Below are positions 1 to 64,000 of a stretch of DNA of 64,000 nucleotides, piece by piece. The position numbers were made by a program, and so were the translations under genes. The stretch is from Planctomycetota bacterium (GTDB lineage: Bacteria > Planctomycetota > UBA1135 > UBA2386), in assembly GCA_965223545.1 (NCBI GenBank), contig OZ245006.1, positions 6,880,001-6,944,000 of the forward strand. The letters are read 5' to 3'. The notes beneath the pieces were generated by a model. The model searched no databases. It worked only from the letters and a program-made list of their open reading frames with translations, and had not been told where the DNA came from. Every line of letters starts with the position of its first letter. Position 1 is the stretch's first letter.

Positions 1-807
1 TCTTGTCGTCGCCAAAGGCTCGCGCAAAGTGGAACGGGCCATCGGCGGGATCCAAAGTCCGTGCTTCCGAGCAAACTCCCTCAGGTGAGGCGCTGCGAGG
101 TAGTTGTTTGAATCGTCAAAGTTGACCTCGCCGATGCGGAGCGCGTTCGCCTGCACCCAAACGGCGTCGTCAGGGATGCGCGTCGCTACCCACGAACGGC
201 CCCCGCCCGCCTCGATGTACCAGATTTCGTCGGGGTCGGCCACTGCGACACCGCTCGGGTAGGTTACGCCGTACTTGGTGTACATCGCGCCAATGAACTC
301 GACGCACTCGCGCGCGGTCCGGCTGCGTTGCAGCGCGACGTATCGGATTCCGCCGGTCAAGCCGCGCTTGATCAGAGGGTCGGCGTCCTTCGCGCGGCTG
401 CTTCGGTCGTCGCCCAGTGCGACGCCGCCACCGATGGCGACCTGGTGCTCGTTGACCGCGATGGCGTCGCCCTCGGCAAAGCCGGTGTGGATGCGCAGGA
501 CAAGCATCGCGTAGGTGTGGGATGCCTGTGGAATCGACAGTCCCGAAGGGAAGGTCACGACGTCGCCTGTCGCGTGATCAGCCGCGGGGATCTTCTCAAC
601 CACCGACGTTTCTGCGCCGGTGAGGTCGTTGTTGTGCGCAACGATGACAGTACCGTTAGCAGTTGTGGCCTTCCCGGCCATCACCATGTAGCAGCTCAGA
701 TCACGTGCAAGCTCGTCGGGGGTGCGGCGAGCCTGCGTGGGGGCAACCGCTGCAAGCGCGAGGGCGACGAAGAGCGACCGAGCGTGGTGGCTTAGCTTCC
801 AGGGCAT
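1..807 (-). CDS. C69-family (Ntn-hydrolase) dipeptidase, secreted; runs off the window start
   Basis: Not in the ORF track; my translation from ATG 807 reads MPWKLSHHARSLFVALALAAVAP..SCYMVMAGKATTANGTVIVAHNNDL..ALQRSRTARECVEFIG..VADPDEIWYIE..WVATRIPDD..ANALRIG. Signal peptide, catalytic Cys and C69 motifs present. Possible 1-nt frameshift near position 51. Confidence 0.85.
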   Translation of the reverse strand, partial: MPWKLSHHARSLFVALALAAVAPTQARRTPDELARDLSCYMVMAGKATTANGTVIVAHNNDLTGAETSVVEKIPAADHATGDVVTFPSGLSIPQASHTYAMLVLRIHTGFAEGDAIAVNEHQVAIGGGVALGDDRSSRAKDADPLIKRGLTGGIRYVALQRSRTARECVEFIGAMYTKYGVTYPSGVAVADPDEIWYIEAGGGRSWVATRIPDDAVWVQANALRIGEVNFDDSNNYLAAPHLREFARKHGLWIPPMARSTLREPLATTR

Positions 808-1226
808 GCGGCTTTCCGTGGTGCTGATGCGGGGGAGGAGGCGAATTGTAGTCCACGGATGCGGAAGGGCTGCACCAGCGGAGCCACCAGGCCGCAGCGG
901 GAGCCGGGGAGCCAGAGCCACCCAGAGGCCGGCGATCTTGGTGCCTACCACCCGGCACCCCGCCGCGAGAACCGACCAGGGTGCAGAAACCGGATGTCGC
1001 CGCTCACAACTGGAGGTGCTGACGCCGTTTCGCGCAGCGCGGCCACCAGGCTTGTCCTCCTGCTTGTCCAGACTCCCGCCCCTTCCAGTCACAGGGTGGC
1101 ATTCGGTGGCACTGCCTGACACTTCGTTCCGCGGTCTTGGAAACCGCGTCCGGCGTGCAAGTCGTTCCAAGAGCGACACGTGAGGCACGCCCGGCTTCTC
1201 GCGGCATCGCCTGGCACCCGGTGGCA

Positions 1227-1303
1227 TGGTACGCCCGACAGGATTCGAACCTGTGACCTCCGGTTTAGGAAACCGATGCTCTATCCAACTGAGCTACGGG
1301 CGC
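1227..1303 (-). tRNA. tRNA-Arg (CCT)
   Basis: Reverse complement GCGCCCGTAGCTCAGTTGGATAGAGCATCGGTTTCCTAAACCGGAGGTCACAGGTTCGAATCCTGTCGGGCGTACCA: cloverleaf, GTTCGAA T-loop, anticodon CCT, encoded CCA. Confidence 0.97.
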
Positions 1304-1664
1304 TCACACCGAGCAGAAGCTACCCAACGCGGCCAGCACTCACCAGAAGTGTGGCAACCATTGTTCGCCCGACAGTTGGGAGCTCGTTGCCGAGCTCCAT
1401 CGCGGGGAGGCCCGCCTGCGGGGGGGAGCGTGGGCATTCTGCTCGGTGCACTGGCGTGCGGGTGCCGATGCTGGCCCCGCCGTCCGTGGTCGCGCGCAAG
1501 CACCCGGTGGAACACGTTTCCCGTGGTAGCGGTGCTTTGCGGACCCCGCGCGACGTCAACGCGTCCAGTGGTCTCGGCCCCTTCCTGCGACAGCTGCGCG
1601 CCGACGATCGCGACGCGTTGAAGAGGCCCGCGAACAGTGCGACGCGCGCATCGACGTTTGCGAG

Positions 1665-2160
1665 ATGATGGGTGGCGGTGGCTACCGGGTCACGATCACT
1701 GTGACCCGCGTGCCGGGCACTCAGAACATCGGTGGGATCGTGCGCGACATCGTGACGCTCGACGGTGAGTTCGTGGAAGACGCGATCGATTGGTAGGCCC
1801 AAGACAGCTCGGGCGAGGTCGGTACCTCCGCGAGATCAGACAACACTGGCCTCTGGGCTCAGCGCGGCCGCCGGCGACCGCGGGACCCGCGACCGACGTT
1901 CGGGTCGCGGAATGCTCCGTGTTTGGTTGCGCCCCCGGCCGCGCTGAGTACCTGATCGGCGACGCCGAAGACCTGGCCATCGTGCTGGCGGTCGATCAGA
2001 CGGTGACCATCGGGCGTGGGCCAGTTCACCGGCTGTGTGCAGACCGGGGACTTCACGCCCCTCGAGCCCGGGCACATCGAGCTTTCTACGCGCCGAATTG
2101 GCATGGTGCTCGAGGTCGACCCGGAGTCGGGCGACCGGTTGGATCTCGCCGAAGTTTGCT
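1665..2160 (+). pseudogene. Decayed conserved hypothetical gene interrupted by the 91-bp element
   Basis: Frame-hopping translation VRDIVTLDGEFVEDAIDW*AQDSSGEV..YL.EI [element] EYLIGDAEDLAIVLAVDQTVTIG/GQFTGCVQTGDFTPLEPGHIE/FYAP.IGMVLEVDPESGDRLDL; in-frame TAG and several frameshifts. Confidence 0.65.
1858..1948 (+). repeat. 91-bp palindromic REP/MITE-like element, copy 1
   Basis: TIRs CTCAGCGCGGCCG (1858-1870) and CGGCCGCGCTGAG (1936-1948); internal hairpin CCGCGACC-N8-GGTCGCGG; near-identical to the reverse complement of 14105-14195 and 59081-59171. Confidence 0.9.
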
Positions 2161-2270
2161 GGGGCTGCTTGCCGATTGTGTCGCCGCGGGGCTGCGCTTT
2201 CGCGGCCCGGCGGGCGGGTGGTGAGGTGATGAACGGGAGCCTGGCTCCGTACGTTCAGCGCGCGTTCACG

Positions 2271-3887
2271 TCAGCGGCGCAGGTTGACCGCGTTGCTGAG
2301 CACGATACCTCCGGGCACGCTGGCATCGAGCACGACGGCCTGGGCGGAGACCGTCGCGCCGGTGCCGGCGGGGAGGCTGAACGGCACCTGCGTCACGTAC
2401 TTGCCGCGCCCGGGGTCGAACGACAGCGACCCGACATTGACGCCGAGCGGCGGCGGAGCCAGGGTCAGGTTGACGACGCGATTGCTGCCGGCCGCGCAGT
2501 TCGCCGGGATCGAGTAGCCCGTGGTCGCGGGAATCGTCCCCAGGTTGACGACGCCACCTGGCTGTGTCGTGCACGAGCCGAGCTGCAGGAACAGCGCGAC
2601 GGGCAGGCCGCTCGCGCGCCCCTCGACGTCGAAGGCATAGGTCCCGCCTGCGCTGAGATCGACGGTTGGGCAGGCGAAGCCCAAGGGTGCCAGCGAGGCT
2701 CCGTTCTGGTGGACGCCGAGCAGGTTCTCGCCGGACACTCCGGGCGTTGCGATGCCGTTCAGCAGGGCCCGGACTGTGGCAACACCCGTGTAGACGAGGT
2801 CGGGACCGAGTTGCCCGTCGAGGTCGCCGATGGCCGCGAAGTCGATCCAGGTGACGCCGGTCGGGCTCTCACCGGACAGCTGGAAGGTCCCCGTCCCGTC
2901 GTTGAGGAGGATGCGGATCCCCTGGCCGGATCCGGCCAGCACGATGTCGGCCGCCCCGGACCCGTCCATGTCCACGATCTCGATGTAGTTGACTATGCCC
3001 GCGGCCACCGGCGGCACCGCCGTGAATCCGCCAGCGCCGTTGTTGAACATCACCTGCACGGTGTAGGGCGTCACGGGAAACCCGGAGCCATCGCCGTACA
3101 CGATGTCGTCACCCGGCGCGCCGTCGAGCTCACCGGCGGCAATGCGGTTCGGCGCGCTCGGGGTTGTGTACGGAGAACCCGGAGCGCGGGCGAGGCCGCC
3201 ACTGCCGTTGTTCAGCAGGATCTCGATGATCCCGGTCGATGGCGAGGTCGGCACGGCCACCGCGACGTCGGGTCCGTTGCCGCCGTCGAAGTCGCCGACC
3301 GCGACCTCGCAGCCACAACAATACGACCTGAACTGCGGTGGGCCAAAGCCACCGCTGCCGTCGTTCAGGAGCCAGCTAACGCCGTTGATCAGGCCGGCGA
3401 CGACGTCGTCGCCGTTCTGGCCGTCGAGGTCCACGACGTGGATGTCGTTGAACGTGCCGGGGATCGAATAGACCGGTCCGGGCACGAAGGCGCCGGTGCC
3501 GTCGTTGTGGTAGACGGCGAGGTCGTTGGGGAAGATCCGACCGACCACGAGGTCGTCCCCGTTCATGCCATCCAGATCCGCCAGTCCGACGAAGCCACTG
3601 GTTGCGACGTTGTGCTGCGGCGAAGCTACGAGGGCGCCGGAGCCGTCGTTCAGCAGGACTGCGACTATGCCCATGCCTGGCACGTTCGTCACGGCGTCGA
3701 GACCCTGGACGCCGTCGATGTCGCCGAGCGCGATGGTTCGTCCGTCCAACGCCAGCGGCGTCGGAAACGCCGGGGTCAGACCGACGGCGCATTGCGCTGA
3801 CAAGGCGGGGCTCGCGGCGAGGAACGCGAAGACGGAGAACGCTGCAGCCATTGGTCGGACACGGTGACGGAGATTCTTGTCAATCAT
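2271..3887 (-). CDS. Secreted FG-GAP/VCBS-repeat protein with shared C-terminal domain
   Basis: Signal peptide (..LAASPALSAQ); repeated (G/A)D(L/F)DGxxGxD(L/V) and LLNDGSG motifs; C-terminus AQAVVLDASVPGGIVLSNAVNLRR. Confidence 0.9.
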   Translation of the reverse strand: MIDKNLRHRVRPMAAAFSVFAFLAASPALSAQCAVGLTPAFPTPLALDGRTIALGDIDGVQGLDAVTNVPGMGIVAVLLNDGSGALVASPQHNVATSGFVGLADLDGMNGDDLVVGRIFPNDLAVYHNDGTGAFVPGPVYSIPGTFNDIHVVDLDGQNGDDVVAGLINGVSWLLNDGSGGFGPPQFRSYCCGCEVAVGDFDGGNGPDVAVAVPTSPSTGIIEILLNNGSGGLARAPGSPYTTPSAPNRIAAGELDGAPGDDIVYGDGSGFPVTPYTVQVMFNNGAGGFTAVPPVAAGIVNYIEIVDMDGSGAADIVLAGSGQGIRILLNDGTGTFQLSGESPTGVTWIDFAAIGDLDGQLGPDLVYTGVATVRALLNGIATPGVSGENLLGVHQNGASLAPLGFACPTVDLSAGGTYAFDVEGRASGLPVALFLQLGSCTTQPGGVVNLGTIPATTGYSIPANCAAGSNRVVNLTLAPPPLGVNVGSLSFDPGRGKYVTQVPFSLPAGTGATVSAQAVVLDASVPGGIVLSNAVNLRR

Positions 3888-4214
3888 CAGGACCTCGATT
3901 GGTTGGTTGCCGGGCAGGTTCCGGATCGCGGCGTCTTCGGTTACGAGCGGCGCTTGGGATCTCGGGTTTCTGGCCGGGAGGGGGCAGGAGACATCTGGCG
4001 CACCGCCCTACAGAGTAGCCCGACACCGATGCCGACGGCCGGGTTGCGACGCCGGGGGCGGCTCCGGGCGTTGCTTTCGCATGGCAGTAACGTACGCCAC
4101 CGCATCGTGTCCTTCCGGCAAGCGCCGTCTGGCCTGGCCCCTTCGCTGGTAGGTGGGTACGCGCTTGCGATGGCAGCGGCGCAGCTCCGTAGCTCTCCGC
4201 CGTAGCCGTCTCTG

Positions 4215-6779
4215 TTATCGCGAGCCGAGCCGCAGGCGCGTCGCCGATGAGAACGCCCACCCGCCCGGCGCGGCCACGTCGCTGACCGCCGCCTGCAAGT
4301 ACACCTGCCAGCCGACGAACGTCGGATTGAACGGCAGCGGCACCGCCCAGCTCGTCGCGCCTACCGAGGCCGTGCGCGTTGGCAGCTCGAGAAGCGGTGC
4401 CACGTGCAGCGCGCATCCCCCGAATCCCATTGGGCGCAGCGCGACCGGGAGTGAGGCCCCGCTCCACGTGGCGTCGGATACACCGAGGAGCGCGACCGCC
4501 GGCACGTTGCGCGCGGTGGGGCCGAGCGTGAACGCACCCGCTCGACCGAGCACGGGGCGACCGCCGGTCCAGCTCGCGCGGAGCGGGCCTCTGCCGACGC
4601 CGCACGCGACGCCGAAGGTGGTCACCGCGGCGTTGGCCGTGGGATCGCGGTAGAGGTTGACGTAGCCGGCGTTCCACGGGCCGCCAACGGGGGCGGCGGC
4701 CGCGACCGTCGCGCCGCCCGCGCTCGGCACGCGCATCAGCGCCAAGTGCCGCCCGAACGCGTCGCCGGGGCCGCCGTTGCGCGCCGAGAACAGCACCGTG
4801 CTCGCGTCGGTACCGGACAACACCCACACCTGGTTGGTCGCCGGGTCGGAGGCCGCGAAGTCGTCGGTTCCGTCGCCGTCCCAGTCGGCACCGGTCGCCA
4901 ACTCGGTGCCGCCCGGCCACGTGGGGAGCGAGCGCGCGACGGTTCCGGTGGCGCCGGAGATCAGCTCCAGCATGCCGGGGCGTGCGGCCCAGAGATCGGC
5001 GACGCCGTCGCCGGTGCGGTCGCCGGCGTCCGCGTAGCCGTTGGTTGCCGGCAGGGTGAACAGCACCGAGCCCAAGGCGCTCGAGTAGACGGCGCCGTCC
5101 AGCATCACCTCGCGTTCGCCGTCGCCGTCGAGGTCGCCGACCGACAGCAGGTGCGCGGTCACTGCGGGCCACACGGGTGCGAGCGGGATGCCGGTGCGGC
5201 CGGACAGAATCAGGGTCGAAGGGCCCACCGAGACGACCACGTCGGGAACGCCATCCGCGTCCCAGTCGGTTCCCGCGGCGATGTGGCGGCCGAAGGCGGT
5301 GTTGGCGTTGGTGACGTCGAGCAGCCGCGCGCCGCCCGCGCCGTAGATCGAGACCCTTCCCGAGCCACCGCCCCCGGCGCCGACCGCGACGTCGACCCGG
5401 CCGTCGCCGTCGACGTCGCCGGCGGGGGAGATGCTCATGAAGCCGGAGGAGCTCGAGGGCGTCCGTGGCGCGAAGAGCAGGCGGCCGTCGCCGCCGTCGT
5501 GGACGCTCAGCACCGCTTCGTGCCCGCGCAGCGGATCGAAGCGCAGCTCGCCGCGCGCGTAGTCGCCGATCCCGTCGCCGTTGACGTCACCCACCGACTC
5601 CAGCGCCAGCGTCGCGCCCGTCCTGCTGCTGGGCGAGCTGGTCTCCAGCCCCGAGCGCAGGCTGACGATCTCGATTGCACCCGGGGTGCCGAGCGCCACG
5701 TCGTCGAAACCATCGCGATCCACGTCGGCGACCGCTGCGGCGCTGCTCGCGACGAATGCCGCGCCGTCGACGTAGGAGCCGAGAAACGTCTTGAACAGAG
5801 GCAGCCACACGGACCCGGCCGCGGTGAGCAGCGGTCGCGGCTCGCCATTGCCGGCAAAGCGACCGATCGCCGCGACCCCGGTCAACACCCGCGCCACGCC
5901 ACACGTCGTGCAAGAGCCGGTGCCGTTCCAACTCGCGATGAGCGCTCCGGTCTGGCCGGAGTACACCCGCAAGTAGCCGGCGGATGCGGGCGGCGGACCG
6001 AACTCCTGCTGGTGAAAGGCAAAGTCGTCGTCCAACCCGTCGCCGTCGAGGTCGCCCATGGCTCCGACGACCGACGCGGGAGCCGCCACGTGCTGCGAGT
6101 GGCTGCGCAAGGACGCGCCGGTCACGCCGCTGTGCAGATCGATGGCCGCCGTGGCGTTGCTGGCGTCGGCCCAGCTGAGACTGACGTCCGCCCGGCCGTC
6201 GGCATCGACGTCGCCGCAGAACGCGGCGGCGAGCACGGTCCCCGGCGCGTTCGCAGTGTGCACCACGGCACCGGTTCGCCCAGATACGACCTGCCAGTCG
6301 GAACCCATGGACGCCGCGCAGAGCAAGTCATCGTGGCCATCGCCGTCGAAGTCTTGCCCCGCGTCCAGCAATGGCGCCGCGCCGAGGGTGTGCAGCACCA
6401 GCGCGCGACTCACCGAGTAGCACCACAACGTGCCGGCGGCCTCGACCCACACGTCGCCGGTGCCGTCGGCATCGGCGTCGCCAGCGGCGATCAGGCGGTC
6501 GATGCGCGTGCCGGCGGGCACCGGCGGCAGCCAGCGTCGCACCAGTGCGCCGGTGCGGGCGGAGTACGCGCGCATCTCGGCCAGTGGCGCCACGGCCGCG
6601 ACCGCGATGTCGTCGGCGCCGTCGAGATCGGCATCGCCGAGTGAGACCAGCGTCGCCGCTGTGCCATCGAAGCCGGGGATGGACAGCTGTTGCAGCACCT
6701 GCTGGCCGGTCACGCCGGCGCTGCCGAGCCCGCAACAGAGCGCGATTCTCCAGAACACCGACTTCGACCCGAGACTCAT
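4215..6779 (-). CDS. Secreted integrin-alpha-like FG-GAP repeat protein with shared C-terminal domain
   Basis: Many GDxDGDGxxD Ca-binding repeats and (V/Y)SGxTG motifs; C-terminus YLQAAVSDVAAPGGWAFSSATRLRLGSR. Confidence 0.9.
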   Translation of the reverse strand: MSLGSKSVFWRIALCCGLGSAGVTGQQVLQQLSIPGFDGTAATLVSLGDADLDGADDIAVAAVAPLAEMRAYSARTGALVRRWLPPVPAGTRIDRLIAAGDADADGTGDVWVEAAGTLWCYSVSRALVLHTLGAAPLLDAGQDFDGDGHDDLLCAASMGSDWQVVSGRTGAVVHTANAPGTVLAAAFCGDVDADGRADVSLSWADASNATAAIDLHSGVTGASLRSHSQHVAAPASVVGAMGDLDGDGLDDDFAFHQQEFGPPPASAGYLRVYSGQTGALIASWNGTGSCTTCGVARVLTGVAAIGRFAGNGEPRPLLTAAGSVWLPLFKTFLGSYVDGAAFVASSAAAVADVDRDGFDDVALGTPGAIEIVSLRSGLETSSPSSRTGATLALESVGDVNGDGIGDYARGELRFDPLRGHEAVLSVHDGGDGRLLFAPRTPSSSSGFMSISPAGDVDGDGRVDVAVGAGGGGSGRVSIYGAGGARLLDVTNANTAFGRHIAAGTDWDADGVPDVVVSVGPSTLILSGRTGIPLAPVWPAVTAHLLSVGDLDGDGEREVMLDGAVYSSALGSVLFTLPATNGYADAGDRTGDGVADLWAARPGMLELISGATGTVARSLPTWPGGTELATGADWDGDGTDDFAASDPATNQVWVLSGTDASTVLFSARNGGPGDAFGRHLALMRVPSAGGATVAAAAPVGGPWNAGYVNLYRDPTANAAVTTFGVACGVGRGPLRASWTGGRPVLGRAGAFTLGPTARNVPAVALLGVSDATWSGASLPVALRPMGFGGCALHVAPLLELPTRTASVGATSWAVPLPFNPTFVGWQVYLQAAVSDVAAPGGWAFSSATRLRLGSR

Positions 6780-6786
6780 GCCCCCA

Positions 6787-7188
6787 TCATACCGTCTCGG
6801 CGGGCTGGATCAGGTCCCACAGGTTGCCGTAGAGGTCCTCGAAAACGGCGACCGTGCCATACGGTTCGGTGCGCGGGCCGCGCGCGAACACGATCCCCTT
6901 GGCCGTCATCTCTTCGTAGTCGCGCCAGAAGTCATCGGTACCGAGGAAGAACGAGACGCGTCCGCCGGTCTGATTGCCGATGAACGCCGTTTGACCGTCG
7001 TTGGATGGGCGCGCGAGCACGATCCCCGTGCCGTTCGAGCCCGGCGGCGCGACGACGACCCATCGCTTGCCCTGCTCGGGCACGAACGTGTCCTCGAGCA
7101 GCTCGAAGTGCAGGGTCCGGGTGTAGAAGTCGATGGCTTCGTCGTAGTCGCGCACGACCAGGGCCACGAGCAGGATGGACTGCTTCAT
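6787..7188 (-). CDS. VOC/glyoxalase family protein
   Basis: ALVVRDYDEAIDFYT..L.F; GNQTGGRV; EPYGTVAVFEDLYGNLWDLIQ. Confidence 0.93.
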   Translation of the reverse strand: MKQSILLVALVVRDYDEAIDFYTRTLHFELLEDTFVPEQGKRWVVVAPPGSNGTGIVLARPSNDGQTAFIGNQTGGRVSFFLGTDDFWRDYEEMTAKGIVFARGPRTEPYGTVAVFEDLYGNLWDLIQPAETV

Positions 7189-7317
7189 CCCGGTCGATGC
7201 TGCGCGCGGCGGCCGTCCGCAAAAAGAAAGAATTGGTGTCGGTCAGCGCTGTCGTGGATCGTTGGCAGTGCAGCGGTGGAATGCGTTCCACTTCGTTTTG
7301 CGTGTGAGGATCGTGTC

Positions 7318-8910
7318 GTGACCCTGGTGATCACTGGCCGCATTGCCCCGATGGCCTCTGGCGATCCCGCGGCGTCGTTCACCGGCTCCGTTTTCCTCGC
7401 CGAGGGCCGCGTGCAGGCCGTGCGCGCCAGCGGCGCGCCGGAGCCGGCCGGCTTCGCCGAGGCGCCGCGGATCGACGTCGGCGCCGCGTTCGTCTATCCC
7501 GGCCTGTTGGACCTGCACTCGCACATCGGCTACGCGAGCATCCCGCTGTGGTCGGAGGACTCGCGGCCGACGCCGTTCTTGCACCACGACAACTGGCCCA
7601 ATGCGCGGAGCTACAAGTCGTCGGTGACCTGGCCGGCCTATCTGGTCGCGGCGGGGGCGCCGGAGGCGCTGCTGGTCTACGCGCAGGTGCGCGCGCTGGC
7701 GGGCGGCACGACCGCGATCCAGGGCTGGCCCTCGCGCAACCGCAATCCGCTCAATCGGCTGGTGCGCTCGGTGGACGACGAGGATCTCGGCACCGGCGAC
7801 ATGGTGCGGACTTCGGCGTTGACGCTGGACGACGACGAGCTGCGCGAGCGGGCAGAGCGGATGGAGCAGGGCTTCGGTTTCATCTACCACTGCGGCGAGG
7901 GGCAGAAGGGCAGCATCGTCACGCGCGAGTTCGACGACGTCGCCACGACCAACTGCCTGCGGCAAAACCTGATCGCCATCCACATGAACGCGCTCGACGG
8001 CGACGTGTTCCGGCAGTGGAAGGAGCGCGCGGAGCTCGCCGGTGACGATGGGCCGGGGACGTTGGTGTGGTCGCCGTTCTCCAACCTGTGGCTGTACGGC
8101 AGCGATGAGACCACCGATGTCGCGGCGGCGCGTGCCGCCGGCATCGGTGTGTGTCTGGGGACCGACTGGGGGCCGTCGGGGACCAAGAACCTCTTGGGTG
8201 AGCTGAAGGTGGCGCGGATCTGGTCCGAGCGCGAGGGGTTGGGGCTGACCGCGTTCGACCTGGCCCGCATGGTGACCGCGACCCCCGGCGATGCGCTCGC
8301 GCGGCATTGGGGTGCGCAGGCCGGTCGCCTTGTCGAGGATGCGGTGGGGGATGTCGCGGTGATCGACGCGCGCGACGAAGATCCCTGGGAGAACCTGGTG
8401 CTCGCGCAGGAGGAGGACGTTCTCCTGGTCTGTGTCGAGGGCGAGGCCCGCTTCGGGACGCGCACGCTGATGCGTGCGGCGGGCCAGCGCGCGACGACGT
8501 CGGTCGATCTCGGCAACCGCAACAGCCGGCACGTCGCGTTGGTCGACCCCGCCGATCCCGACAAGAGGTGGTACTGGTCGCGCGTGCTGCGCGCGATCGA
8601 TGACGTGCGCAAGGATCCCGCCGGGGCGTTGGCCATGGGACTCCACGCGCGGCGGTTGGCCGCCGACAACGAGCGCGCGCGCCGGCGCGACGGGGTGCCG
8701 CAACCGCGGGGTGCCGCCGGCGACCCGCTCATCCTCGAACTCGACATGCCGGGGCCGGGCGGCGTGCGCGCCGGCCCGCCGCCCGATCCCGCCAGCGTGG
8801 TCGTGCCCAAGGCGCCCGGCCTGCGGCACGACCGGCCGTGGCGGGCGACGTTGACGGGCCGGGCCCATCACGGCGGCGTGCTCGACGAGCTCGACCGTTT
8901 CTACGAGTAG
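7318..8910 (+). CDS. Metal-dependent amidohydrolase, deaminase-like subtype
   Basis: GAGGA RBS then GTG 7318; PGLLDLHSH (HxH), GGTT, YHCGEG (HxxE), IHMN, LGTDWGPSG (catalytic Asp). Confidence 0.88.
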   Translation: MTLVITGRIAPMASGDPAASFTGSVFLAEGRVQAVRASGAPEPAGFAEAPRIDVGAAFVYPGLLDLHSHIGYASIPLWSEDSRPTPFLHHDNWPNARSYKSSVTWPAYLVAAGAPEALLVYAQVRALAGGTTAIQGWPSRNRNPLNRLVRSVDDEDLGTGDMVRTSALTLDDDELRERAERMEQGFGFIYHCGEGQKGSIVTREFDDVATTNCLRQNLIAIHMNALDGDVFRQWKERAELAGDDGPGTLVWSPFSNLWLYGSDETTDVAAARAAGIGVCLGTDWGPSGTKNLLGELKVARIWSEREGLGLTAFDLARMVTATPGDALARHWGAQAGRLVEDAVGDVAVIDARDEDPWENLVLAQEEDVLLVCVEGEARFGTRTLMRAAGQRATTSVDLGNRNSRHVALVDPADPDKRWYWSRVLRAIDDVRKDPAGALAMGLHARRLAADNERARRRDGVPQPRGAAGDPLILELDMPGPGGVRAGPPPDPASVVVPKAPGLRHDRPWRATLTGRAHHGGVLDELDRFYE

Positions 8911-8937
8911 CCGAGAGTGGGCGCTTAGGTATCGACG

Positions 8938-10821
8938 ATGAAGAAGTCCCTCCAGCGCGCGCAGGCCGGCACGGAGCTGCGGCAGTTCGCCGTGCCGAGC
9001 GAGCCGGTCTACCCGATCGCCCACTTGCAGGCCGACGAGCGCGAGCGGTTGGTGGAGACGTTCGTGCGGCTGCTCGAAGGCGTCTACGTCCACCTGCGGC
9101 TCAAGCGCTCGATGTACGGCAAGGATCCCGTGCAGCGTCTGCGGTTGTTGGGGCAGCGCGCCGCTGCGATGGACGAACCCGACTTCCACGCCGAGCTGTC
9201 GGCGATCCTGGTCGACCTGCGCGATGCACACACGCGCTACGCGAGCATCGCGGAGCGGCAGGGGTTGGTGGCGGTGCTGCCGTTCATGGTCGAGCTGTTC
9301 GGTGGCGCCGACGCGCCGCGCTTCTTGGTGTCCAATGTCGTCGAGGACGAGCCGGCATTTGCCGGCACCGAGTTCGCCGCCGGAGTCGAGATCGAATGGT
9401 GGAACGCGGTGCCGATCGCACGCGCGGTCGATCGCTACGCCGAGCGCGAGACCGGCGGCCGGCGCGACGCGCGCCGGCAGCGCGCACTCGAGTCGCTGAC
9501 CTTTCGCGCCCTCGAGTACGGTCCGCCGCCGGACGAGTACTGGGTGCGCGTCGGCTACCGGACCCCGTCCGGGCAAGCGCACGAGGTGCAGGTCGAGTGG
9601 CGTGTGGTCGAGGTCGGCGCGGGCGACGAGACGCGCAGCGAGCAGCCGGACTCCGCCATGGCCTATGCCGCCAACCCCGCCGCCGAAGCGGTGCGCCGCG
9701 CCAAGACGCTGCTGTTCGCTCCGGTGGTTTGGGACGACCACCGGCGCGGGGTGGCCAAGCGGCTGCCGCGGAATCGAGCCGTGCGCGCCGGCGAGTGGCT
9801 CAGCGGCCGGTTCGCCGGCCTGGTCTCCGCCAAAGAGGTCGAGACGGATGCCGGCACGTTCGGCTACCTGCGGCTCTGGAGCTTCGACTTGATCGACGAC
9901 TCCGGTTTCGTCGATGAAGTGATCGAGCTGCTGGATCGGTTGCCGCGGCGCGGGTTGATCGTCGACGTGCGCGCCAACCCCGGCGGGCTGATCTGGGCCG
10001 CCGAGCGGCTGCTGCAGCTGTTCACGCCGCACCGCGTCGAGCCGACGCGCTTCAGCCTGCTCGCCACCGACCTGACGCGCGAGATGGCCGAGCTGCCGCA
10101 GAACGCGCTGCAGCTCGAGCCCTGGCGGCGCAGCCTGGCGGACGCGGTCGCCAACGGCGAGCCGTTCTCGCGTGCTGTGCCGCTGACTCCGCCGCGACTG
10201 TGCCAGAGCACGGGGCAGCGCTACCCGGGGCCGGTGGTGTGCGTCGCCGACGGCAACACCTACTCGGCCGGTGACTTGTTCGCCGCCGGCTTCGTCGACA
10301 ACCGCATCGGTCCGCTGATCACCATCGGCGAGGCGACCGGTGCCGGCGGGGCCAACGTGTGGCGCCGCGCCGACGTCGAACGCGCGCTTGCCGGTGCGCG
10401 GCAGCCGTTGCCACCGTTGCCGGAGAGTGTGTCCTACACGCTCTCGTTTCGGCGCGCGGTGCGGGCAGGCAGCGCGTCGGGCACGTTGATCGAGGACCTC
10501 GGCGTGCCCGGCCACCTCCGCTATGAGTTGACGCGCGAGGATCTGACGGGAGGCAATCGCGACCTGATCGAGTTCTGTGGCCGGCTGCTGGCCTCGGAGC
10601 GGTCGACCGACTTGCAGGTCGAGCGCGTGGGCGACGCTGGCTTGAAGGTGTCGGCCGAGCGATTGGATCGCATCGATGTGTACGTCGACGGCCGCCCGGT
10701 CGGGTCGAGTGCACCGGACGAGCTACCGCCCGCCATCGAGCTGGGCGAATCGTGGTCGGCGGCGGAGGTGCGCGGGTTCGTCGGCCAGAGCCTGCGCCAG
10801 CGCCGGCTCATTCACCGTTGA
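8938..10821 (+). CDS. S41 family peptidase (tricorn/CTP-like core), no signal peptide
   Basis: LRDAHTRY; GYLRLWSF; LIVDVRANPGG; TYSAGDLFAAGF (catalytic Ser); GEATGAGGANV. Confidence 0.9.
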   Translation: MKKSLQRAQAGTELRQFAVPSEPVYPIAHLQADERERLVETFVRLLEGVYVHLRLKRSMYGKDPVQRLRLLGQRAAAMDEPDFHAELSAILVDLRDAHTRYASIAERQGLVAVLPFMVELFGGADAPRFLVSNVVEDEPAFAGTEFAAGVEIEWWNAVPIARAVDRYAERETGGRRDARRQRALESLTFRALEYGPPPDEYWVRVGYRTPSGQAHEVQVEWRVVEVGAGDETRSEQPDSAMAYAANPAAEAVRRAKTLLFAPVVWDDHRRGVAKRLPRNRAVRAGEWLSGRFAGLVSAKEVETDAGTFGYLRLWSFDLIDDSGFVDEVIELLDRLPRRGLIVDVRANPGGLIWAAERLLQLFTPHRVEPTRFSLLATDLTREMAELPQNALQLEPWRRSLADAVANGEPFSRAVPLTPPRLCQSTGQRYPGPVVCVADGNTYSAGDLFAAGFVDNRIGPLITIGEATGAGGANVWRRADVERALAGARQPLPPLPESVSYTLSFRRAVRAGSASGTLIEDLGVPGHLRYELTREDLTGGNRDLIEFCGRLLASERSTDLQVERVGDAGLKVSAERLDRIDVYVDGRPVGSSAPDELPPAIELGESWSAAEVRGFVGQSLRQRRLIHR

Positions 10822-10851
10822 CGCGAGGACACCGTTTCACCGAGGAGACCC

Positions 10852-11793
10852 ATGGTTGGATCGTACGACAAGCTGGTAGTGGCCGCGCACCGCGGCAAGA
10901 CCGCGGCCGAGCTGTTGGCGGCGCCGCCGGACGCGATCAAGGGCGTGTCGGCCGCCGACGCCACTCGCCTCGAGGAGGCGTTCGGCATCGACACGGTGGA
11001 GGAGATGGCGCGCAGCCGCTACTTCGAGCACTCGCGCGCGATCCTGGCCGGCGACGGCACGCCGCCGTTCGATCCGGGGCCGCCGCCGGATTGGCAAGAG
11101 CAGTTTGGCCAAGCGCCAGTGCAGCACTACCTGGGCCACCCGAGTGGACGTTTTCGCATCGAGTTCGGGCCGGTGTACTACCGCGGGCGCTTGGACGGCA
11201 CCGCGCGGGTGCTCGTGCTCGGCCAGGACCCGTCGACCAACGAGATCCTGGCGCACCGGATCTTCATCGGCCACTCCGGCCAGCGCATCCAGCGGGTGCT
11301 CGCCAAGCTCGGCATCGAGCGCTCCTACGTGATGCTCAACACGTTCTTGTTCAGCGTGCACGGCCAGTTCGACACCGAGCTGCGGAACATCTCGGAGGAG
11401 CCCGAGGTCGAGGGCTTCCGCCACGAGTGCCTCGACAGGCTGATGGACGACAACAACATCGAGGCCGTGCTCGCGTTCGGCGTCGGCGCCCGGCACGCCG
11501 CGCAGCGGTGGAACGGCCAGGGGAACGTCCCGGTGTTCGAGCTCACGCATCCCGCCGCGTCCGACAACCAGGTGCTGGCCTCTTGGAACCAGCACTTGCC
11601 GGCGATGCTGGCCGCGGTCACGCCGGATGCCGGCGCCGCCGCCGACCCGACGCCGTGGGCGGCGCCGCTGGGCGCCGCCGACATGGCCCCGATCCCGGCC
11701 TTCGACGTGCCCTTCGGCGTGCCCGCATTCCACCTCTCCGGCGGCGGCCACAGCAACCGCAACGGCAACGACCAGATCGTCTGGACCGCGTGA
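10852..11793 (+). CDS. Uracil-DNA glycosylase superfamily protein with N-terminal HhH-like fusion domain
   Basis: GAGGAG RBS; VLVLGQDP motif A, FIGHSG, YVMLN, THPA motif B; N-terminal ~70 aa PPDAIKGVSAADATRLEEAFGIDTVEEM. Confidence 0.85.
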   Translation: MVGSYDKLVVAAHRGKTAAELLAAPPDAIKGVSAADATRLEEAFGIDTVEEMARSRYFEHSRAILAGDGTPPFDPGPPPDWQEQFGQAPVQHYLGHPSGRFRIEFGPVYYRGRLDGTARVLVLGQDPSTNEILAHRIFIGHSGQRIQRVLAKLGIERSYVMLNTFLFSVHGQFDTELRNISEEPEVEGFRHECLDRLMDDNNIEAVLAFGVGARHAAQRWNGQGNVPVFELTHPAASDNQVLASWNQHLPAMLAAVTPDAGAAADPTPWAAPLGAADMAPIPAFDVPFGVPAFHLSGGGHSNRNGNDQIVWTA

Positions 11794-11802
11794 GCCTCGC
11801 AG

Positions 11803-12789
11803 CTAGACCGGAAACGGTCCCTCTTCGAACGTCTGTCCTGGGTGATAGCCCTTCGCGCCAACTGCGGCGCTGAGTTGGCTGAAGGGGGACGTGTTGTTCC
11901 GAAGGCACTCGATCGCGTGGGCGAAGGTGACTCTTGGCTCCCAACCGAGGTCCCGACGCGCGGCGGCGTTCACGTAGACCCGGTCGATTCCCTCGAACAT
12001 CCGCCATCCTCGTCGCTCGTACTCGTCCCGATAGTCGGTGTACTGCAGCACGACGCCTTCGGGGTCGTCTCGGAGGCGGGAGAGGTCCGGCCTCTTGAAT
12101 GGCGACGTCGCGCTCAGGATGTATCGCCCAAACCCGAGCTGTGTTGCTCGCTGGAGAGCGAGCAGGTGTGCCTCGACGGCGTCCTCCAGGTCGAGCCGCC
12201 GATAGAGCAGCTCGTTGACCTTCAGGTTCAGGTCTTCGAAGTTCGCCCGCGCTGCCGCGCTGTCGTCTTCCTCGGGAAAGAACCGGGAGGTTCTCAAGAT
12301 CAAGCACGGCAGACCGTGCAGGAAGTGGAAGAGATGACAGAGCTCCTCGGCGGCGACCTTCGTCGTTCCGTAGATGTTCTTCGGAATGGGCCGGACCTCT
12401 TCGGTGATCCATGCGGCGGGCTCCCCGGGAGGAGGAACAAGCGCGCGCCCAAAGGTGCTGGTCGTCGAGGTGAAGATGAAGCACTGACACCGCTGCGCGA
12501 CGGCTTCCTCCAGCAAGTTCAGGGTTCCGGTGATGTTCGAGTCGACGAACTGCTGGCGGGAGTGGGTGGCGACGTGGGGCTTGTGCAGCGTGGCCGCGTG
12601 GAGAATCGCGTCGCATCCAGAGACGGCATCGGCGACCGCCGCTCGATCGGAGACCGACCCCACGACCTCGGTGTAGGGGCTCTCGATCAGGTCGAACCCG
12701 CGGGGTTCGTGAGGACCCGCGCGAAGTGCACGCATGAGCCCTTCGCCGAGATGGCCGGAGCTTCCAGTCACGAGAACTTTCATCTGCAC
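11803..12789 (-). CDS. NAD-dependent epimerase/dehydratase (extended SDR)
   Basis: VLVTGSSGHLG; HAA; FTSTTSTFG; YGTTK. Confidence 0.93.
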   Translation of the reverse strand: MQMKVLVTGSSGHLGEGLMRALRAGPHEPRGFDLIESPYTEVVGSVSDRAAVADAVSGCDAILHAATLHKPHVATHSRQQFVDSNITGTLNLLEEAVAQRCQCFIFTSTTSTFGRALVPPPGEPAAWITEEVRPIPKNIYGTTKVAAEELCHLFHFLHGLPCLILRTSRFFPEEDDSAAARANFEDLNLKVNELLYRRLDLEDAVEAHLLALQRATQLGFGRYILSATSPFKRPDLSRLRDDPEGVVLQYTDYRDEYERRGWRMFEGIDRVYVNAAARRDLGWEPRVTFAHAIECLRNNTSPFSQLSAAVGAKGYHPGQTFEEGPFPV

Positions 12790-12831
12790 CGCGAGTACGG
12801 AGTCGCACTCGATTTTCTCGCTACCGCGCGG

Positions 12832-13290
12832 TCACGACCAGCATCCTTCGCGTGCGCTGCTCCTTGTCGAGCTGCTTGGCCGCAGCGGGCGAGCGCGGCG
12901 ACGAATGAGCCCCGATCGCCCGGAACCCAGGTGACGTCCACGTCCCAGTAGCCCTGCCATCCCGGTTTCGTCGACGATTTCGCTGCCGGTCATGTTGCCG
13001 ACCCACGCGGTCGTCGGCACGGTCAGCAGGCGGTAGCCGAGGCGATCGGTAGCCGTCGGGGCGCCTTCGTCCCACTCGACGTTGGCGCGGACGTTGGTCT
13101 TCAACGTGAGGTCGATTTCCGAGCCGCCGGCCAGTGCGCGCGGTGCGTCGGCGGTGACGTCGTGGGGGCGCGTGATCGCCGCGATCTCACCGCGATCTCA
13201 CCGCACCGGTTGAGCACGACGGTGTGTGGCACGACACCCGCACCGTAAGCCATGAACGACCGCTCGCCAGAACCATATGTTCCTCCGGAT
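12832..13290 (-). pseudogene. Fragment of a thioredoxin-fold (TlpA/redoxin-like) gene broken by an 11-bp tandem duplication
   Basis: Removing one copy of CCGCGATCTCA (13179-13200) joins SFMAYGAGVVPHTVVLNRCGEIA in frame to AITRPHDVTADAPRALAGGSEIDLTLKTNVRANVEWDEG; no CxxC N-terminus remains. Confidence 0.5.
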
Positions 13291-14104
13291 ATCGCTTGGT
13301 CCGCGCGCAAGCCGTGGCCAAGACCTCCTCGTCGCGCCGTGGCAGGAAGTACGAATCGTCGGTTCCTGCAGTCCCGCGTCCTCGTACCCGAGGGCCTTTT
13401 CCTGCCTCCGCAGGCAGTCGAGCTCACCGAGTAGGTTGGCCTGTCGGCGTTGGGTGCCGCGGTCCTCGTGGAGTTCGGCGAGGCAGACCGGCGGCGAGCG
13501 CGCGCAAGCCGCGAGGAGCGCGCCGTGAGCGACCTCCTCCCACCCATTCCTGCCTACGCGGGCTAGTGCCGCGGCCGCATCATCTTCGAGACGCGCTCGC
13601 GAAAGTCTGACAACAAGTAGCGTTCGACGGTCGACCCACTGACGCCGAGGCGCGAGAGGGCAGTCGCGATGCGATGAAGGTCAACGACATCCAACGCGCT
13701 GTCCTCCAGGAGCGCGGCGTGTCGCCCTGCCCTACCTAAGTAGCGTCAGGCATCACTGGCAGCGCGCGGGCGACTCTTGCGGCGGTCCGGGGGTTGTTCG
13801 CGACGTAAAGCGCCTCCGCATCCGGAAGCGGCCCGACGCGCCTGCAGATCGCGGCCAGCGTCAACGCGCCCAGCTCCGTTCGTCGGTCGAGTCGGCGTGT
13901 CGTAGGCGCTGGTGCAGTGCATCTCGGCTGCCTAAGTCGCCAAGTTGGGCGAGCGCGCTCATCGCGCTTTTTCGCATCTGCTCGTGGTCGTCGTCGACGG
14001 ACGTTAGCAGCCACCCGGCGTGCCTCGTGTCGCCGAAGGTCTCCAGGTACTACACGGCCGCGGAACGTACTCCGGGTGAGTCATGGGAGAGCGCGGCGTG
14101 GACT

Positions 14105-14195
14105 CTCAGCGCGGCCGAGGCCGCAACCAAACACGGAGCATTCCGCGACCCGAGCGTCGGTCGCGGGTCCCGCGGTCGCCGGCGGCCGCGCTGAG
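14105..14195 (-). repeat. 91-bp palindromic REP/MITE-like element, copy 2
   Basis: Same 13-bp TIRs and core; homology with copy 3 extends to ~14310. Confidence 0.9.
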
Positions 14196-14386
14196 CGCAG
14201 ACGCCAGTGTTGTCTTCGAGCCTCCGGGAGCTGCGTTGTCGAAGTTCCAGCGGCATCGAGCCTTCCGAAAGGTTGTCGCCGCGCGAAGATTTGCGGACCC
14301 CGAGGCTCAGCTCGAGGCGCGTGGGCGTCGCGTCCTCGTTTTGGGGCGTCGTCTGCCCGCTGACCGCGCACGCGACCACTACGCCA

Positions 14387-15272
14387 TGAGCGATGGCGCA
14401 GACCGAGGTCTTACGGAACGCCCGAGTCAGCTCCTCGGTCACGGGCGTTGGGCTTCATCGGACTTGTTCCACGTCCCGGACTCGCCCTTCTTCGAGCCCC
14501 CGGTCGAGGTCGGTGGCGTACTCTTGTTCGGTAGTGAGCCGAATCGCGCTAGCCCGATCGATGACGTTGAGCTGGGGACGACGGATGGTATGCCGGCGGG
14601 AACTCAGCGGCGGCTCGACATTTGGTCCGGCTTGGCCGGCAGCTTCCCGGAAGACTTCGTTGTCGTTGGAGGCCGCTTGTTCTTCAGCGCTGGCGATCCC
14701 GTAGCCGGCTTCGAACTCCGGATGTCGGATGGTTCGATTGCCGGTACCGTCCGCCTACCGGAGATCGAGCCGGGCACGCGGGGGAGTGCGCCCGACGCGC
14801 TGCAGGTGCTCGGCAACACTCTTGTCTTCTGGACGTTCTCGACGGCCGCAGGTCGAGAGCTGTTTCCGCTCGATCTCACGCACTCCAACCCGAGCTGATC
14901 GTCGATCTCGAGCCTGGTCCGGCTCCCAGCCGCACGAAGCCGGAGTTCGTTTGGGGCAACCCCCTGCTTCCTTCAGCGTCTCCGGTCCGAGCGCCGGCAT
15001 GGAGCTTGGCGTCAGCGATGGAACGGCGGCTGGGACCAGCCTCTTCGATTTGGGCTAGGAGTTTCGAGCTCCCGTCCGGGGGGGGCATCGAGGCCATCGA
15101 CAAGGGCCTGCTGTTCGCGGCGTCCGTCGGGCGAGGCGACTGGGAGCTTTGGCGCAGCGAAGGGAGCGGCTTTCGCCGGATTTTTGAGACACGATCCCTC
15201 AAGCAGGGCACGGGGCCGCGCAAACCACTCGGCGCTAGTTCCGCGTGCCGCGCGCGGACGCCGACGAACTGA
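14387..15272 (+). pseudogene. Decayed ELWxxDGT-repeat protein
   Basis: Repeats ELGTTDGMPAGT, ELRMSDGSIAGT, ELGVSDGTAAGT and ELWRSEG are spread over three frames with stops; the conserved Trp is lost in three of them. Confidence 0.75.
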
Positions 15273-15316
15273 GGCACGACCTTGCTGGTCGTGCCCCACC
15301 TACAGAAGGAAGACCA

Positions 15317-16570
15317 GTGTTTCATACTTCGCACCGCATCCTCGTAAGCGTGCTCCTCTGTGCTCTGCCACTCAGCGCGCAGCTCTGCCCGCCCTTCCAG
15401 GACGATGGATTCGCCGGCCAGTGCTGCCAGCAAGCGAGTCCCGTGATTCCCGATTTCCCGGAAGTCACCATCACCACCCTCTACAGCGACTTCGGGATCG
15501 GCAGCGCCGCCTGCCCGGTTGGCACGCCTTGCACGATCGTGTTGACTCTCGGTGCACCGGTGATCAACACATGCAACCGCCGTTCGGTTTCGGTAACGGG
15601 GGTCGACCGCACGACAGGCGCCGTAGTGCTGGTCGGCGCGCTGATCATGGAGTACTCGCGCACCTTCACGTGGCACGACCCGACGAATACGGTCGCTGAG
15701 ACCTCGCAAGTCTGGCGTTTCATGATCAACGGCGACCTGGCCTTCACCCAACCCACGACGTGCGTCGTTCCACCCTGCCAGGGCACCTTCGGCGTGGTGC
15801 ACATGGTGGGCAGCCTCGACTACGAGTGTCACCTAGCGAACGTGGCGGGCTCCGAAGTTGCGGTGTGGGATACACGGATTGACCTCACCCACTACGACCG
15901 GGACATCCACCACACGGGCTGCCGCCCGCTGGCAAACCCCCTGCTTGGGCATGTCTCGACACGCTACAGCTTGATCGGGCCGACCCCGGTCTCCTTCACA
16001 CCGGCGCAGCCGACCTTCCCTGGCTTCTACCAACTGGAGGCTGTTCGCGAGATCGATCTCGTGGCAAACCTCTGCTACCACGAGGCCGAAAGCGTGGATG
16101 CGGTCGTCACCCTTGCCCCCAGCCCCTGTCCCCGGCACGCACAAGAGACCATCTCAGGCAATTCGATCTGCAACGGAGTGGCTGGCAACTTCAGCACCGT
16201 GCCGCAGCCGAGCCTACCCAGCGGTTCGGAGGTGAACTTCATCGCCACACACAGTGCGCTGCCCCGCGGCCGTTTCCCCCGGGGTCTACACGTCTTCGGG
16301 CACGTCTCCATCCTGCAGGTGGACTGGCAATGCAATCACCACCCCTCCGGTGAGACCCTTTTGTGTCACGGAGTTACCACCCTGATGGATAACTCAGTGA
16401 GCAGCCCAGATCCGACTCCTTTCGGCATCTGGAAGACCAACCCCTACAACCACTCCTACGCTACGATGTTCGACCTAGTGAACCACGCCGTAGTCAACTC
16501 CGACAACGTGGCCGTACCCAACTTCGGCTGCCCGGATTTCGCCGAGTTCCTGCTGCAGCTCACTCAGTAG
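15317..16570 (+). CDS. Secreted Cys-rich hypothetical protein
   Basis: AAGGAAG then GTG 15317; signal peptide ..VLLCALPLSAQ; many Cys (GQCCQ, CPVGTPC, CVVPPC); visibly lower GC than the flanks. Confidence 0.75.
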   Translation: MFHTSHRILVSVLLCALPLSAQLCPPFQDDGFAGQCCQQASPVIPDFPEVTITTLYSDFGIGSAACPVGTPCTIVLTLGAPVINTCNRRSVSVTGVDRTTGAVVLVGALIMEYSRTFTWHDPTNTVAETSQVWRFMINGDLAFTQPTTCVVPPCQGTFGVVHMVGSLDYECHLANVAGSEVAVWDTRIDLTHYDRDIHHTGCRPLANPLLGHVSTRYSLIGPTPVSFTPAQPTFPGFYQLEAVREIDLVANLCYHEAESVDAVVTLAPSPCPRHAQETISGNSICNGVAGNFSTVPQPSLPSGSEVNFIATHSALPRGRFPRGLHVFGHVSILQVDWQCNHHPSGETLLCHGVTTLMDNSVSSPDPTPFGIWKTNPYNHSYATMFDLVNHAVVNSDNVAVPNFGCPDFAEFLLQLTQ

Positions 16571-16628
16571 TGCTGGCGAAGGTTCCTCCCGTAACGGCAG
16601 CAAGCCCTCGCAGTCCGCGATTCGGCCG

Positions 16629-19628
16629 ATGACTGAGGCTGGCCTAGAGACGCTAGACTCCAAACTATCAGTGTCCGACAGCTCCGCAAAGCGAGACTTC
16701 CTGTTCTATCGTCAAACCGGAGAGCTAGCCGCGCTTGAGCGAGCGCTTCGCGCGGCAAAGCCAGAGCTACTAGAACATGCCTACTCGCTCACGCGGCATC
16801 GGGCAGATGCCGCGGACTTGGTGCAGGAAACCCTGCTCATCGCAGCCATGCGACACGAGCAGTTCCGGTGTGAAGCCGAGTTCTCGGCCTGGCTGCGCGG
16901 CATCCTGCGCAACCTGACGCGCAAACATCGGGCCCGCCGCGGGCCGCGCCCACTGAGCCTGCACGCTCCATCGGGCCCGCAGCAGGCAGAGCCTCTGCAA
17001 TCGGCACTTAACCACGAACTACGCCAATGCCTAAGTGCCGCGATCGCACGACTCTCTCCGCGCTACCGCGAAGTGCTCGAACTATACCTGGCTGGTGAAA
17101 CCACTTCCCTTGGCATTGCAGAGAAGCTAGGCCGCAGTGCCAGCACGGTACGTAGCCAGTTGGAAAGAGGCCTACGGAAGCTCCGTCGACATCTCCCGAA
17201 GTCACTCGCACCACTAGTAGTCGCGCTGCTCGTCGGCGGTCCTGCACGTGCAAGCCTCCCGCCAAGGCGTCCACACGCTCGTCTATTGCCGGTCTTCGGC
17301 GGCCTAGCCCTGCTGATCCTACTGACTGGGCTGAGGCTGGCGCTTTGGCCCCGCGGGCCTCGAGCAGAGCCGGCGTTCGCATCCGATCGCAGCCCCCTCT
17401 CCTCTACATCGCGCGAGGTGGACGCCCAAGCTAACAAAGACTCGCTACCACGCTCCGAACGCCGGGCTAACGAACAGGCAGGCGTCACGGTAGCCTTGAG
17501 CTGGCCGGACGGTAGACCCGCCGCCGGCGTGGCGCTTGTGCTGGAGACTGACGCTAGGCCCGGGACCCAACCATTACTTACACACTTTGATACCTGGCGC
17601 CATTCCATCACCGACACCGAAGGCGAAGCGCATTTTCTCAACCTGCCCAGCGGAGCAACACGCCTCCGGCTCGATGACGTCTCCGTTCTTCACAGACTAG
17701 AGCTGCGTCCCGGGCAGAGACATCGGATTGAGAAGCGCGTAGAAACGACCTTCGAAATTGCAGGCACAGTGCGCAATGGACTCGGTCTGCCGGTTGCCGG
17801 GGCCGAGATCTGGATCAGCGGTAGTCGACGGATGATGACACCGGGCTACATTGCCTGTAGGAGTGACGAGCTAGGTCGCTTTGCTGCACCACTATTCTTG
17901 GCGCGCATCGATTTTGAATTATGGGCCGCAGCTGCTGGTATCGGAGTCTCCAACTGCTATCGCCCCCAAGCCGCTAGGCTACGCTTGGAGCAAGACCTGG
18001 TAGTGCGCAGTTCAGCGCGGCGTATCGAAGGCCTGTTACTTGGACCACAGGGTTCTGGCGTTGCTGGTATCGTAGCGCTCTATCCCAAGCGCTCTGCCGA
18101 ATATGCGCCACCGATTCAATATGCGCAAACGGACTCCCGCGGGCGCTTCACCTTCGAGCATCTGACCGCCACCGGCTATCGGCTGGCTGGAACAGCGCCC
18201 GGATTGGCTGGATCGACTGTCGAGCTCGACCTCTCAGAAAACGAGCGGAGGAATCTACTTCTGCAGCTCACGCAGGGTGTTCTGATCAGCGGCCAGGTTC
18301 ATGGTTTTGAGCTGCAGCAACTTCAGCGACTGCGTGTTGGCGGACGGTCCCCGGCCTCGCTCTTGCGTGCTCCCGAGCAGTTCTTGTTGCTACGAAGCGC
18401 AGCAGTAGCTGCTGATGCGAGCTTTCGCGTAGGTCCGTTCCCTCCCGGAGCAACCCTTCTTGGGGTGATGGATATTGAGCGTCCACATGGACCATTGGAC
18501 AGTCTGCTGCTGGAGATTCCTGCGGCGGGAGCGCTACGCTGCGACTTCTTTGCACAGGCGCGGGCACCGTGGCGCGTTCGAGTGCAAACACCATCCGGTG
18601 CTCCCGCTGCCAAGCTCTGGGTAGCGCTTGCTCATCCAACTCAGAAGCCAAGCGACGGTCGCTATACAGCGCTTGCCTCGACCGATGCCGAGGGCTTGGC
18701 AGAATTTGCAACTCTCCCTCAGCATCCGCTACAGGTGTTCGTGCTCAGCGAGCCAACAGCGCGCCTGCCACTAGCTTTCGCCCGTGACGTGATGCCAGGC
18801 AGCAAGCTGGTCTTAGTCCTTCCTCAGCAGCTCGAAGCTGGCCGCGTCTCCGGGACTTTGACTCAAGCTCCAGCGGACTTCAGAACTGGAGTAAGCCTAC
18901 GCCTGCGTCACGAGGGGAGCTCTGCTGCGCGGCTGCTCGAGGTGGCCGCATCGGAGCGGAGATTTTCTTTCCAGAAGATCCCGCCTGGTAACTACGTGTT
19001 GGAGCTCATTGGCCAAAGCTCTCCCCGCGCGGCAGTAGCGCTAGCCAAAGCCGTCGTTACATCGGCTAGTGCTATAGACCTCGGAGAGCTGCGCGTTCCG
19101 GAGTGGGGCGTGCTACGGGTTCGTGCCCCGCGGAACTCGGCTGACTCCGTGCTCCCCTTCTCTGTTCGCCAGTCCGATGGTTCTCTGCTGCTCGCCGCGC
19201 AGCTACTAGGAAGCCAGCTGCAGGAGTTGAAGCTGCCGACAGTAGCACTTCGGCTGGAGTTCCTCGACACGGCTGGAATCCTGCGCTCGCATCAGCTCAT
19301 TCTCTCAAGAGATGAGCGTCGAGAGCTTATGCTCGATACCGGAGCTGGGCACCCCGTTCGCTTATTGTTTCCTTTCTCCGAAACTCAAGGTAAGAGCACG
19401 GTGAGCGGCAGCGCTGTGGTCACAATCCGCAGCCAGAAAACCGTCTCAGATCGCCACTTCTCGGCAGTCTACCTCGATGGAGGGCTCTATAGCGTGAGCA
19501 CCGACTTAGCTCCTGGAGCTTTCCAGATCTCCTTCATCTCTACCTGGAACCGTCCTCTTCAACGCACGATCGAGGTTCTAGAGCGACACGAGCTGCAGGA
19601 GTTCCGCTTGCCGCTTGTGCGCCTGTAG
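16629..19628 (+). CDS. ECF sigma-70 factor fused to TM segment(s) and carboxypeptidase-regulatory-like beta-sandwich repeats
   Basis: Region 2 DAADLVQET..FSAWLRGILRN; region 4 LSPRYREVLEL..IAEKLGRSASTVRSQLERG; TM FGGLALLILLTGLRLALW; GTVRNGLGLPVAGAEI and TDSRGRFTF repeats. Confidence 0.88.
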   Translation: MTEAGLETLDSKLSVSDSSAKRDFLFYRQTGELAALERALRAAKPELLEHAYSLTRHRADAADLVQETLLIAAMRHEQFRCEAEFSAWLRGILRNLTRKHRARRGPRPLSLHAPSGPQQAEPLQSALNHELRQCLSAAIARLSPRYREVLELYLAGETTSLGIAEKLGRSASTVRSQLERGLRKLRRHLPKSLAPLVVALLVGGPARASLPPRRPHARLLPVFGGLALLILLTGLRLALWPRGPRAEPAFASDRSPLSSTSREVDAQANKDSLPRSERRANEQAGVTVALSWPDGRPAAGVALVLETDARPGTQPLLTHFDTWRHSITDTEGEAHFLNLPSGATRLRLDDVSVLHRLELRPGQRHRIEKRVETTFEIAGTVRNGLGLPVAGAEIWISGSRRMMTPGYIACRSDELGRFAAPLFLARIDFELWAAAAGIGVSNCYRPQAARLRLEQDLVVRSSARRIEGLLLGPQGSGVAGIVALYPKRSAEYAPPIQYAQTDSRGRFTFEHLTATGYRLAGTAPGLAGSTVELDLSENERRNLLLQLTQGVLISGQVHGFELQQLQRLRVGGRSPASLLRAPEQFLLLRSAAVAADASFRVGPFPPGATLLGVMDIERPHGPLDSLLLEIPAAGALRCDFFAQARAPWRVRVQTPSGAPAAKLWVALAHPTQKPSDGRYTALASTDAEGLAEFATLPQHPLQVFVLSEPTARLPLAFARDVMPGSKLVLVLPQQLEAGRVSGTLTQAPADFRTGVSLRLRHEGSSAARLLEVAASERRFSFQKIPPGNYVLELIGQSSPRAAVALAKAVVTSASAIDLGELRVPEWGVLRVRAPRNSADSVLPFSVRQSDGSLLLAAQLLGSQLQELKLPTVALRLEFLDTAGILRSHQLILSRDERRELMLDTGAGHPVRLLFPFSETQGKSTVSGSAVVTIRSQKTVSDRHFSAVYLDGGLYSVSTDLAPGAFQISFISTWNRPLQRTIEVLERHELQEFRLPLVRL

Positions 19629-19846
19629 TGGCTTCAAGCAGCCTACAGGCGGTCGGGGAGCCGTGCAGAGACGCCCAGAATTTGGGATGACCGAACAGAC
19701 ACCGCTGTCGTGCGCCACGAACAGCGTGACCTCGCGCACCACGCTGGTTGAGACTACGGGCTCACCGGCCTCACCGTCACGCTTCTGAGGTAGAGCGTCA
19801 GCCCACACGATCTCACGCCGGCCAGTGACTGGGTTACTCGACCGGG

Positions 19847-20248
19847 CTACGCCGACTTCGCGCCGGACATCAGGCCGAGGATCTTCGGCAGCTCGCACAG
19901 CAGCACCACCGCCGTCAGCGCACCGGCACCGATCACCATCGGATCGGACAGCTGAGCGCCGCCGCCGATGAACACGTGGAAGGCGAAGATGTTGGCGACG
20001 ATCGGCGCGAGGATCAAAAGGCCGATGGTGCGCGTGCGTGGGATGGCGACCAGGATGGCACCGATCAGCTCGCACACCTTGACGAAGGTCATGTAGCCGG
20101 TCGGCACGAGCGCTGCGAAGAAGTGCTCGGTTGCCGAGCCTTCGGGTGGCGGTTCCTCCTCGGGCATCATGTCGAGCAGAAACATCGAGCTGGCGGCCAA
20201 GAACAGCAGGCCCAACAGCACGCCCGCGATGGTGGCGATGTTCTTCAT
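19847..20248 (-). CDS. DoxX-like membrane protein
   Basis: VLLGLLFLAAS..TGYMTFVKVCELIGAILV..GLLILAPIVANIFAFH; four TM segments. Confidence 0.8.
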   Translation of the reverse strand: MKNIATIAGVLLGLLFLAASSMFLLDMMPEEEPPPEGSATEHFFAALVPTGYMTFVKVCELIGAILVAIPRTRTIGLLILAPIVANIFAFHVFIGGGAQLSDPMVIGAGALTAVVLLCELPKILGLMSGAKSA

Positions 20249-20402
20249 GCTGACGAGCATGGTCTTTGGCGGCCTTCCAGTCACGGCCGGAGTTGGACCT
20301 CTCCACCGGGGGTGGCGAGCGGCAGATCGATCGGTTCCACTCGTCTCCCTGCCCCGGACGCACTCCCGTCGCCTGAGTGAGGGGGACGAGATCACTGCCA
20401 CC

Positions 20403-23240
20403 ATGGTGTCCAGCCGCGCTGTTGTTCTGATCGCCGTCGGGTTGGCGGGGGTCGTCATCGCCGGCCTGGTTTGGCGGTGGGGGGATGCGGTGCCGGTTGC
20501 TGATGCCGGCGCCGCGAACGATCGAGCCAGCGCCGGAGCCCCTCTGGCGGGCTCGGCCGAGGAGAGGGTGGCCGGCGCGGGGCGCGAGCGCGCCGTGGTT
20601 GTCGCGCCGCTCGCCTCCGATGATGCTCTGCCGCCGGGGCTGCGCGGCCGCGTGCTGCAGGATGGGGTGCCCGTGCCGTCGTGCGTGGTGGAGGTGTGCC
20701 GGTCCTTCGATCCGGGGGGGCCGCCGCCGCTGGCGGTGGCGACCGCCGCCGCCGACGGTCGGTTCGTGGTCGGCGGGCTGCCGCCAGGCCTGGTCGTGCT
20801 GCAGTTTTCCAGTGCCAGCCTGCCGCGGCCTGCGTTGCGCGCGGACATCCAAGTGCCCGCCGATCGGTTCGCCGAGCTCGGCGACATCGACCTGCCGCAG
20901 CCGGCGCGCCTGCACGGGCGGGTCGTGGACGGCGGCGGCCGACCGGTCGCGGGCGTGCGCGTGTTCCACCACCATCGCCCGGGCTACTCGACGACCCGGT
21001 TCGACCGAGGCACCGCCGAGCTTGGCGCAGTGCGCGATGCGCACGTGCAGACCGACCTGGACGGGCGGTTCGCCTTTGGTCGGCTGCCGGCTGGAGACCA
21101 CGCGGTACTGGTCGAGCCCGCCGCCGCGGAGCGCTACCGCGACCAGCGCGTGTCGCTGGAGCTCGTGCCCGGAGAGGATCGAGATCTCGGGGACCTGGAG
21201 CTCGTCGATGGTCAGGTACTCGTCGGGCGCGTCGTCGATCCGCAGGGTCGAGGCGTGGCGGCGGCTCTGGTGGCGCCCGCTTCGCGGCGCGGCGAGATCG
21301 CGCGGCGGCGCGGTGCGCGCACCGCGGACGACGGGCGTTTCGTCCTGCACGGCTTGCCTCCCCGTGGCTTGGTGTCGGTCGAGGCCGACGGCTACTTGCC
21401 GCGGACGCAGGATCGGGATGGGGCGCCGTCGCCGATGTTGATCCGGATCGAGCCGGCGTTCGCGGTGCGTGGGGTCGTGCGCGGCGCCAAGGGTGCGCCG
21501 ACGGTGGTCGAGGTGATGGGCCGATCGCGACCGAGTGGGATCCACCGGGCCGGCGTGGATGGCGCGTTCTCGATTCCCGGCCTCGCAGCCGGTGCACACC
21601 GCGTGCGCGCGCGTGCGCCCGGCGTGGGGTCCTCAGCGGTCGTCGAGGTGGAGGTGCCGCGAAGTGGCGACCAGCCGGTCGTGCTCGACATCGTGCCCGG
21701 CTTGCCCGTCACCGTGCGCGTGGTCGACGACACGGGTCTGCCGATCGCCGGTGTGCGGGTCGTGCGCGATCCTGGCATCGAGCGTTCTCCGCGGCTCTAC
21801 CGTGCCGGTGCCCGTGGGCTCACCGGGCGCGTGTTGCGCGCGGCGAGCGGCGCGGGCGCGCAGGTCGCGCGCACCGATATGAGCGGTGCCGCCATCTTGG
21901 CGATCGAAAGCGGGGTGGCCTTCGCCATCGGCGCGCGCCACGAGGGCCACCTCGACAACGTCCTGATCGTGCGCGCCGACGAGCGCCCGGCGACGGCCGA
22001 GACGTGGACGTTGACCATGGCGCGCGGTGGTCGGATCAAAGGCGTCATCGACGACGCCTCGGGCCGGCGTCGGTTCGCGCTCCGCGCGGCGCTGTGGCCG
22101 GTCGGCGTCGAAAAGCCGACCGAGCAGCAGACCCGGCTCATGGTCGACGATGCCGGCGTGTTTGCCAGCGCGCCATTGCAGCCGGGGCGCTACGTCGTCT
22201 CGGTCTATCGCTACAACATGACGTGGCAGGATGCGCCGTCGCGGCGCCTGCCCGACGTCGTGCCCCTGCTCGGACACGGCACCGATCCGCGCGGTTGGCA
22301 GGAGGTCGAGGTGCTCCCCGGCGAGGACACCGAAGTCACTCTCGCGGTCGAGCCGTTGGGAACGGTCGCTGGCGTCGTGCGCCAAAACGGCACACCCGTC
22401 GGAGGCGCGGTGGTCTACGCAGTCGAGACCGGTGCACGGGTCGCGCCGGGAAGAACGGCGTGGACCGATCGCGGTGCGCACGAGCGGGTGCCGTTTGCGG
22501 TGACCGATGTCGAGGGGCGCTACTCGTTCTCCTACGTGGCTCCGGGACGGTGGCGCCTGTTCGCGCTGGCGCCCGGCGGTGACTATCCCAAAGGGCCGGT
22601 AGAGGTCGTGGCGACCGACTTCGGGCAGCACTGGACCCGCGACTTCGAGCTGCCGGCGACGCGCGTTCGCGGTCGCTTTGTGTCGGATCAGGGGGGCGCG
22701 CACGGCGGGCGTGGGCTGCGTGCGTACTTGTTTCCGCTGCACGCGGCCGATCGCGATCCCTACTACCAGCCACACCACGCGCTGCCGCAGACCGCCGAGC
22801 GTCGCGCGCAGCCGCTGGACGGCGAAGGGGCGTTCGCGTTCGCGAGTGTGCTGCCGGGCCGCTGGGTGTTGCGGATCACGGACGGTGAGCGCTCGATCGC
22901 GCAGCGCGTGGTGAGCGTCGCCGACACCGACGTCGACCTGGGCGTGCTCCGCCCGACCCAGGTGGTCGAGGCGGTTTTGCACTGCGCCGACGCGCGCGTC
23001 GCGGGCGCGTGGGTGCGGCGCCCGGTCGAGGGCAGCGAGCGCGGGGTGTTCGTGCAGACCGTAGCGCTCGACGACGGGGTGCTGCGCCTTGCGGTCCCCG
23101 CCGGGCGCTACCTGATCGAACCCTTCGAGCGCAGCCAGTGGTGGGGCGTGGGTCTCAGCGGCAAGTCTCTCGATCAGGTCGTGGCCGTCGAGATCGATGC
23201 CGCCGGCGCAGCCGTGCCGGCGGTGTTGGCGGTGCGCTGA
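20403..23240 (+). CDS. Membrane-anchored carboxypeptidase regulatory-like domain repeat protein
   Basis: N-terminal TM; repeated GRVVDxxGxPVAGxxV and TDxxGRF motifs. Confidence 0.85.
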   Translation: MVSSRAVVLIAVGLAGVVIAGLVWRWGDAVPVADAGAANDRASAGAPLAGSAEERVAGAGRERAVVVAPLASDDALPPGLRGRVLQDGVPVPSCVVEVCRSFDPGGPPPLAVATAAADGRFVVGGLPPGLVVLQFSSASLPRPALRADIQVPADRFAELGDIDLPQPARLHGRVVDGGGRPVAGVRVFHHHRPGYSTTRFDRGTAELGAVRDAHVQTDLDGRFAFGRLPAGDHAVLVEPAAAERYRDQRVSLELVPGEDRDLGDLELVDGQVLVGRVVDPQGRGVAAALVAPASRRGEIARRRGARTADDGRFVLHGLPPRGLVSVEADGYLPRTQDRDGAPSPMLIRIEPAFAVRGVVRGAKGAPTVVEVMGRSRPSGIHRAGVDGAFSIPGLAAGAHRVRARAPGVGSSAVVEVEVPRSGDQPVVLDIVPGLPVTVRVVDDTGLPIAGVRVVRDPGIERSPRLYRAGARGLTGRVLRAASGAGAQVARTDMSGAAILAIESGVAFAIGARHEGHLDNVLIVRADERPATAETWTLTMARGGRIKGVIDDASGRRRFALRAALWPVGVEKPTEQQTRLMVDDAGVFASAPLQPGRYVVSVYRYNMTWQDAPSRRLPDVVPLLGHGTDPRGWQEVEVLPGEDTEVTLAVEPLGTVAGVVRQNGTPVGGAVVYAVETGARVAPGRTAWTDRGAHERVPFAVTDVEGRYSFSYVAPGRWRLFALAPGGDYPKGPVEVVATDFGQHWTRDFELPATRVRGRFVSDQGGAHGGRGLRAYLFPLHAADRDPYYQPHHALPQTAERRAQPLDGEGAFAFASVLPGRWVLRITDGERSIAQRVVSVADTDVDLGVLRPTQVVEAVLHCADARVAGAWVRRPVEGSERGVFVQTVALDDGVLRLAVPAGRYLIEPFERSQWWGVGLSGKSLDQVVAVEIDAAGAAVPAVLAVR

Positions 23241-23241
23241 C

Positions 23242-24054
23242 CTACTCGGGCGCCGGAAACCGTTGCGCCAGCCATTGCTGCCACCGCGGCTCCTGCGCGC
23301 GGGCGGCGCCGGCGGCGCCGTCGCCGTAGAACATGATGCGCACCGACAGCAGCGTCTTCTCGGCCATTGACATGGCGAACAGGTGCGCAATGCCGGCGCA
23401 CGGCTCATCCAGGCGCAGCAGCAGCTCTTCACCGTGCTGCGCGGCGTCGTGCTCGACCCACGCGGACATCGGCGGTGCGTCGTCCGCGGTCGTGCACCGA
23501 TCGGACGCGCTCGCGCTGGCCAAGCCGAGGCCGGTGCGCAGGTGCGACCACGCCTCGGCGGTCGTCTGCGTCGACCACGCCTGCAGCTGCATGAGAGCAC
23601 TGTCTTCGCCGGCGAAGTGTGCCAAGTACAGCCGCAGGATGCGGAAGAATGCGGGCCAGCCGCTCTCCCATCCCTCGAGCTGGGCGTCCCAGTCGTCGCT
23701 GTCGGCGAACAGGCTGTGCACCACGCGCACGGTGCAGGTGTTGCCGTCGCGCGCCTCGACGACCCATTCGGTGGCGATCGTCGGTGCGTCGGGGCCGAGA
23801 TCGGCGCTGTCCGCGGCGAAGCGGTGTGGCGGTTGCCACGCGGTGATCGTCGACACCGATTCCATCCCCGGGCCGAAGTCGGCAACGACGCGCACGGGCG
23901 CACCGTTCTCGTCGGTCTCGAACTCGGTCGGCACGAACCACGAGGTGATGCCGGGGCCGGTGGCGATCGCTTGCCAGACTTGCTCGGGAGTGCCGGGGAC
24001 CTCGACTTCGACGCGGATCGAGCGGTGACCGCGGTCGTCTTTCTCTACGGGCAT
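23242..24054 (-). CDS. SRPBCC/AHSA1 domain protein
   Basis: EVEVPGTPEQVWQAIATGPGITSWF; WQPPHRF; GWPAFFRILRLYL. Confidence 0.9.
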   Translation of the reverse strand: MPVEKDDRGHRSIRVEVEVPGTPEQVWQAIATGPGITSWFVPTEFETDENGAPVRVVADFGPGMESVSTITAWQPPHRFAADSADLGPDAPTIATEWVVEARDGNTCTVRVVHSLFADSDDWDAQLEGWESGWPAFFRILRLYLAHFAGEDSALMQLQAWSTQTTAEAWSHLRTGLGLASASASDRCTTADDAPPMSAWVEHDAAQHGEELLLRLDEPCAGIAHLFAMSMAEKTLLSVRIMFYGDGAAGAARAQEPRWQQWLAQRFPAPE

Positions 24055-24659
24055 GGGGACGCCTCTTCAGGGGAGGGAGGGGATGTAGGCAGGGGATGCG
24101 CGCCGACCAGGAGGCGATGGGCGCGCCCCCCGGGGGTCGACTCGCAGTGGTAGCGGGCGACGAGCTGCGCCACGGCGGTGGCGAGCTCGCGGCTGAACTC
24201 GGCGCGTTCGCGGGCGTTGCGAAAGCGGATGGTGGTGTCGATCGACAGCGTCGCGAGCCGCTTGCCGGTGCTGGTCGCGCGCCGGGCCAAGTCGCCCACC
24301 TCGCGCACCGCGCGCGCCGCCAGCGCGATCAGATAGCCGGCCGACAGGCGGTCCGACGTCCGCTCGGGGTCGGCGCCGATCGCGCCGAGCGCGCCCGGCG
24401 AGACGACGTAGGTGCCGGCGGTGGCGACCAGCAGGCGTTCGGTGAGACCACCCCAACGGCGCTGGTCGGCGACCTTGGCCAAGCCGTGGCGCTCGAGCGC
24501 GCGCAGGTGGTAGTTGACCTTCTGCCGGGGGACGCCGAGGCGCTGGGCCAGCGCGGCGGCCGAGGAGGGCTGGCCGAGCTCCGCCAGCAGGCGGCGTCGC
24601 AGAGGGTCGAGCGCGGCGGTTGCCGCGGCGGAGTCCTCGATGACCTCGACGTCGATCAC
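24045..24659 (-). CDS. ArsR-like winged-HTH transcriptional regulator
   Basis: GTG 24659; ALDPLRRRLLAEL..SAAALAQRLGVPRQKVNYHLRALE; overlaps the SRPBCC gene start. Confidence 0.9.
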   Translation of the reverse strand: MIDVEVIEDSAAATAALDPLRRRLLAELGQPSSAAALAQRLGVPRQKVNYHLRALERHGLAKVADQRRWGGLTERLLVATAGTYVVSPGALGAIGADPERTSDRLSAGYLIALAARAVREVGDLARRATSTGKRLATLSIDTTIRFRNARERAEFSRELATAVAQLVARYHCESTPGGRAHRLLVGAHPLPTSPPSPEEASPCP

Positions 24660-24665
24660 CCACTC

Positions 24666-24697
24666 ACAGTGCCCTTGACAAATATATTTGTCAAGGG
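24666..24697 (-). promoter_or_regulatory. Sigma70-type promoter overlapped by a perfect 26-bp palindromic operator
   Basis: CCCTTGACAAATATATTTGTCAAGGG (24672-24697) is a perfect palindrome; the minus strand reads TTGACA-17 nt-CACTGT-6 nt-GTG start. Confidence 0.8.
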
Positions 24698-24711
24698 TGC
24701 GGAGCCGGTTC

Positions 24712-26691
24712 TCAGAACGGTCCGCCGCGCGGGGCGACCAACGGGCTGAGAGCCAGCGCGAACTCCTCCAAGAAGTCGTCGACGACGATCGCGACGAAGA
24801 GGTCCTGGTGCGGGCCCGGCACGCTCGGCTGCAGCCATCCCGGATTGCCGCTGATGCCGAGCAGGGCGGGCAGCGTCGAGTGGTGGGCTTCGAGGTCCAG
24901 GAGCATGTCCGCGTGTGCCTGCAGGGCGGGGTTGGAATCCGCGCTGAACTTGGCGAACGCACCGAAGTAGCTCAGGCTGGGCACCGGCTGCACGTGCGGC
25001 ACCGGCCATGGCGACACCGGCCAGGTCGAGGTGAACACCGGGTGCGCGGCCGGCCGCGGCGTGGCGGTGATCGGGTTGGCGTTGCCCTTCGAGGCGCCGT
25101 CAGCGACGTTGGCAAGGGTCGCGACGTGCCGAAAGAGCTTGGCCGTGCGCTCGTAGTCCTGCCACTTCCACCCCTGCCCCGTCCACCACGGCGACTGCCA
25201 GATCCCGCTCGGCGCGGTCATCAAGAACTGCAGCATCGAGTGGTCGTCCAGCTCGGGACCGACGTTCTCGGCAAACCACGGATCCACCCAGTCCGGGCCC
25301 GTGGTCTTGGCGGTCAGTGACCAGGAGCCACCGGGGTTGGTGGGTGTCTGCCACAACGACGCCGGCGCGATGCCCTGCAGCACCGCGAGCTCGACGAACG
25401 CGCCCACCGCGTCGATCTCGCGCACGGTGCCGTCGTGATAGAACAGGCCGGTGCCGTGCTTGAACGGCATGTTGCTGACGAACGGGATCGTCAGATCCAG
25501 CTGCCCGATCATGAACGCCCACGGCATGAAGCCGATGCCCTGCTCGCCGGTGGTGTTGTTGAGCAGGTCGAGATCGGGGCGCGGCACACCGCTCTGGCTG
25601 TTGGCGGGATCCCAGCGGCAGTAGCCCACGGTGTCGCGATACGACGATCCGCCGCCGGGGTAGCCGATCTCGGTGCAGATCAGCGGCTTGCCGAAGACGC
25701 TGGTCGCGGTCTCGAACGTCGCGTCGTAGACGAACGACGTGATCGTCGCCCTCGTGTGGCCGTACGGATGCAAGCTCAGCACGTCACAGTTCGGATCCCG
25801 GGCGAGGTTGACCGACTGGTCGTACTCGTCGGTGACCTGGAAGCTCCAGGTCGTGCGGCGCGAGACGCCGTTCGTGCTGGGCGCGCTCTTGATCGTCGCC
25901 AGCGTGTCCGATACCCACAGCTCGCGGTCACCGAACACCGCCGTCAGGGGGGCGGGCTCGTTCATCGCGTCCCACAGTAGGATGGCGTCGGCGCTCGCCG
26001 CCGGCACGGCGGCGACGCACTCGGCGACGTACTGGCCGGCCAAGGTCGCCACGAAGGGACTGCCCTGCCGCTGCAGGGCCTGAGTGAAGATGATCGCGGT
26101 GTTGCCGGGGTCGCGGTGCCAGTAGCTCACGTTGGAGTCGGCGCCGGGTGCCGCGGCCAGCCCCACCGGGTCGTTGAAGTCGGGCTCGATCGCCTGGTTG
26201 CCGTGCACGGCGACGTCGCTCCAAAACACCGGCACCACGTACAGCTGCTTCGCGTGGCAGCGAGTGACGAAGTCGGCGAAGTTGAGCAAGAACTGGTTCT
26301 GACCGTTGACGGGATTGTTGCGGTAGTGCGTCCACGCTGGCGACGACAGGAACACCCGCACCGCGTTGAAGCCGCAGCGCTTGACCCAATCGAGCTGCTC
26401 GTCGATGCGCGCCGTGTTCTGTGGGTGCTGGTGGTAGAAGTGCCACAGCGCGGTCGGCGAGGCGACGCCGTGATAGCCCGCGGTACCGGCGAGCTGGGGA
26501 AACACGGGGACGTAGTTGATGCCGCGCAGGTTGCGGAAGTCGGCGCGGATGCACTCCCAACCCGGAGGGCATGCCGGCGCCTGTGCCGGCGCATGGGAAG
26601 CGACGGCGACGGTCAAGATGGCGGAGAGGGTTGCCAGGGTAGACCGGCAGCGGCGCGCGGCGTGGGCGCGCGTGGGAACGGGATGGCGCAT
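24712..26691 (-). CDS. Secreted clan GH-A (GH5-like) glycoside hydrolase with C-terminal extension
   Basis: Signal ..ASHAPAQ; RGINY; GFNAVRVFL; WDAMNEP (acid/base); SLHPY; ICTEIG (nucleophile). Confidence 0.8.
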   Translation of the reverse strand: MRHPVPTRAHAARRCRSTLATLSAILTVAVASHAPAQAPACPPGWECIRADFRNLRGINYVPVFPQLAGTAGYHGVASPTALWHFYHQHPQNTARIDEQLDWVKRCGFNAVRVFLSSPAWTHYRNNPVNGQNQFLLNFADFVTRCHAKQLYVVPVFWSDVAVHGNQAIEPDFNDPVGLAAAPGADSNVSYWHRDPGNTAIIFTQALQRQGSPFVATLAGQYVAECVAAVPAASADAILLWDAMNEPAPLTAVFGDRELWVSDTLATIKSAPSTNGVSRRTTWSFQVTDEYDQSVNLARDPNCDVLSLHPYGHTRATITSFVYDATFETATSVFGKPLICTEIGYPGGGSSYRDTVGYCRWDPANSQSGVPRPDLDLLNNTTGEQGIGFMPWAFMIGQLDLTIPFVSNMPFKHGTGLFYHDGTVREIDAVGAFVELAVLQGIAPASLWQTPTNPGGSWSLTAKTTGPDWVDPWFAENVGPELDDHSMLQFLMTAPSGIWQSPWWTGQGWKWQDYERTAKLFRHVATLANVADGASKGNANPITATPRPAAHPVFTSTWPVSPWPVPHVQPVPSLSYFGAFAKFSADSNPALQAHADMLLDLEAHHSTLPALLGISGNPGWLQPSVPGPHQDLFVAIVVDDFLEEFALALSPLVAPRGGPF

Positions 26692-26852
26692 TGGCTCTCG
26701 ATGGGGATGGGGAGTGATGCATCAGTGACTCCGCAGGGAACCCCTCGCACCGGAGGTCAGAATCGAGAGAAGTGCGCCGGCCGGGACCCGCGCGAAGGAT
26801 GCCTGTGGTCCATGACGTTCCTCTACGCGCGCGCGGTCTGGCTCAACGATCG

Positions 26853-28529
26853 CTAGCGGACCGAGGCCGGGCTCCGCGCCGCCGGGCCGTCCAGGGTCTC
26901 GATGGTGGCGCCATCGATGCCGGTGACGTAGGGCGTGCGGCCCGGCACCAGTCCGTCGAGGGCGACGATCCCCCGCGCGTCGCCGATGGCGACGAAGAGC
27001 GCGCCGGGCCAACCGACGTAGGAGAAACCGATCGGCACGCCGGCCGCCGGCCCGTCCGCGGTCAGCACGCGGTAGCGGCCCGCGACGCCGTCGATGAGGT
27101 GCAGGTCGACCGCATCCGTGTGCGCGTGGATGGACAGCCGCCCCTCGGCGTACTGGCCGGCCTCGGTGTGGACGAAGTAGCGGTACTCGCCGTCGGCGAG
27201 TGGGATCCGCGTTGCCGGTGACTGCAGCGCGATGCTGCGTGGCCCCGCGCCTCCCTCCAGCCGCAGTCGGGCGGCGGCCGGCCGGCCGTACAGTCTCAGG
27301 GTGACGTTCCGCTGCGAAGCGGCCGTTCGCCGCAGGCGTACCACGTGCGGTGCGGCCGCCGGAAGCGCGATCTTCCGGGCTCGGTCTTCGGCGGTGATGG
27401 CGAAACCGCCGCCGGCCCCGTCCGCCATCGACGCGAGGACCAGGACTCGGTCGCTGCGCAGACCGTGGATCCAAGCTCGATCGTCGACGCGTTCGATGCT
27501 GCCGAAGAACCAGCGCGTCGGCCCGTCGCGCATCCACGGGCGAAACACGAAGCGCACCGCCGGCCGGAGCGCGTCCTCGGCACCCTTTCCGTCGACCTCC
27601 AGGCAGAGCGTCTCGCCGGTCTCGGGCGGCAACACGCCGAGGTCGTTGTCGCCCGCGGTGAGCTCGACGAAGCGCGCGCAGTAGAAGTGGTGGGGACCGC
27701 GGCTCCACGACGCGATCACCTGGGCGCGGCACGGCCGGGCGGGAATCGCGAACGTGCCGTCGCCCGCGGTGTCGACGAAGATACGCTCACGGCACTCGTC
27801 GAGCGGCACCGCCGCTCCCGATGGCGTGCGCTCATCGGTGGATGCGCGGTGCCACTCGAACACGCGCACGCGCGCTGTCACCCCGGCACCGTGCTCGTTG
27901 ACCACCTGGCCGTGCACCGTCGTCGACGTGTAGCAGCGGATCTGCAGCTCGGTGGTGCGGCCGGCGGCGAGCCGGATTGGACCGGACCATGGAGTCGGAT
28001 CGTACGGCGGCCAGCCCCGTTGCTCGCCGGGCCCGCGCGCTGGCGGTGGAGGCGGCTGCAGATCGCAGCGGTGACTGAGGACGCGATAGCGCACCGCTCC
28101 CGCCGGCAGCGGCCAGTGCACCCGGCCGCGGGCGTCGGACACCGCGGCGCGGTCTGCCTCGGCGGGGTCGTCGATGCCGGCATCCTCGGTCGAGCCACGC
28201 CGCATCTCGACGCGTACGCCGGCGACGGGGCTGCCGGCCTCGTCGCGAAACACCAACCCCAACTCGCTCGCGGTGCGGGTCGCGCCGGCGTCGGCCCGCG
28301 CCCGCCTTGGTGTCGCCCGCGTCGGCACCTCGGCCTGGGGCGCGCGGCCGGGCGCATCCAATGCGTCCGTCGTCGCGCGCGCCGGGCGCGGCTGCGAGCT
28401 CGGACTGCGGGTTCCGCTCCGCACGCATACGGCGATCGTCGCCAGCAGGGCGGCGAGCGCGGCCATGGCGATCACCGGCCAACGGCGGCCGCCGCCGCGG
28501 GACACTCCGAAGCCTTCGACCGGTGGCAT
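26853..28529 (-). CDS. Membrane-anchored protein with carboxypeptidase-regulatory-like beta-sandwich domains
   Basis: TM AMAALAALLATIAVCV; RDEAGSPVAGVRV, SDARGRV and GQVVNEHGAGV motifs. Confidence 0.7.
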   Translation of the reverse strand: MPPVEGFGVSRGGGRRWPVIAMAALAALLATIAVCVRSGTRSPSSQPRPARATTDALDAPGRAPQAEVPTRATPRRARADAGATRTASELGLVFRDEAGSPVAGVRVEMRRGSTEDAGIDDPAEADRAAVSDARGRVHWPLPAGAVRYRVLSHRCDLQPPPPPARGPGEQRGWPPYDPTPWSGPIRLAAGRTTELQIRCYTSTTVHGQVVNEHGAGVTARVRVFEWHRASTDERTPSGAAVPLDECRERIFVDTAGDGTFAIPARPCRAQVIASWSRGPHHFYCARFVELTAGDNDLGVLPPETGETLCLEVDGKGAEDALRPAVRFVFRPWMRDGPTRWFFGSIERVDDRAWIHGLRSDRVLVLASMADGAGGGFAITAEDRARKIALPAAAPHVVRLRRTAASQRNVTLRLYGRPAAARLRLEGGAGPRSIALQSPATRIPLADGEYRYFVHTEAGQYAEGRLSIHAHTDAVDLHLIDGVAGRYRVLTADGPAAGVPIGFSYVGWPGALFVAIGDARGIVALDGLVPGRTPYVTGIDGATIETLDGPAARSPASVR

Positions 28530-28533
28530 GGAG

Positions 28534-29262
28534 CTACGGATCCGTGCTCAGCAGACGGACTTCGACCTCGATGGTCCCCCTCGCCGAGCCCTGCGCGGAA
28601 GAGCCCCAGATGAAGCCCTCGTAGACGTGGACGTAGGCGTGGCCGGCAGTCCGCGTCGTGTACCAGAACCAATCCGTCTTCTTGTCGCGGTACGGTACCA
28701 GCGCCCGCGCTTGGTCGGCGTACACCCCGGCCCCGTAGCTGGCGCTGACCGGCACGGTCAACGCTCCGATCGTGATCGTGGGGGGCAGCGGCGCGCCGCC
28801 GACGGAGCCGGCAGCGTCGTCGAGGATCGCGCTCGTATCCGCCCCCAGCGAGTCCTGGTACTGCAGAACGCCGCCCATCGTCGCCGACGCGGTGCCCCCC
28901 CGAATCGTCACCGACGCGTTGGCGGCCATCCGCGCCCGCGCGAGGACCCGGCCCGCCGTGTTCGTCGGCATGTACTGATAGGTCGACGACGACCCGCCGT
29001 CGCCCGACAGCGAAACCGTCGCGGAGGTTGCCGCTGGCAGGATCGCGGAGCTGGCCCACAGCCTCTCGGACAGAGTGAACTCGCGTGCGGCGACGTGTGT
29101 GCGGGCGACCGGACCGAAGATCGTGCTGTGCTCGGCGGTCTCGACGGTGCGCTCGTTCATCACGCTGACCAGGACCCAGCCGGTGCCGACGCTGATGCCA
29201 GGGACCGGCGGTGGGACGGGGAGTGGGGACACGACCGCGAACAGCAACCCAACAGACAACAT
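28534..29262 (-). CDS. Secreted hypothetical protein
   Basis: GAGGAGG RBS before ATG 29262; hydrophobic N-terminus; Ser/Thr/Gly beta-rich; ends 4 bp before the next gene. Confidence 0.65.
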   Translation of the reverse strand: MLSVGLLFAVVSPLPVPPPVPGISVGTGWVLVSVMNERTVETAEHSTIFGPVARTHVAAREFTLSERLWASSAILPAATSATVSLSGDGGSSSTYQYMPTNTAGRVLARARMAANASVTIRGGTASATMGGVLQYQDSLGADTSAILDDAAGSVGGAPLPPTITIGALTVPVSASYGAGVYADQARALVPYRDKKTDWFWYTTRTAGHAYVHVYEGFIWGSSAQGSARGTIEVEVRLLSTDP

Positions 29263-29472
29263 GCGACCTCCTCTTTGTCTCTCGCCGGACCCGGTGGGGG
29301 CCGCCCCGAGGAGCGCGCCGGCCGGCGGCACAGAGGAGGGACTCGACGACGCCGATTCGGCGCGTCAAACCTGCGGGGTGCGCGGGAAAACGAGCGGGTC
29401 ACCCGGCTGTCGCAGGCTTGCGGTGCACCTCCGGCCGGTTACCGTCCTTGGCAAGCCACGCTCTTTGCGTCC

Positions 29473-29559
29473 GGTGGGATGGCAGAGTGGCCGAATGCGG
29501 CAGCCTTGAAAGCTGTTGAGGCCTTCGGGTCTCCGGGGGTTCGAATCCCTCTCCCACCG
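29473..29559 (+). tRNA. tRNA-Ser (TGA)
   Basis: GGTGGGA..TCCCACC acceptor stem; GCAGC-CTTGAAA-GCTGT anticodon arm; long variable arm; GTTCGAA; followed by TCA rather than CCA. Confidence 0.95.
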
Positions 29560-29774
29560 TCACTTTCTCACTCATCGCCCTAAACTGAGTTGAAGCTGGC
29601 GATCGTGCCGAGTGCGGAGCGTGCGGCGTCGATACCGGTGAACGCTTCCCGAGCCCGTGCAGCGGGCCGAGAGGCCGAGAAGCGACTTTGTCGTCCGCCC
29701 CATCGTGCGCAGTTCGCCGTCGAACTTGTTGACGGCGCGATCGGCTCTTTTCTCTGGAAGCCACCCGATCGGTA

Positions 29775-30943
29775 GTGTGGTGCGTCAGACAGATGGGGAA
29801 TTATCCGCGAGTGCGGCCTTGGCTCGGGTGACCTTGGCCAGGATGTCGCTTGCTTTGGCCGTCCAGATGAACGGTTTGGGGTCCATGTTGTGCTGCTCGA
29901 TGTATGCCTGAATCGCTTCGATGAGCCGTCGGACGCTCGGGAACGCGCCGCGCCGGATTCGTTTTGTAGTGATGTCGCGAAAGAAGCGCTCGACCATGTT
30001 GAGCCACGACGCACTCGTCGGCGTGAAGTGCATGTGAAACCGAGGGTGACGCTTCAACCAGCGCTTCACCTTCGCGTGCTTGTGGGTCGAGTAGTTGTCA
30101 GCAATGATGTGGACGTCCAGGTGCTTGGGGACCTCCGCGTCGATCAGTCGGAGGAACTTCAACCATTCGATGTGCCGATGCCGCGGTGCACACATGCTGA
30201 TGATCTTGCCGGTTGCGGTGTTCATCGCGGCGAAGAGCGTGGACGTCCCGTTGCGCTTGTAGTCGTGAGTGACGGTCTTGGTACGGCCCGAGCGAAAGGG
30301 CAGGGAGGGCTGCGTCCGATCGAGCGCTTGGATCTGCGACTTCTCGTCGCAGCTGAGCACAATCGCGTTCTCGGGAGGGCTCAGATAAAGGCCGACGACG
30401 TCCTCGAGCTTCTCGACGAAGTTCGGGTCACGACTGACTTTGAAGGTGCGGAAGAGGTGCGGCTTCAGCCCGTGTGCAACCCAGATTCGGCGAATCGTCG
30501 CCGCACTCACGTCGACCAGCTTCGCCATGTCGCGAGTGCTCCAGTGCGTGGCGTTCGGTGGATCCTCCTGCGTCGTGATCCGAATGATCTCGGCGACAGT
30601 TTCCTCGTCTATGGTACGTGGGCGACCGCGGCCAGGTGCGTCTTTTTCGATGCCCGCTATGCGCTCCTCGGAGAACCGTTTGCGCCACAGGCTCACGGTC
30701 TTCTGCTGTGTCTCGAGCTTCTCCGCGATCTCCTTGTTCAGCATTCCTGCTGCAGCGTGCAGAACGATCTTTGCGCGCAGGACGAGGCGCGCCGGCGTGC
30801 TTCGGCCTCTGGCAAACTTGTGCAACTGCCTTCGCTCGTCTTCGGTGAGTGTGATCGGAACTGCTACTCGCATCGTGGTGGCCTCCCACGATACACAACG
30901 CGCGCGCGCCCAAATAATTACACCTATTTACGAGGCACTACAG
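29775..30943 (-). mobile_element. IS630 family insertion sequence
   Basis: TA at 29773-74 and 30944-45; imperfect ~30-bp IRs (GTGTGGTGCGTC..AATTAT / CTGTAGTGCCTC..AATTAT). Confidence 0.9.
29785..30873 (-). CDS. IS630 family transposase
   Basis: HTH plus DEKSQIQALDR, HDYKRNGT, ADNYSTHK, TPTSASWLNMVERFF. Confidence 0.97.
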   Translation of the reverse strand: MRVAVPITLTEDERRQLHKFARGRSTPARLVLRAKIVLHAAAGMLNKEIAEKLETQQKTVSLWRKRFSEERIAGIEKDAPGRGRPRTIDEETVAEIIRITTQEDPPNATHWSTRDMAKLVDVSAATIRRIWVAHGLKPHLFRTFKVSRDPNFVEKLEDVVGLYLSPPENAIVLSCDEKSQIQALDRTQPSLPFRSGRTKTVTHDYKRNGTSTLFAAMNTATGKIISMCAPRHRHIEWLKFLRLIDAEVPKHLDVHIIADNYSTHKHAKVKRWLKRHPRFHMHFTPTSASWLNMVERFFRDITTKRIRRGAFPSVRRLIEAIQAYIEQHNMDPKPFIWTAKASDILAKVTRAKAALADNSPSV

Positions 30944-31587
30944 TAGCTTGTGCGCTTGTGCCGCCTCGCGTCGGCCTTGCCGCGCACCTCTCGAATCGAT
31001 GTCGAGCCGCAGTTGTTCGACCGTTGGCATACGCTGCTGTTCCGCCCTGTTGTTGCTTCGCGTCCCCCAACGCGGTTATGCGTCCAGTATGCCTCAGTCG
31101 CGAGCCGAAGTCAATTCGGACTTACACCGACGAAGAGTCGGCTAGGTTTATGGCAAGCGCATAACAACGATTCAGCACGCCGCGTGGCTGGTTACCAAAG
31201 TCGAACCGTAGCCCGCGCAGCAACAGCGCCCGGAGCGGGGCTGCGTCATCACCACGTGGCTATCGCCACTGTGGACTGTGCGTCCCTTGGGCACTGGGGG
31301 CGTGCGGTGTTGAGCCTCTCGGCGCCAAGCCCTCGAACGGCGGCAACATCGGGCGGCCGTCAAAAGGCGCGGGCGAGGCGAGCCCTTATCGCCGTTGCGA
31401 AGCAGTCGGAGTCACGGGCATGAAGAATCCCACTCCGAGCAGAGCCCACACCACACTTTGCCCTTGATCGTGACCACGTGAGTCCCTCCGTCTGGACATG
31501 GGTTAGTACCACTGCAGTTCCCGGTCCGCACCTGCATTGACTCCGTCCAGGCTGCAGTGTTGTCGCCATCGTCGTCGCAACCGCTAG

Positions 31588-33576
31588 CCCAACTTCCGCA
31601 GTTCGACGGGTCGTCACGTTGAAAAGCAACGACTTACGTCGATTGGTTGGCACTACATCGCGGTCGAACGGAGTGGCGCGGGGACGGATAGCCTCCTGGG
31701 TAGCTGGATGCCGAGCCGGTCGAGCAGGTGCGCCTGCGCCTCGTTGGGGGTGACCACGCAGCGGACCCGGAGTTCGCGGCCGTCAGTAGTTGGCAGGAGC
31801 ACGTCTGCGCTTTGGACCTGACGGAGCTCCTCGAGGATGGCGGCCGGGCTGTTGCCGAGTCCGGCCTTCTCCTGCCAGAGCTCGAGCGTTTTCCACAAGG
31901 CGTAGGCGAGGAAGCAGACGAGGATGTGCGCCCTGACCCGGTCCTCGCGTTGATGCCACACCGGGCGGATCGACAGCTCGGACTTCTGGATCCGAAACGC
32001 GGACTCAGCATCAGTGAGCTGGATGTACGTCCGCCAAAGCTCCTCATCTGTCCAACCCGTCACGTTGGACCTGAGCAGGTAGCACCCGGCGCTCTGGTCC
32101 ACCCAGTTCGTGTTCTCACAAGCCTCCACGGCAAGCCCCGATGGTCGATCCGGGGCTTCGATCAACGAAACCGAGAAGCACGTGGAGGCCCGCGAGTTCT
32201 GGGCCAAGATGCGTCCGATCTGTTGATTGACGCGGTCCCGTTCGATCGACTTCTTCGACGCCGCCAGTCGGCGTTCGAGCGACGCAAGCCTCGCGCGAAT
32301 GCGTTCGGCTGCTCGCGCGACAATTGCGGCGTCCTTCTCGATGCGCGCCTGGGAGCGACACAGGATGAACGTCTCCTCCCCGTCCTCGCTCGGGCAGAGC
32401 TTGACCTCGACATCCTCACGAATGCTGCGCCAGTCTCGACGGTCGACGATCTCCTGTTCGAAGCGGCGCAGGTCCGAACGCGATGCGCCGATGACGTACC
32501 GTCGCCTTCCCTCCTTCAACCATTTCAGGTTGCGCTTGCTCACCATTCCGCGGTCCATGACCCAGATGCGATCAGCAGCACCGAATCGCCGCTCCATCGT
32601 CTCGACGATCTCGCGGACCGTCGTGACGTCAGTCCGATTGCCGTCGAACACTTCGTGCGCAAGAGGGATTCCCTGTCTGGTCACGACCAGAGCGATGCAA
32701 ACCTGTTTGCAGTCAGGCCGGTGATCTCGGCTGTAGCCACGCTGCGCCTGGGGGTTGCCCAGCATGAGGCCTTCGAAGTAGGTCGAGGTCACGTCGTAGA
32801 GCAGCAAGTCGTACTGAACGTCGAACAACTCGCCGAGCCGTGCGCGGAGATGCTGCTCCAGCGCCTCTTTGTGCGGCAGGATCTGGTCGAGAGCCCGGTA
32901 GAGCCGGTCGTCGTTGACCTTGCCTTCCGGCAGGCCAAGCAGGTCGTCAAGCGCGGTCTGGCGGTACAGGACTTCAGCCAGGTGCAGCTCGCTGGAGGGC
33001 ATGCACAACCGACAGATGACCATCGCTGCCGCCATCGTCGACCACGGGACATCTTCACGGCCCCGCGGCATGAGCTCCCAGAGTGCGTCGTCGAACTTCA
33101 GTGCGTGCCACAGCGCCAGGCCGACGAAAACGTCGCCGAAGCGGCGTGTCCGGTCGAGGCTGACCTCCTTCAAGCGAATCGACTCGACCGGGTCGTCGTC
33201 TGTCACCGGTGGCTCAAACAGGCTCGGGTGCATTCGGCGACCGGTCATCCGATCTGCCAGCGCACGAGCCCGGCGTCGCCCCTTCGCATCCAGTTTGCCC
33301 AGCTGCGCGATCACCTCCTGCCGCACTCGACGACCGTGCCGCACCGACCGAACGAGGAGCCAGTACTCGTGGGTCTTGCCGTTCTTTCTGACCGTCTTGC
33401 GTCGCAGGTACACGTCCGCCGCCTCGCACACAGTTGTCGTGCTCCCTGCCACACCGATCAACGGGGCGGGTTGGCACTACACGGCCGATCTGCGCCGCCG
33501 CGACGGTGGATAGCGGGCTGGCGCCGCGCCGAGGCTCCGAATTGGCCTCAAAAATCGTCGAGCTGCGGAAGTTGGG
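31588..33576 (-). mobile_element. IS1634 family insertion sequence
   Basis: TIRs CCCAACTTCCGCAG(T/C)TCGACG at both ends; CTAG duplicated at 31584-87 and 33577-80. Confidence 0.92.
31653..33413 (-). CDS. IS1634 family transposase
   Basis: GTG start VYLRRK; LLYDVTSTYFEG, GYSRDHRPDCKQV, WVMDRGMVS, AESAFRIQKSELSIRPVWHQ..RVRAHILVCFLAY. Confidence 0.95.
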   Translation of the reverse strand: MYLRRKTVRKNGKTHEYWLLVRSVRHGRRVRQEVIAQLGKLDAKGRRRARALADRMTGRRMHPSLFEPPVTDDDPVESIRLKEVSLDRTRRFGDVFVGLALWHALKFDDALWELMPRGREDVPWSTMAAAMVICRLCMPSSELHLAEVLYRQTALDDLLGLPEGKVNDDRLYRALDQILPHKEALEQHLRARLGELFDVQYDLLLYDVTSTYFEGLMLGNPQAQRGYSRDHRPDCKQVCIALVVTRQGIPLAHEVFDGNRTDVTTVREIVETMERRFGAADRIWVMDRGMVSKRNLKWLKEGRRRYVIGASRSDLRRFEQEIVDRRDWRSIREDVEVKLCPSEDGEETFILCRSQARIEKDAAIVARAAERIRARLASLERRLAASKKSIERDRVNQQIGRILAQNSRASTCFSVSLIEAPDRPSGLAVEACENTNWVDQSAGCYLLRSNVTGWTDEELWRTYIQLTDAESAFRIQKSELSIRPVWHQREDRVRAHILVCFLAYALWKTLELWQEKAGLGNSPAAILEELRQVQSADVLLPTTDGRELRVRCVVTPNEAQAHLLDRLGIQLPRRLSVPAPLRSTAM

Positions 33577-34036
33577 CTAGCGGTCACCGTTTCGCTCGTG
33601 GAGTTCGAGTTGGTGGTGCTCCCGTCGTTGTCGTAGCAGTTCCAACCGGTATAGAAGATGTTATCCACCCACTTACACATCTTCCTCTGAGGGCAATTGC
33701 TGCCCACCAGAGTCACTGTAAACGTGTAGCTCACGGAACAAGTCAGTGGAGCGGGTTGACAATCCCCAGAACCCGCGCAATCACATTGCCCATCCTGATT
33801 GCCGACCGCGGGTGTTCTGGACACGTCGATGCAATCCGGGTCCGGATTGGTAGTTGGGTCGCCGTTCTCGTCCTCGTATTCCCAACTCTTGTCGTAGTCA
33901 CATCCGGCCTCCTCGCAGAGTGGTGGGCCCGACCAGTGCGATGGAGTGGGTGTCGGGATGGCGAACGCGAGCAGTGGGAACAACGCGGCGATGTATGCTG
34001 CGTATATCATTACGCCTACTTCTCCTTTGATGAGGG

Positions 34037-34939
34037 TTACAGGGCTTGTACCATGTCTATTGCTTTGATGCGCAGCGCACTAGCTTCTTGCGGTGTAAGG
34101 AATCCGTTGGATTCAAGCCATGCAACGAGGGCAAGTGTCAGCTCCTGCGATCGGAAGCAATAGTACTCTAGCATTGCTCGGTAGCTCTTTGAGAGCATGG
34201 GGTCGTAGTAGTAGGTTTGACCTCCTATAACGTGCTCAGAAAAACCGACTTTTGTCGGGTCGTGGTGCGCGCTTCGGAGCAGCCGCGCGTACAAGTCGGA
34301 CGGGCGCACTTCATCTTGGTGACCGGTCCCGCCCTTTGCGGCATTCATGAACTGCGCAAGCCGTGTAGCCTTTTCTGCGCATTTCGCTGACAGCTCCTCC
34401 TCGGTCAACTCTGCGCGCAAGACGTTGCTAGTGGCAAGCGCGCGCACCTCCTCCGCAAGCTTTCGGTGCATTTCGCCGGAGACCAAGCGCAAATGGTCCT
34501 GATATGGGGCCATCATGCGGTGGTACGCTTTCCACTGCGCATCCGTAAACGGCTTTTGCCTTGGATTGAATTCCTCGTTGTACGCCAAATGCGCTGCTGT
34601 GGTTGTGTGCAGCGTGAACAGAAGGCGGCTCATGGCAGCGGCCGGTGTCGGCTTGCTCGGCTTGGCTGCTTCCCACAAGGCTGTCGAAGTGCTTGCCATC
34701 GGCTCAGACTCTTCCGCATCTGCCCTCAATCTTGCGACTTTGTCTTCGAATGCCGCTATCTCAGTGTCGATAGGCTTGAGGTACTTGGGGTCGCCCCCAG
34801 TTTCCTCCGAACGCCCATTGGCCATCTCTGGCGTTGAGTCCGCCGGGTCGTGTCTGGCCCAGTCCAGGACTGGGGAGAACATCACCGCCGAAATGAGGGT
34901 TACCGCGAAAACGAGACCTAGAGCTAGGCGATGACTCAT
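34037..34939 (-). CDS. Hypothetical protein with N-terminal membrane anchor
   Basis: GAGGAGG RBS; TM LALGLVFAVTLISAVMF; helical; low-GC codon use; 26 bp upstream of the Cys-rich gene. Confidence 0.7.
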   Translation of the reverse strand: MSHRLALGLVFAVTLISAVMFSPVLDWARHDPADSTPEMANGRSEETGGDPKYLKPIDTEIAAFEDKVARLRADAEESEPMASTSTALWEAAKPSKPTPAAAMSRLLFTLHTTTAAHLAYNEEFNPRQKPFTDAQWKAYHRMMAPYQDHLRLVSGEMHRKLAEEVRALATSNVLRAELTEEELSAKCAEKATRLAQFMNAAKGGTGHQDEVRPSDLYARLLRSAHHDPTKVGFSEHVIGGQTYYYDPMLSKSYRAMLEYYCFRSQELTLALVAWLESNGFLTPQEASALRIKAIDMVQAL

Positions 34940-35086
34940 CGCGCTGCCTCCTCAGCCGCGCGGCGAGAACGAACGGTTCCGAGCCTCTTACTAGTTGCCA
35001 TGCAACGTTCCCTTCGGGACATGCCCCTGGGTCTAGACAGTCAAACGTAGAGGTTTCCTCGTCCTGCACGCAGATTCTAAAAAAAT

Positions 35087-36638
35087 GGGTGTGAGTTCGG
35101 ATTAACGCGGAGTTGTACCCGGGCCCGATTACGCGACGCCCTCCCTTACGATGCGCTAAGCGGTTTGACAGACCAACGGTTAGCACAACGCAGGGAGGGA
35201 CCTCGCGATGCGCATGATAGACGACGTCGTGCGGCAGTTCCGCCCCGGACTCACGGATTTGGTACGGGACCTTGATGGCGCGGGCCTCACGCCTTCGACC
35301 TTCGTGGCGTTCATCGGCGACTTGAAGGCGGTGATCAACAGCGCCGCTCTCCAGGCGTTCGTGGAGATTCTGCTCAGGCACGAGGAGACGGAGAACACCG
35401 TCGAGCACGGCGGTCAGCAGCACCGGTTCAAGGTGGAGTCCAAGAAGCAGTGGGTCACGCCGTTCGGACTTGCCGAGATGCCGCGCCGGTACTTCCAGCC
35501 GGATCGCGGCGGCGACGGCGTTGTGCCACTCGACGTGCGGTGCGGCATGGTCGACCGGCCGATGACTCCCGACGTCGAGGAGCTGTGTGCGTTCTCGGCT
35601 GCCCACCTCGTTCCGCGAGAAGTCGAGACGCTGCTCGGCAAGATGTTGCCACACCGTCCGTCTGCGACCTCCATCCAGCACGTGGTTCAGTACGTCGGTG
35701 CGTTTGCTGAACGAGCGGAGAAGGAGATCGAGTCGGCGATGCGCGAGCAGGCGCCGCTGAGCACGCAGGGCGACGTGCTCGTGCAGAGCTGGGATGGCGT
35801 CACCGTTCCGCTCCGGGAGATGGGCACGAAAACCGGGCGCAAGCCCGAACGCCCCGGGATTCGGGACGGCGAGGACGACATGACGCCGACAGCGTGGAAG
35901 GAGGCCGGTGTCGCGAGCATCTCGATCTACTCCCGAAACGAAGACAACAAGCCTGTTCGCCTCGATACGAGGTACCTCGCCAGGATGCCCGAGTCCGGGA
36001 TGACGCGGCTCCTCGAGCAGCAGAACGGCATCGTGGGACCGTTGCTGAAGAACCGGCAACTACGCGAGATCGTCTTCCTTTGCGATGGCAAGCCCTCCAT
36101 TTGGACCGGAGCCGAGAAGCTCCAGTCCTTTCTCATGGCCACGCTCATCCTCGACTTCTACCACGCGACCGAGCACCTCTCGAAGGCGGCCGAGGCGCTG
36201 TTCGGCAAGAAGAGCGTGCCCGGTCGGCGATGGTACGACAGGAACTACGAGCGGCTACGTGACACCGCCGGAGGTGCCGCCGCAGCGATTCGCTCGATGC
36301 TGTACTACCGGTCGAAGCTGAAGCTGAGGAAGGGAACCGAGCGCTACAAGGTCGTTGGGCGAGTCATCAAGTACTTCCGCCGCAACCTGGCGCTGATGGA
36401 CTATGCGGGCTTCCGTGCGCGAGGACTCCCGATCGGAAGCGGTCCAGTTGAGGCAGCTTGCAAAACGGTGGTCGGCGCGAGGATCAAGCGCAGCGGAATG
36501 CGTTGGACTCGCGAAGGCGGTCAGCTCGTTCTGAACCTCCGGACTCACGTCCTGTCCGAACGCTGGGACGTCTTCTGGACTACCTACCTGGAGTGCCGGG
36601 ATGCCGCGTGATCGTCACGTGCAAACGAACTCACACCC
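35087..36638 (+). mobile_element. ISKra4/ISLre2-like (prokaryotic Mutator-like) insertion sequence
   Basis: Perfect 13-bp TIRs GGGTGTGAGTTCG / CGAACTCACACCC; 8-bp TSD AAAAAAAT at 35079-86 and 36639-46. Confidence 0.92.
35208..36611 (+). CDS. ISKra4/UPF0236-type transposase
   Basis: SWDG; LCDGKPSIW; LDFYHATEHL; GLPIGSGPVEAACKTVVGARIKRSGMRW. Confidence 0.93.
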   Translation: MRMIDDVVRQFRPGLTDLVRDLDGAGLTPSTFVAFIGDLKAVINSAALQAFVEILLRHEETENTVEHGGQQHRFKVESKKQWVTPFGLAEMPRRYFQPDRGGDGVVPLDVRCGMVDRPMTPDVEELCAFSAAHLVPREVETLLGKMLPHRPSATSIQHVVQYVGAFAERAEKEIESAMREQAPLSTQGDVLVQSWDGVTVPLREMGTKTGRKPERPGIRDGEDDMTPTAWKEAGVASISIYSRNEDNKPVRLDTRYLARMPESGMTRLLEQQNGIVGPLLKNRQLREIVFLCDGKPSIWTGAEKLQSFLMATLILDFYHATEHLSKAAEALFGKKSVPGRRWYDRNYERLRDTAGGAAAAIRSMLYYRSKLKLRKGTERYKVVGRVIKYFRRNLALMDYAGFRARGLPIGSGPVEAACKTVVGARIKRSGMRWTREGGQLVLNLRTHVLSERWDVFWTTYLECRDAA

Positions 36639-36982
36639 AAAAAAATGAGACGGGGTGGTGCTCGATCGCGCTCTGCCCCGCTGCGAATGCGCTGAGCCGG
36701 AAAACTAGATCGCCTTGCACCCGCTTTCCGGCAGCCCACTGAGTCTTGAGGCGGAAGGGGGCCAGCTTTCGGCGACCTCTCTATCCGGTCGCTTTCGCGC
36801 GGGGGCCGCCACAGAGCTCGGCGGGGAGCGGAAGGACAGTGCGTAGTTTCCGGCTACTTCTGCGAGAGACCGGACGAATAGAGGGTGGTGGAGCAGCGGT
36901 GGCCTACTGACGGGCCGACCACGATCTGTTGCAACTATTCCGAATCCTGCCGATCACGCGCCGCTCCGTGGCTGCCACCACC

Positions 36983-37312
36983 TTAACGCTGGATGCGAAA
37001 CCCGTCGGCGAGGGTGCGGCGCGTCCGAAAGTCCACGCGCATCAGATTCGGGCCGAGCGACTCGATCCGCAGTTTCTGGAGGCCTCCTTCCTGGCTTGCC
37101 CATGGGCGCAACCACGTGACGACGTCGCCCTTTACAAGGAACACGAGGTCGACGGTACCATCCCCACACTCTTCTTCAGAGGCCGTGAACGCCTGCACTT
37201 CCCTTGAGCCGAGGCGACGCCGACGTTCATACGAAAGGGATACGGCCTGGAGTATGACGCAGAGAGCAACGAGACCCGAGAGGATCGTGTTGATGATCTC
37301 CAGGTAGTCCAT
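36983..37312 (-). CDS. Small hypothetical membrane protein
   Basis: N-terminal TM IINTILSGLVALCVILQAV followed by RRRR. Confidence 0.45.
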   Translation of the reverse strand: MDYLEIINTILSGLVALCVILQAVSLSYERRRRLGSREVQAFTASEEECGDGTVDLVFLVKGDVVTWLRPWASQEGGLQKLRIESLGPNLMRVDFRTRRTLADGFRIQR

Positions 37313-37570
37313 AGCGCCCAACTACAGCCAACGCGCGACACTCATTCAACGAATGCCAATTGCGCTGTTTCGACGACGAGCCAGAGCGCCCTCCAGGCGG
37401 CGTGCCGACGCCCCAGCCAAACAGCACGACCCCAGCGAGATGCACCCACCCGTCCATAACGACAATTCGTCGCTACTCCTCGCACTCCATCGCCTCGGGC
37501 ATTGCATCGCTTAGAAAGCTGGCGATCACAGACCCGAAGAAGGCCACCTCGATCGGTGAGTCCTCATCGA

Positions 37571-37798
37571 TCACGCGCTCGAGCCGGGGATGGCCGCGAC
37601 CAGACCGCTGAGCCAGTCGCTCCCCTGGTCGCGGTCCCTCAGCTGGTCGATCAGCCCGCGGAGTCGCTCGGTTTGCTCTCGACTCGCCTCCGAGCGCCAG
37701 AGCTGGCCGACGCGCGCGCAGACATCTTCGAGCGCTTCCTCCAAGTCCTCCTCGAGGCTGTCGAAGTTGGGGTCACAGTCGTCGCTGGGATGATGCAT
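37571..37798 (-). CDS. Small acidic helical hypothetical protein
   Basis: Protein-like composition SLEEDLEEALEDVC..; stop overlaps a following GTG. Confidence 0.4.
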   Translation of the reverse strand: MHHPSDDCDPNFDSLEEDLEEALEDVCARVGQLWRSEASREQTERLRGLIDQLRDRDQGSDWLSGLVAAIPGSSA

Positions 37799-37853
37799 TC
37801 GTGGACCGGTAGGCTGGGTTAATCCGCCGCCGAGACGTTAACGTGGGCAACTA

Positions 37854-38381
37854 ATGAGCGACACGAGAAGTGGGTTGAGCGAGCAGGCAAAGCGCCCACC
37901 ACAGCTGAGCAACGATGTGCGAGTGGTGAGTTGGGCTCTCTTCGCAGTTGGCACTTTCACCTTGCTTGCAACGATCTTGGTGAGCAGCAGGGCGGCGAGC
38001 TGCTCGACCCTTGCGGAATGGACGCTCAACATTCAGATCGGGGTCCAGCTACTGCTGGGCCTGGCTGGTGCACTGCACAGTTACGCGGCCGCTGAGGGGT
38101 TTTCTGCGCGGTACAAAGAGATCACGTGGCTGGTGAAGAGTCAGTGCGTCCAGTTCGTCGACCAACGTCCTGGCGACGAGCGTGCCTCTAGCAGTCCCAT
38201 CCCGGGTTCAGGGGTCGATGGGCTCCGGGTCCTGTACACGGCGGGCGGACTTGGGGGGGCGACACAGGCGCTGTTCCACTCGCCCCTCTCGTCGTCACTG
38301 CCATTGCCACGGCGCTGGCGAACTCCTCGGCCCAGCAGAGACTTGCCGACATCCGCCCCGGACCTTTGGGTTCTCAGGTGA
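37854..38381 (+). CDS. Two-TM hypothetical protein; C-terminal part probably read-through
   Basis: Hydrophobic segments VVSWALFAVGTFTLLATILV and IQIGVQLLLGLAGALHSY. Confidence 0.4.
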   Translation: MSDTRSGLSEQAKRPPQLSNDVRVVSWALFAVGTFTLLATILVSSRAASCSTLAEWTLNIQIGVQLLLGLAGALHSYAAAEGFSARYKEITWLVKSQCVQFVDQRPGDERASSSPIPGSGVDGLRVLYTAGGLGGATQALFHSPLSSSLPLPRRWRTPRPSRDLPTSAPDLWVLR

Positions 38382-39994
38382 GTGCGCCCATGGCCGTGGA
38401 CGACGTTGTCTACTTCGCCGCCAACGACGGCGTAGTCGGCGCCGAGCTTTGGCGGGCGGACACCGCGGGAGCCGTTCTTGTCGCCGACCTTCAGCCGGGG
38501 CTCGCATCCTCGAACCCTCGGCCACTGCTTGCTTGGCGCGGCGGAGTCTACTTCGACGCCGAGTTCGCACCGGGGCAGTTCGGCTTGTTTCACATGGACG
38601 ACACCGGGTCGAACATCGCGAGGCTCGCGGTCTTGCGCGTCGCTTCGGCCATGTTCGAGTTGGGCGGCAAGCTTTATTTCACCGGTGGAGCAAACTTCCA
38701 GAACGAGCTTTGGCAGACCGACGGTACCCCTGCGGGCACATTTCAGGTGGTCGACCTCCGCCCGGGCCCGCTTTCCAGTGGCGCCCATAGCCTCATCGTT
38801 GCCGGCGGGCGACTGTTCTTCGGCGCCAACGACGGCGTCCACGGCTACGAGATCTGGATGTCTGACGGCACCGCGGCAGGGACTCAGATCGCCGTCGACC
38901 TCGTGCCCGGCAGCACGGGCTCCCGTGCCGAGCAATTCTTTCCCTACGCTCAACAGATTCTGTTCGCGGCAACGACCCCGGCCACCGGCCTCGAGCTGTT
39001 CACACTCGACCCGGTCACGCTACAGGCCCAACTCGTGTTCGACGTGAGCCCCGGTTCCGGCGGCAGCGACCCATGGCTGTGGCTCGAGTCCAACGGCCGA
39101 TTGTTCTTCACCGCCCACTCTCCAAGCACTGGTTTCGAACCGTGGTCGACCGATGGCACGCCCCAGGGCACGGTCGGCGTCGACATCATGCCGGGTTTGA
39201 GGAGCGCGCTGGCGGGTTACCCGGCGTCAGTCTCCGGCGGGATCGTGCTCGCGGCCACGTCGCCGGCCGGACGCGAGTTGTGGTTCACCGACGGCAGCCC
39301 AGCGGGGACACGGCTCGTGATCGACCTCGCGCCCGGTAGCTCATCCAACCCGACCGACCTGCGGCGCATCGCCGCGAACGATCGCCTACTGTTCGCGGCC
39401 GATGCACGGGATGGCCGAGGCGTCGAGCTCTTTCAAACCGACGGTACTCCGGTGGGCAGCGGCCCGCTCGCCGAGATCAATCCCCTGGGCGACGGGGCGC
39501 CGCGCGATTTCGTCCGCAGCGGACGGTGGGTGTTCTTCGTCGCCGACGATGGCGTCGCCGGGGAAGAGCCCTGGATCCTCGACCTCAGCGTCATCGGTGG
39601 AGCGGTCGCGGATCCCTACGGCACGAGCTGTCCTGCAACGAACGGGCCCCAGCTCACTACGAACCTGCCGCCCACGCTCGGGGCCAGTGGGTTCGCGCTC
39701 ACCCTGGCAACGAGCGCGCTGCAGCAACCGGCACTCTTGCTCCTCGGCACGCAGCGGGTTGCGATCCCCGTCGCCGGCTTCATCCAACCCTGCAGCCTGC
39801 TGGTCGGCGGCACGACGGCGCACGCCGTCGGAACGACCGACTCCGCGGGCCAGTTGTCGATCCCACTGACGATTCCTGCGATACCGAGCCTCCTCGGCGC
39901 CGAGCTGGCCGCCCAAGGCGCCGTGGCGGACGCGCGCGTCGCCGGCACAGGCTTCGCGCTGAGCGAAGGGCTGCGGATGGTGTTGGGCGGCTGA
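38366..39994 (+). CDS. ELWxxDGT-repeat surface protein with shared C-terminal domain (true start unresolved)
   Basis: ELWRADT, ELWQTDGT, EIWMSDGT, EPWSTDGT, ELWFTDGS and ELFQTDGT repeats; C-terminus AAQGAVADARVAGTGFALSEGLRMVLGG. Confidence 0.9.
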   Translation: MGSQVSAPMAVDDVVYFAANDGVVGAELWRADTAGAVLVADLQPGLASSNPRPLLAWRGGVYFDAEFAPGQFGLFHMDDTGSNIARLAVLRVASAMFELGGKLYFTGGANFQNELWQTDGTPAGTFQVVDLRPGPLSSGAHSLIVAGGRLFFGANDGVHGYEIWMSDGTAAGTQIAVDLVPGSTGSRAEQFFPYAQQILFAATTPATGLELFTLDPVTLQAQLVFDVSPGSGGSDPWLWLESNGRLFFTAHSPSTGFEPWSTDGTPQGTVGVDIMPGLRSALAGYPASVSGGIVLAATSPAGRELWFTDGSPAGTRLVIDLAPGSSSNPTDLRRIAANDRLLFAADARDGRGVELFQTDGTPVGSGPLAEINPLGDGAPRDFVRSGRWVFFVADDGVAGEEPWILDLSVIGGAVADPYGTSCPATNGPQLTTNLPPTLGASGFALTLATSALQQPALLLLGTQRVAIPVAGFIQPCSLLVGGTTAHAVGTTDSAGQLSIPLTIPAIPSLLGAELAAQGAVADARVAGTGFALSEGLRMVLGG

Positions 39995-40088
39995 GGCCGG
40001 CAGCACCTGCCGCCACTGGTGATCGACGAGGACGGACAAGGGGCCTTGCCGTGCCCGTCGCGCACTGACCGAGGGTTAGAGTGTCGCC

Positions 40089-40973
40089 GTGACCGAGCGG
40101 GTGCGAGGCCAAGCGATGAGACCCGGCCGCAGCGTGACCGTCGTGCGCCAATGGGACCACGGAGTGCGGCTGCGGATCGCCATCACCGGATTGCCCGACG
40201 CGGACTGCGTCTTGCGCGTGTTTGCGGGCGGGCGAGCAGGCACGGTGATCCTGCACAGCGGAACCACCGGCGCCGAGCACATCAGCGCGTCGCCAGAGGG
40301 GCGGCAGCTGGTCGATGACCTGGTGGCTCGGGGCTACGGGGTCGTCGATCGCAAGTGGATCGGCGGATGGTGGGGCACCGGGGCGTCGATTCGGGACGAG
40401 GCCGAACGAGGCGCGATGGTCGCGGACTGGGTCATGGTGACCGGCGGCACCGGGGGTGGGTTGCGCGGGCCGTTTCGCGCCTTCGGCAACAGTGGCGGCG
40501 CTGCCGAGATCGCCTACGGTCTGACGTCGTACGGCATGGGGACTCGTTGGGACCGGGTCGTGCTCGGCGGCGGGCCGCCGATGGCGCGGCTACAGCACCT
40601 GTGCGCTGAGCCGCCTGCCCACGAGTGGCGGCAAGAGGCGGAGAGTGCGCTCGCTCCATACGCGGCGCAATTCACGTGCGGTCCGATGCGGTGGTCCGAC
40701 CCGACGGCCGTCGTGTGTCCGGTCATCGGCGGGTTCGAGCCCGCCGCGCTGGCGCAGATGAGCGTGTTGCACGCGGGAGCGACAACCTCGTTCTCGTGCG
40801 ATGTGGCGACGCTGATGGGCAGCGACGACTGTACCGTGGCCGTGCCGCAGGGCGCGGTCTTCTACGCGGCGGTCCAGTCGGCGAAGACGCTCGCCGTCGT
40901 GCCCGGGGCGCCGCACTTCGTGCCGGCGACCGCCGCGGGGCGCGCGGCGATCGTCGCCGAGACCGACGGGTGA
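40089..40973 (+). CDS. Alpha/beta hydrolase fold protein
   Basis: FGNSGGA nucleophile elbow; GSDD; VPGAPH. Confidence 0.7.
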   Translation: MTERVRGQAMRPGRSVTVVRQWDHGVRLRIAITGLPDADCVLRVFAGGRAGTVILHSGTTGAEHISASPEGRQLVDDLVARGYGVVDRKWIGGWWGTGASIRDEAERGAMVADWVMVTGGTGGGLRGPFRAFGNSGGAAEIAYGLTSYGMGTRWDRVVLGGGPPMARLQHLCAEPPAHEWRQEAESALAPYAAQFTCGPMRWSDPTAVVCPVIGGFEPAALAQMSVLHAGATTSFSCDVATLMGSDDCTVAVPQGAVFYAAVQSAKTLAVVPGAPHFVPATAAGRAAIVAETDG

Positions 40974-41002
40974 ACGCGCGCGCGGCCCGAAGACCAGCTC
41001 GA

Positions 41003-41410
41003 CTACTGCATCAGCTCGTCGAGCAGATCGCGGGCGACGTAGATCGGCGCGCCGACCTGCACGGCGATGGCGATGGCATCCGAGGGGCGGCAGTCGACTT
41101 CGCGGTCGACGTCTTCGCCGGCGATCCGCAGGGAGAGCACCGCGTAGAACGTGTCGTCGCGGAGCTCGGTGATGACCACGCGGCGCAGGGTGCAATCGAG
41201 CGCACCGAGGATCAGGCCGATGAGGTCGTGCGTCATCGGCCGGCGCGTGCGCTGCTTGAGCAGCTTGGACTGGATCTCCCAGGCCTCGTTGAAGCCGATC
41301 TTGATCGGGAACGTGCGCTCGCCATCGACCTCGCGCAGGTAGATCCGCTGCTCGTGCACCTTGTCCTGGATCAGCAAACGGGTGAGCTTGATCTCGACGG
41401 TGTCTTGCAT
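41003..41410 (-). CDS. Bifunctional nuclease family protein (DUF151)
   Basis: FPIKIGFNEA; RPMTHDL; TFYAVL; VDCRPSDAIAIA. Confidence 0.93.
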   Translation of the reverse strand: MQDTVEIKLTRLLIQDKVHEQRIYLREVDGERTFPIKIGFNEAWEIQSKLLKQRTRRPMTHDLIGLILGALDCTLRRVVITELRDDTFYAVLSLRIAGEDVDREVDCRPSDAIAIAVQVGAPIYVARDLLDELMQ

Positions 41411-41465
41411 GTCGCGGCGGGAATCGCGGGCGGGGCGCGGGCGCGGTCCTTTATACCAACACGAG

Positions 41466-42506
41466 TTGGTCGCGACACCGCCTGCACGTTCCCGCTCGAG
41501 CCGACCGCTGGCCACCGTGTGGCGCAGTGGCCGTGAGGAGTCCGCGCACTGGGGAGCGCTCGTGGCGGTGCCGGCCGACGGGGGCGCAGCGCTGCTCGCG
41601 TGCGGCGACGTCGACCGCCCGGTGTTCGCGCGGTCGGCGGTCAAGCCGCTGCAGGCGCTGCCGCTGTTCACCGAGGGCTTGGTGGCGCGCGCCGAGCTCA
41701 CCGCCGAGGAGTGCGCCGTGCTCTGCGCGAGCCACGACGGCACGCCGGTGCACACCACGGCGGTGCGCCGCGTGCTGGCCGCGTTCGGGCTGGACGAGGC
41801 GCTGCTGCGCTGCGGGCCACACGCGCCCTTCGACAAGAAGTCCTCGCTGGCGATCGCGCGCGCCGGCGAGAAGCCGGCCCGGATCCACAACAACTGCTCC
41901 GGCAAGCACGCGGGGTTTCTGGCCCTGGCGCGGCATTGCGGCGATCCGCTCGAACGCTATCTCGAGCCGGACAGCGCGGCGCAGCGGCAGGTGCGCGCCG
42001 CGGTGGCCGGCGCCGCCGGGCTGGAGTCCGGCGCGTTGGAAGTCGGCGCCGACGGCTGCGGTGCGCCGACCCTGCGGCTGCCGCTGATCGCCCTGGCGCG
42101 GGCCTTCGCCCGGTTGGCGAACCACCCCGACCCGTCCTCCGTTGAGGGCCGCGCATGTGCCGCGATCCTGCAAGCCGTCCACCGCGCGCCGGTGCTCGTC
42201 GCCGGCGAGCGGCGGCTGTGCACGGCGCTGCTGCGGGCCGCGCCTGTGCCGATGTTCGCCAAGAACGGGGCCGAGGGCGTCTACGCGGTCGGGGTGTCGG
42301 GCACCGTGGAGCACCCTGGCTTCGGCTTGGCGGTCAAGGTCGACGACGGGCACGAGCGCGGCTACATGCCGGCCGTCGTCCACGCGCTGGTGCGCCTCGG
42401 TGTCTGGCGCACGGTGCCGGATGCGCTGCAGCGCTTTGCCGAGGTGCCGGTGCTCGACACCAACAAGCAACCCGTGGGCAGCGTGCGCTGCGCGGTGGAG
42501 TGGTAG
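41466..42506 (+). CDS. ansA: Rhizobial-type (class 3) L-asparaginase; start uncertain
   Basis: RSAVKPLQA; ASHDG; NNCSGKHAG; DGCGAP; AKNGAEGV. Confidence 0.88.
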   Translation: MVATPPARSRSSRPLATVWRSGREESAHWGALVAVPADGGAALLACGDVDRPVFARSAVKPLQALPLFTEGLVARAELTAEECAVLCASHDGTPVHTTAVRRVLAAFGLDEALLRCGPHAPFDKKSSLAIARAGEKPARIHNNCSGKHAGFLALARHCGDPLERYLEPDSAAQRQVRAAVAGAAGLESGALEVGADGCGAPTLRLPLIALARAFARLANHPDPSSVEGRACAAILQAVHRAPVLVAGERRLCTALLRAAPVPMFAKNGAEGVYAVGVSGTVEHPGFGLAVKVDDGHERGYMPAVVHALVRLGVWRTVPDALQRFAEVPVLDTNKQPVGSVRCAVEW

Positions 42507-42508
42507 TG

Positions 42509-43321
42509 ATGGCGGTGCAGCGCGTCGACGATATCCCTGCTCTGCCGCCGCGGCCGATCGATGCGCACAAGGGCAGCTGCGGGACGGTCGTGGTGGTCGC
42601 CGGCAGCGACGGCATGCTGGGCGCGGCGATCCTGACGGCGCAGGGCGCGCTGCGCGGCGGGGCCGGGTTGGTGCGCTGCGTGCTGCCCGAGGCGCTGATG
42701 CCGTGGCTGACAGTGGGGGTTCCATGTGCCACCACTCGGCGGCGCGATGGGGCACCGGCAGAATGGGTCGCGGGCGCCAGCGCGGTCGTCGTCGGGCCCG
42801 GGCTCGGCCAGGGCGCGGGAGTGCGCGCCATGGTGGACGGCGTGCGCGCGGCCGCGCCGGCAGTGCTCGATGCCGACGCCCTCAACGCGCTGGCCCCGCT
42901 TGCCGACACCGCCGCCGCGCCGGTTGCCGAGGTGTGGACACCGCACCCCGGCGAGGCCGCGCGGTTGCTCGACTGCGCGGTGGGTCGCATCGCGGGAGAT
43001 CGCGAGGCGGCGGCGTTGGAGCTGGCGCGGCGCAGCGGCGCGGTGGTCGTGCTCAAGGGGGCGGGCACGGTCGTCACCGACGGTGCGCGGCTGTTCGTCA
43101 ACCCGACCGGCAACGCCGGCATGGCGACCGGGGGCAGTGGTGACGTGCTCGCCGGCCTGACCGGAGCGCTGCTGGCGCTGGGGATGCCGCCGTTCGACGC
43201 GGCGCGCGCCGCGGTGCACGCGCACGGTGCTGCGGGCGATCTGGTCGCCGCCCGCCTGTCGCAGACGGGCGTCACCGCGGCCGACCTGCCGCTGGCGATC
43301 GCTGAGGTGCTGCGGCCGTGA
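42509..43321 (+). CDS. nnrD: ADP-dependent NAD(P)H-hydrate dehydratase
   Basis: HKGSCG; GGAGLV; VGPGLG; VLDADALN; TPHPGEAARL; LKGAGT; MATGGSGDVLAG. Confidence 0.93.
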   Translation: MAVQRVDDIPALPPRPIDAHKGSCGTVVVVAGSDGMLGAAILTAQGALRGGAGLVRCVLPEALMPWLTVGVPCATTRRRDGAPAEWVAGASAVVVGPGLGQGAGVRAMVDGVRAAAPAVLDADALNALAPLADTAAAPVAEVWTPHPGEAARLLDCAVGRIAGDREAAALELARRSGAVVVLKGAGTVVTDGARLFVNPTGNAGMATGGSGDVLAGLTGALLALGMPPFDAARAAVHAHGAAGDLVAARLSQTGVTAADLPLAIAEVLRP

Positions 43322-46026
43322 GACGACCCCGGCACCGGGCTGTCTGCTGGTCGACCGCGTTCGTCGCGGCGATCGCGTCTCCGGCGCTGGCGCAAGAGGC
43401 GCCGGCCCAGGCGCTGCTCTCGGCCGAGCGAGTGGCGGCCGAGCGCGCGCGCCGGACGCTCTGCGCACGTCCGCTGGCGGAAGGGGCAGCCACGGCGCTG
43501 CGAACCGCGCTTGCCGACCCCGCGTTGGCGCCGGCAGCGCGCGCCCGCGTGGCGTCGGTGCTCGACGCGCACGGCGCGCTCCCCGACACCGTTCGTCAGG
43601 CCTGGCTCGACGATGCGGACGACGCGCTGTTCGCGCTGGCGCTGCCGGCGGCGAGCACCGAGGAGCTGCGGGCGCGGTTGCGCGGGAGCGCGCCCGCTCG
43701 GCGCCGCGCCGTGCTGTTCGCGCTGCAGGACCGCGGCGCCTTGCGCGACGCGTCGCTGATGGCCGCGCTCGCCGACGATGACGAGGACGTCGCCGGCGCC
43801 GCGCTGAGTGTGCTCGTGCACGAGCGCAGCCCCTTGCCCGTCGAACTCGCCGACGTCGATGCGGTGGCGCGCGATCGACTGCTGGAGGCGCTGGCCGCGC
43901 AGCCGCGGCCGAGCGCCGTGGGTTGGGTGCGCCGGCTCTTGGCGGGGGATCGGCTGGCGCCCGAGCAGCGCCTCTGGGCGATCGCGGTGTTGCCCGACGG
44001 CGGCGTCGACGACGCGCTGGCGGCGGAGCTGGTCGCGCAGTGCGCCGACCGCGCGCTGGCCGGCGCCGTGGCGCAGGCGGCGCGGCGGCTGGCCCCGGAG
44101 ACCGCCGACCGCCTGGTCGGGCGCGTGCACGCGGCGATCGCCGGCGGGGCGCCGGTGGATCGGGCGCTGGCCTGCCTCGAGCGCTGCTCGCCGCTGGGCG
44201 AGCGCCAAGTGCTGGCGTTGAGCGAAGTCCTCGATGCCGATGCCGTCGAGGCAGTGTGCAGCTGGCTGCACCGGCGCGAGTCGGTCGGGCTGCGCGAGCG
44301 CGTCGCGTCCGCCCTCGATGGCGAAGTCCCGCTGCGCCTGCACCTGTTGCGGCGCGCGCGAAAGGCACTGACCACGCCGGTGCGCATCGAGCGGGTCGCG
44401 GCGGAGTTGTCGGATGAGACTCGGCCGGCGGGCGCGTTCGCGGCGACCGTCGACGGCACCCCGGAAGAACGCGCGGCACTGGCGTTCGCCGCGCTGACGG
44501 CCGCCGGGGTGTACCACCCCGCCATGCCCGCCTACGTCGACGGCGTGGCGGGGCGGCAGCGGCAGAGCCGCGTGCGCGCGGTGCTGCGGATTCCGCCGCA
44601 GCGGCTGCCGCTGGAGTGGTGGACCGCGCTCTGGCGTGGCCCGATCGGCGACGGGGCGGCGCTGGTGCAGCGGGCGGCGTCGCGGCGCGGCTATCCGGCC
44701 GGCGCCTCGGCGGTGTTGTTGGCGGACTGCACCGAGCCCGGCCGCGGCGCGGCGGCTTGTGCCGCGCTGGCGGCCTTCGGCGCGGACGAGGAGGTCGAGG
44801 CGGCGTGGCGCCGCGCGCCCGCACACCGTCTCACCATGCTCGACACCCTGATCGAGCGGCCGCGCCCGACGGCGGCGGCGGTGCTGGCGCGGTTGCCGAT
44901 CGACGTGGCCGATCGAAAGCGGCGGGCGGCTTGGCTGCGGACGCGGGCGGCTCTGGGCGACCGGGATGCGTTCGCTGCGCTGCTGGACGAGCTCGTGACT
45001 TGGCCGCCGCGCGCGGTGCGGCGCTGTCGTTCGTTCGCGCCGGGCATGCTGACGATCGACCACCGGGCGCGGCTCGAAGAGATGCTCTGGGGCGGTGACG
45101 CCGCCGACGCGCTGCGGCGCGAGCTGGCGGAGTGGCTCGACAGCGCCCGCCTCGAGTGGGCGGACGCCCTGTTGGTGCGGCTGCACGCCGGCGATCCGGA
45201 CGCCGAGGTCCGCGCGGTGGCGCTTGCCGGCGTCCTGCGCGGGCCCGGGGCAGCGGACATCCACACCCGGCTGCGGCGGTCGTTCGCGGCGCCGCTGGAG
45301 GGCGACGCGCTGGAGCGCGTCTACGAGTTCGTCGCGGCGTCACCACCGGCTGACGCGGCCACCGTCGAGACCTTGGCGCGGCTGTTGCTCGAGGCGCCGC
45401 TGGCGGTGACCGACGCCGAGCTCGAGGCGGCCCTGTCCGGCATCGAACCGGGCCGCGCGACGTACCCGATGCATCGCACGGTGGTGGACTTCCTGCGCCG
45501 AGAGGATGCCTTCGACGCGGCCCCCTTCGTCGCGGTCGCGGCCGAGGTCGCGACCGATCCGCGCAGTGTGTGGCTGAACGTCCGGCGGCTGGGCCACCTG
45601 TTGGAGCAGCTGGCCCCTGCGCCGCGGCTGCGCGCCGCCCTCGCCCCCGCGGTCGCCGAGTTCTTGCTGCACGTTCCACAATCCGAGCCGCAGCTCGACG
45701 GTGCCGCCGCGTGGCTGCTCGGTGAGTCCGCCGGCCAGCGCGGCGACTTCGCGGTGGCGGCCGACCTGGCCGCCCGCGGCGCCCGCGTCCTGCTGCGGCA
45801 GCCGCTGCCGCCGCCGATCCAGCGGCTGGTCCTCGGGGATGGCGACACCGCCGGGATCGAGGTGCGGGCCGCTGCGCTGCCCTGGCTGTGGCGCGCCCGC
45901 CACCACGCCGCCACCGGCGACCCGGCGGCCGCGCGCGCCGACCTGGCGATCGCCGAAGACCTTGCCTGCGGGGAGCCGCAGACGACACTGGAGATCCGTG
46001 CCTTGACCGAAGAACTCGAGCCATGA
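43318..46026 (+). CDS. Large exported alpha-helical (HEAT-like) hypothetical protein
   Basis: Signal ..ASPALAQ; ALADDDEDV and GDPDAEVRAVAL motifs; 4-bp overlaps with both neighbours. Confidence 0.7.
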   Translation: MRRPRHRAVCWSTAFVAAIASPALAQEAPAQALLSAERVAAERARRTLCARPLAEGAATALRTALADPALAPAARARVASVLDAHGALPDTVRQAWLDDADDALFALALPAASTEELRARLRGSAPARRRAVLFALQDRGALRDASLMAALADDDEDVAGAALSVLVHERSPLPVELADVDAVARDRLLEALAAQPRPSAVGWVRRLLAGDRLAPEQRLWAIAVLPDGGVDDALAAELVAQCADRALAGAVAQAARRLAPETADRLVGRVHAAIAGGAPVDRALACLERCSPLGERQVLALSEVLDADAVEAVCSWLHRRESVGLRERVASALDGEVPLRLHLLRRARKALTTPVRIERVAAELSDETRPAGAFAATVDGTPEERAALAFAALTAAGVYHPAMPAYVDGVAGRQRQSRVRAVLRIPPQRLPLEWWTALWRGPIGDGAALVQRAASRRGYPAGASAVLLADCTEPGRGAAACAALAAFGADEEVEAAWRRAPAHRLTMLDTLIERPRPTAAAVLARLPIDVADRKRRAAWLRTRAALGDRDAFAALLDELVTWPPRAVRRCRSFAPGMLTIDHRARLEEMLWGGDAADALRRELAEWLDSARLEWADALLVRLHAGDPDAEVRAVALAGVLRGPGAADIHTRLRRSFAAPLEGDALERVYEFVAASPPADAATVETLARLLLEAPLAVTDAELEAALSGIEPGRATYPMHRTVVDFLRREDAFDAAPFVAVAAEVATDPRSVWLNVRRLGHLLEQLAPAPRLRAALAPAVAEFLLHVPQSEPQLDGAAAWLLGESAGQRGDFAVAADLAARGARVLLRQPLPPPIQRLVLGDGDTAGIEVRAAALPWLWRARHHAATGDPAAARADLAIAEDLACGEPQTTLEIRALTEELEP

Positions 46027-46811
46027 CGTTGCGTTGCCTTTGCCTCTGTGTGTTGTTGGTCGCGGCCCCCGCCGCGCAGGTCGATCCGCCGCAAGCCCTC
46101 GAGGCCCAGCGCCAGCAATTGCTCGAGCAGCTCGCCGAGGGTGGGGTCCGGGTCGACCTCGAGCAGCAGACGATCCGCGTCGCGGCCGAGGTGGTGCGCG
46201 TCGGCGACCCGCTCGAGTACTTCTTGATCCACCGGCAGGGCAAGTCGCACGAGGCGCTGTTCGTCACCGAGGTCAAGCCCAGCCTGCTCAACTCGGCGTT
46301 CCTGCTGCTCGGCTTCGAGAACGGCAGCAACGCCGAGGTGGTCCCGGTCGAGCCGCCACCGAGCGAGGCCGAGATCGAGGCCGGCGCGCGGGTCTTCGAC
46401 GTCGTGCCGCCGAAGGGGCAGCCGCTGTGGATCACGGTGTCGTGGCAGGATGGCGAGCGCCGCGTCGAGCACTCCGCCGACGAGCTGATCGTCGACCTGA
46501 CCACCGACGCCGCGCTCGCCGAGGGCGAGTGGATCTACCTCGGCGGCCGGCTCGCCGCCCTCTACCGCGGCGACCCGCCGGTGTTCGTCGCCGACTACGA
46601 GGGCAACCTGATCAGCATCTGCTACCTGATGCCGGCCAACCACCTGGCGACGCTGCGGCACGCGCGTGCCGACGACGATCAGAACTGGTGGAGGACCGAG
46701 CTGTGCCCGCCCGTTGGCACCGCGGTGGAGATCTGCTTCCGCCGGCAGCCACCGGCGGAGGCGAACCGCGAGCCCGCGCCGGCGGCCGAGGCCGACAAGA
46801 AGCGCGGCTGA
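46023..46811 (+). CDS. YdjY-like domain exported protein
   Basis: Signal ..AAPAAQ; PLEYFL..GKSHEALF..VKPSLLNSAFLLLG; WIYLG; GNLISI; PPVGTAVEI. Confidence 0.75.
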   Translation: MTLRCLCLCVLLVAAPAAQVDPPQALEAQRQQLLEQLAEGGVRVDLEQQTIRVAAEVVRVGDPLEYFLIHRQGKSHEALFVTEVKPSLLNSAFLLLGFENGSNAEVVPVEPPPSEAEIEAGARVFDVVPPKGQPLWITVSWQDGERRVEHSADELIVDLTTDAALAEGEWIYLGGRLAALYRGDPPVFVADYEGNLISICYLMPANHLATLRHARADDDQNWWRTELCPPVGTAVEICFRRQPPAEANREPAPAAEADKKRG

Positions 46812-48145
46812 TGGCGCAGCGGCAGCTGCCGACTTGGCTGCTGTGTGCGGCGATCGCCGGCGCGGCCGCGCCGGTGGGGTGGTGCGACTTCTACACAGCG
46901 CTGCCGTTTTGGGTGATGGCCAACGCCGCCTACGGCGTCGTCGTGGTGCGTCTGGTGCGCGGCGCGGCGGCGCCCGGCCTCGGCGCGGCGCTGCTGGCCG
47001 TGCTCGCGCTGCGCGCCGTGTGCTTGCCGCACCCGCCGTCGTACAGCGACGACGTCTACCGCTACCTGCACGAGGGCGCGGTGGTGCTCGCCGGTCACAA
47101 CCCGTACGAGATGGCGCCCGCCGATGCTCCCCCGGCGCTGCGCGGCGCGTACTGGGAGCGGATCAACAACCCCGAGATCTCCGCCGCGTATCCGCCCGCG
47201 GTGCAGTGCGCGCTCGCCGCCGGTGCATGGCTGTCCGCCGAGCCGATCGGCATGAAGCTGGTGTTCGGCGCCTGCGACGTCCTGGTCTTCGTCGCGCTGT
47301 GGCTGGCGTTGCCGTGGCTCTCGGTGCCCCGGCACATGGCGCTGGTGTGGGGGCTCTGTCCGCTGATGGCGTTCGAGTTCGCCGGTCAGGCGCACAGCGA
47401 CAGCTTGGCGGTGTTGGCGACCGTGTTGGGAGTGTTCTTCGGCGTGCGCCGCCGCGCCGTGCTCGCCGGCATCGCGATCGGCATCGCCGCCGGTGCGAAG
47501 TTGATGCCGCTCGCGCTGCTGCCGTTCGCGCTGCGCGGCACGGTGTGGTGGCGCGGCGTGGTCGCCTGCGCGGCGACGGTCGCCCTGTTGTGGGCTCCGT
47601 TCTGGACCGATCCGGCCCAGCTGCTGGCCGGCACGGAGCAGTACTCGCGGCGCTGGAGCGGCAACGCCACGCTGTTCCTGCCCCTGCTCGCCACAGGCCA
47701 GTGGCTGGAGGGGATCGGTTGGTTGCGGGGCTTCGACCACCTTTGGCTGCGCGAAGGGCAGGCGATCGCCAAGCTGCCGCTGGCCGCCCTCACCGTCGGC
47801 TTGCTGGCCGCCTGCTGGTGGCGGCGGTGCTCGACGCCGCGGACGGCGCTGTGGTTCTTCGTCTTCTTCGTCGCGTTCTCGCCGACGGTGCACCCCTGGT
47901 ACGTCAGCCATCTGCTGCCGTGGCTGTGCGTGTGGCCCAACCCGGGGCTCATCGCCTTCTCGGCGACCGTGTTCTTCGCCTATCACGTGCTTCCCCGCTG
48001 GCACGTCGAGGGTGTTTGGGAGCCGACGTGGTGGTGGACGGCGGCGGAGTACCTGCCGTTCTATGTCGGCGTGGTGTGGCTCCTGTCGCGCAGCTGGTCA
48101 AGCCGCGGTGGCATGGGCGCGGCGCCGCCGCGTTCCGCCGCCTGA
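46811..48145 (+). CDS. GT-C fold (GT87-like) membrane glycosyltransferase
   Basis: SDDVYRYLHEG..NPY; YPP; EFAGQAHSD; AKLMP; SPTVHPWY; many TM segments. Confidence 0.85.
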   Translation: MAQRQLPTWLLCAAIAGAAAPVGWCDFYTALPFWVMANAAYGVVVVRLVRGAAAPGLGAALLAVLALRAVCLPHPPSYSDDVYRYLHEGAVVLAGHNPYEMAPADAPPALRGAYWERINNPEISAAYPPAVQCALAAGAWLSAEPIGMKLVFGACDVLVFVALWLALPWLSVPRHMALVWGLCPLMAFEFAGQAHSDSLAVLATVLGVFFGVRRRAVLAGIAIGIAAGAKLMPLALLPFALRGTVWWRGVVACAATVALLWAPFWTDPAQLLAGTEQYSRRWSGNATLFLPLLATGQWLEGIGWLRGFDHLWLREGQAIAKLPLAALTVGLLAACWWRRCSTPRTALWFFVFFVAFSPTVHPWYVSHLLPWLCVWPNPGLIAFSATVFFAYHVLPRWHVEGVWEPTWWWTAAEYLPFYVGVVWLLSRSWSSRGGMGAAPPRSAA

Positions 48146-48298
48146 AAACTCGGTGGCGGGGACGCCCCGGTCGGGCGTTACCATGTCGCCTGCCCTGCCG
48201 GGCTCATGCCGATCGCGGCCCTGCGCCGAAGTCGGTGATGGGCCCGGATTCCGGGTCGCACCCACACCACGCGCTTGCCGTCCTTCAAGCGAAGCGCA

Positions 48299-51055
48299 AT
48301 GCCCCCGACACCTCCGAGCGAACCGAAACCGAGCTGGCGACGCCTCCGCGCCGTCGCGGTCCTGGTCCTTGCGTGTTCCGCCGCCGGCCAGGAGACGCTG
48401 TTCGAATGGACGGGCGACGCGGTGGGCGACGGGTTCGGCCAGGGGTTGGCCGCGGTCGGCGACGTCGACCTCGACGGCTACCCGGACGTCTTGGTCGGCG
48501 CGCCGGGAGCGGATCGCAATGGATTGGACAGCGGTCACGCGGTCGTCTTCTCCGGCCGTGACGGGTCCATCCTCTGGGATGTTCACGGCCCGGCAGCCGG
48601 TGCCCGCTACGGCCAGCGCGTGGTTGCCGCCGGCGACGCCAACCGCGATGCCCATCGGGACTTCGCGGTCGCCGGCGCCACGACCTTCGAGCTGTACGAC
48701 GGCCGCACCGGTGCGCTCTTGCGGGCGCTGCCGGTGGGCGACGACGCGGCCTGCGCCGGCGACGTCGACCGCGACGGCCACGACGACCTGATCATCGGCT
48801 TCTTCACCGGCGGCACCAGCGGTGGCGGCTACGCGCTCGTGCTGTCCGGTCGGGATGGCCAGGTGCTGCACCGGTTCGACGGCCGCGCTGCCGGCGACAG
48901 CTTCGGCGTGGTCGCGGGCGGCCGCGACACCAACGGCGATGGCTACGCCGATCTGGTCGTGGCGGCGCCCAACGGCGGCGGCTTCGGTGCACCCTACGTG
49001 CACGTGTACGACGGCAAGTCGGGCCGGCAGCTGCTGCAGATCGGCAGCGGCATCTTTCGGTTCGGGCACGACGTGGCACTGGTCGACGACGTCGACGGCG
49101 ACGGCGCCGCGGATGTGTTGGTCGGCGCGCCGGACATCGGGGCGACCTGTGCGACGGGCAGCGCGGTGCTGTACTCGGGGCGCACGGGCGTCGTGCTGCG
49201 CGTGGTGCAAGGCCGCACCGAGCCGCGCTGTCGCACCGTGGTCGAGCAGCTGGTGGGTGACGCGGTGGGCAACGGCGGCGACCTCGATGGTGACGGAATC
49301 GGCGATCTCGCGATTGCCTCGTTGCAGCGGCTGCGCGTCGTGTCCGCCGCCAGCGGCGAGAACCTGTTCGTCGTCCCACCGGCGGGGACCGGTTTTCGCG
49401 GCGCCTTCGCGGCGATCGGCGACGTCGATCGGGACGGCGCGGACGATGTCGCATGGAGCGATCCCACCGGTGCCGGGCGGGTGGTCGTCGTCTCCGCGCG
49501 GCGACCGCCGGTGGTCACCGAGTGGCATCACGGCTTGCTCGACGGGGGCTCGGTGCGCGCCGGTGGCAGCGATGGCAGCCGCCTCGTCATGGCGCGCGAG
49601 GGCGCGATCGTGTTTCCGCCGATGCCGCCGGCGTTCGAGATCCGCGACCGCGCCGGTGCCCTGGTCGGGCGTCGCGTGCTCGGCTATCCCGGCCAGCTGC
49701 GCGCCTCATTGGCGCCCGCCGGCGATGTCGACCAGGACCAGATCGGGGATTGGGTCGTGGGCTGGCACAGCGCCCTCGGTCCGGCTGTCAGCGCAGTGGA
49801 AGTGTACTCGGGACGCGATGCGCGGCCGCTGCGCACTTGGCCGGGACCGTTCGGTGATGCCTACGGCCGCGCGGTCGCCGGCGGCGTCGATTGGAATCGC
49901 GACGGCGTGCCGGACCAGGCGATCGGCTGGCCCACGGGTGGGCCGAGCGGCGCCGGCGTGGTCGAGATCCGTTCCGGCGCGGATGGCAGCTTGCTGTTCG
50001 CGTTTGGCGGCAGTGCAGCGGGAGATCGCTACGGCGCGGCGCTGGCGGTGGCGGGAGACGTCGATCGCGATGGGGTCGCCGAGTTGGCGGTCGGCGTGCC
50101 CGGTGCCGACCGCGTCGAGCTGCGCTCGATCGCCGGCGGCGGCGTCGTGTGGAACCATCAGGGAGTGGCGGGATCCGCGCTCGGCCACGCGGTGGCGGTC
50201 GCCGGCGATACGGATGGCGATCTGGCGGCGGAGGTGATCGCCGGCGCGCCGAATGCGGACCGCGCTCTGCTCCTCGCCGGTCGCGATGGATTGGCGCTGC
50301 AGGTGTTCACCGGGGTCGCGGGCAGTCGCTTCGGCCATGCGGTCGCGGGTGCCGCCGATTTCGATGGCGACGCCGTCGACGACCTGGTGGTCGCGGCTCC
50401 GTTGGCCGGAGCCGTCGCCGCCGGGGTCGCCGAGGTGCGGATATGGTCGGGGCGCACCGGTGCCGTGTTGTGGTCGGAGCGCGGCCACGCTGCCGCCGAC
50501 GAGCTGGGTGATTGGTTGGCAGTCGGCGCGCCGCCGCCGGGCGGTACCGGCCCGGAGCTGTGGATGGGTGCCGCGCGCGGTGGCTTCGGCTACGAAGGGG
50601 ACGGTGGCTTCTTCGGCGCCGGTTACGTCCGGTCCAGCCGCCCGGGGCGCGGGCGCGTCTCGCCCTTCGGCGACGGCTGTACCGGCGCTCTCGGCACGCC
50701 CTTGCTGAGTGGTTCCGTGCCAGCGTCGGCCGGCCGGTACTCGCTCAGCGTGCATGCCGTCGACCCGAGCGCGCCCGGCGCGCTGATCATCGGCATCAGC
50801 GACCGGCTCCACGGCGGGATCACGCTGCCCTGGGCGCTGTCCCCGCTGGGCGCACCGGGGTGTGCGCTGCTGGTCAGCATCGACGCGGTGCTGCCGCTGG
50901 CCTTGGGACCGCACCCTGCGCCGTTGCGGGTGCATTACTCCGTGCCCTCTGGATGGGCGGGGGCGACTCTGTTCCAGCAGTACGTGCAGCTCGATGCCGT
51001 CGCTGCCGGCGGTTTGGCGCTGAGCAACGCGGTGCGGATCACGTTCGCCCGCTGA
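48299..51055 (+). CDS. Secreted integrin-alpha-like FG-GAP repeat protein with shared C-terminal domain
   Basis: FGxxxAxxGDxDxDGxxDxxVGAP repeats; C-terminus FQQYVQLDAVAAGGLALSNAVRITFAR. Confidence 0.92.
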   Translation: MPPTPPSEPKPSWRRLRAVAVLVLACSAAGQETLFEWTGDAVGDGFGQGLAAVGDVDLDGYPDVLVGAPGADRNGLDSGHAVVFSGRDGSILWDVHGPAAGARYGQRVVAAGDANRDAHRDFAVAGATTFELYDGRTGALLRALPVGDDAACAGDVDRDGHDDLIIGFFTGGTSGGGYALVLSGRDGQVLHRFDGRAAGDSFGVVAGGRDTNGDGYADLVVAAPNGGGFGAPYVHVYDGKSGRQLLQIGSGIFRFGHDVALVDDVDGDGAADVLVGAPDIGATCATGSAVLYSGRTGVVLRVVQGRTEPRCRTVVEQLVGDAVGNGGDLDGDGIGDLAIASLQRLRVVSAASGENLFVVPPAGTGFRGAFAAIGDVDRDGADDVAWSDPTGAGRVVVVSARRPPVVTEWHHGLLDGGSVRAGGSDGSRLVMAREGAIVFPPMPPAFEIRDRAGALVGRRVLGYPGQLRASLAPAGDVDQDQIGDWVVGWHSALGPAVSAVEVYSGRDARPLRTWPGPFGDAYGRAVAGGVDWNRDGVPDQAIGWPTGGPSGAGVVEIRSGADGSLLFAFGGSAAGDRYGAALAVAGDVDRDGVAELAVGVPGADRVELRSIAGGGVVWNHQGVAGSALGHAVAVAGDTDGDLAAEVIAGAPNADRALLLAGRDGLALQVFTGVAGSRFGHAVAGAADFDGDAVDDLVVAAPLAGAVAAGVAEVRIWSGRTGAVLWSERGHAAADELGDWLAVGAPPPGGTGPELWMGAARGGFGYEGDGGFFGAGYVRSSRPGRGRVSPFGDGCTGALGTPLLSGSVPASAGRYSLSVHAVDPSAPGALIIGISDRLHGGITLPWALSPLGAPGCALLVSIDAVLPLALGPHPAPLRVHYSVPSGWAGATLFQQYVQLDAVAAGGLALSNAVRITFAR

Positions 51056-51093
51056 GGTGACGGAGCCATCTCGGCCGCGGCCGATGCCGCGCG

Positions 51094-52623
51094 TCAGCGG
51101 CGCCAGCGGGCCCGCACCGCGTTGGTGAAGCCGAGGCCCGTCGGCAGGGACGCGTCGGCGTAGACCGCCTGCACGAACAGGTCGATCGGTCCGCCGTTGC
51201 CCGACAGCGGCAGCAGGAAGCTGCCTGCGATGTTGATCTGGGCGGCCAGGATCGCCGGCGAGGGCCACGGCACGATGGTGCCGCCGAGCAGCGGGGTCGG
51301 CGTCTGGCTCGGCGAGACCGCGACCAGCAACGCGGCGAGCGGCGGCGCGCCGCTGACCTGGAGCGTCGCGGTGCGGCCGGGCAGGAGCGGGCCGCCGCAG
51401 ATCGACAGCTGCGCCGCGCCGGGGCCGCCGAAGCCGAGGTCTTCCTGGCAGTCGACCAGAGGCAAGCGGAGGTCGACGACGACCGGCCGGTGGTCGGAGG
51501 CCACCGCGCTCAGGCCGGCGACCGAGGGGAAGCCGAGTACCTCTGGGGGCAGCGCTGCCTGCGGCGTGCCGGCGGTGTCGAAGACGAACTGCAGGCGGGC
51601 GCTGCAGACGCTGTCCTGCCACGCGACGTAGTCGAACTTGACGCTGCCGATGGTGGCCCGACTCCGCGTGAACCAGTGCGTGCCGCCGTCGTAGCGCATG
51701 TCGCTGCGATCGCGGTCGGTGCCGTCGGTGCCGCCGGCGACCGCCGCCTGGGTAAGCCACTCGGCGGGCGCTCGGCTGCCGCCGAGCGCGTCTTCGTTCC
51801 AGTCGCCGCCGAGCACGACCGGGGTGTCGTCGTCGAGCAGCTTGGTCGCCGGCGGCGAGTCGAAGATCACGTTGAACGGATCCGGCCCCTGGCCGAGGCC
51901 GCCGCCCTGCCACCAGTAGTCGACGATGTAGGCGGTGTTCTGCGCGGCGATGCGGCGCTGTCTGGCATCGGCGCTGCTCGATCCCGCCTTGAGGTGCGCG
52001 TTGCCGACCACTAGATCGCCGCGGTAGACGCCGTCGTCGAGTTGGAGCTCGGCGAACTGGAAGCCGCGGATGCCGCCGTTGCCCCCGTTCTGGTACAGGT
52101 GGGCCTGCATCGGCGGGATGTCGGACAGCCTGGAGTTGCCGTCGCCGTTCAGATCGCCGAACGGAAACCGACTGAGCAGGACGTTGCGGTTGAAACCGTC
52201 GGTGATGCCGCTGACGAAGACGAACGGCAGGTCGTAGCCCGGAGCGTAGCGTTGCACGAATGCTCCCACCGTGCCGCCGAGGTACGGGTCGTTGCCGCCG
52301 GTGAAGAACAGCCGGCACACCTGGCGCAAGACCGAGACCGAATCGACGCCACCGCTGGGGTTGTCGCCGGCCTCCTGCAGCAGCAGGACGTCGGGCTCGA
52401 GCGCGGCGACGACGCGCGCCAGCGCTTCCCACTGCGAGCCGGTGGCTTGCTTGGTGCGCCGCGAGGCGATGCCGTCCTTGACGTTCCACGTCATCACGCG
52501 GATGTCGGCTGGGTCGGACTTGCCCCACAGGCCGCTCGCCGGGTTCCACTGAGCGGTAGGGGCCGGAAGCAGGACGACGGTGGCGGCCAGCAGGGCGCGG
52601 CAGGCGAGTCGCATGCCACGCAT
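51094..52623 (-). CDS. Secreted endonuclease/exonuclease/phosphatase (EEP) family protein with shared C-terminal domain
   Basis: Signal ..LPAPTAQ; VMTWNV; LLQE; NAHLKA; GDWN; FDY; SDHRPV; C-terminus FVQAVYADASLPTGLGFTNAVRARWRR. Confidence 0.9.
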   Translation of the reverse strand: MRGMRLACRALLAATVVLLPAPTAQWNPASGLWGKSDPADIRVMTWNVKDGIASRRTKQATGSQWEALARVVAALEPDVLLLQEAGDNPSGGVDSVSVLRQVCRLFFTGGNDPYLGGTVGAFVQRYAPGYDLPFVFVSGITDGFNRNVLLSRFPFGDLNGDGNSRLSDIPPMQAHLYQNGGNGGIRGFQFAELQLDDGVYRGDLVVGNAHLKAGSSSADARQRRIAAQNTAYIVDYWWQGGGLGQGPDPFNVIFDSPPATKLLDDDTPVVLGGDWNEDALGGSRAPAEWLTQAAVAGGTDGTDRDRSDMRYDGGTHWFTRSRATIGSVKFDYVAWQDSVCSARLQFVFDTAGTPQAALPPEVLGFPSVAGLSAVASDHRPVVVDLRLPLVDCQEDLGFGGPGAAQLSICGGPLLPGRTATLQVSGAPPLAALLVAVSPSQTPTPLLGGTIVPWPSPAILAAQINIAGSFLLPLSGNGGPIDLFVQAVYADASLPTGLGFTNAVRARWRR

Positions 52624-52685
52624 CGTCGCGGATCCGGGCCGCGGAGGCCAGCCGCCCCGGGCACGGCAGCGGTGGCGCGCAGGTG

Positions 52686-54053
52686 CTACTCGACCACCGT
52701 GCGCAGGTAGAGCGCCAGCGCGTGCAGCTGCTCGTAGGGCACGTGATCGAAGCTCGGCATGGCGGTCTCCTCCGACAGCATCTCCTGCGGGTCGCGCAGG
52801 ATGGCCACCATGGTCTCCGGATCGTGGTCGAGCTCGTCGAGCAGCGGCGCGTCTTCGTGCTCCTCCGAGCCGCCCAACACGGTGCCGTCCTCACGCTCGT
52901 GGGCGTGGCAGTCCATGCACCGCAGCCGGCGCAGCATGAGATAGCCGTTGCGCTCGACGTTGGTGAGGCCGAGCGCGTGGCGCAGGGTCGGCGCGTTGTC
53001 GGCGCGGTCTAGGGCGCCCATCACCGTCACCGCGACGATGCCGACCAGCACCAACGTGCCCAAGCCGATCATCAGCGGCCGGCGGCGCCAGCTGCGGTGG
53101 CGGGTGCGATCGACGAACGGCAGCAGCGCGAGCGCCACCAGCACGGCGTTGGGCAACCAGAACGCGCCGATCGGTTCCATCGGCCCCTTGAACAGCTTGA
53201 GCAGCTGGAACAGACCGAGGAAGTACCAGTCGGGGCGCGGGTCGTAGCTCTGGTCGGAGGGTTCCGCCAGTGCCTCCAGCGGAGCCCGCCAGGTCCAGCT
53301 GATCCAGAACAGCACGGCGGTGACCAGCAGTGCTGCGACCACTTCCTTGAAGACGTGGCCGGGGAAATACGGCGGCCCCGGCTCGCCCTCGTCGCCCACC
53401 GGTCGACCCGGGGCGGCGACGCCGTGTCGCTGGATCAGCAGGAGGTGCACCGCCAGCAGACCCAACAACGCCAAGGGCAGCAGCACGACGTGGATGACGT
53501 AGAAGCGCGTCAGGGTTGGCGCGCCGACCGTGTCGCCGCCGGCGAGGATCTCGCGCACGTGTTCGCCGATGCCCGGCGTCTTGCCGGCGATCTCCACGCC
53601 GACCTTGGTGGCGAAGTAGGCCTTCTGGTCCCACGGCAGCAAGTAGCCGGTGAAGCCGAAGCCCAGCACGACCAGCAGCAGGCCGAGACCCGTCAGCCAG
53701 GTGAGCTCGCGCGGCCGCTTGTAGGCGCCGGTGAAGAACACGCGCAGCAGGTGCAGCACGGCGAAGATGACGAATGCCGAGGCGCCGAAGTGGTGCAGCG
53801 CGCGCACTTGGGCGCCGTAGGGCACGTCCTGCTCGAAGGCGCGGATCGAGTCGTAGGCCAGGTCGGTCGACGGCACGTAGTGCATTGCCAGCGCGAGACC
53901 GGACAGGAACTGCAGGAGTAGCACGGTGAGCGCGCAGAACCCCAGCGTGCGCAGCCAGCCGATTCCCTGCGGCGGGCGCTTGTCGACCATCGCGGCGCGC
54001 CACGCGCTGCGCAGCCCGAGCCGGTGCTCGATGAAGTCGGTGAGAAAGCGCAT
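52686..54053 (-). CDS. petB: Cytochrome b (b6 + subunit IV) fused to a C-terminal monoheme cytochrome c
   Basis: LAMHYVPS..AYDSI; RALHHFGAS..HLLRVFFTGAYKRPRELTW; TGYLLPWDQ; RFYVIHV..H; PDWYF; CMDCH..MPSF. Confidence 0.92.
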   Translation of the reverse strand: MRFLTDFIEHRLGLRSAWRAAMVDKRPPQGIGWLRTLGFCALTVLLLQFLSGLALAMHYVPSTDLAYDSIRAFEQDVPYGAQVRALHHFGASAFVIFAVLHLLRVFFTGAYKRPRELTWLTGLGLLLVVLGFGFTGYLLPWDQKAYFATKVGVEIAGKTPGIGEHVREILAGGDTVGAPTLTRFYVIHVVLLPLALLGLLAVHLLLIQRHGVAAPGRPVGDEGEPGPPYFPGHVFKEVVAALLVTAVLFWISWTWRAPLEALAEPSDQSYDPRPDWYFLGLFQLLKLFKGPMEPIGAFWLPNAVLVALALLPFVDRTRHRSWRRRPLMIGLGTLVLVGIVAVTVMGALDRADNAPTLRHALGLTNVERNGYLMLRRLRCMDCHAHEREDGTVLGGSEEHEDAPLLDELDHDPETMVAILRDPQEMLSEETAMPSFDHVPYEQLHALALYLRTVVE

Positions 54054-54055
54054 GA

Positions 54056-54559
54056 TCAGACCTCGAGCAGGTGGATCATGCCGTCGTCCGCCTCGGGCAG
54101 CTCGATCGCGAGCCGCCGCAGCGGTGCCGGCGGCGGTCCGGCGACGACGGCGCCGGTGCGCGAGAACACCCCGCCGTGGCACGGGCAGCGCAGCGGCGCC
54201 TCGGGGTGCTCGTCGTCGGCCTCGACGGTGCGCAGCTGGACCGGGCACGACAGGTGCGTGCACTCGCCCGCCAGCGCCAGCACCGACGCCGGGTCGTCCG
54301 GGTCGCGGGTGACGAAGACCACGCGGGCGACGTCTTCGACCGCGGGACCGCGCCGCATCTGGTAGCTGATCGCCCGGCTGATCAAGCCCTCTTCGGGCAC
54401 CTCGTCGAGCCGGCAGAGCGGCAGGCGGCCGGGGGCATCGCTGCGCGCGGGCGCCAGGGCTGCACGGCCGGCGACGAACAGGCCTCCGATCAGCGGCACC
54501 GCGCCGAGCACCGAGGTCAAGAAGGCCAGAAAGCCGCGTCGGGTGGTCGCTTCGCTCAT
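54056..54559 (-). CDS. Rieske 2Fe-2S subunit
   Basis: Tat motif TRRGFL; CTHLSC and CPCHGG boxes; GPPPAPL. Confidence 0.93.
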   Translation of the reverse strand: MSEATTRRGFLAFLTSVLGAVPLIGGLFVAGRAALAPARSDAPGRLPLCRLDEVPEEGLISRAISYQMRRGPAVEDVARVVFVTRDPDDPASVLALAGECTHLSCPVQLRTVEADDEHPEAPLRCPCHGGVFSRTGAVVAGPPPAPLRRLAIELPEADDGMIHLLEV

Positions 54560-54672
54560 GTGAGTCTCGGGATTATGCCAGCTTAAGGCTGACTCATGGA
54601 CGGCTGTCAGTCATGCCGAAGCACAGCAATGTGTGGGCGAAGCGCCGGCACCTGCTACGGTCAACAGCGGAC

Positions 54673-55221
54673 ATGTCCGAAGAGTTTCCCGATCTGCTCA
54701 AGGCAGTGCGGTTCGCCGCCGATCGGCACCGCGACCAGCGCCGCAAGGGCGAGGACGCCTCGCCGTACATCAACCACCCGATCGAGGTGGCCGAAGTGTT
54801 GGCGCGAATCGGCGGCGTGCGCGATGTGGCGGTGCTGCAGGCCGCGCTGTTGCACGACACGATCGAGGACACCACGACGACCAGCGACGAGCTGGAGGAT
54901 GAGTTCGGCCCACGGGTGCGCGCCCTGGTCGACGAGGTGACCGACGATCCCGCGCTCGACCGGCCGGCGCGCAAGCGCAGACAGATCGAGACCGCGCCGG
55001 GGCTCAGCGATGGCGCCAAGCAGATCCGCATCGCCGACAAGATCTGCAACATCGGCGACGTCGTACACGCGCCGCCGCGGGGCTGGTCGCTGGAGCGCCG
55101 GCAGCGCTATCTGGAGTGGACCGCGCGGGTGGTGCACGGCTGCCGCGGCGTCAACGCCGCGCTGGAACGCCACTACGATGGGTTGTTGCGCGCCGGCCGC
55201 GCGCAGCTCGAGGCGATCTGA
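54673..55221 (+). CDS. Stand-alone HD-domain small alarmone hydrolase (Mesh1-like)
   Basis: HRDQRRK..PYINHPIEVA; LLHDTIEDT; EVTDD; IADKICN. Confidence 0.88.
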   Translation: MSEEFPDLLKAVRFAADRHRDQRRKGEDASPYINHPIEVAEVLARIGGVRDVAVLQAALLHDTIEDTTTTSDELEDEFGPRVRALVDEVTDDPALDRPARKRRQIETAPGLSDGAKQIRIADKICNIGDVVHAPPRGWSLERRQRYLEWTARVVHGCRGVNAALERHYDGLLRAGRAQLEAI

Positions 55222-55359
55222 CCGACCGGCGTCCGGCTGCCGGCCCCATCACCCGGGTGGAGGGTGATGCGGGGGCTTTCCCCCAACGCGATGGGCGGTG
55301 GCTCACGCGGCCGCGCGGGGTGAGCCGATACAGACGCAGTGCCGTAGCGCCGCGCTCCG

Positions 55360-56412
55360 ATGACCCGACCAGCTCTCGCCTTCGTCCTTTCGCTGTCGTC
55401 CGTCGTGCCGTGTCAGGTCGCGCAGGAGCCGGTGGAGCAACCGTTGGGCTGGGAGAGCTTGGGCGCTGGGGACGAAGCCGGCTGGGATGACAACCTGCGG
55501 TGGGCGATCGACCTCGCCGCGCGGCCGATGTGGGACGACAACGCCGAGCGTTGGAACTCGGCGTTCTTCCTCGGCCTCGATTTGCACAAGGTGTTCTCCG
55601 GTCCCGGTGGCGACTGGGGCACCCTGGTGTTGCAGCCGTACGTGACCCGGTTGGATCGCCCGGCTCACCCGCCGTTCTTCGAGGACGGCCATGACTGGGA
55701 AGTCGTCTACCGGATCTGCAACTTCAACTACACCGGGCTGGCGGCGGGGCGCTTCAACGTGCGCGTCGGGCACATGGAGGTGCCGTTCGGTCTCGAGCAG
55801 ATCGTCAACACCAACGGCACCCTGCGCGACTACATGCACCCGCAGAACATCGGCGTGAAGGCCGACTGGGGAGCTTCGATCAACGGTGAGCTCGACGCCT
55901 TCGACTACGAGCTCGCCCTGACGCGGGGCACCGGCAACGAGTGGTCCGACCGCGGCGATCCGTTCTTGGTCGCGGCGCGGCTGGGAACACCGCGCGAGGC
56001 CGACCTGTCCTTGGGGGCGTCCGTGCTCTACGGCGAAGTGCAGCGCACTGCGCTGCCGGGCAACACCCTGCGTCGCAGCCGGGTCGGCGTCGACGTGATC
56101 TGGCAGGTGCCGTGGCTGACGCTGATGGGTGAGGTGTCGGCCGGCGAGGACGATGGCGCCGAGGTGATCAATGGCCTGTTCGAGCTCGATTGGACCAATC
56201 GCGACGAGAGCCTGCTGGTGTTCGATCAGCTCCGCGTGCGCAACGCCAAGCGGGCGGGGGCGTGGGACGAGGAAGTCGTCAACGCGCTGGGCGTCCGCTG
56301 GGCGCCCGACGCGCGCTGGGCGCTGAGTGCGCAGTGGATGCGCGGCTTGGACTCGTTCTCGGGCGCGCGACGCGTCAACGAGCTGGCCCTGCAGGTGCGG
56401 TTTCGGTTCTGA
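55360..56412 (+). CDS. Putative outer-membrane beta-barrel/porin
   Basis: Signal peptide; VGHMEVPFGLEQ porin-like motif; alternating strands; C-terminal ..LQVRFRF. Confidence 0.7.
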   Translation: MTRPALAFVLSLSSVVPCQVAQEPVEQPLGWESLGAGDEAGWDDNLRWAIDLAARPMWDDNAERWNSAFFLGLDLHKVFSGPGGDWGTLVLQPYVTRLDRPAHPPFFEDGHDWEVVYRICNFNYTGLAAGRFNVRVGHMEVPFGLEQIVNTNGTLRDYMHPQNIGVKADWGASINGELDAFDYELALTRGTGNEWSDRGDPFLVAARLGTPREADLSLGASVLYGEVQRTALPGNTLRRSRVGVDVIWQVPWLTLMGEVSAGEDDGAEVINGLFELDWTNRDESLLVFDQLRVRNAKRAGAWDEEVVNALGVRWAPDARWALSAQWMRGLDSFSGARRVNELALQVRFRF

Positions 56413-56414
56413 CC

Positions 56415-57479
56415 ATGGATATGCCTCTTCGCCAATCCCGCCCGCTGGTCGTTGCCGCGGCGCTGCTCCTTTGGGCCGCGGTGACGGCGCCGGCTTCGGC
56501 GCAGGCCTACTGCGCGTTGCGCGACCCGGCCCGTTTGATTCGTCAGCTGTTTCCCGCGTCCGACAGCTACCGGTCGATCGTGCGTTCGATCGGCGACGCG
56601 GACCGCGAGGCGATCGCGGGCGCGCTGCCGTTCACGCTCCACTTCAACGAGATCGGCCGGCACACGCTGTACGTCGCGGTGCGGGGAGAAGTGCCGGTCG
56701 GCCTGGTCCACGTCCGCTCCGAGGTCGGCGATTGGGGAATGGTCGAGATCGCCTGGGGGCTGACGGTCGATCTCGTCGTCACCGGGTTCGAGTTCCAGCG
56801 CTGCCGATCGCGCCATCGTCGGGCGTTGGAGTCGCCCGACATCTCCGCACGGTTGGCCGGCTTGGACGCCCGGGGATTGGCCCCCCTGTTGCGCGAAGAC
56901 GGAACGGGGTTGGCCGCCGGCGCGCTGCCGGTGCCGGGTGCGGCCGTTGGGCTGGCCGGGGATGTCGTGCGGTCGGCGCTGAAGACGATCGCGGTGACGC
57001 GACTGGTCTGGCGGGATGACCTCGAGACCTTGCAGGTGATGCACCACGTCCACCGCGCGTTCGCCGATGCGCGGCGGGTCGTGCGCGTCGATCCGGTGTG
57101 GACGGAGAGGGCGAAGCAGCGGGTCACCGACTACATGGGAGTCGGAACCGAGTGGCCGGCCGACCTGGAGAGCACGCGCCTGTACCGCGCCGAAGGAGAC
57201 GGTGGCCCGCTCGGCTTCCTGGTGAGGACGAGGTGTCTGCAGCGCGGCTCCGGAGCCAGCTTGTGGTGGCGCGTGAGCCTCGATGGCGTCATCCAAGGGG
57301 TCCATCGGGATGCCGGATGGCCGGACGAGGAGGTCGCGCGCACGTTCGCCGCCCTGCGCGGGTTCGGAGTCGCCAATCTGCACGACTGCGGCAGCGCGGT
57401 CGAAGTCTGCGCCGGCCAGATCGTCACCTTGATCGACGCGCATCGGCCTCGAGCAGCGGCGCCCGGTCGCGGCCGCTGA
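56415..57479 (+). CDS. Exported hypothetical protein, weakly FMN_bind-like, with several Cys
   Basis: Signal ..APASAQA; YCALRDP; tightly spaced between the porin and kinase genes. Confidence 0.65.
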   Translation: MDMPLRQSRPLVVAAALLLWAAVTAPASAQAYCALRDPARLIRQLFPASDSYRSIVRSIGDADREAIAGALPFTLHFNEIGRHTLYVAVRGEVPVGLVHVRSEVGDWGMVEIAWGLTVDLVVTGFEFQRCRSRHRRALESPDISARLAGLDARGLAPLLREDGTGLAAGALPVPGAAVGLAGDVVRSALKTIAVTRLVWRDDLETLQVMHHVHRAFADARRVVRVDPVWTERAKQRVTDYMGVGTEWPADLESTRLYRAEGDGGPLGFLVRTRCLQRGSGASLWWRVSLDGVIQGVHRDAGWPDEEVARTFAALRGFGVANLHDCGSAVEVCAGQIVTLIDAHRPRAAAPGRGR

Positions 57480-57489
57480 CCGTTCTGCG

Positions 57490-59076
57490 ATGCGGGTCGG
57501 CCTCTACACCGTGATCTTGCTCGGCGCGTGTGGCGTCGGCGCGATCATCGTGTGGGCCGGCCACGGCTGGTTGAGCCGAGATGCGGCGCACGCCACCCGG
57601 CAGGCCGCAGATCTACGCGCGTTGGCGGGCGATACCGATCGGCTGATCGATGCGTTCGAGCAGTGGGTCGTGCTGTGTGACTTGATTCTGGGTTCGGACC
57701 TGCCCTACCTGGGCGACGCCGAAGGTCGCGCCAGCGAGTTGGTGTCCGATCAGCTGCGCAAGCTGCAGGAGAGCACGGCGGCGGCGATGATCGACGCCGA
57801 CCTGGCTCTGATGGTCGGTTTTGCCGAGGCGCAACGTGGCCGGATGCGGCGCGCGCGTGCGATCGGGAACGAGGACCGTGAAGCGCAGTTGTGGGTGCTG
57901 CTCGACGAAGTGGACCGCGCGATCGGCCGCGTGCAGACGGCGGTCGAGAACATCCGCGCGCGGATCGTCGAGGCGCGCGCCGTGGCCGCCGACACGGTCG
58001 ACGCGGCGGTCGCGCGGCGATTGTGGTACGGCGTCGCCATGGCGATCGGCTATTTCGCCTACATGCTGTTGGTGTGGCGCTGGACGTCGCGGACGCTCAG
58101 CGCGCCGTTGCGTCAGCTTGCCGACGCGGCGCGCACCGCGAGCGCGAGCGACGCGCCCGCGCGTCTGGCGGCGCACGGCCCGACCGAGGTCGTCGAGTTG
58201 GCCCAGGCGTTCTCGCGCTTGGTCAGCGGGTTGGAGGCCCGAGTCTCCGACCGGACGCGACACCTCGAGGTGGCCAATCGCGACCTGGAGACGGCGCGCT
58301 GGGCGGCGGAGGCGGCCAACCAGGCAAAGAGCGCGTTCCTGGCCAACATGAGCCACGAGATGCGCACGCCGATGCACGCGGTGCTGTCGTTCGCGCAGAT
58401 CGGCAGCCGCAAGGCAGACTCGATCGAGCGCGACAAGCTGCGCGGCTTCTTCGACACGATCCGCAACAGCGCCGACAGCCTGCGCGCCATGCTCGACGAC
58501 TTGCTCGAGCTCGCCAAGCTCGAGTCGGGGCAGGCCACGCTGTCGCTCGGGCGCGTCAATCTCGGCGATCTGGTCGGCGCGACGGTGTCCGACTTCGCTC
58601 CTCGCGCCGAGCGCGAGGGACAGGTCGTCGAGCTGGTCGAGCGCTGCGACGTGCTGGCCGTGGTCGACGCCGACAAGATCGCACAGGTCTTGCGGCAGCT
58701 GTTGGGCAACGCGGTGCAGTACTCGGAGCCGGGCGCCCGCACCGAGGTGGTCATGATCGGCTGCGACGATTCCGTCGCGGTTGGTGTGCTCGACCGCGGC
58801 ATCGGCATCCCCGAAGCCGAGCTCGAGCACGTGTTCGACAAGTTCACCCTGTCGACGTCCACCGACACCGGTGCGGGTGGCAAGGGCATCGGGTTGTCGA
58901 TCGTGCGGCAGGTCGTGACGCGCCACGGTGGTGAGGCGTGGGCAGCTGCGCGGCGGGGCGGGGGAGTCGAGTTCTGGTTCGAGCTGCCGGTGTTCGAGAG
59001 TCCCGAGGCGTTCGTCGCCGCTCGGGGGGGCGGCGTCGTCGACTCCGCCGCGCAGCAAGAGACCGCGACCGGCTGA
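57490..59076 (+). CDS. Membrane sensor histidine kinase (2 TM, HAMP, HisKA, HATPase)
   Basis: AKSAFLANMSHEMRTPM; LLGNAVQY; DRGIGIP; GKGIGLSI. Confidence 0.95.
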   Translation: MRVGLYTVILLGACGVGAIIVWAGHGWLSRDAAHATRQAADLRALAGDTDRLIDAFEQWVVLCDLILGSDLPYLGDAEGRASELVSDQLRKLQESTAAAMIDADLALMVGFAEAQRGRMRRARAIGNEDREAQLWVLLDEVDRAIGRVQTAVENIRARIVEARAVAADTVDAAVARRLWYGVAMAIGYFAYMLLVWRWTSRTLSAPLRQLADAARTASASDAPARLAAHGPTEVVELAQAFSRLVSGLEARVSDRTRHLEVANRDLETARWAAEAANQAKSAFLANMSHEMRTPMHAVLSFAQIGSRKADSIERDKLRGFFDTIRNSADSLRAMLDDLLELAKLESGQATLSLGRVNLGDLVGATVSDFAPRAEREGQVVELVERCDVLAVVDADKIAQVLRQLLGNAVQYSEPGARTEVVMIGCDDSVAVGVLDRGIGIPEAELEHVFDKFTLSTSTDTGAGGKGIGLSIVRQVVTRHGGEAWAAARRGGGVEFWFELPVFESPEAFVAARGGGVVDSAAQQETATG

Positions 59077-59080
59077 AGAA

Positions 59081-59171
59081 CTCAGCGCGGCCGAGGCCGC
59101 AACCAAACACGGAGCATTCCGCGACCCGAGCGTCGGTCGCGGATCCCGCGGCCGCCGGCGGCCGCGCTGAG
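59081..59171 (-). repeat. 91-bp palindromic REP/MITE-like element, copy 3
   Basis: Same TIRs and core; with its extension it fills the convergent intergenic gap 59077-59253. Confidence 0.9.
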
Positions 59172-59253
59172 CCCAGAGGCACTGTCTCTCCGAGCCCGCC
59201 GGCCTTCGGAAGTGTTGTCGCCGCTCGAAGATTCTCGGCCCCGGACGCTCAAG

Positions 59254-60627
59254 TCAGCGTTCCAGCGGCAAGCCAGCCGCCGCCCAGGCGTTGGTACCGC
59301 CGGTCACGTTGTGCAGGTCGCGAAAACCGAGCCGCCGCAACAGCACCGTGGCGGCGCTCGAGCGATACCCCGAGCCGCAGATCACCGCCGTCGGTCGGTT
59401 TCGATCCAGAGCGGTGAGGTCCACGCCGCCGCGCGCCAGGGACGGCAATGGCGCCGGCGTCGCGCCGGGCGCGTGTCCGGCGGTGAACTCGCCCGCTCCG
59501 CGCACGTCGATCAGCTGCCAACCGTCCCGCAGCCGCTGGTCGAGCGCGGTCGGCTCGATCTGTGGCACGACCGCGTCCGCCCGGGCGCCCAGTTTGGCGG
59601 CGGGAGTCCAACCCGCGACGTCGTCGATGCCGACCCGGCCCAGGCGCATGCGGGCTTCCTCGGCCGCCTCGAGATCGGTCGCGACGATGGCGACCGGGCG
59701 ATCCAGGGGCAGCAGGCTGCCGCACCAGCTGGCGAACGAGCCGGTGAGGCCGATGTTGATCGAGTCGGGGAGGTGGCCCGCGCCGTACTGCGCTGCGCTG
59801 CGGACGTCGAGCACGCTCGCGTCGACCTGCCCGTCGCCGGCCAGCTCCGTCGGGTCGAGCTCGCGCAGCGCCGGCCGCTCGGCGTCGAGCCGCGGGCCGC
59901 GGCAGTTGAGCGTGGCGGCGTACGCGAAGTAGGCCGGCGCCGGGGCCAGGTCGGTGGTCATCGAGGCGACGAACTCCTCGCGCGCCTGCGGTTGGAGCGC
60001 GGGGTTGGCCAACCGCTGATGGCCGATGGTCGAGGAGGTCTCGTTGGAGATGTTGCGGCCGCACGCCGAGCCGGCCCCGTGCGCCGGAAACACTTCGATG
60101 CCGTCGTCGAGCGGCAGGATCTTGTCGCGCAGAGAGTCGTACATCATCCCCGCCATGTCTTCCTTGCTGTAGCCGAGCCCCATCGCCAGATCCGGCCGGC
60201 CGACGTCGCCGATGAACAGCGTGTCGCCGCTCAACAGCTTGGCCGGGATCTCGGGTGCGGAGGAGTCGCGCACCAAAAAGCACAGATCGCTCGGCGTGTG
60301 GCCGGGCGTTTCGAGGACCTCGATGGTGACGCTGCCGACCTCTAGCCGATCGCCGTCGCGCAGCGGCTCGAACGGAAAGCCCGCGTCCACGCGATGGCTC
60401 ATGGCGATGGCGGCCCCGGTGCGCGCCGCCAGCTCGCGGTGGCCGGCGACGAAGTCGGCGTGGATGTGGGTCAGCAGAATGCGCTCGATGCGCAGGCCGT
60501 TCTGCTCCGCGAGCTGCAGGTACTCGTCGACGTCGCGCCGCGGATCGACGACCGCCGCGCGCCCCTGCGAACCGATCAGGTAGGAAGCCTGCGCCAGGCA
60601 CGGGAGATAGATCTGTTGGAACAGCAT
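59254..60627 (-). CDS. MBL-fold hydrolase / persulfide dioxygenase fused to two rhodanese domains
   Basis: THIHADFVAG; TPGHT; SGDTLFIGDVGRPDL; PAHGAGSACG; CGSGYRS. Confidence 0.93.
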   Translation of the reverse strand: MLFQQIYLPCLAQASYLIGSQGRAAVVDPRRDVDEYLQLAEQNGLRIERILLTHIHADFVAGHRELAARTGAAIAMSHRVDAGFPFEPLRDGDRLEVGSVTIEVLETPGHTPSDLCFLVRDSSAPEIPAKLLSGDTLFIGDVGRPDLAMGLGYSKEDMAGMMYDSLRDKILPLDDGIEVFPAHGAGSACGRNISNETSSTIGHQRLANPALQPQAREEFVASMTTDLAPAPAYFAYAATLNCRGPRLDAERPALRELDPTELAGDGQVDASVLDVRSAAQYGAGHLPDSINIGLTGSFASWCGSLLPLDRPVAIVATDLEAAEEARMRLGRVGIDDVAGWTPAAKLGARADAVVPQIEPTALDQRLRDGWQLIDVRGAGEFTAGHAPGATPAPLPSLARGGVDLTALDRNRPTAVICGSGYRSSAATVLLRRLGFRDLHNVTGGTNAWAAAGLPLER

Positions 60628-60733
60628 GGCGGGATTCCTCGCCAGGATAGCCGAGCCCGGTCGGTGGTGACCATCTGCGGCCGATGCCATGGGCGCGGCA
60701 CTGTCCCAAGCGCCGTGGTCTATCGTCGGCGGC

Positions 60734-63664
60734 ATGCTGCTCGCTCGGTTCGCGTTCCTGTTCGGCCACCGCCCCTCGTCGTTTGCCGCTGTGCTGTTGT
60801 CGGTGATCCTGTCGGTGCCGTCTGCCGCGCAGAACTGGTGGCTGGGGGCGCGCCGGACGGTGCGCCCTGCCGACTACGGTGCGTTCGAGCGGCTCGGACC
60901 CCACTTGCTGAGCCCCGACGGCAACTTCTGTGTCTGGTCGATCGAGCGAGTGGACGGCGGCTCCGAGCTTCGCCTCGCCCGTGTTGGCGAGAACGGGCTG
61001 GTGGGCGAACGGCGGGTGTTCGCCCAGGGGGCGTCGCCCGTGTTCTCCGAGGATGGCGACTGGCTTGCGTTTCGCGTCCGTCCCACCGAGGCGGAGCGCG
61101 AAGCGGCAACCAAGGCCAAGCGGCCACCCCGTGCGGCCGTCGGGCTGTTCGATCTCTCGTCGGGGAAGCTGACCGAACGCGAGGGGGTCGAGCGCTTCAC
61201 GTTCGCGCCCGGGGGGCGTTACGTGCTGTTGGAGCAAGCGACCAAAGACCGCGGCGAGCGCGCGCGCGGCCGCACGCTGCTCCTGCGCGACTTGGGTACC
61301 GGGCTCGACACGGTGTTCGCCGACGTCGGCGAGCATGCGTGGCACGAGGAGCAGCCGCTGTTGGCGCTCGCGTGGGACACTGTCGACGACCTCGGCAACG
61401 GCATCGCGGTTTACGACCCCACCCGCCAGCGCCTGCGCACCCTGGACTCGAGCGAGACGACGTACCGGGCGTTGACGTGGCGGCGCGAAGCGGCGGACTT
61501 GGCCGTGCTGCGCCTGCTCAGCGCGGACGGCAAGGCCGAGAATGGAGACCCGGACCGAGCGGCGGACGATGGCGACGGTGCAGCGGAAGCCGAGTCCGCG
61601 CCGCCCGCTGGCGACGACGACGAAGACACTGCCCGGCACGCGGTGCTGGCGTGGCGCGGCCTCGACGGCGACGCGCCGCAGCGTTTCGAGGTGCATCCCG
61701 ACGACGTCGAGGGCTTTCCCGCCGGGCATCGCATCGCGCAGTACGAGGGTGTGCGTTGGTCGAAGGCCGGGGATGCGCTGTTCGTCGGAACCCAGCCGTT
61801 GCCGACCGACTACCAGCTGGCAAAGGCCGAGGCCGGCAGCTTGCGCGACACGCTCGAGGAGTCGGCGGGCGTCGAGGTCTGGCACGCGCGCGACATCGAC
61901 ATCCAACCGCGGCAGAAGGTCACGCACTCCGCAGACCGGCGCCGCAGTGCGCTGCTGGCCTGCTGGCTCGAAGAGGGGCGATCCGTGCCGCTCGGCGACG
62001 AGATCGGCGAGCAGGTCACGCTGATGCGGGGCGAGCGCCACGCGATTCTGCGGGACAACACCCCCTACGAGGAACAGAAGCGGTTTGGTCCCACGCTCTA
62101 CGACGCGTACCTGATCGACACGGCGAGTGGCGAGCGCCGGCGGATTCTCGAAGCCGTCAAGTTCGTGTTTCCCAGCGACCCGACCGGCGGGTTCTTCGCC
62201 TACCGGCGCGACGGTGCGCTGTGGGTCTACGACATCGCTGCCGATACGCACCGGGATTTGACGAGTGGGTTGGATGGCGATTTCGTCAACGACGAGCGCG
62301 GCCTGCTCACCGACGAGAACCGCGGCTTCGGCGTCGCCGGCTGGAGCCCCGACGGCAAGCGCGTGGTGGTGCACAGCCGCTACGACGTCTGGTCGGTGGC
62401 CACCGATGGGTCGGGCGGGCGGCGCCTGACGGAGGGCGCGGGGAGCGCTACGCGCTTTCGCGTCGTCACTCTCGATCCCGAGCAGCGACGGCTCGGCATC
62501 GTCGACGAGAGCGAGCCGCTCTGGTTGTCGGTGTACGGGGAGCGCACCAAGCAGTCGGGGTTCGCGCGGTTGTCGGAGTCAGGCGGTGTCGAAGAGCTCG
62601 TGCTCCGCGACGCCGCGCTGTCCCGGCTGGTGCGCGCCGAAGAGGCGCCGGTGTACGCCTTCAGCGCGCAGAAGTTCGACGATCCGCCCGACGTCTTCGT
62701 CGCCGGCGCCAGTTTCCAAGACGTTCACCAAGTATCGGCGACCAACGCCAATGCGGCGGGGTTCGCATGGGGGCGGGCCGAGCTCGTCGACTACGAGAGC
62801 ACGCACGGCGAGCGCCTGCAGGGTGCCCTCTACTATCCCGCCGACTACGATCCCGACCGCCGCTACCCGCTGATCACCTACATCTACGAGCTGCGCTCGC
62901 AGCAGCTCCACTCGTGGACCGCGCCGAGCGAGCGCAGCGCCTACAACCCGACGGTGTTCAGCCAGCGTGGCTACTTCGTCTTCCAGCCGGACATCGTGTA
63001 CCGACCGCAGAACCCGGGCCTGTCCGCGCTCGAGTGCGTCGTGCCCGCCGTCGAGGTCGTGGCCGCGCGCGACGACGTCGACGAGAGCAAGATCGGGTTG
63101 GTCGGCCATTCCTGGGGTGCCTACCAGACCGCGTTCTTGACGACGCACAGCGACGTGTTCGCCGCCGGTGTCGCCGGCGCGCCCTTGACCAACATGATCA
63201 GCATGTCGATGAGCGTGTATTGGAACACCGGGCAGACCGACGCCTGGATCTTCCACGAGAGCCAGGGTCGCATGGACCGGCCGTTCTGGCGCGACCTCGA
63301 CACCTACGTGCGCAACTCTCCGATCTTCGGCCTCGACCGCATGACCACCCCGCTGCTGGTGGCGTTCGGCGACGAGGATGGAGCCGTCGACTGGCAGCAG
63401 GGCGTGGAGTTCTACAACGCCGCCCGGCTGGCGCAGAAGCCGGTCGTCATGTTGGTCTACCCCGGCGAGAACCACAGCCTGCGCAAGAAGTCCAACCAAG
63501 TGGACTACCACCACCGCGTGCTCGAGTGGTTTGCCCACTACCTGAAGGGCGCGCCGGCCGCCACCTGGATCGTCGAGGGTCAGTCGCACGCCGATCGCCA
63601 GCGCGAGCTCGAGGCCCGCGAGAAGGCCGCCGCGAACAAGAAGCCGAAACGCAGCCGGTCTTGA
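60734..63664 (+). CDS. Secreted S9 family (prolyl oligopeptidase/acylaminoacyl) peptidase
   Basis: Beta-propeller then GHSWGAY, DEDGAVD, YPGENH catalytic triad. Confidence 0.93.
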   Translation: MLLARFAFLFGHRPSSFAAVLLSVILSVPSAAQNWWLGARRTVRPADYGAFERLGPHLLSPDGNFCVWSIERVDGGSELRLARVGENGLVGERRVFAQGASPVFSEDGDWLAFRVRPTEAEREAATKAKRPPRAAVGLFDLSSGKLTEREGVERFTFAPGGRYVLLEQATKDRGERARGRTLLLRDLGTGLDTVFADVGEHAWHEEQPLLALAWDTVDDLGNGIAVYDPTRQRLRTLDSSETTYRALTWRREAADLAVLRLLSADGKAENGDPDRAADDGDGAAEAESAPPAGDDDEDTARHAVLAWRGLDGDAPQRFEVHPDDVEGFPAGHRIAQYEGVRWSKAGDALFVGTQPLPTDYQLAKAEAGSLRDTLEESAGVEVWHARDIDIQPRQKVTHSADRRRSALLACWLEEGRSVPLGDEIGEQVTLMRGERHAILRDNTPYEEQKRFGPTLYDAYLIDTASGERRRILEAVKFVFPSDPTGGFFAYRRDGALWVYDIAADTHRDLTSGLDGDFVNDERGLLTDENRGFGVAGWSPDGKRVVVHSRYDVWSVATDGSGGRRLTEGAGSATRFRVVTLDPEQRRLGIVDESEPLWLSVYGERTKQSGFARLSESGGVEELVLRDAALSRLVRAEEAPVYAFSAQKFDDPPDVFVAGASFQDVHQVSATNANAAGFAWGRAELVDYESTHGERLQGALYYPADYDPDRRYPLITYIYELRSQQLHSWTAPSERSAYNPTVFSQRGYFVFQPDIVYRPQNPGLSALECVVPAVEVVAARDDVDESKIGLVGHSWGAYQTAFLTTHSDVFAAGVAGAPLTNMISMSMSVYWNTGQTDAWIFHESQGRMDRPFWRDLDTYVRNSPIFGLDRMTTPLLVAFGDEDGAVDWQQGVEFYNAARLAQKPVVMLVYPGENHSLRKKSNQVDYHHRVLEWFAHYLKGAPAATWIVEGQSHADRQRELEAREKAAANKKPKRSRS

Positions 63665-63737
63665 CAGGTCGGTGCGCGAGGCGCCAGTGGCGGGGCGAAT
63701 GACTTTTTCAACGGCCTGTTAATGCGACGATGATCGC

Positions 63738-64000
63738 ATGGCTTTCGGTGCAGATGTCCTCGAGCCGCGCATGGCGCGCATTCCGGTCTACGCAACGATG
63801 GGCATGGCGGTCACTCGCTGGGGCGACGGTGAGCTGACCGCGACCGTGCCGCGCCCGGCGGCGTTCGACGGCGTCTTCGAGTCGTTTCACGGCGGCATGC
63901 TGCTGACCGCCGCGGACTCGCTGGCCTGCGCCTGCATCATGACGGTGACCGGCCCCGACCAGGTGATGACCACCACCGACATGAACATCCGCTTCCTGCG
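63738..64000 (+). CDS. PaaI/hotdog-fold thioesterase, partial
   Basis: My translation ..DGVFESFHGGMLLTAADSLAC..TTTDMNIRFL; runs off the window end. Confidence 0.85.
   Translation, partial: MAFGADVLEPRMARIPVYATMGMAVTRWGDGELTATVPRPAAFDGVFESFHGGMLLTAADSLACACIMTVTGPDQVMTTTDMNIRFL

Follow-up and report, generated by a model that had tools for sequence, protein, structure and literature searches.

A candidate multi-enzyme module joining a BdiUng-family glycosylase to a deaminase-type amidohydrolase and a CPAF-like protease in bacteria

Among the described systems closest to the one discussed here are UDG-like glycosylases directed against phages, of which Brig1 is reportedly one. Brig2, likewise UDG-like, acts on phages with modified thymidines (5-substituted uracils), according to its preprint (bioRxiv 10.1101/2025.10.29.685425), and in the case of the Brig3 glycosylase the operon partner BapA is described as stripping the glucose off glucosyl-5hmC, thereby making the substrate of Brig3 (bioRxiv 10.64898/2026.02.25.707755). 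The main texts of these two preprints mention neither an amidohydrolase, nor a peptidase, nor BdiUng, and UDG-like clusters overlapping the BdiUng family may be among those in their supplements. BdiUng itself (Blr0248 of Bradyrhizobium diazoefficiens) is known from the structures 5gn2, 5gn3, 5gnw and 5grk (Chembazhi et al. 2017, PMC5449639). The main text of that paper reports that it excises uracil, 5-hydroxymethyluracil and xanthine in vitro with a preference for single-stranded DNA and loops, that it is insensitive to Ugi, that in motif A the place of Tyr is taken by a small residue, which opens the C5 pocket, and that it occurs mostly in high-GC organisms (PMC5449639). Its authors regard it as a repair enzyme; it neither lowered C-to-T mutation in E. 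coli nor complemented ung (PMC5449639). BdiUng entered the literature as an additional repair glycosylase, an oddity with no clear physiological role, and the terms "operon", "amidohydrolase" and "genomic context" do not occur in the main text of the paper.

The locus reported here lies in a stretch of 64,000 nucleotides from a Planctomycetota bacterium, hereafter the window, and comprises three intact genes on the plus strand, coding for an amidohydrolase (A, 7318-8910, 530 aa), an S41 peptidase (S, 8938-10821, 627 aa) and a glycosylase (U, 10852-11793, 313 aa). The co-orientation of the trio, its spacers of 27 and 30 nt and its opposite-strand flanks, all of which had been stated in the initial annotation, are borne out by the ORF listing and the translations; the flanking genes code for a VOC/glyoxalase protein of the glyoxalase/bleomycin-resistance type upstream (6787-7188) and an NAD-epimerase downstream (11803-12789). 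Gene A opens with a GTG at 7318, preceded at 6-7 nt by GAGGA, and full-length homologues support this start (e.g., the L005 alignment spans 1-529). The claim that no signal peptide is present also stands, on a crude check, since the N-termini contain no hydrophobic segment and the Kyte-Doolittle mean over 19 residues nowhere exceeds 1.34. Codon usage is host-like (GC3 of 0.84-0.94) in a genome of ~70% GC. A search of positions 6700-12000 of the window against Rfam for a riboswitch or leader RNA (E <= 1) returned nothing but one 16-bit chance match, and 18 related loci gave only tRNAs at gathering thresholds. The promoter scan found no promoter-like sites, and terminator-like sites were no commoner than chance.

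The UDG domain of U (11137-11793, residues 96-313) belongs to the BdiUng/Blr0248 family. It scores 41 bits with Pfam UDG (cut-off 24.3), its profile reaches 5gn2 at E 1.7e-52 over residues 96-306, and Foldseek pairs it with 5gn2_A at E 1.4e-17 (TM 0.77, identity 33%). The residues G124-Q125-D126-P127, E131, N163 and H233-P234 are kept in 85/85 family members, in which position 128 is occupied by Ser (53 sequences) or Ala (32), never by Tyr; these residues align with D57, A59, E62, N94 and H168 of BdiUng. These residues mark U as a BdiUng-family glycosylase with its catalytic set intact. The earlier statement that UDG-superfamily enzymes excise deaminated bases agrees with the activity on uracil, 5-hydroxymethyluracil and xanthine reported in vitro for BdiUng (PMC5449639), the one family member for which it is known. 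Membership of U in Brig1 or Brig3 was considered and gained no support, no Brig chain having appeared in the PDB sequence and fold searches by which it was judged. Two further UDG-superfamily genes are present in the host genome. In front of the UDG domain stands a helical domain (10852-11136, residues ~1-95) that is conserved among full-length homologues and is the mark of what we call the long form of U. AlphaFold2 models it as four short helices with pLDDT of 95-97 across residues 11-50. Hints as to its fold are weak (Pfam HHH_5, E 0.078; a protein-atlas lead to a DUF4332/HHH_5 cluster at 0.75, where best scores of 0.75-0.77 lie under the reliable range), and the domain is possibly helix-hairpin-helix-like.

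The TIM-barrel core of A (residues ~1-390 of 530) has the amidohydrolase fold and is followed by a less conserved C-terminal extension (residues ~390-530) that matches the linker of A-S fusion proteins. Pfam Amidohydro_1 is passed barely (26.1 bits, cut-off 25), and NCBIfam gave weak matches to guanine deaminase, chlorohydrolase and SsnA, all 20 far under their cut-offs and the best being guanine deaminase with 33.5 bits against 375.4. We have therefore rejected A as any of the named deaminases or chlorohydrolases (guanine, 8-oxoguanine or cytosine deaminase, SsnA, TRZ/ATZ), as no NCBIfam cut-off was reached. The family profile reaches AtzA in the PDB at E 1.5e-28, together with MTA/SAH deaminase and guanine deaminases, and the AlphaFold2 model (pLDDT 90.4) has its leading Foldseek matches in the deaminase/chlorohydrolase subgroup. 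Profile and fold matches thus bear out the placement of A in the nucleobase/nucleoside deaminase-chlorohydrolase subgroup that had been made from the letters of the sequence. Closest among relatives of known structure are the adenosine/MTA/SAH, guanine, isocytosine and 8-oxoguanine deaminases, along with the triazine hydrolases, which also release N-alkylamines. Amidohydrolases of this subgroup carry an HxH motif past strand 1, HxxE past strand 5, a His past strand 6 and an Asp past strand 8, and the corresponding set of A (H67, H69, H191, E194, H222, D283) is invariant in 49 homologues, as are residues peculiar to A, namely W78, W93, Q135, R150, W251-S252...N256...Y260 and W284. With its catalytic residues intact, A falls into the subgroup that swaps an exocyclic nitrogen or halogen on a heteroaromatic ring for oxygen hydrolytically.

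S matches Pfam Peptidase_S41 with 61.4 bits (cut-off 24), and the best solved relative of its family profile is CPAF (CT_858), at E 4e-14. The NCBIfam equivalog model of CPAF, NF033424, gives S 69.3 bits, below its cut-off of 250, so that S is to be read as a relative of CPAF and not as an equivalog. Among 37 homologues, S443 (the Ser of YSAG) and E519 are invariant and H98 is found in at least 90%; we take H98 and E519 to be candidates for the rest of a CPAF-type catalytic triad. S is accordingly classed, from its residues and its N-terminus, as a catalytically intact, cytoplasmic, CPAF-like serine protease. With this, the motifs picked out in the initial annotation (HxH, HxxE, H and D; the Ser of YSAG; GQDP) prove to be both present and conserved in homologues. 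Because PF17816 (PDZ_4) has been recorded in several A-S fusions, S likely contains a PDZ domain, although we recovered the domain in one S41 paralogue only and not in P0002. S41 proteases are known as readers of free C-termini. A complex prediction for S with U gave a score of 0.00, with controls not run, and points neither way.

The association of these genes extends well beyond the window. Our U-anchored set consists of 79 loci and the window, the best 80 of 509 genome loci. Within these best 80, A and S form a single ORF in 28 and separate neighbours in 10, S is cut by the contig end in 6, and 23/80 rows contain neither A nor S within the sequence covered. The orders A-S-U, U-A-S, divergent and convergent all occur, in loci from many phyla, and five of the 11 longer U homologues are U-A fusion proteins of 845-864 aa. 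An S41 gene accompanies 41/51 loci with the long form of U as against 3/29 with the short form. The reciprocal test, anchored on metagenome S41 homologues with at least 3 kb on each side, gave 16 loci with A and U, 5 with A only and 5 with neither (26 loci in all). The S41 subfamily is also found without A or U, and only 1/5 distant U homologues in the phylum has A nearby. No further conserved neighbour of the module emerged among the U-anchored loci (best 80 of 509). Among loci lacking S41, a Peptidase_C25 gene directly follows A in L064 and L083 and a caspase-domain protein precedes U in L084. Since the three domains recur together in several orders and as fusions, across many phyla, their adjacency is far beyond chance, and the coupling of the trio is tight enough to have produced repeated fusion in evolution, in the orders U-A and A-S. 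Comparative genomics therefore identifies the three genes as one functional unit, a predicted multi-enzyme system. The initial annotation had made its proposal depend on the co-occurrence of homologues in other genomes, and they do co-occur across many phyla. Its description of the system as new stands for the trio, for which we found no description in the literature searched, where the BdiUng paper, a review with a single mention of BdiUng and papers with unrelated titles were all that turned up; it does not stand for the glycosylase, whose family is known and has a crystal structure.

It is worth considering how this unit is distributed. U is found in 6/401 and S in 2/401 Planctomycetota genomes, and 3/41 relatives carry U. 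The carriers are soil and marine bacteria from at least ten phyla; Arenibacter and Pricia are among the cultured ones, with U beside an A-S fusion. The tree of U cuts across taxonomy, with phyla mixed inside well-supported clades, and flanking genes differ even within Flavobacteriaceae. Given so few carriers, a tree that mixes phyla and differing flanks, the module behaves as an accessory, transferable element. On viral contigs, none of 61 candidate stretches (pattern matches) proved to be a relative.

The initial annotation had cast the trio as a conflict or defence system, and nothing that we found shows such a role; the proteolytic control that it also proposed is conjecture. With PADLOC-DB 2.0.0, dated 2023 and hence older than the Brig proteins, A, S and U matched 0 families each at E <= 0.1. 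The same search on 115 neighbouring ORFs from 11 loci gave 4 matches at E <= 1e-10, all of them generic (an ArsR-type HTH, a GlgB-like protein, a radical SAM protein and FtsH). Within ~10 kb of the trio in the window neither a mobile nor a defence gene is present, the surroundings are not a defence island, and across loci the neighbours are mostly ordinary transport and metabolic genes. Conflict-type genes adjoin the module in a minority of loci: TIR, nSTAND1 and eCIS_core in L031, TIR-WD40 and HTH-TPR in L007, the type I restriction subunit HsdR in L055 and HTH-NB-ARC-TPR in L147. Genes for eCIS_core, baseplate or sheath proteins flank the module in L018, L031 and L027. As a general feature an eCIS association was rejected, for BLAST of those proteins against the 80 loci gave no others; the sole eCIS_core gene of the host is ~3 Mb distant from the trio.

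What, then, might the three enzymes do together? By analogy with Brig3-BapA, we tentatively propose a strip-and-excise system for DNA bases, possible in our judgement though far from assured, whose most likely purpose would be an attack on foreign DNA with modified bases. A would turn an amino-bearing or N-substituted base (cytosine-, 5-hydroxymethylcytosine- or guanine-like, or with a bulkier adduct on it) into an oxo-base, and the oxo-bases so formed would be exactly those that U can remove. S would remove a protein or peptide covering or attached to the target, or else activate the complex, and U would come last and make abasic sites. In favour of the proposal stand the tight coupling of the trio, its conserved catalytic residues, the substrates of BdiUng, the deaminases related to A, the accessory distribution, the two other UDG genes of the host, the conflict-type genes beside some loci and the Brig precedents. 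Against it stand the PADLOC results, the mostly ordinary neighbours, the host-like codon usage, the 61 viral stretches without a relative, the loci that have neither A nor S, the S41 genes without A or U, and the reading of BdiUng as a repair enzyme; to our knowledge, moreover, no amidohydrolase with a TIM barrel is known to work on a base inside a polynucleotide. In a more specific version, which we regard as unlikely, S and A would act directly on decorated DNA bases arising from phage hypermodification or a DNA-protein crosslink: S would take the attached amino acid, peptide or protein off the base, A would cleave the leftover exocyclic C-N bond to give uracil, 5-hydroxymethyluracil or xanthine, and the glycosylase would excise the product.

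The same chemistry might instead be turned on the cell's own DNA, as accessory repair of bulky N-linked base damage or of deaminated bases, which we find somewhat doubtful. As targets one would expect proteins or peptides crosslinked to exocyclic amines or, in GC-rich genomes, deaminated bases where the DNA is single-stranded or forms hairpins; S would trim the protein, A would free the remnant to leave uracil or xanthine, U would excise that base and base-excision repair would complete the work, an order that would employ all three activities and end on BdiUng substrates. Such a role sits well with BdiUng being a repair-type UDG of mostly high-GC organisms that prefers single-stranded DNA and loops (PMC5449639), with the ~70% GC of the window genome, and with the ordinary neighbourhoods, the absence of PADLOC matches for the trio and the host-like codon usage. 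However, a housekeeping role is not what one expects of genes present in 6/401 and 2/401 genomes of the phylum and in 3/41 relatives, nor is movement between phyla; the host already possesses two other UDG genes, and we saw neither a LexA/SOS link nor a repair-gene neighbourhood, L054 having an AP_endonuc_2/xylose-isomerase-like TIM-barrel gene nearby. Alternatively, the module could be a suicide or abortive-infection device working on nucleotide pools, in which S would be the switch, A would deaminate dCTP, hm-dCTP or dGTP, and U would shred replicating DNA containing the product. Relatives of A do work on free bases, nucleosides and nucleotides, deaminated bases are known substrates of the U family, and nucleotide-converting effectors are an established theme of defence (dCTP deaminase; the adenosine-deaminase-fold RdrB of RADAR). 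Yet we judge this very unlikely: a sensor domain and a defence-island context are both absent, PADLOC shows no likeness to known defence deaminases, and the mechanism needs no tight fusion of A to a DNA glycosylase.

A role away from DNA, namely the degradation or detoxification of a small molecule such as a peptidyl-nucleoside antibiotic with one type of bond for each enzyme, seems to us quite improbable. Peptide, exocyclic C-N and N-glycosidic cleavage would suit such a compound, some neighbours are efflux pumps and MFS transporters, and a glyoxalase/bleomycin-resistance-type protein (window 6787-7188; L063) and an APH-type kinase (L063) occur beside the module. Against this, every characterised UDG-superfamily enzyme that we know of acts on DNA, the DNA-contact and catalytic motifs of U are invariant, its long form has an additional helical domain that is possibly DNA-binding, and the loci share no conserved biosynthetic cluster or transporter next to the module; BdiUng, moreover, works on DNA oligonucleotides (PMC5449639). 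Finally, the chance that three unrelated genes merely lie side by side is practically nil: the A-S fusions (28 loci) and U-A fusions (5 proteins), together with the positive reciprocal test, refute it, and the arrangement is conserved in many phyla with shuffled order. Our preference, held as tentatively as above, stays with stripping and excision of modified bases in foreign DNA.

As to what this means for the BdiUng family, much of it does not act alone: it is tied, up to fusion, to an uncharacterised deaminase-type hydrolase, and the set of partners usually also includes a cytoplasmic protease. This genetic tie to A and S yields a testable hypothesis on the real substrate of the family. The module is a candidate second case, after Brig3-BapA, of a helper enzyme that widens the reach of a glycosylase. 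Activity of the hydrolase on DNA or nucleotide pools would represent new enzymology in the amidohydrolase superfamily and offer a potential tool for base conversion; a module that repairs bases linked to proteins or peptides would add a new route to bacterial DNA repair. Were the reading in which S and A act on decorated bases true, no enzyme of the amidohydrolase fold would have been shown before A to act on bases in polymeric DNA, and no protease before S to form part of a base-excision machine.

The components may be set beside the known systems one by one. A has the fold and the metal and catalytic set of the COG0402-type enzymes (AtzA/TrzN and the MTA/SAH/adenosine, guanine, isocytosine and 8-oxoguanine deaminases), but its identity to them is merely 13-19%, it has invariant residues and a C-terminal extension of its own, and in its family it occurs in one chain with a protease or a glycosylase, an architecture that none of the enzymes just named has. 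With CPAF (Chlamydia CT_858) and the tricorn-type S41 proteases S has in common the Ser nucleophile, plus candidate His and Glu; unlike CPAF it is cytoplasmic and non-chlamydial, and most of its relatives are the C-terminal half of an amidohydrolase fusion. U and BdiUng have in common motif A (GQDP and a small residue), the catalytic Asp and His and the Asn of the YVMxN strand, to which U adds the N-terminal helical domain of ~95 residues and the genetic tie to an amidohydrolase and an S41 protease. The pocket of BdiUng, open at C5, recalls Brig2, whose targets are uracils substituted at that position. The Brig proteins are anti-phage, whereas the module is known here from its genes alone, outside a defence island, and its helpers are a metal amidohydrolase and a protease where the helper of Brig3, BapA, is a glucosyl hydrolase. 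What the module shares with Brig3-BapA is the logic by which a glycosylase of the UDG superfamily stands in one operon beside a partner that might turn a modified base into its substrate.

The three co-oriented genes reported by the initial annotation are real and intact: an amidohydrolase of the deaminase/chlorohydrolase type (A; 7318-8910, forward strand, 530 aa, with a GTG start preceded by GAGGA), a CPAF-like S41 serine peptidase (S; 8938-10821, forward strand, 627 aa) and a uracil-DNA glycosylase (UDG) of the BdiUng/Blr0248 family (U; 10852-11793, forward strand, 313 aa) follow one another with gaps of 27 nt (A/S) and 30 nt (S/U), and both flanking genes, encoding a VOC/glyoxalase protein (6787-7188) and an NAD-dependent epimerase (11803-12789), lie on the opposite strand. 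The annotation had also seen no signal peptide, and a simple hydropathy scan agrees, with no hydrophobic N-terminal segment in A, S or U. The window (GC ~70%) is C1:6880001-6944000 within an 8.1-Mb genome of two contigs, and the third-position GC of the three genes (0.84-0.94) equals the host value. As judged from their sequences, these are three intact catalytic domains kept together by evolution.

When a single genome per species was scanned, 509 relatives of U were found, of which the best 80 loci were examined; the counts anchored on U cover 79 of them plus the window, leaving aside L025, a locus in which tblastn detects A, S and U and the ORF caller returned no U ORF. A and S are fused in one ORF of ~1100-1390 aa in 28/80 of these rows and are separate adjacent genes in 10, the window among them; S is present and cut into by the contig end in 6, A occurs without S in 13, and neither A nor S lies within the available flanking DNA in 23. 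The genes stand in several orders (A-S-U, U-A-S, divergent, convergent), and clustering of all ORFs in the examined loci yielded no other conserved neighbour. Residues 1-95 of U form an additional helical domain, conserved among the "long" form, whose helix-hairpin-helix nature is weakly indicated; S41 accompanies this long form in 41 of 51 loci and short-form U in 3 of 29, figures given as plain counts since the loci are mutually related. U-A fusions make up five of the 11 longer U homologues, and A-S fusions seven of the eight longer A homologues. When the search was anchored reciprocally on S41 in metagenome contigs (best 80 of 546 loci), 26 loci had 3 kb or more of DNA to either side, and of these 16 carry A and U, 5 only A and 5 neither. 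Co-occurrence, the check proposed by the initial annotation, was thus seen from both anchors and with fusions. The two kinds of fusion, the adjacency maintained across shuffled gene orders and the reciprocal test establish that the three domains are linked, and exclude chance. In one Flavobacteriaceae MAG (L047:8961-12324), the A-S gene is split into 289, 519 and 249 aa where relatives have one ORF of ~1110 aa, so that the copy is decaying or was misassembled.

The glycosylase family of U is already known, with a crystal structure. A profile of 19 full-length U homologues matches this Blr0248/BdiUng structure, 5gn2 (E 1.7e-52, residues 96-306), the remaining UDGs reaching E 4.5e-4 or worse, and the AF2 model of U (pLDDT 84.4) superposes on 5gn2_A with a TM of 0.77. 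Because GQDP, E131, N163 and H233-P234 are invariant across 85 family members, five U-A fusions among them, and position 128 is Ser or Ala in these 85, it is very likely that U is an active glycosylase whose pocket is spacious at C5. BdiUng is reported (PMC5449639) to be a dimer that prefers ssDNA, removes uracil, 5-hydroxymethyluracil and xanthine, is insensitive to Ugi and does not lower C-to-T mutation in an ung mutant of E. coli; in its motif A, GQDPA, Ala stands where family 1 has Tyr, leaving the pocket open at C5. Some longer members of the BdiUng family lack an amidohydrolase domain, namely P0124 and P0126 (~595 aa) and P0123 (649 aa), whose two UDG stretches make it a tandem glycosylase.

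Single-sequence searches give weak matches for A. A profile of 49 sequences matches AtzA (E 1.5e-28) and also MTA/SAH/adenosine deaminase homologues, 8-oxoguanine and isocytosine deaminase, guanine deaminases and TrzN; fold matches of the AF2 model (pLDDT 90.4) return the same enzymes, and H67, H69, H191, E194, H222 and D283 are invariant among homologues. Since profile and fold point to this subgroup and no named enzyme model scores near its cut-off, A is a new subfamily within the deaminase/chlorohydrolase subgroup. S matches Pfam S41 (61 bits) and, among solved structures, is closest to CPAF of Chlamydia (profile E 4e-14); across 37 sequences S443 and E519 never vary, and 90% or more retain H98.

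The protease is a semi-independent, exchangeable part of the module, since other proteases stand beside some of the U-A pairs lacking S41 and S41-subfamily paralogues are found without A or U. Directly after A, both L064 and L083 have a Peptidase_C25 gene; L084 encodes a large DUF7362-DUF7379-caspase protein ahead of U; and Lon adjoins U-A in two Acidimicrobiia loci that are related to each other. In the remaining 8 of the 13 loci with A and no S41, no adjacent protease was found. Two of the S41 paralogues without A or U are found in G181, a genome from the same phylum (L090:134-5137 on G181:C58; L089:6502-8397 on G181:C2), one of them directly following a 956-aa TPR-containing protein; this CPAF-like cytoplasmic protease seems to be a module that is reused with different partners. 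The DUF7362-DUF7379 pair recurs, fused to a caspase (Peptidase_C14) just upstream of U-A at L084:4343-7939 and as a separate gene beside an astacin-like peptidase, downstream of A-S, at L181:8865-10373; this pair could be another optional part of the module.

Among 41 relatives, 3 carry U; the long form is confined to the host, and G023 combines a short U with A. Of 401 sampled genomes of the phylum, 6 have U and 2 have the S41 type; both sets are samples in which many genomes are incomplete. A tree of the U core, built by a quick maximum-likelihood run, mixes Verrucomicrobiota, Rhodothermota, Gemmatimonadota and Acidobacteriota inside well-supported clades, shared flanking genes occur only within two small groups among ten Bacteroidota loci examined, and the host holds two further UDG-superfamily genes (G000:C1:7091200-7091640 and G000:C1:3093969-3094439, one within a 527-aa ORF). 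Together these features mark the module as accessory and horizontally moving. A second, ordinary UDG-superfamily gene (Pfam UDG 101 bits) also lies 5 kb upstream of the module in Thiodiazotropha (L023:1975-2583).

The initial annotation had proposed a conflict or defence role, for which every direct test came out negative or neutral. None of A, S and U has a model in PADLOC (2023); at E <= 1e-10 this library matches 4 of 115 neighbour ORFs from 11 loci, all generic; the surroundings in the window are FG-GAP proteins, an ECF sigma fusion, regulators and metabolic genes, with the nearest transposase 20 kb away; and no relative was found on viral contigs, where 61 candidate stretches were checked. 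Conflict-type genes do stand beside the module in a minority of loci, given here as single cases and not claimed as an enrichment: TIR, nSTAND1 and eCIS_core (L031), TIR-WD40 and HTH-TPR (L007), HsdR (L055), HTH-NB-ARC-TPR (L147), RHS or PT-HINT toxins (L023, L048) and contractile-injection genes (L018, L027). The RHS-repeat protein of L023 is just downstream of the module. Extracellular contractile injection genes (eCIS_core, DUF6519, Baseplate_J, tail sheath) adjoin it at L018:6470-14182, L031:412-7786, where the TIR protein and nSTAND1 NTPase accompany them, and L027:9383-10948, with no further case among the 80 loci; the single eCIS_core gene of the host (G000:C1:3926331-3926564, in a 1311-aa ORF) is ~3 Mb from the window. 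The ECF sigma factor (16629-19628) continues into a long fused C-terminal part that contains CarboxypepD_reg domains and is followed by a CarboxypepD_reg-rich 1023-aa protein (20169-23240), in a segment whose GC falls to ~0.61. A DDE transposase gene (31653-33461, reverse strand) lies in a lower-GC stretch (~0.60-0.62, 30-38 kb), possibly an inserted island with no connection to the trio; tRNA genes occur shortly before it (29473-29559) and at 1230-1303.

What the trio does has to be argued from its chemistry. Enzymes of A's subgroup exchange an exocyclic substituent of a heteroaromatic ring (amino, N-alkylamino or chloro) for oxygen, and on cytosine, 5hmC, guanine-type bases or N-linked adducts this would give uracil, 5hmU or xanthine; as these predicted products are the three substrates reported for BdiUng, we infer that A could feed U. 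Two preprints (2025-2026) offer precedents: Brig3 removes 5hmC, and its operon partner BapA supplies it by stripping glucose off glucosyl-5hmC (bioRxiv 10.64898/2026.02.25.707755), and the UDG-like Brig2 defends against phages with 5-substituted uracils (bioRxiv 10.1101/2025.10.29.685425), which makes a similar division of labour between glycosylase and helpers plausible for the trio. On this chemistry and these precedents we tentatively rank first a system that strips and excises bases of foreign modified DNA. The same chemistry might instead repair bulky N-linked damage in the cell's own DNA, a reading that we place second and consider rather unlikely; a suicide device acting on the nucleotide pool appears improbable, and so, to the same degree, does a catabolic role away from DNA. 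The protease, for which the initial annotation had suggested control of a deaminate-then-excise or modified-base-sensing module, might trim protein or peptide on DNA, activate the complex or act as the effector.

The initial annotation knew of no named pathway with this trio, and indeed, the known glycosylase family apart, no description of the partnership of U with an amidohydrolase and a protease, of the fusions or of the protease exchange was found in the searchable literature; the main texts of the two preprints mention no amidohydrolase, peptidase or BdiUng. With A and S as candidate helper enzymes of a glycosylase, the module would resemble Brig3-BapA.
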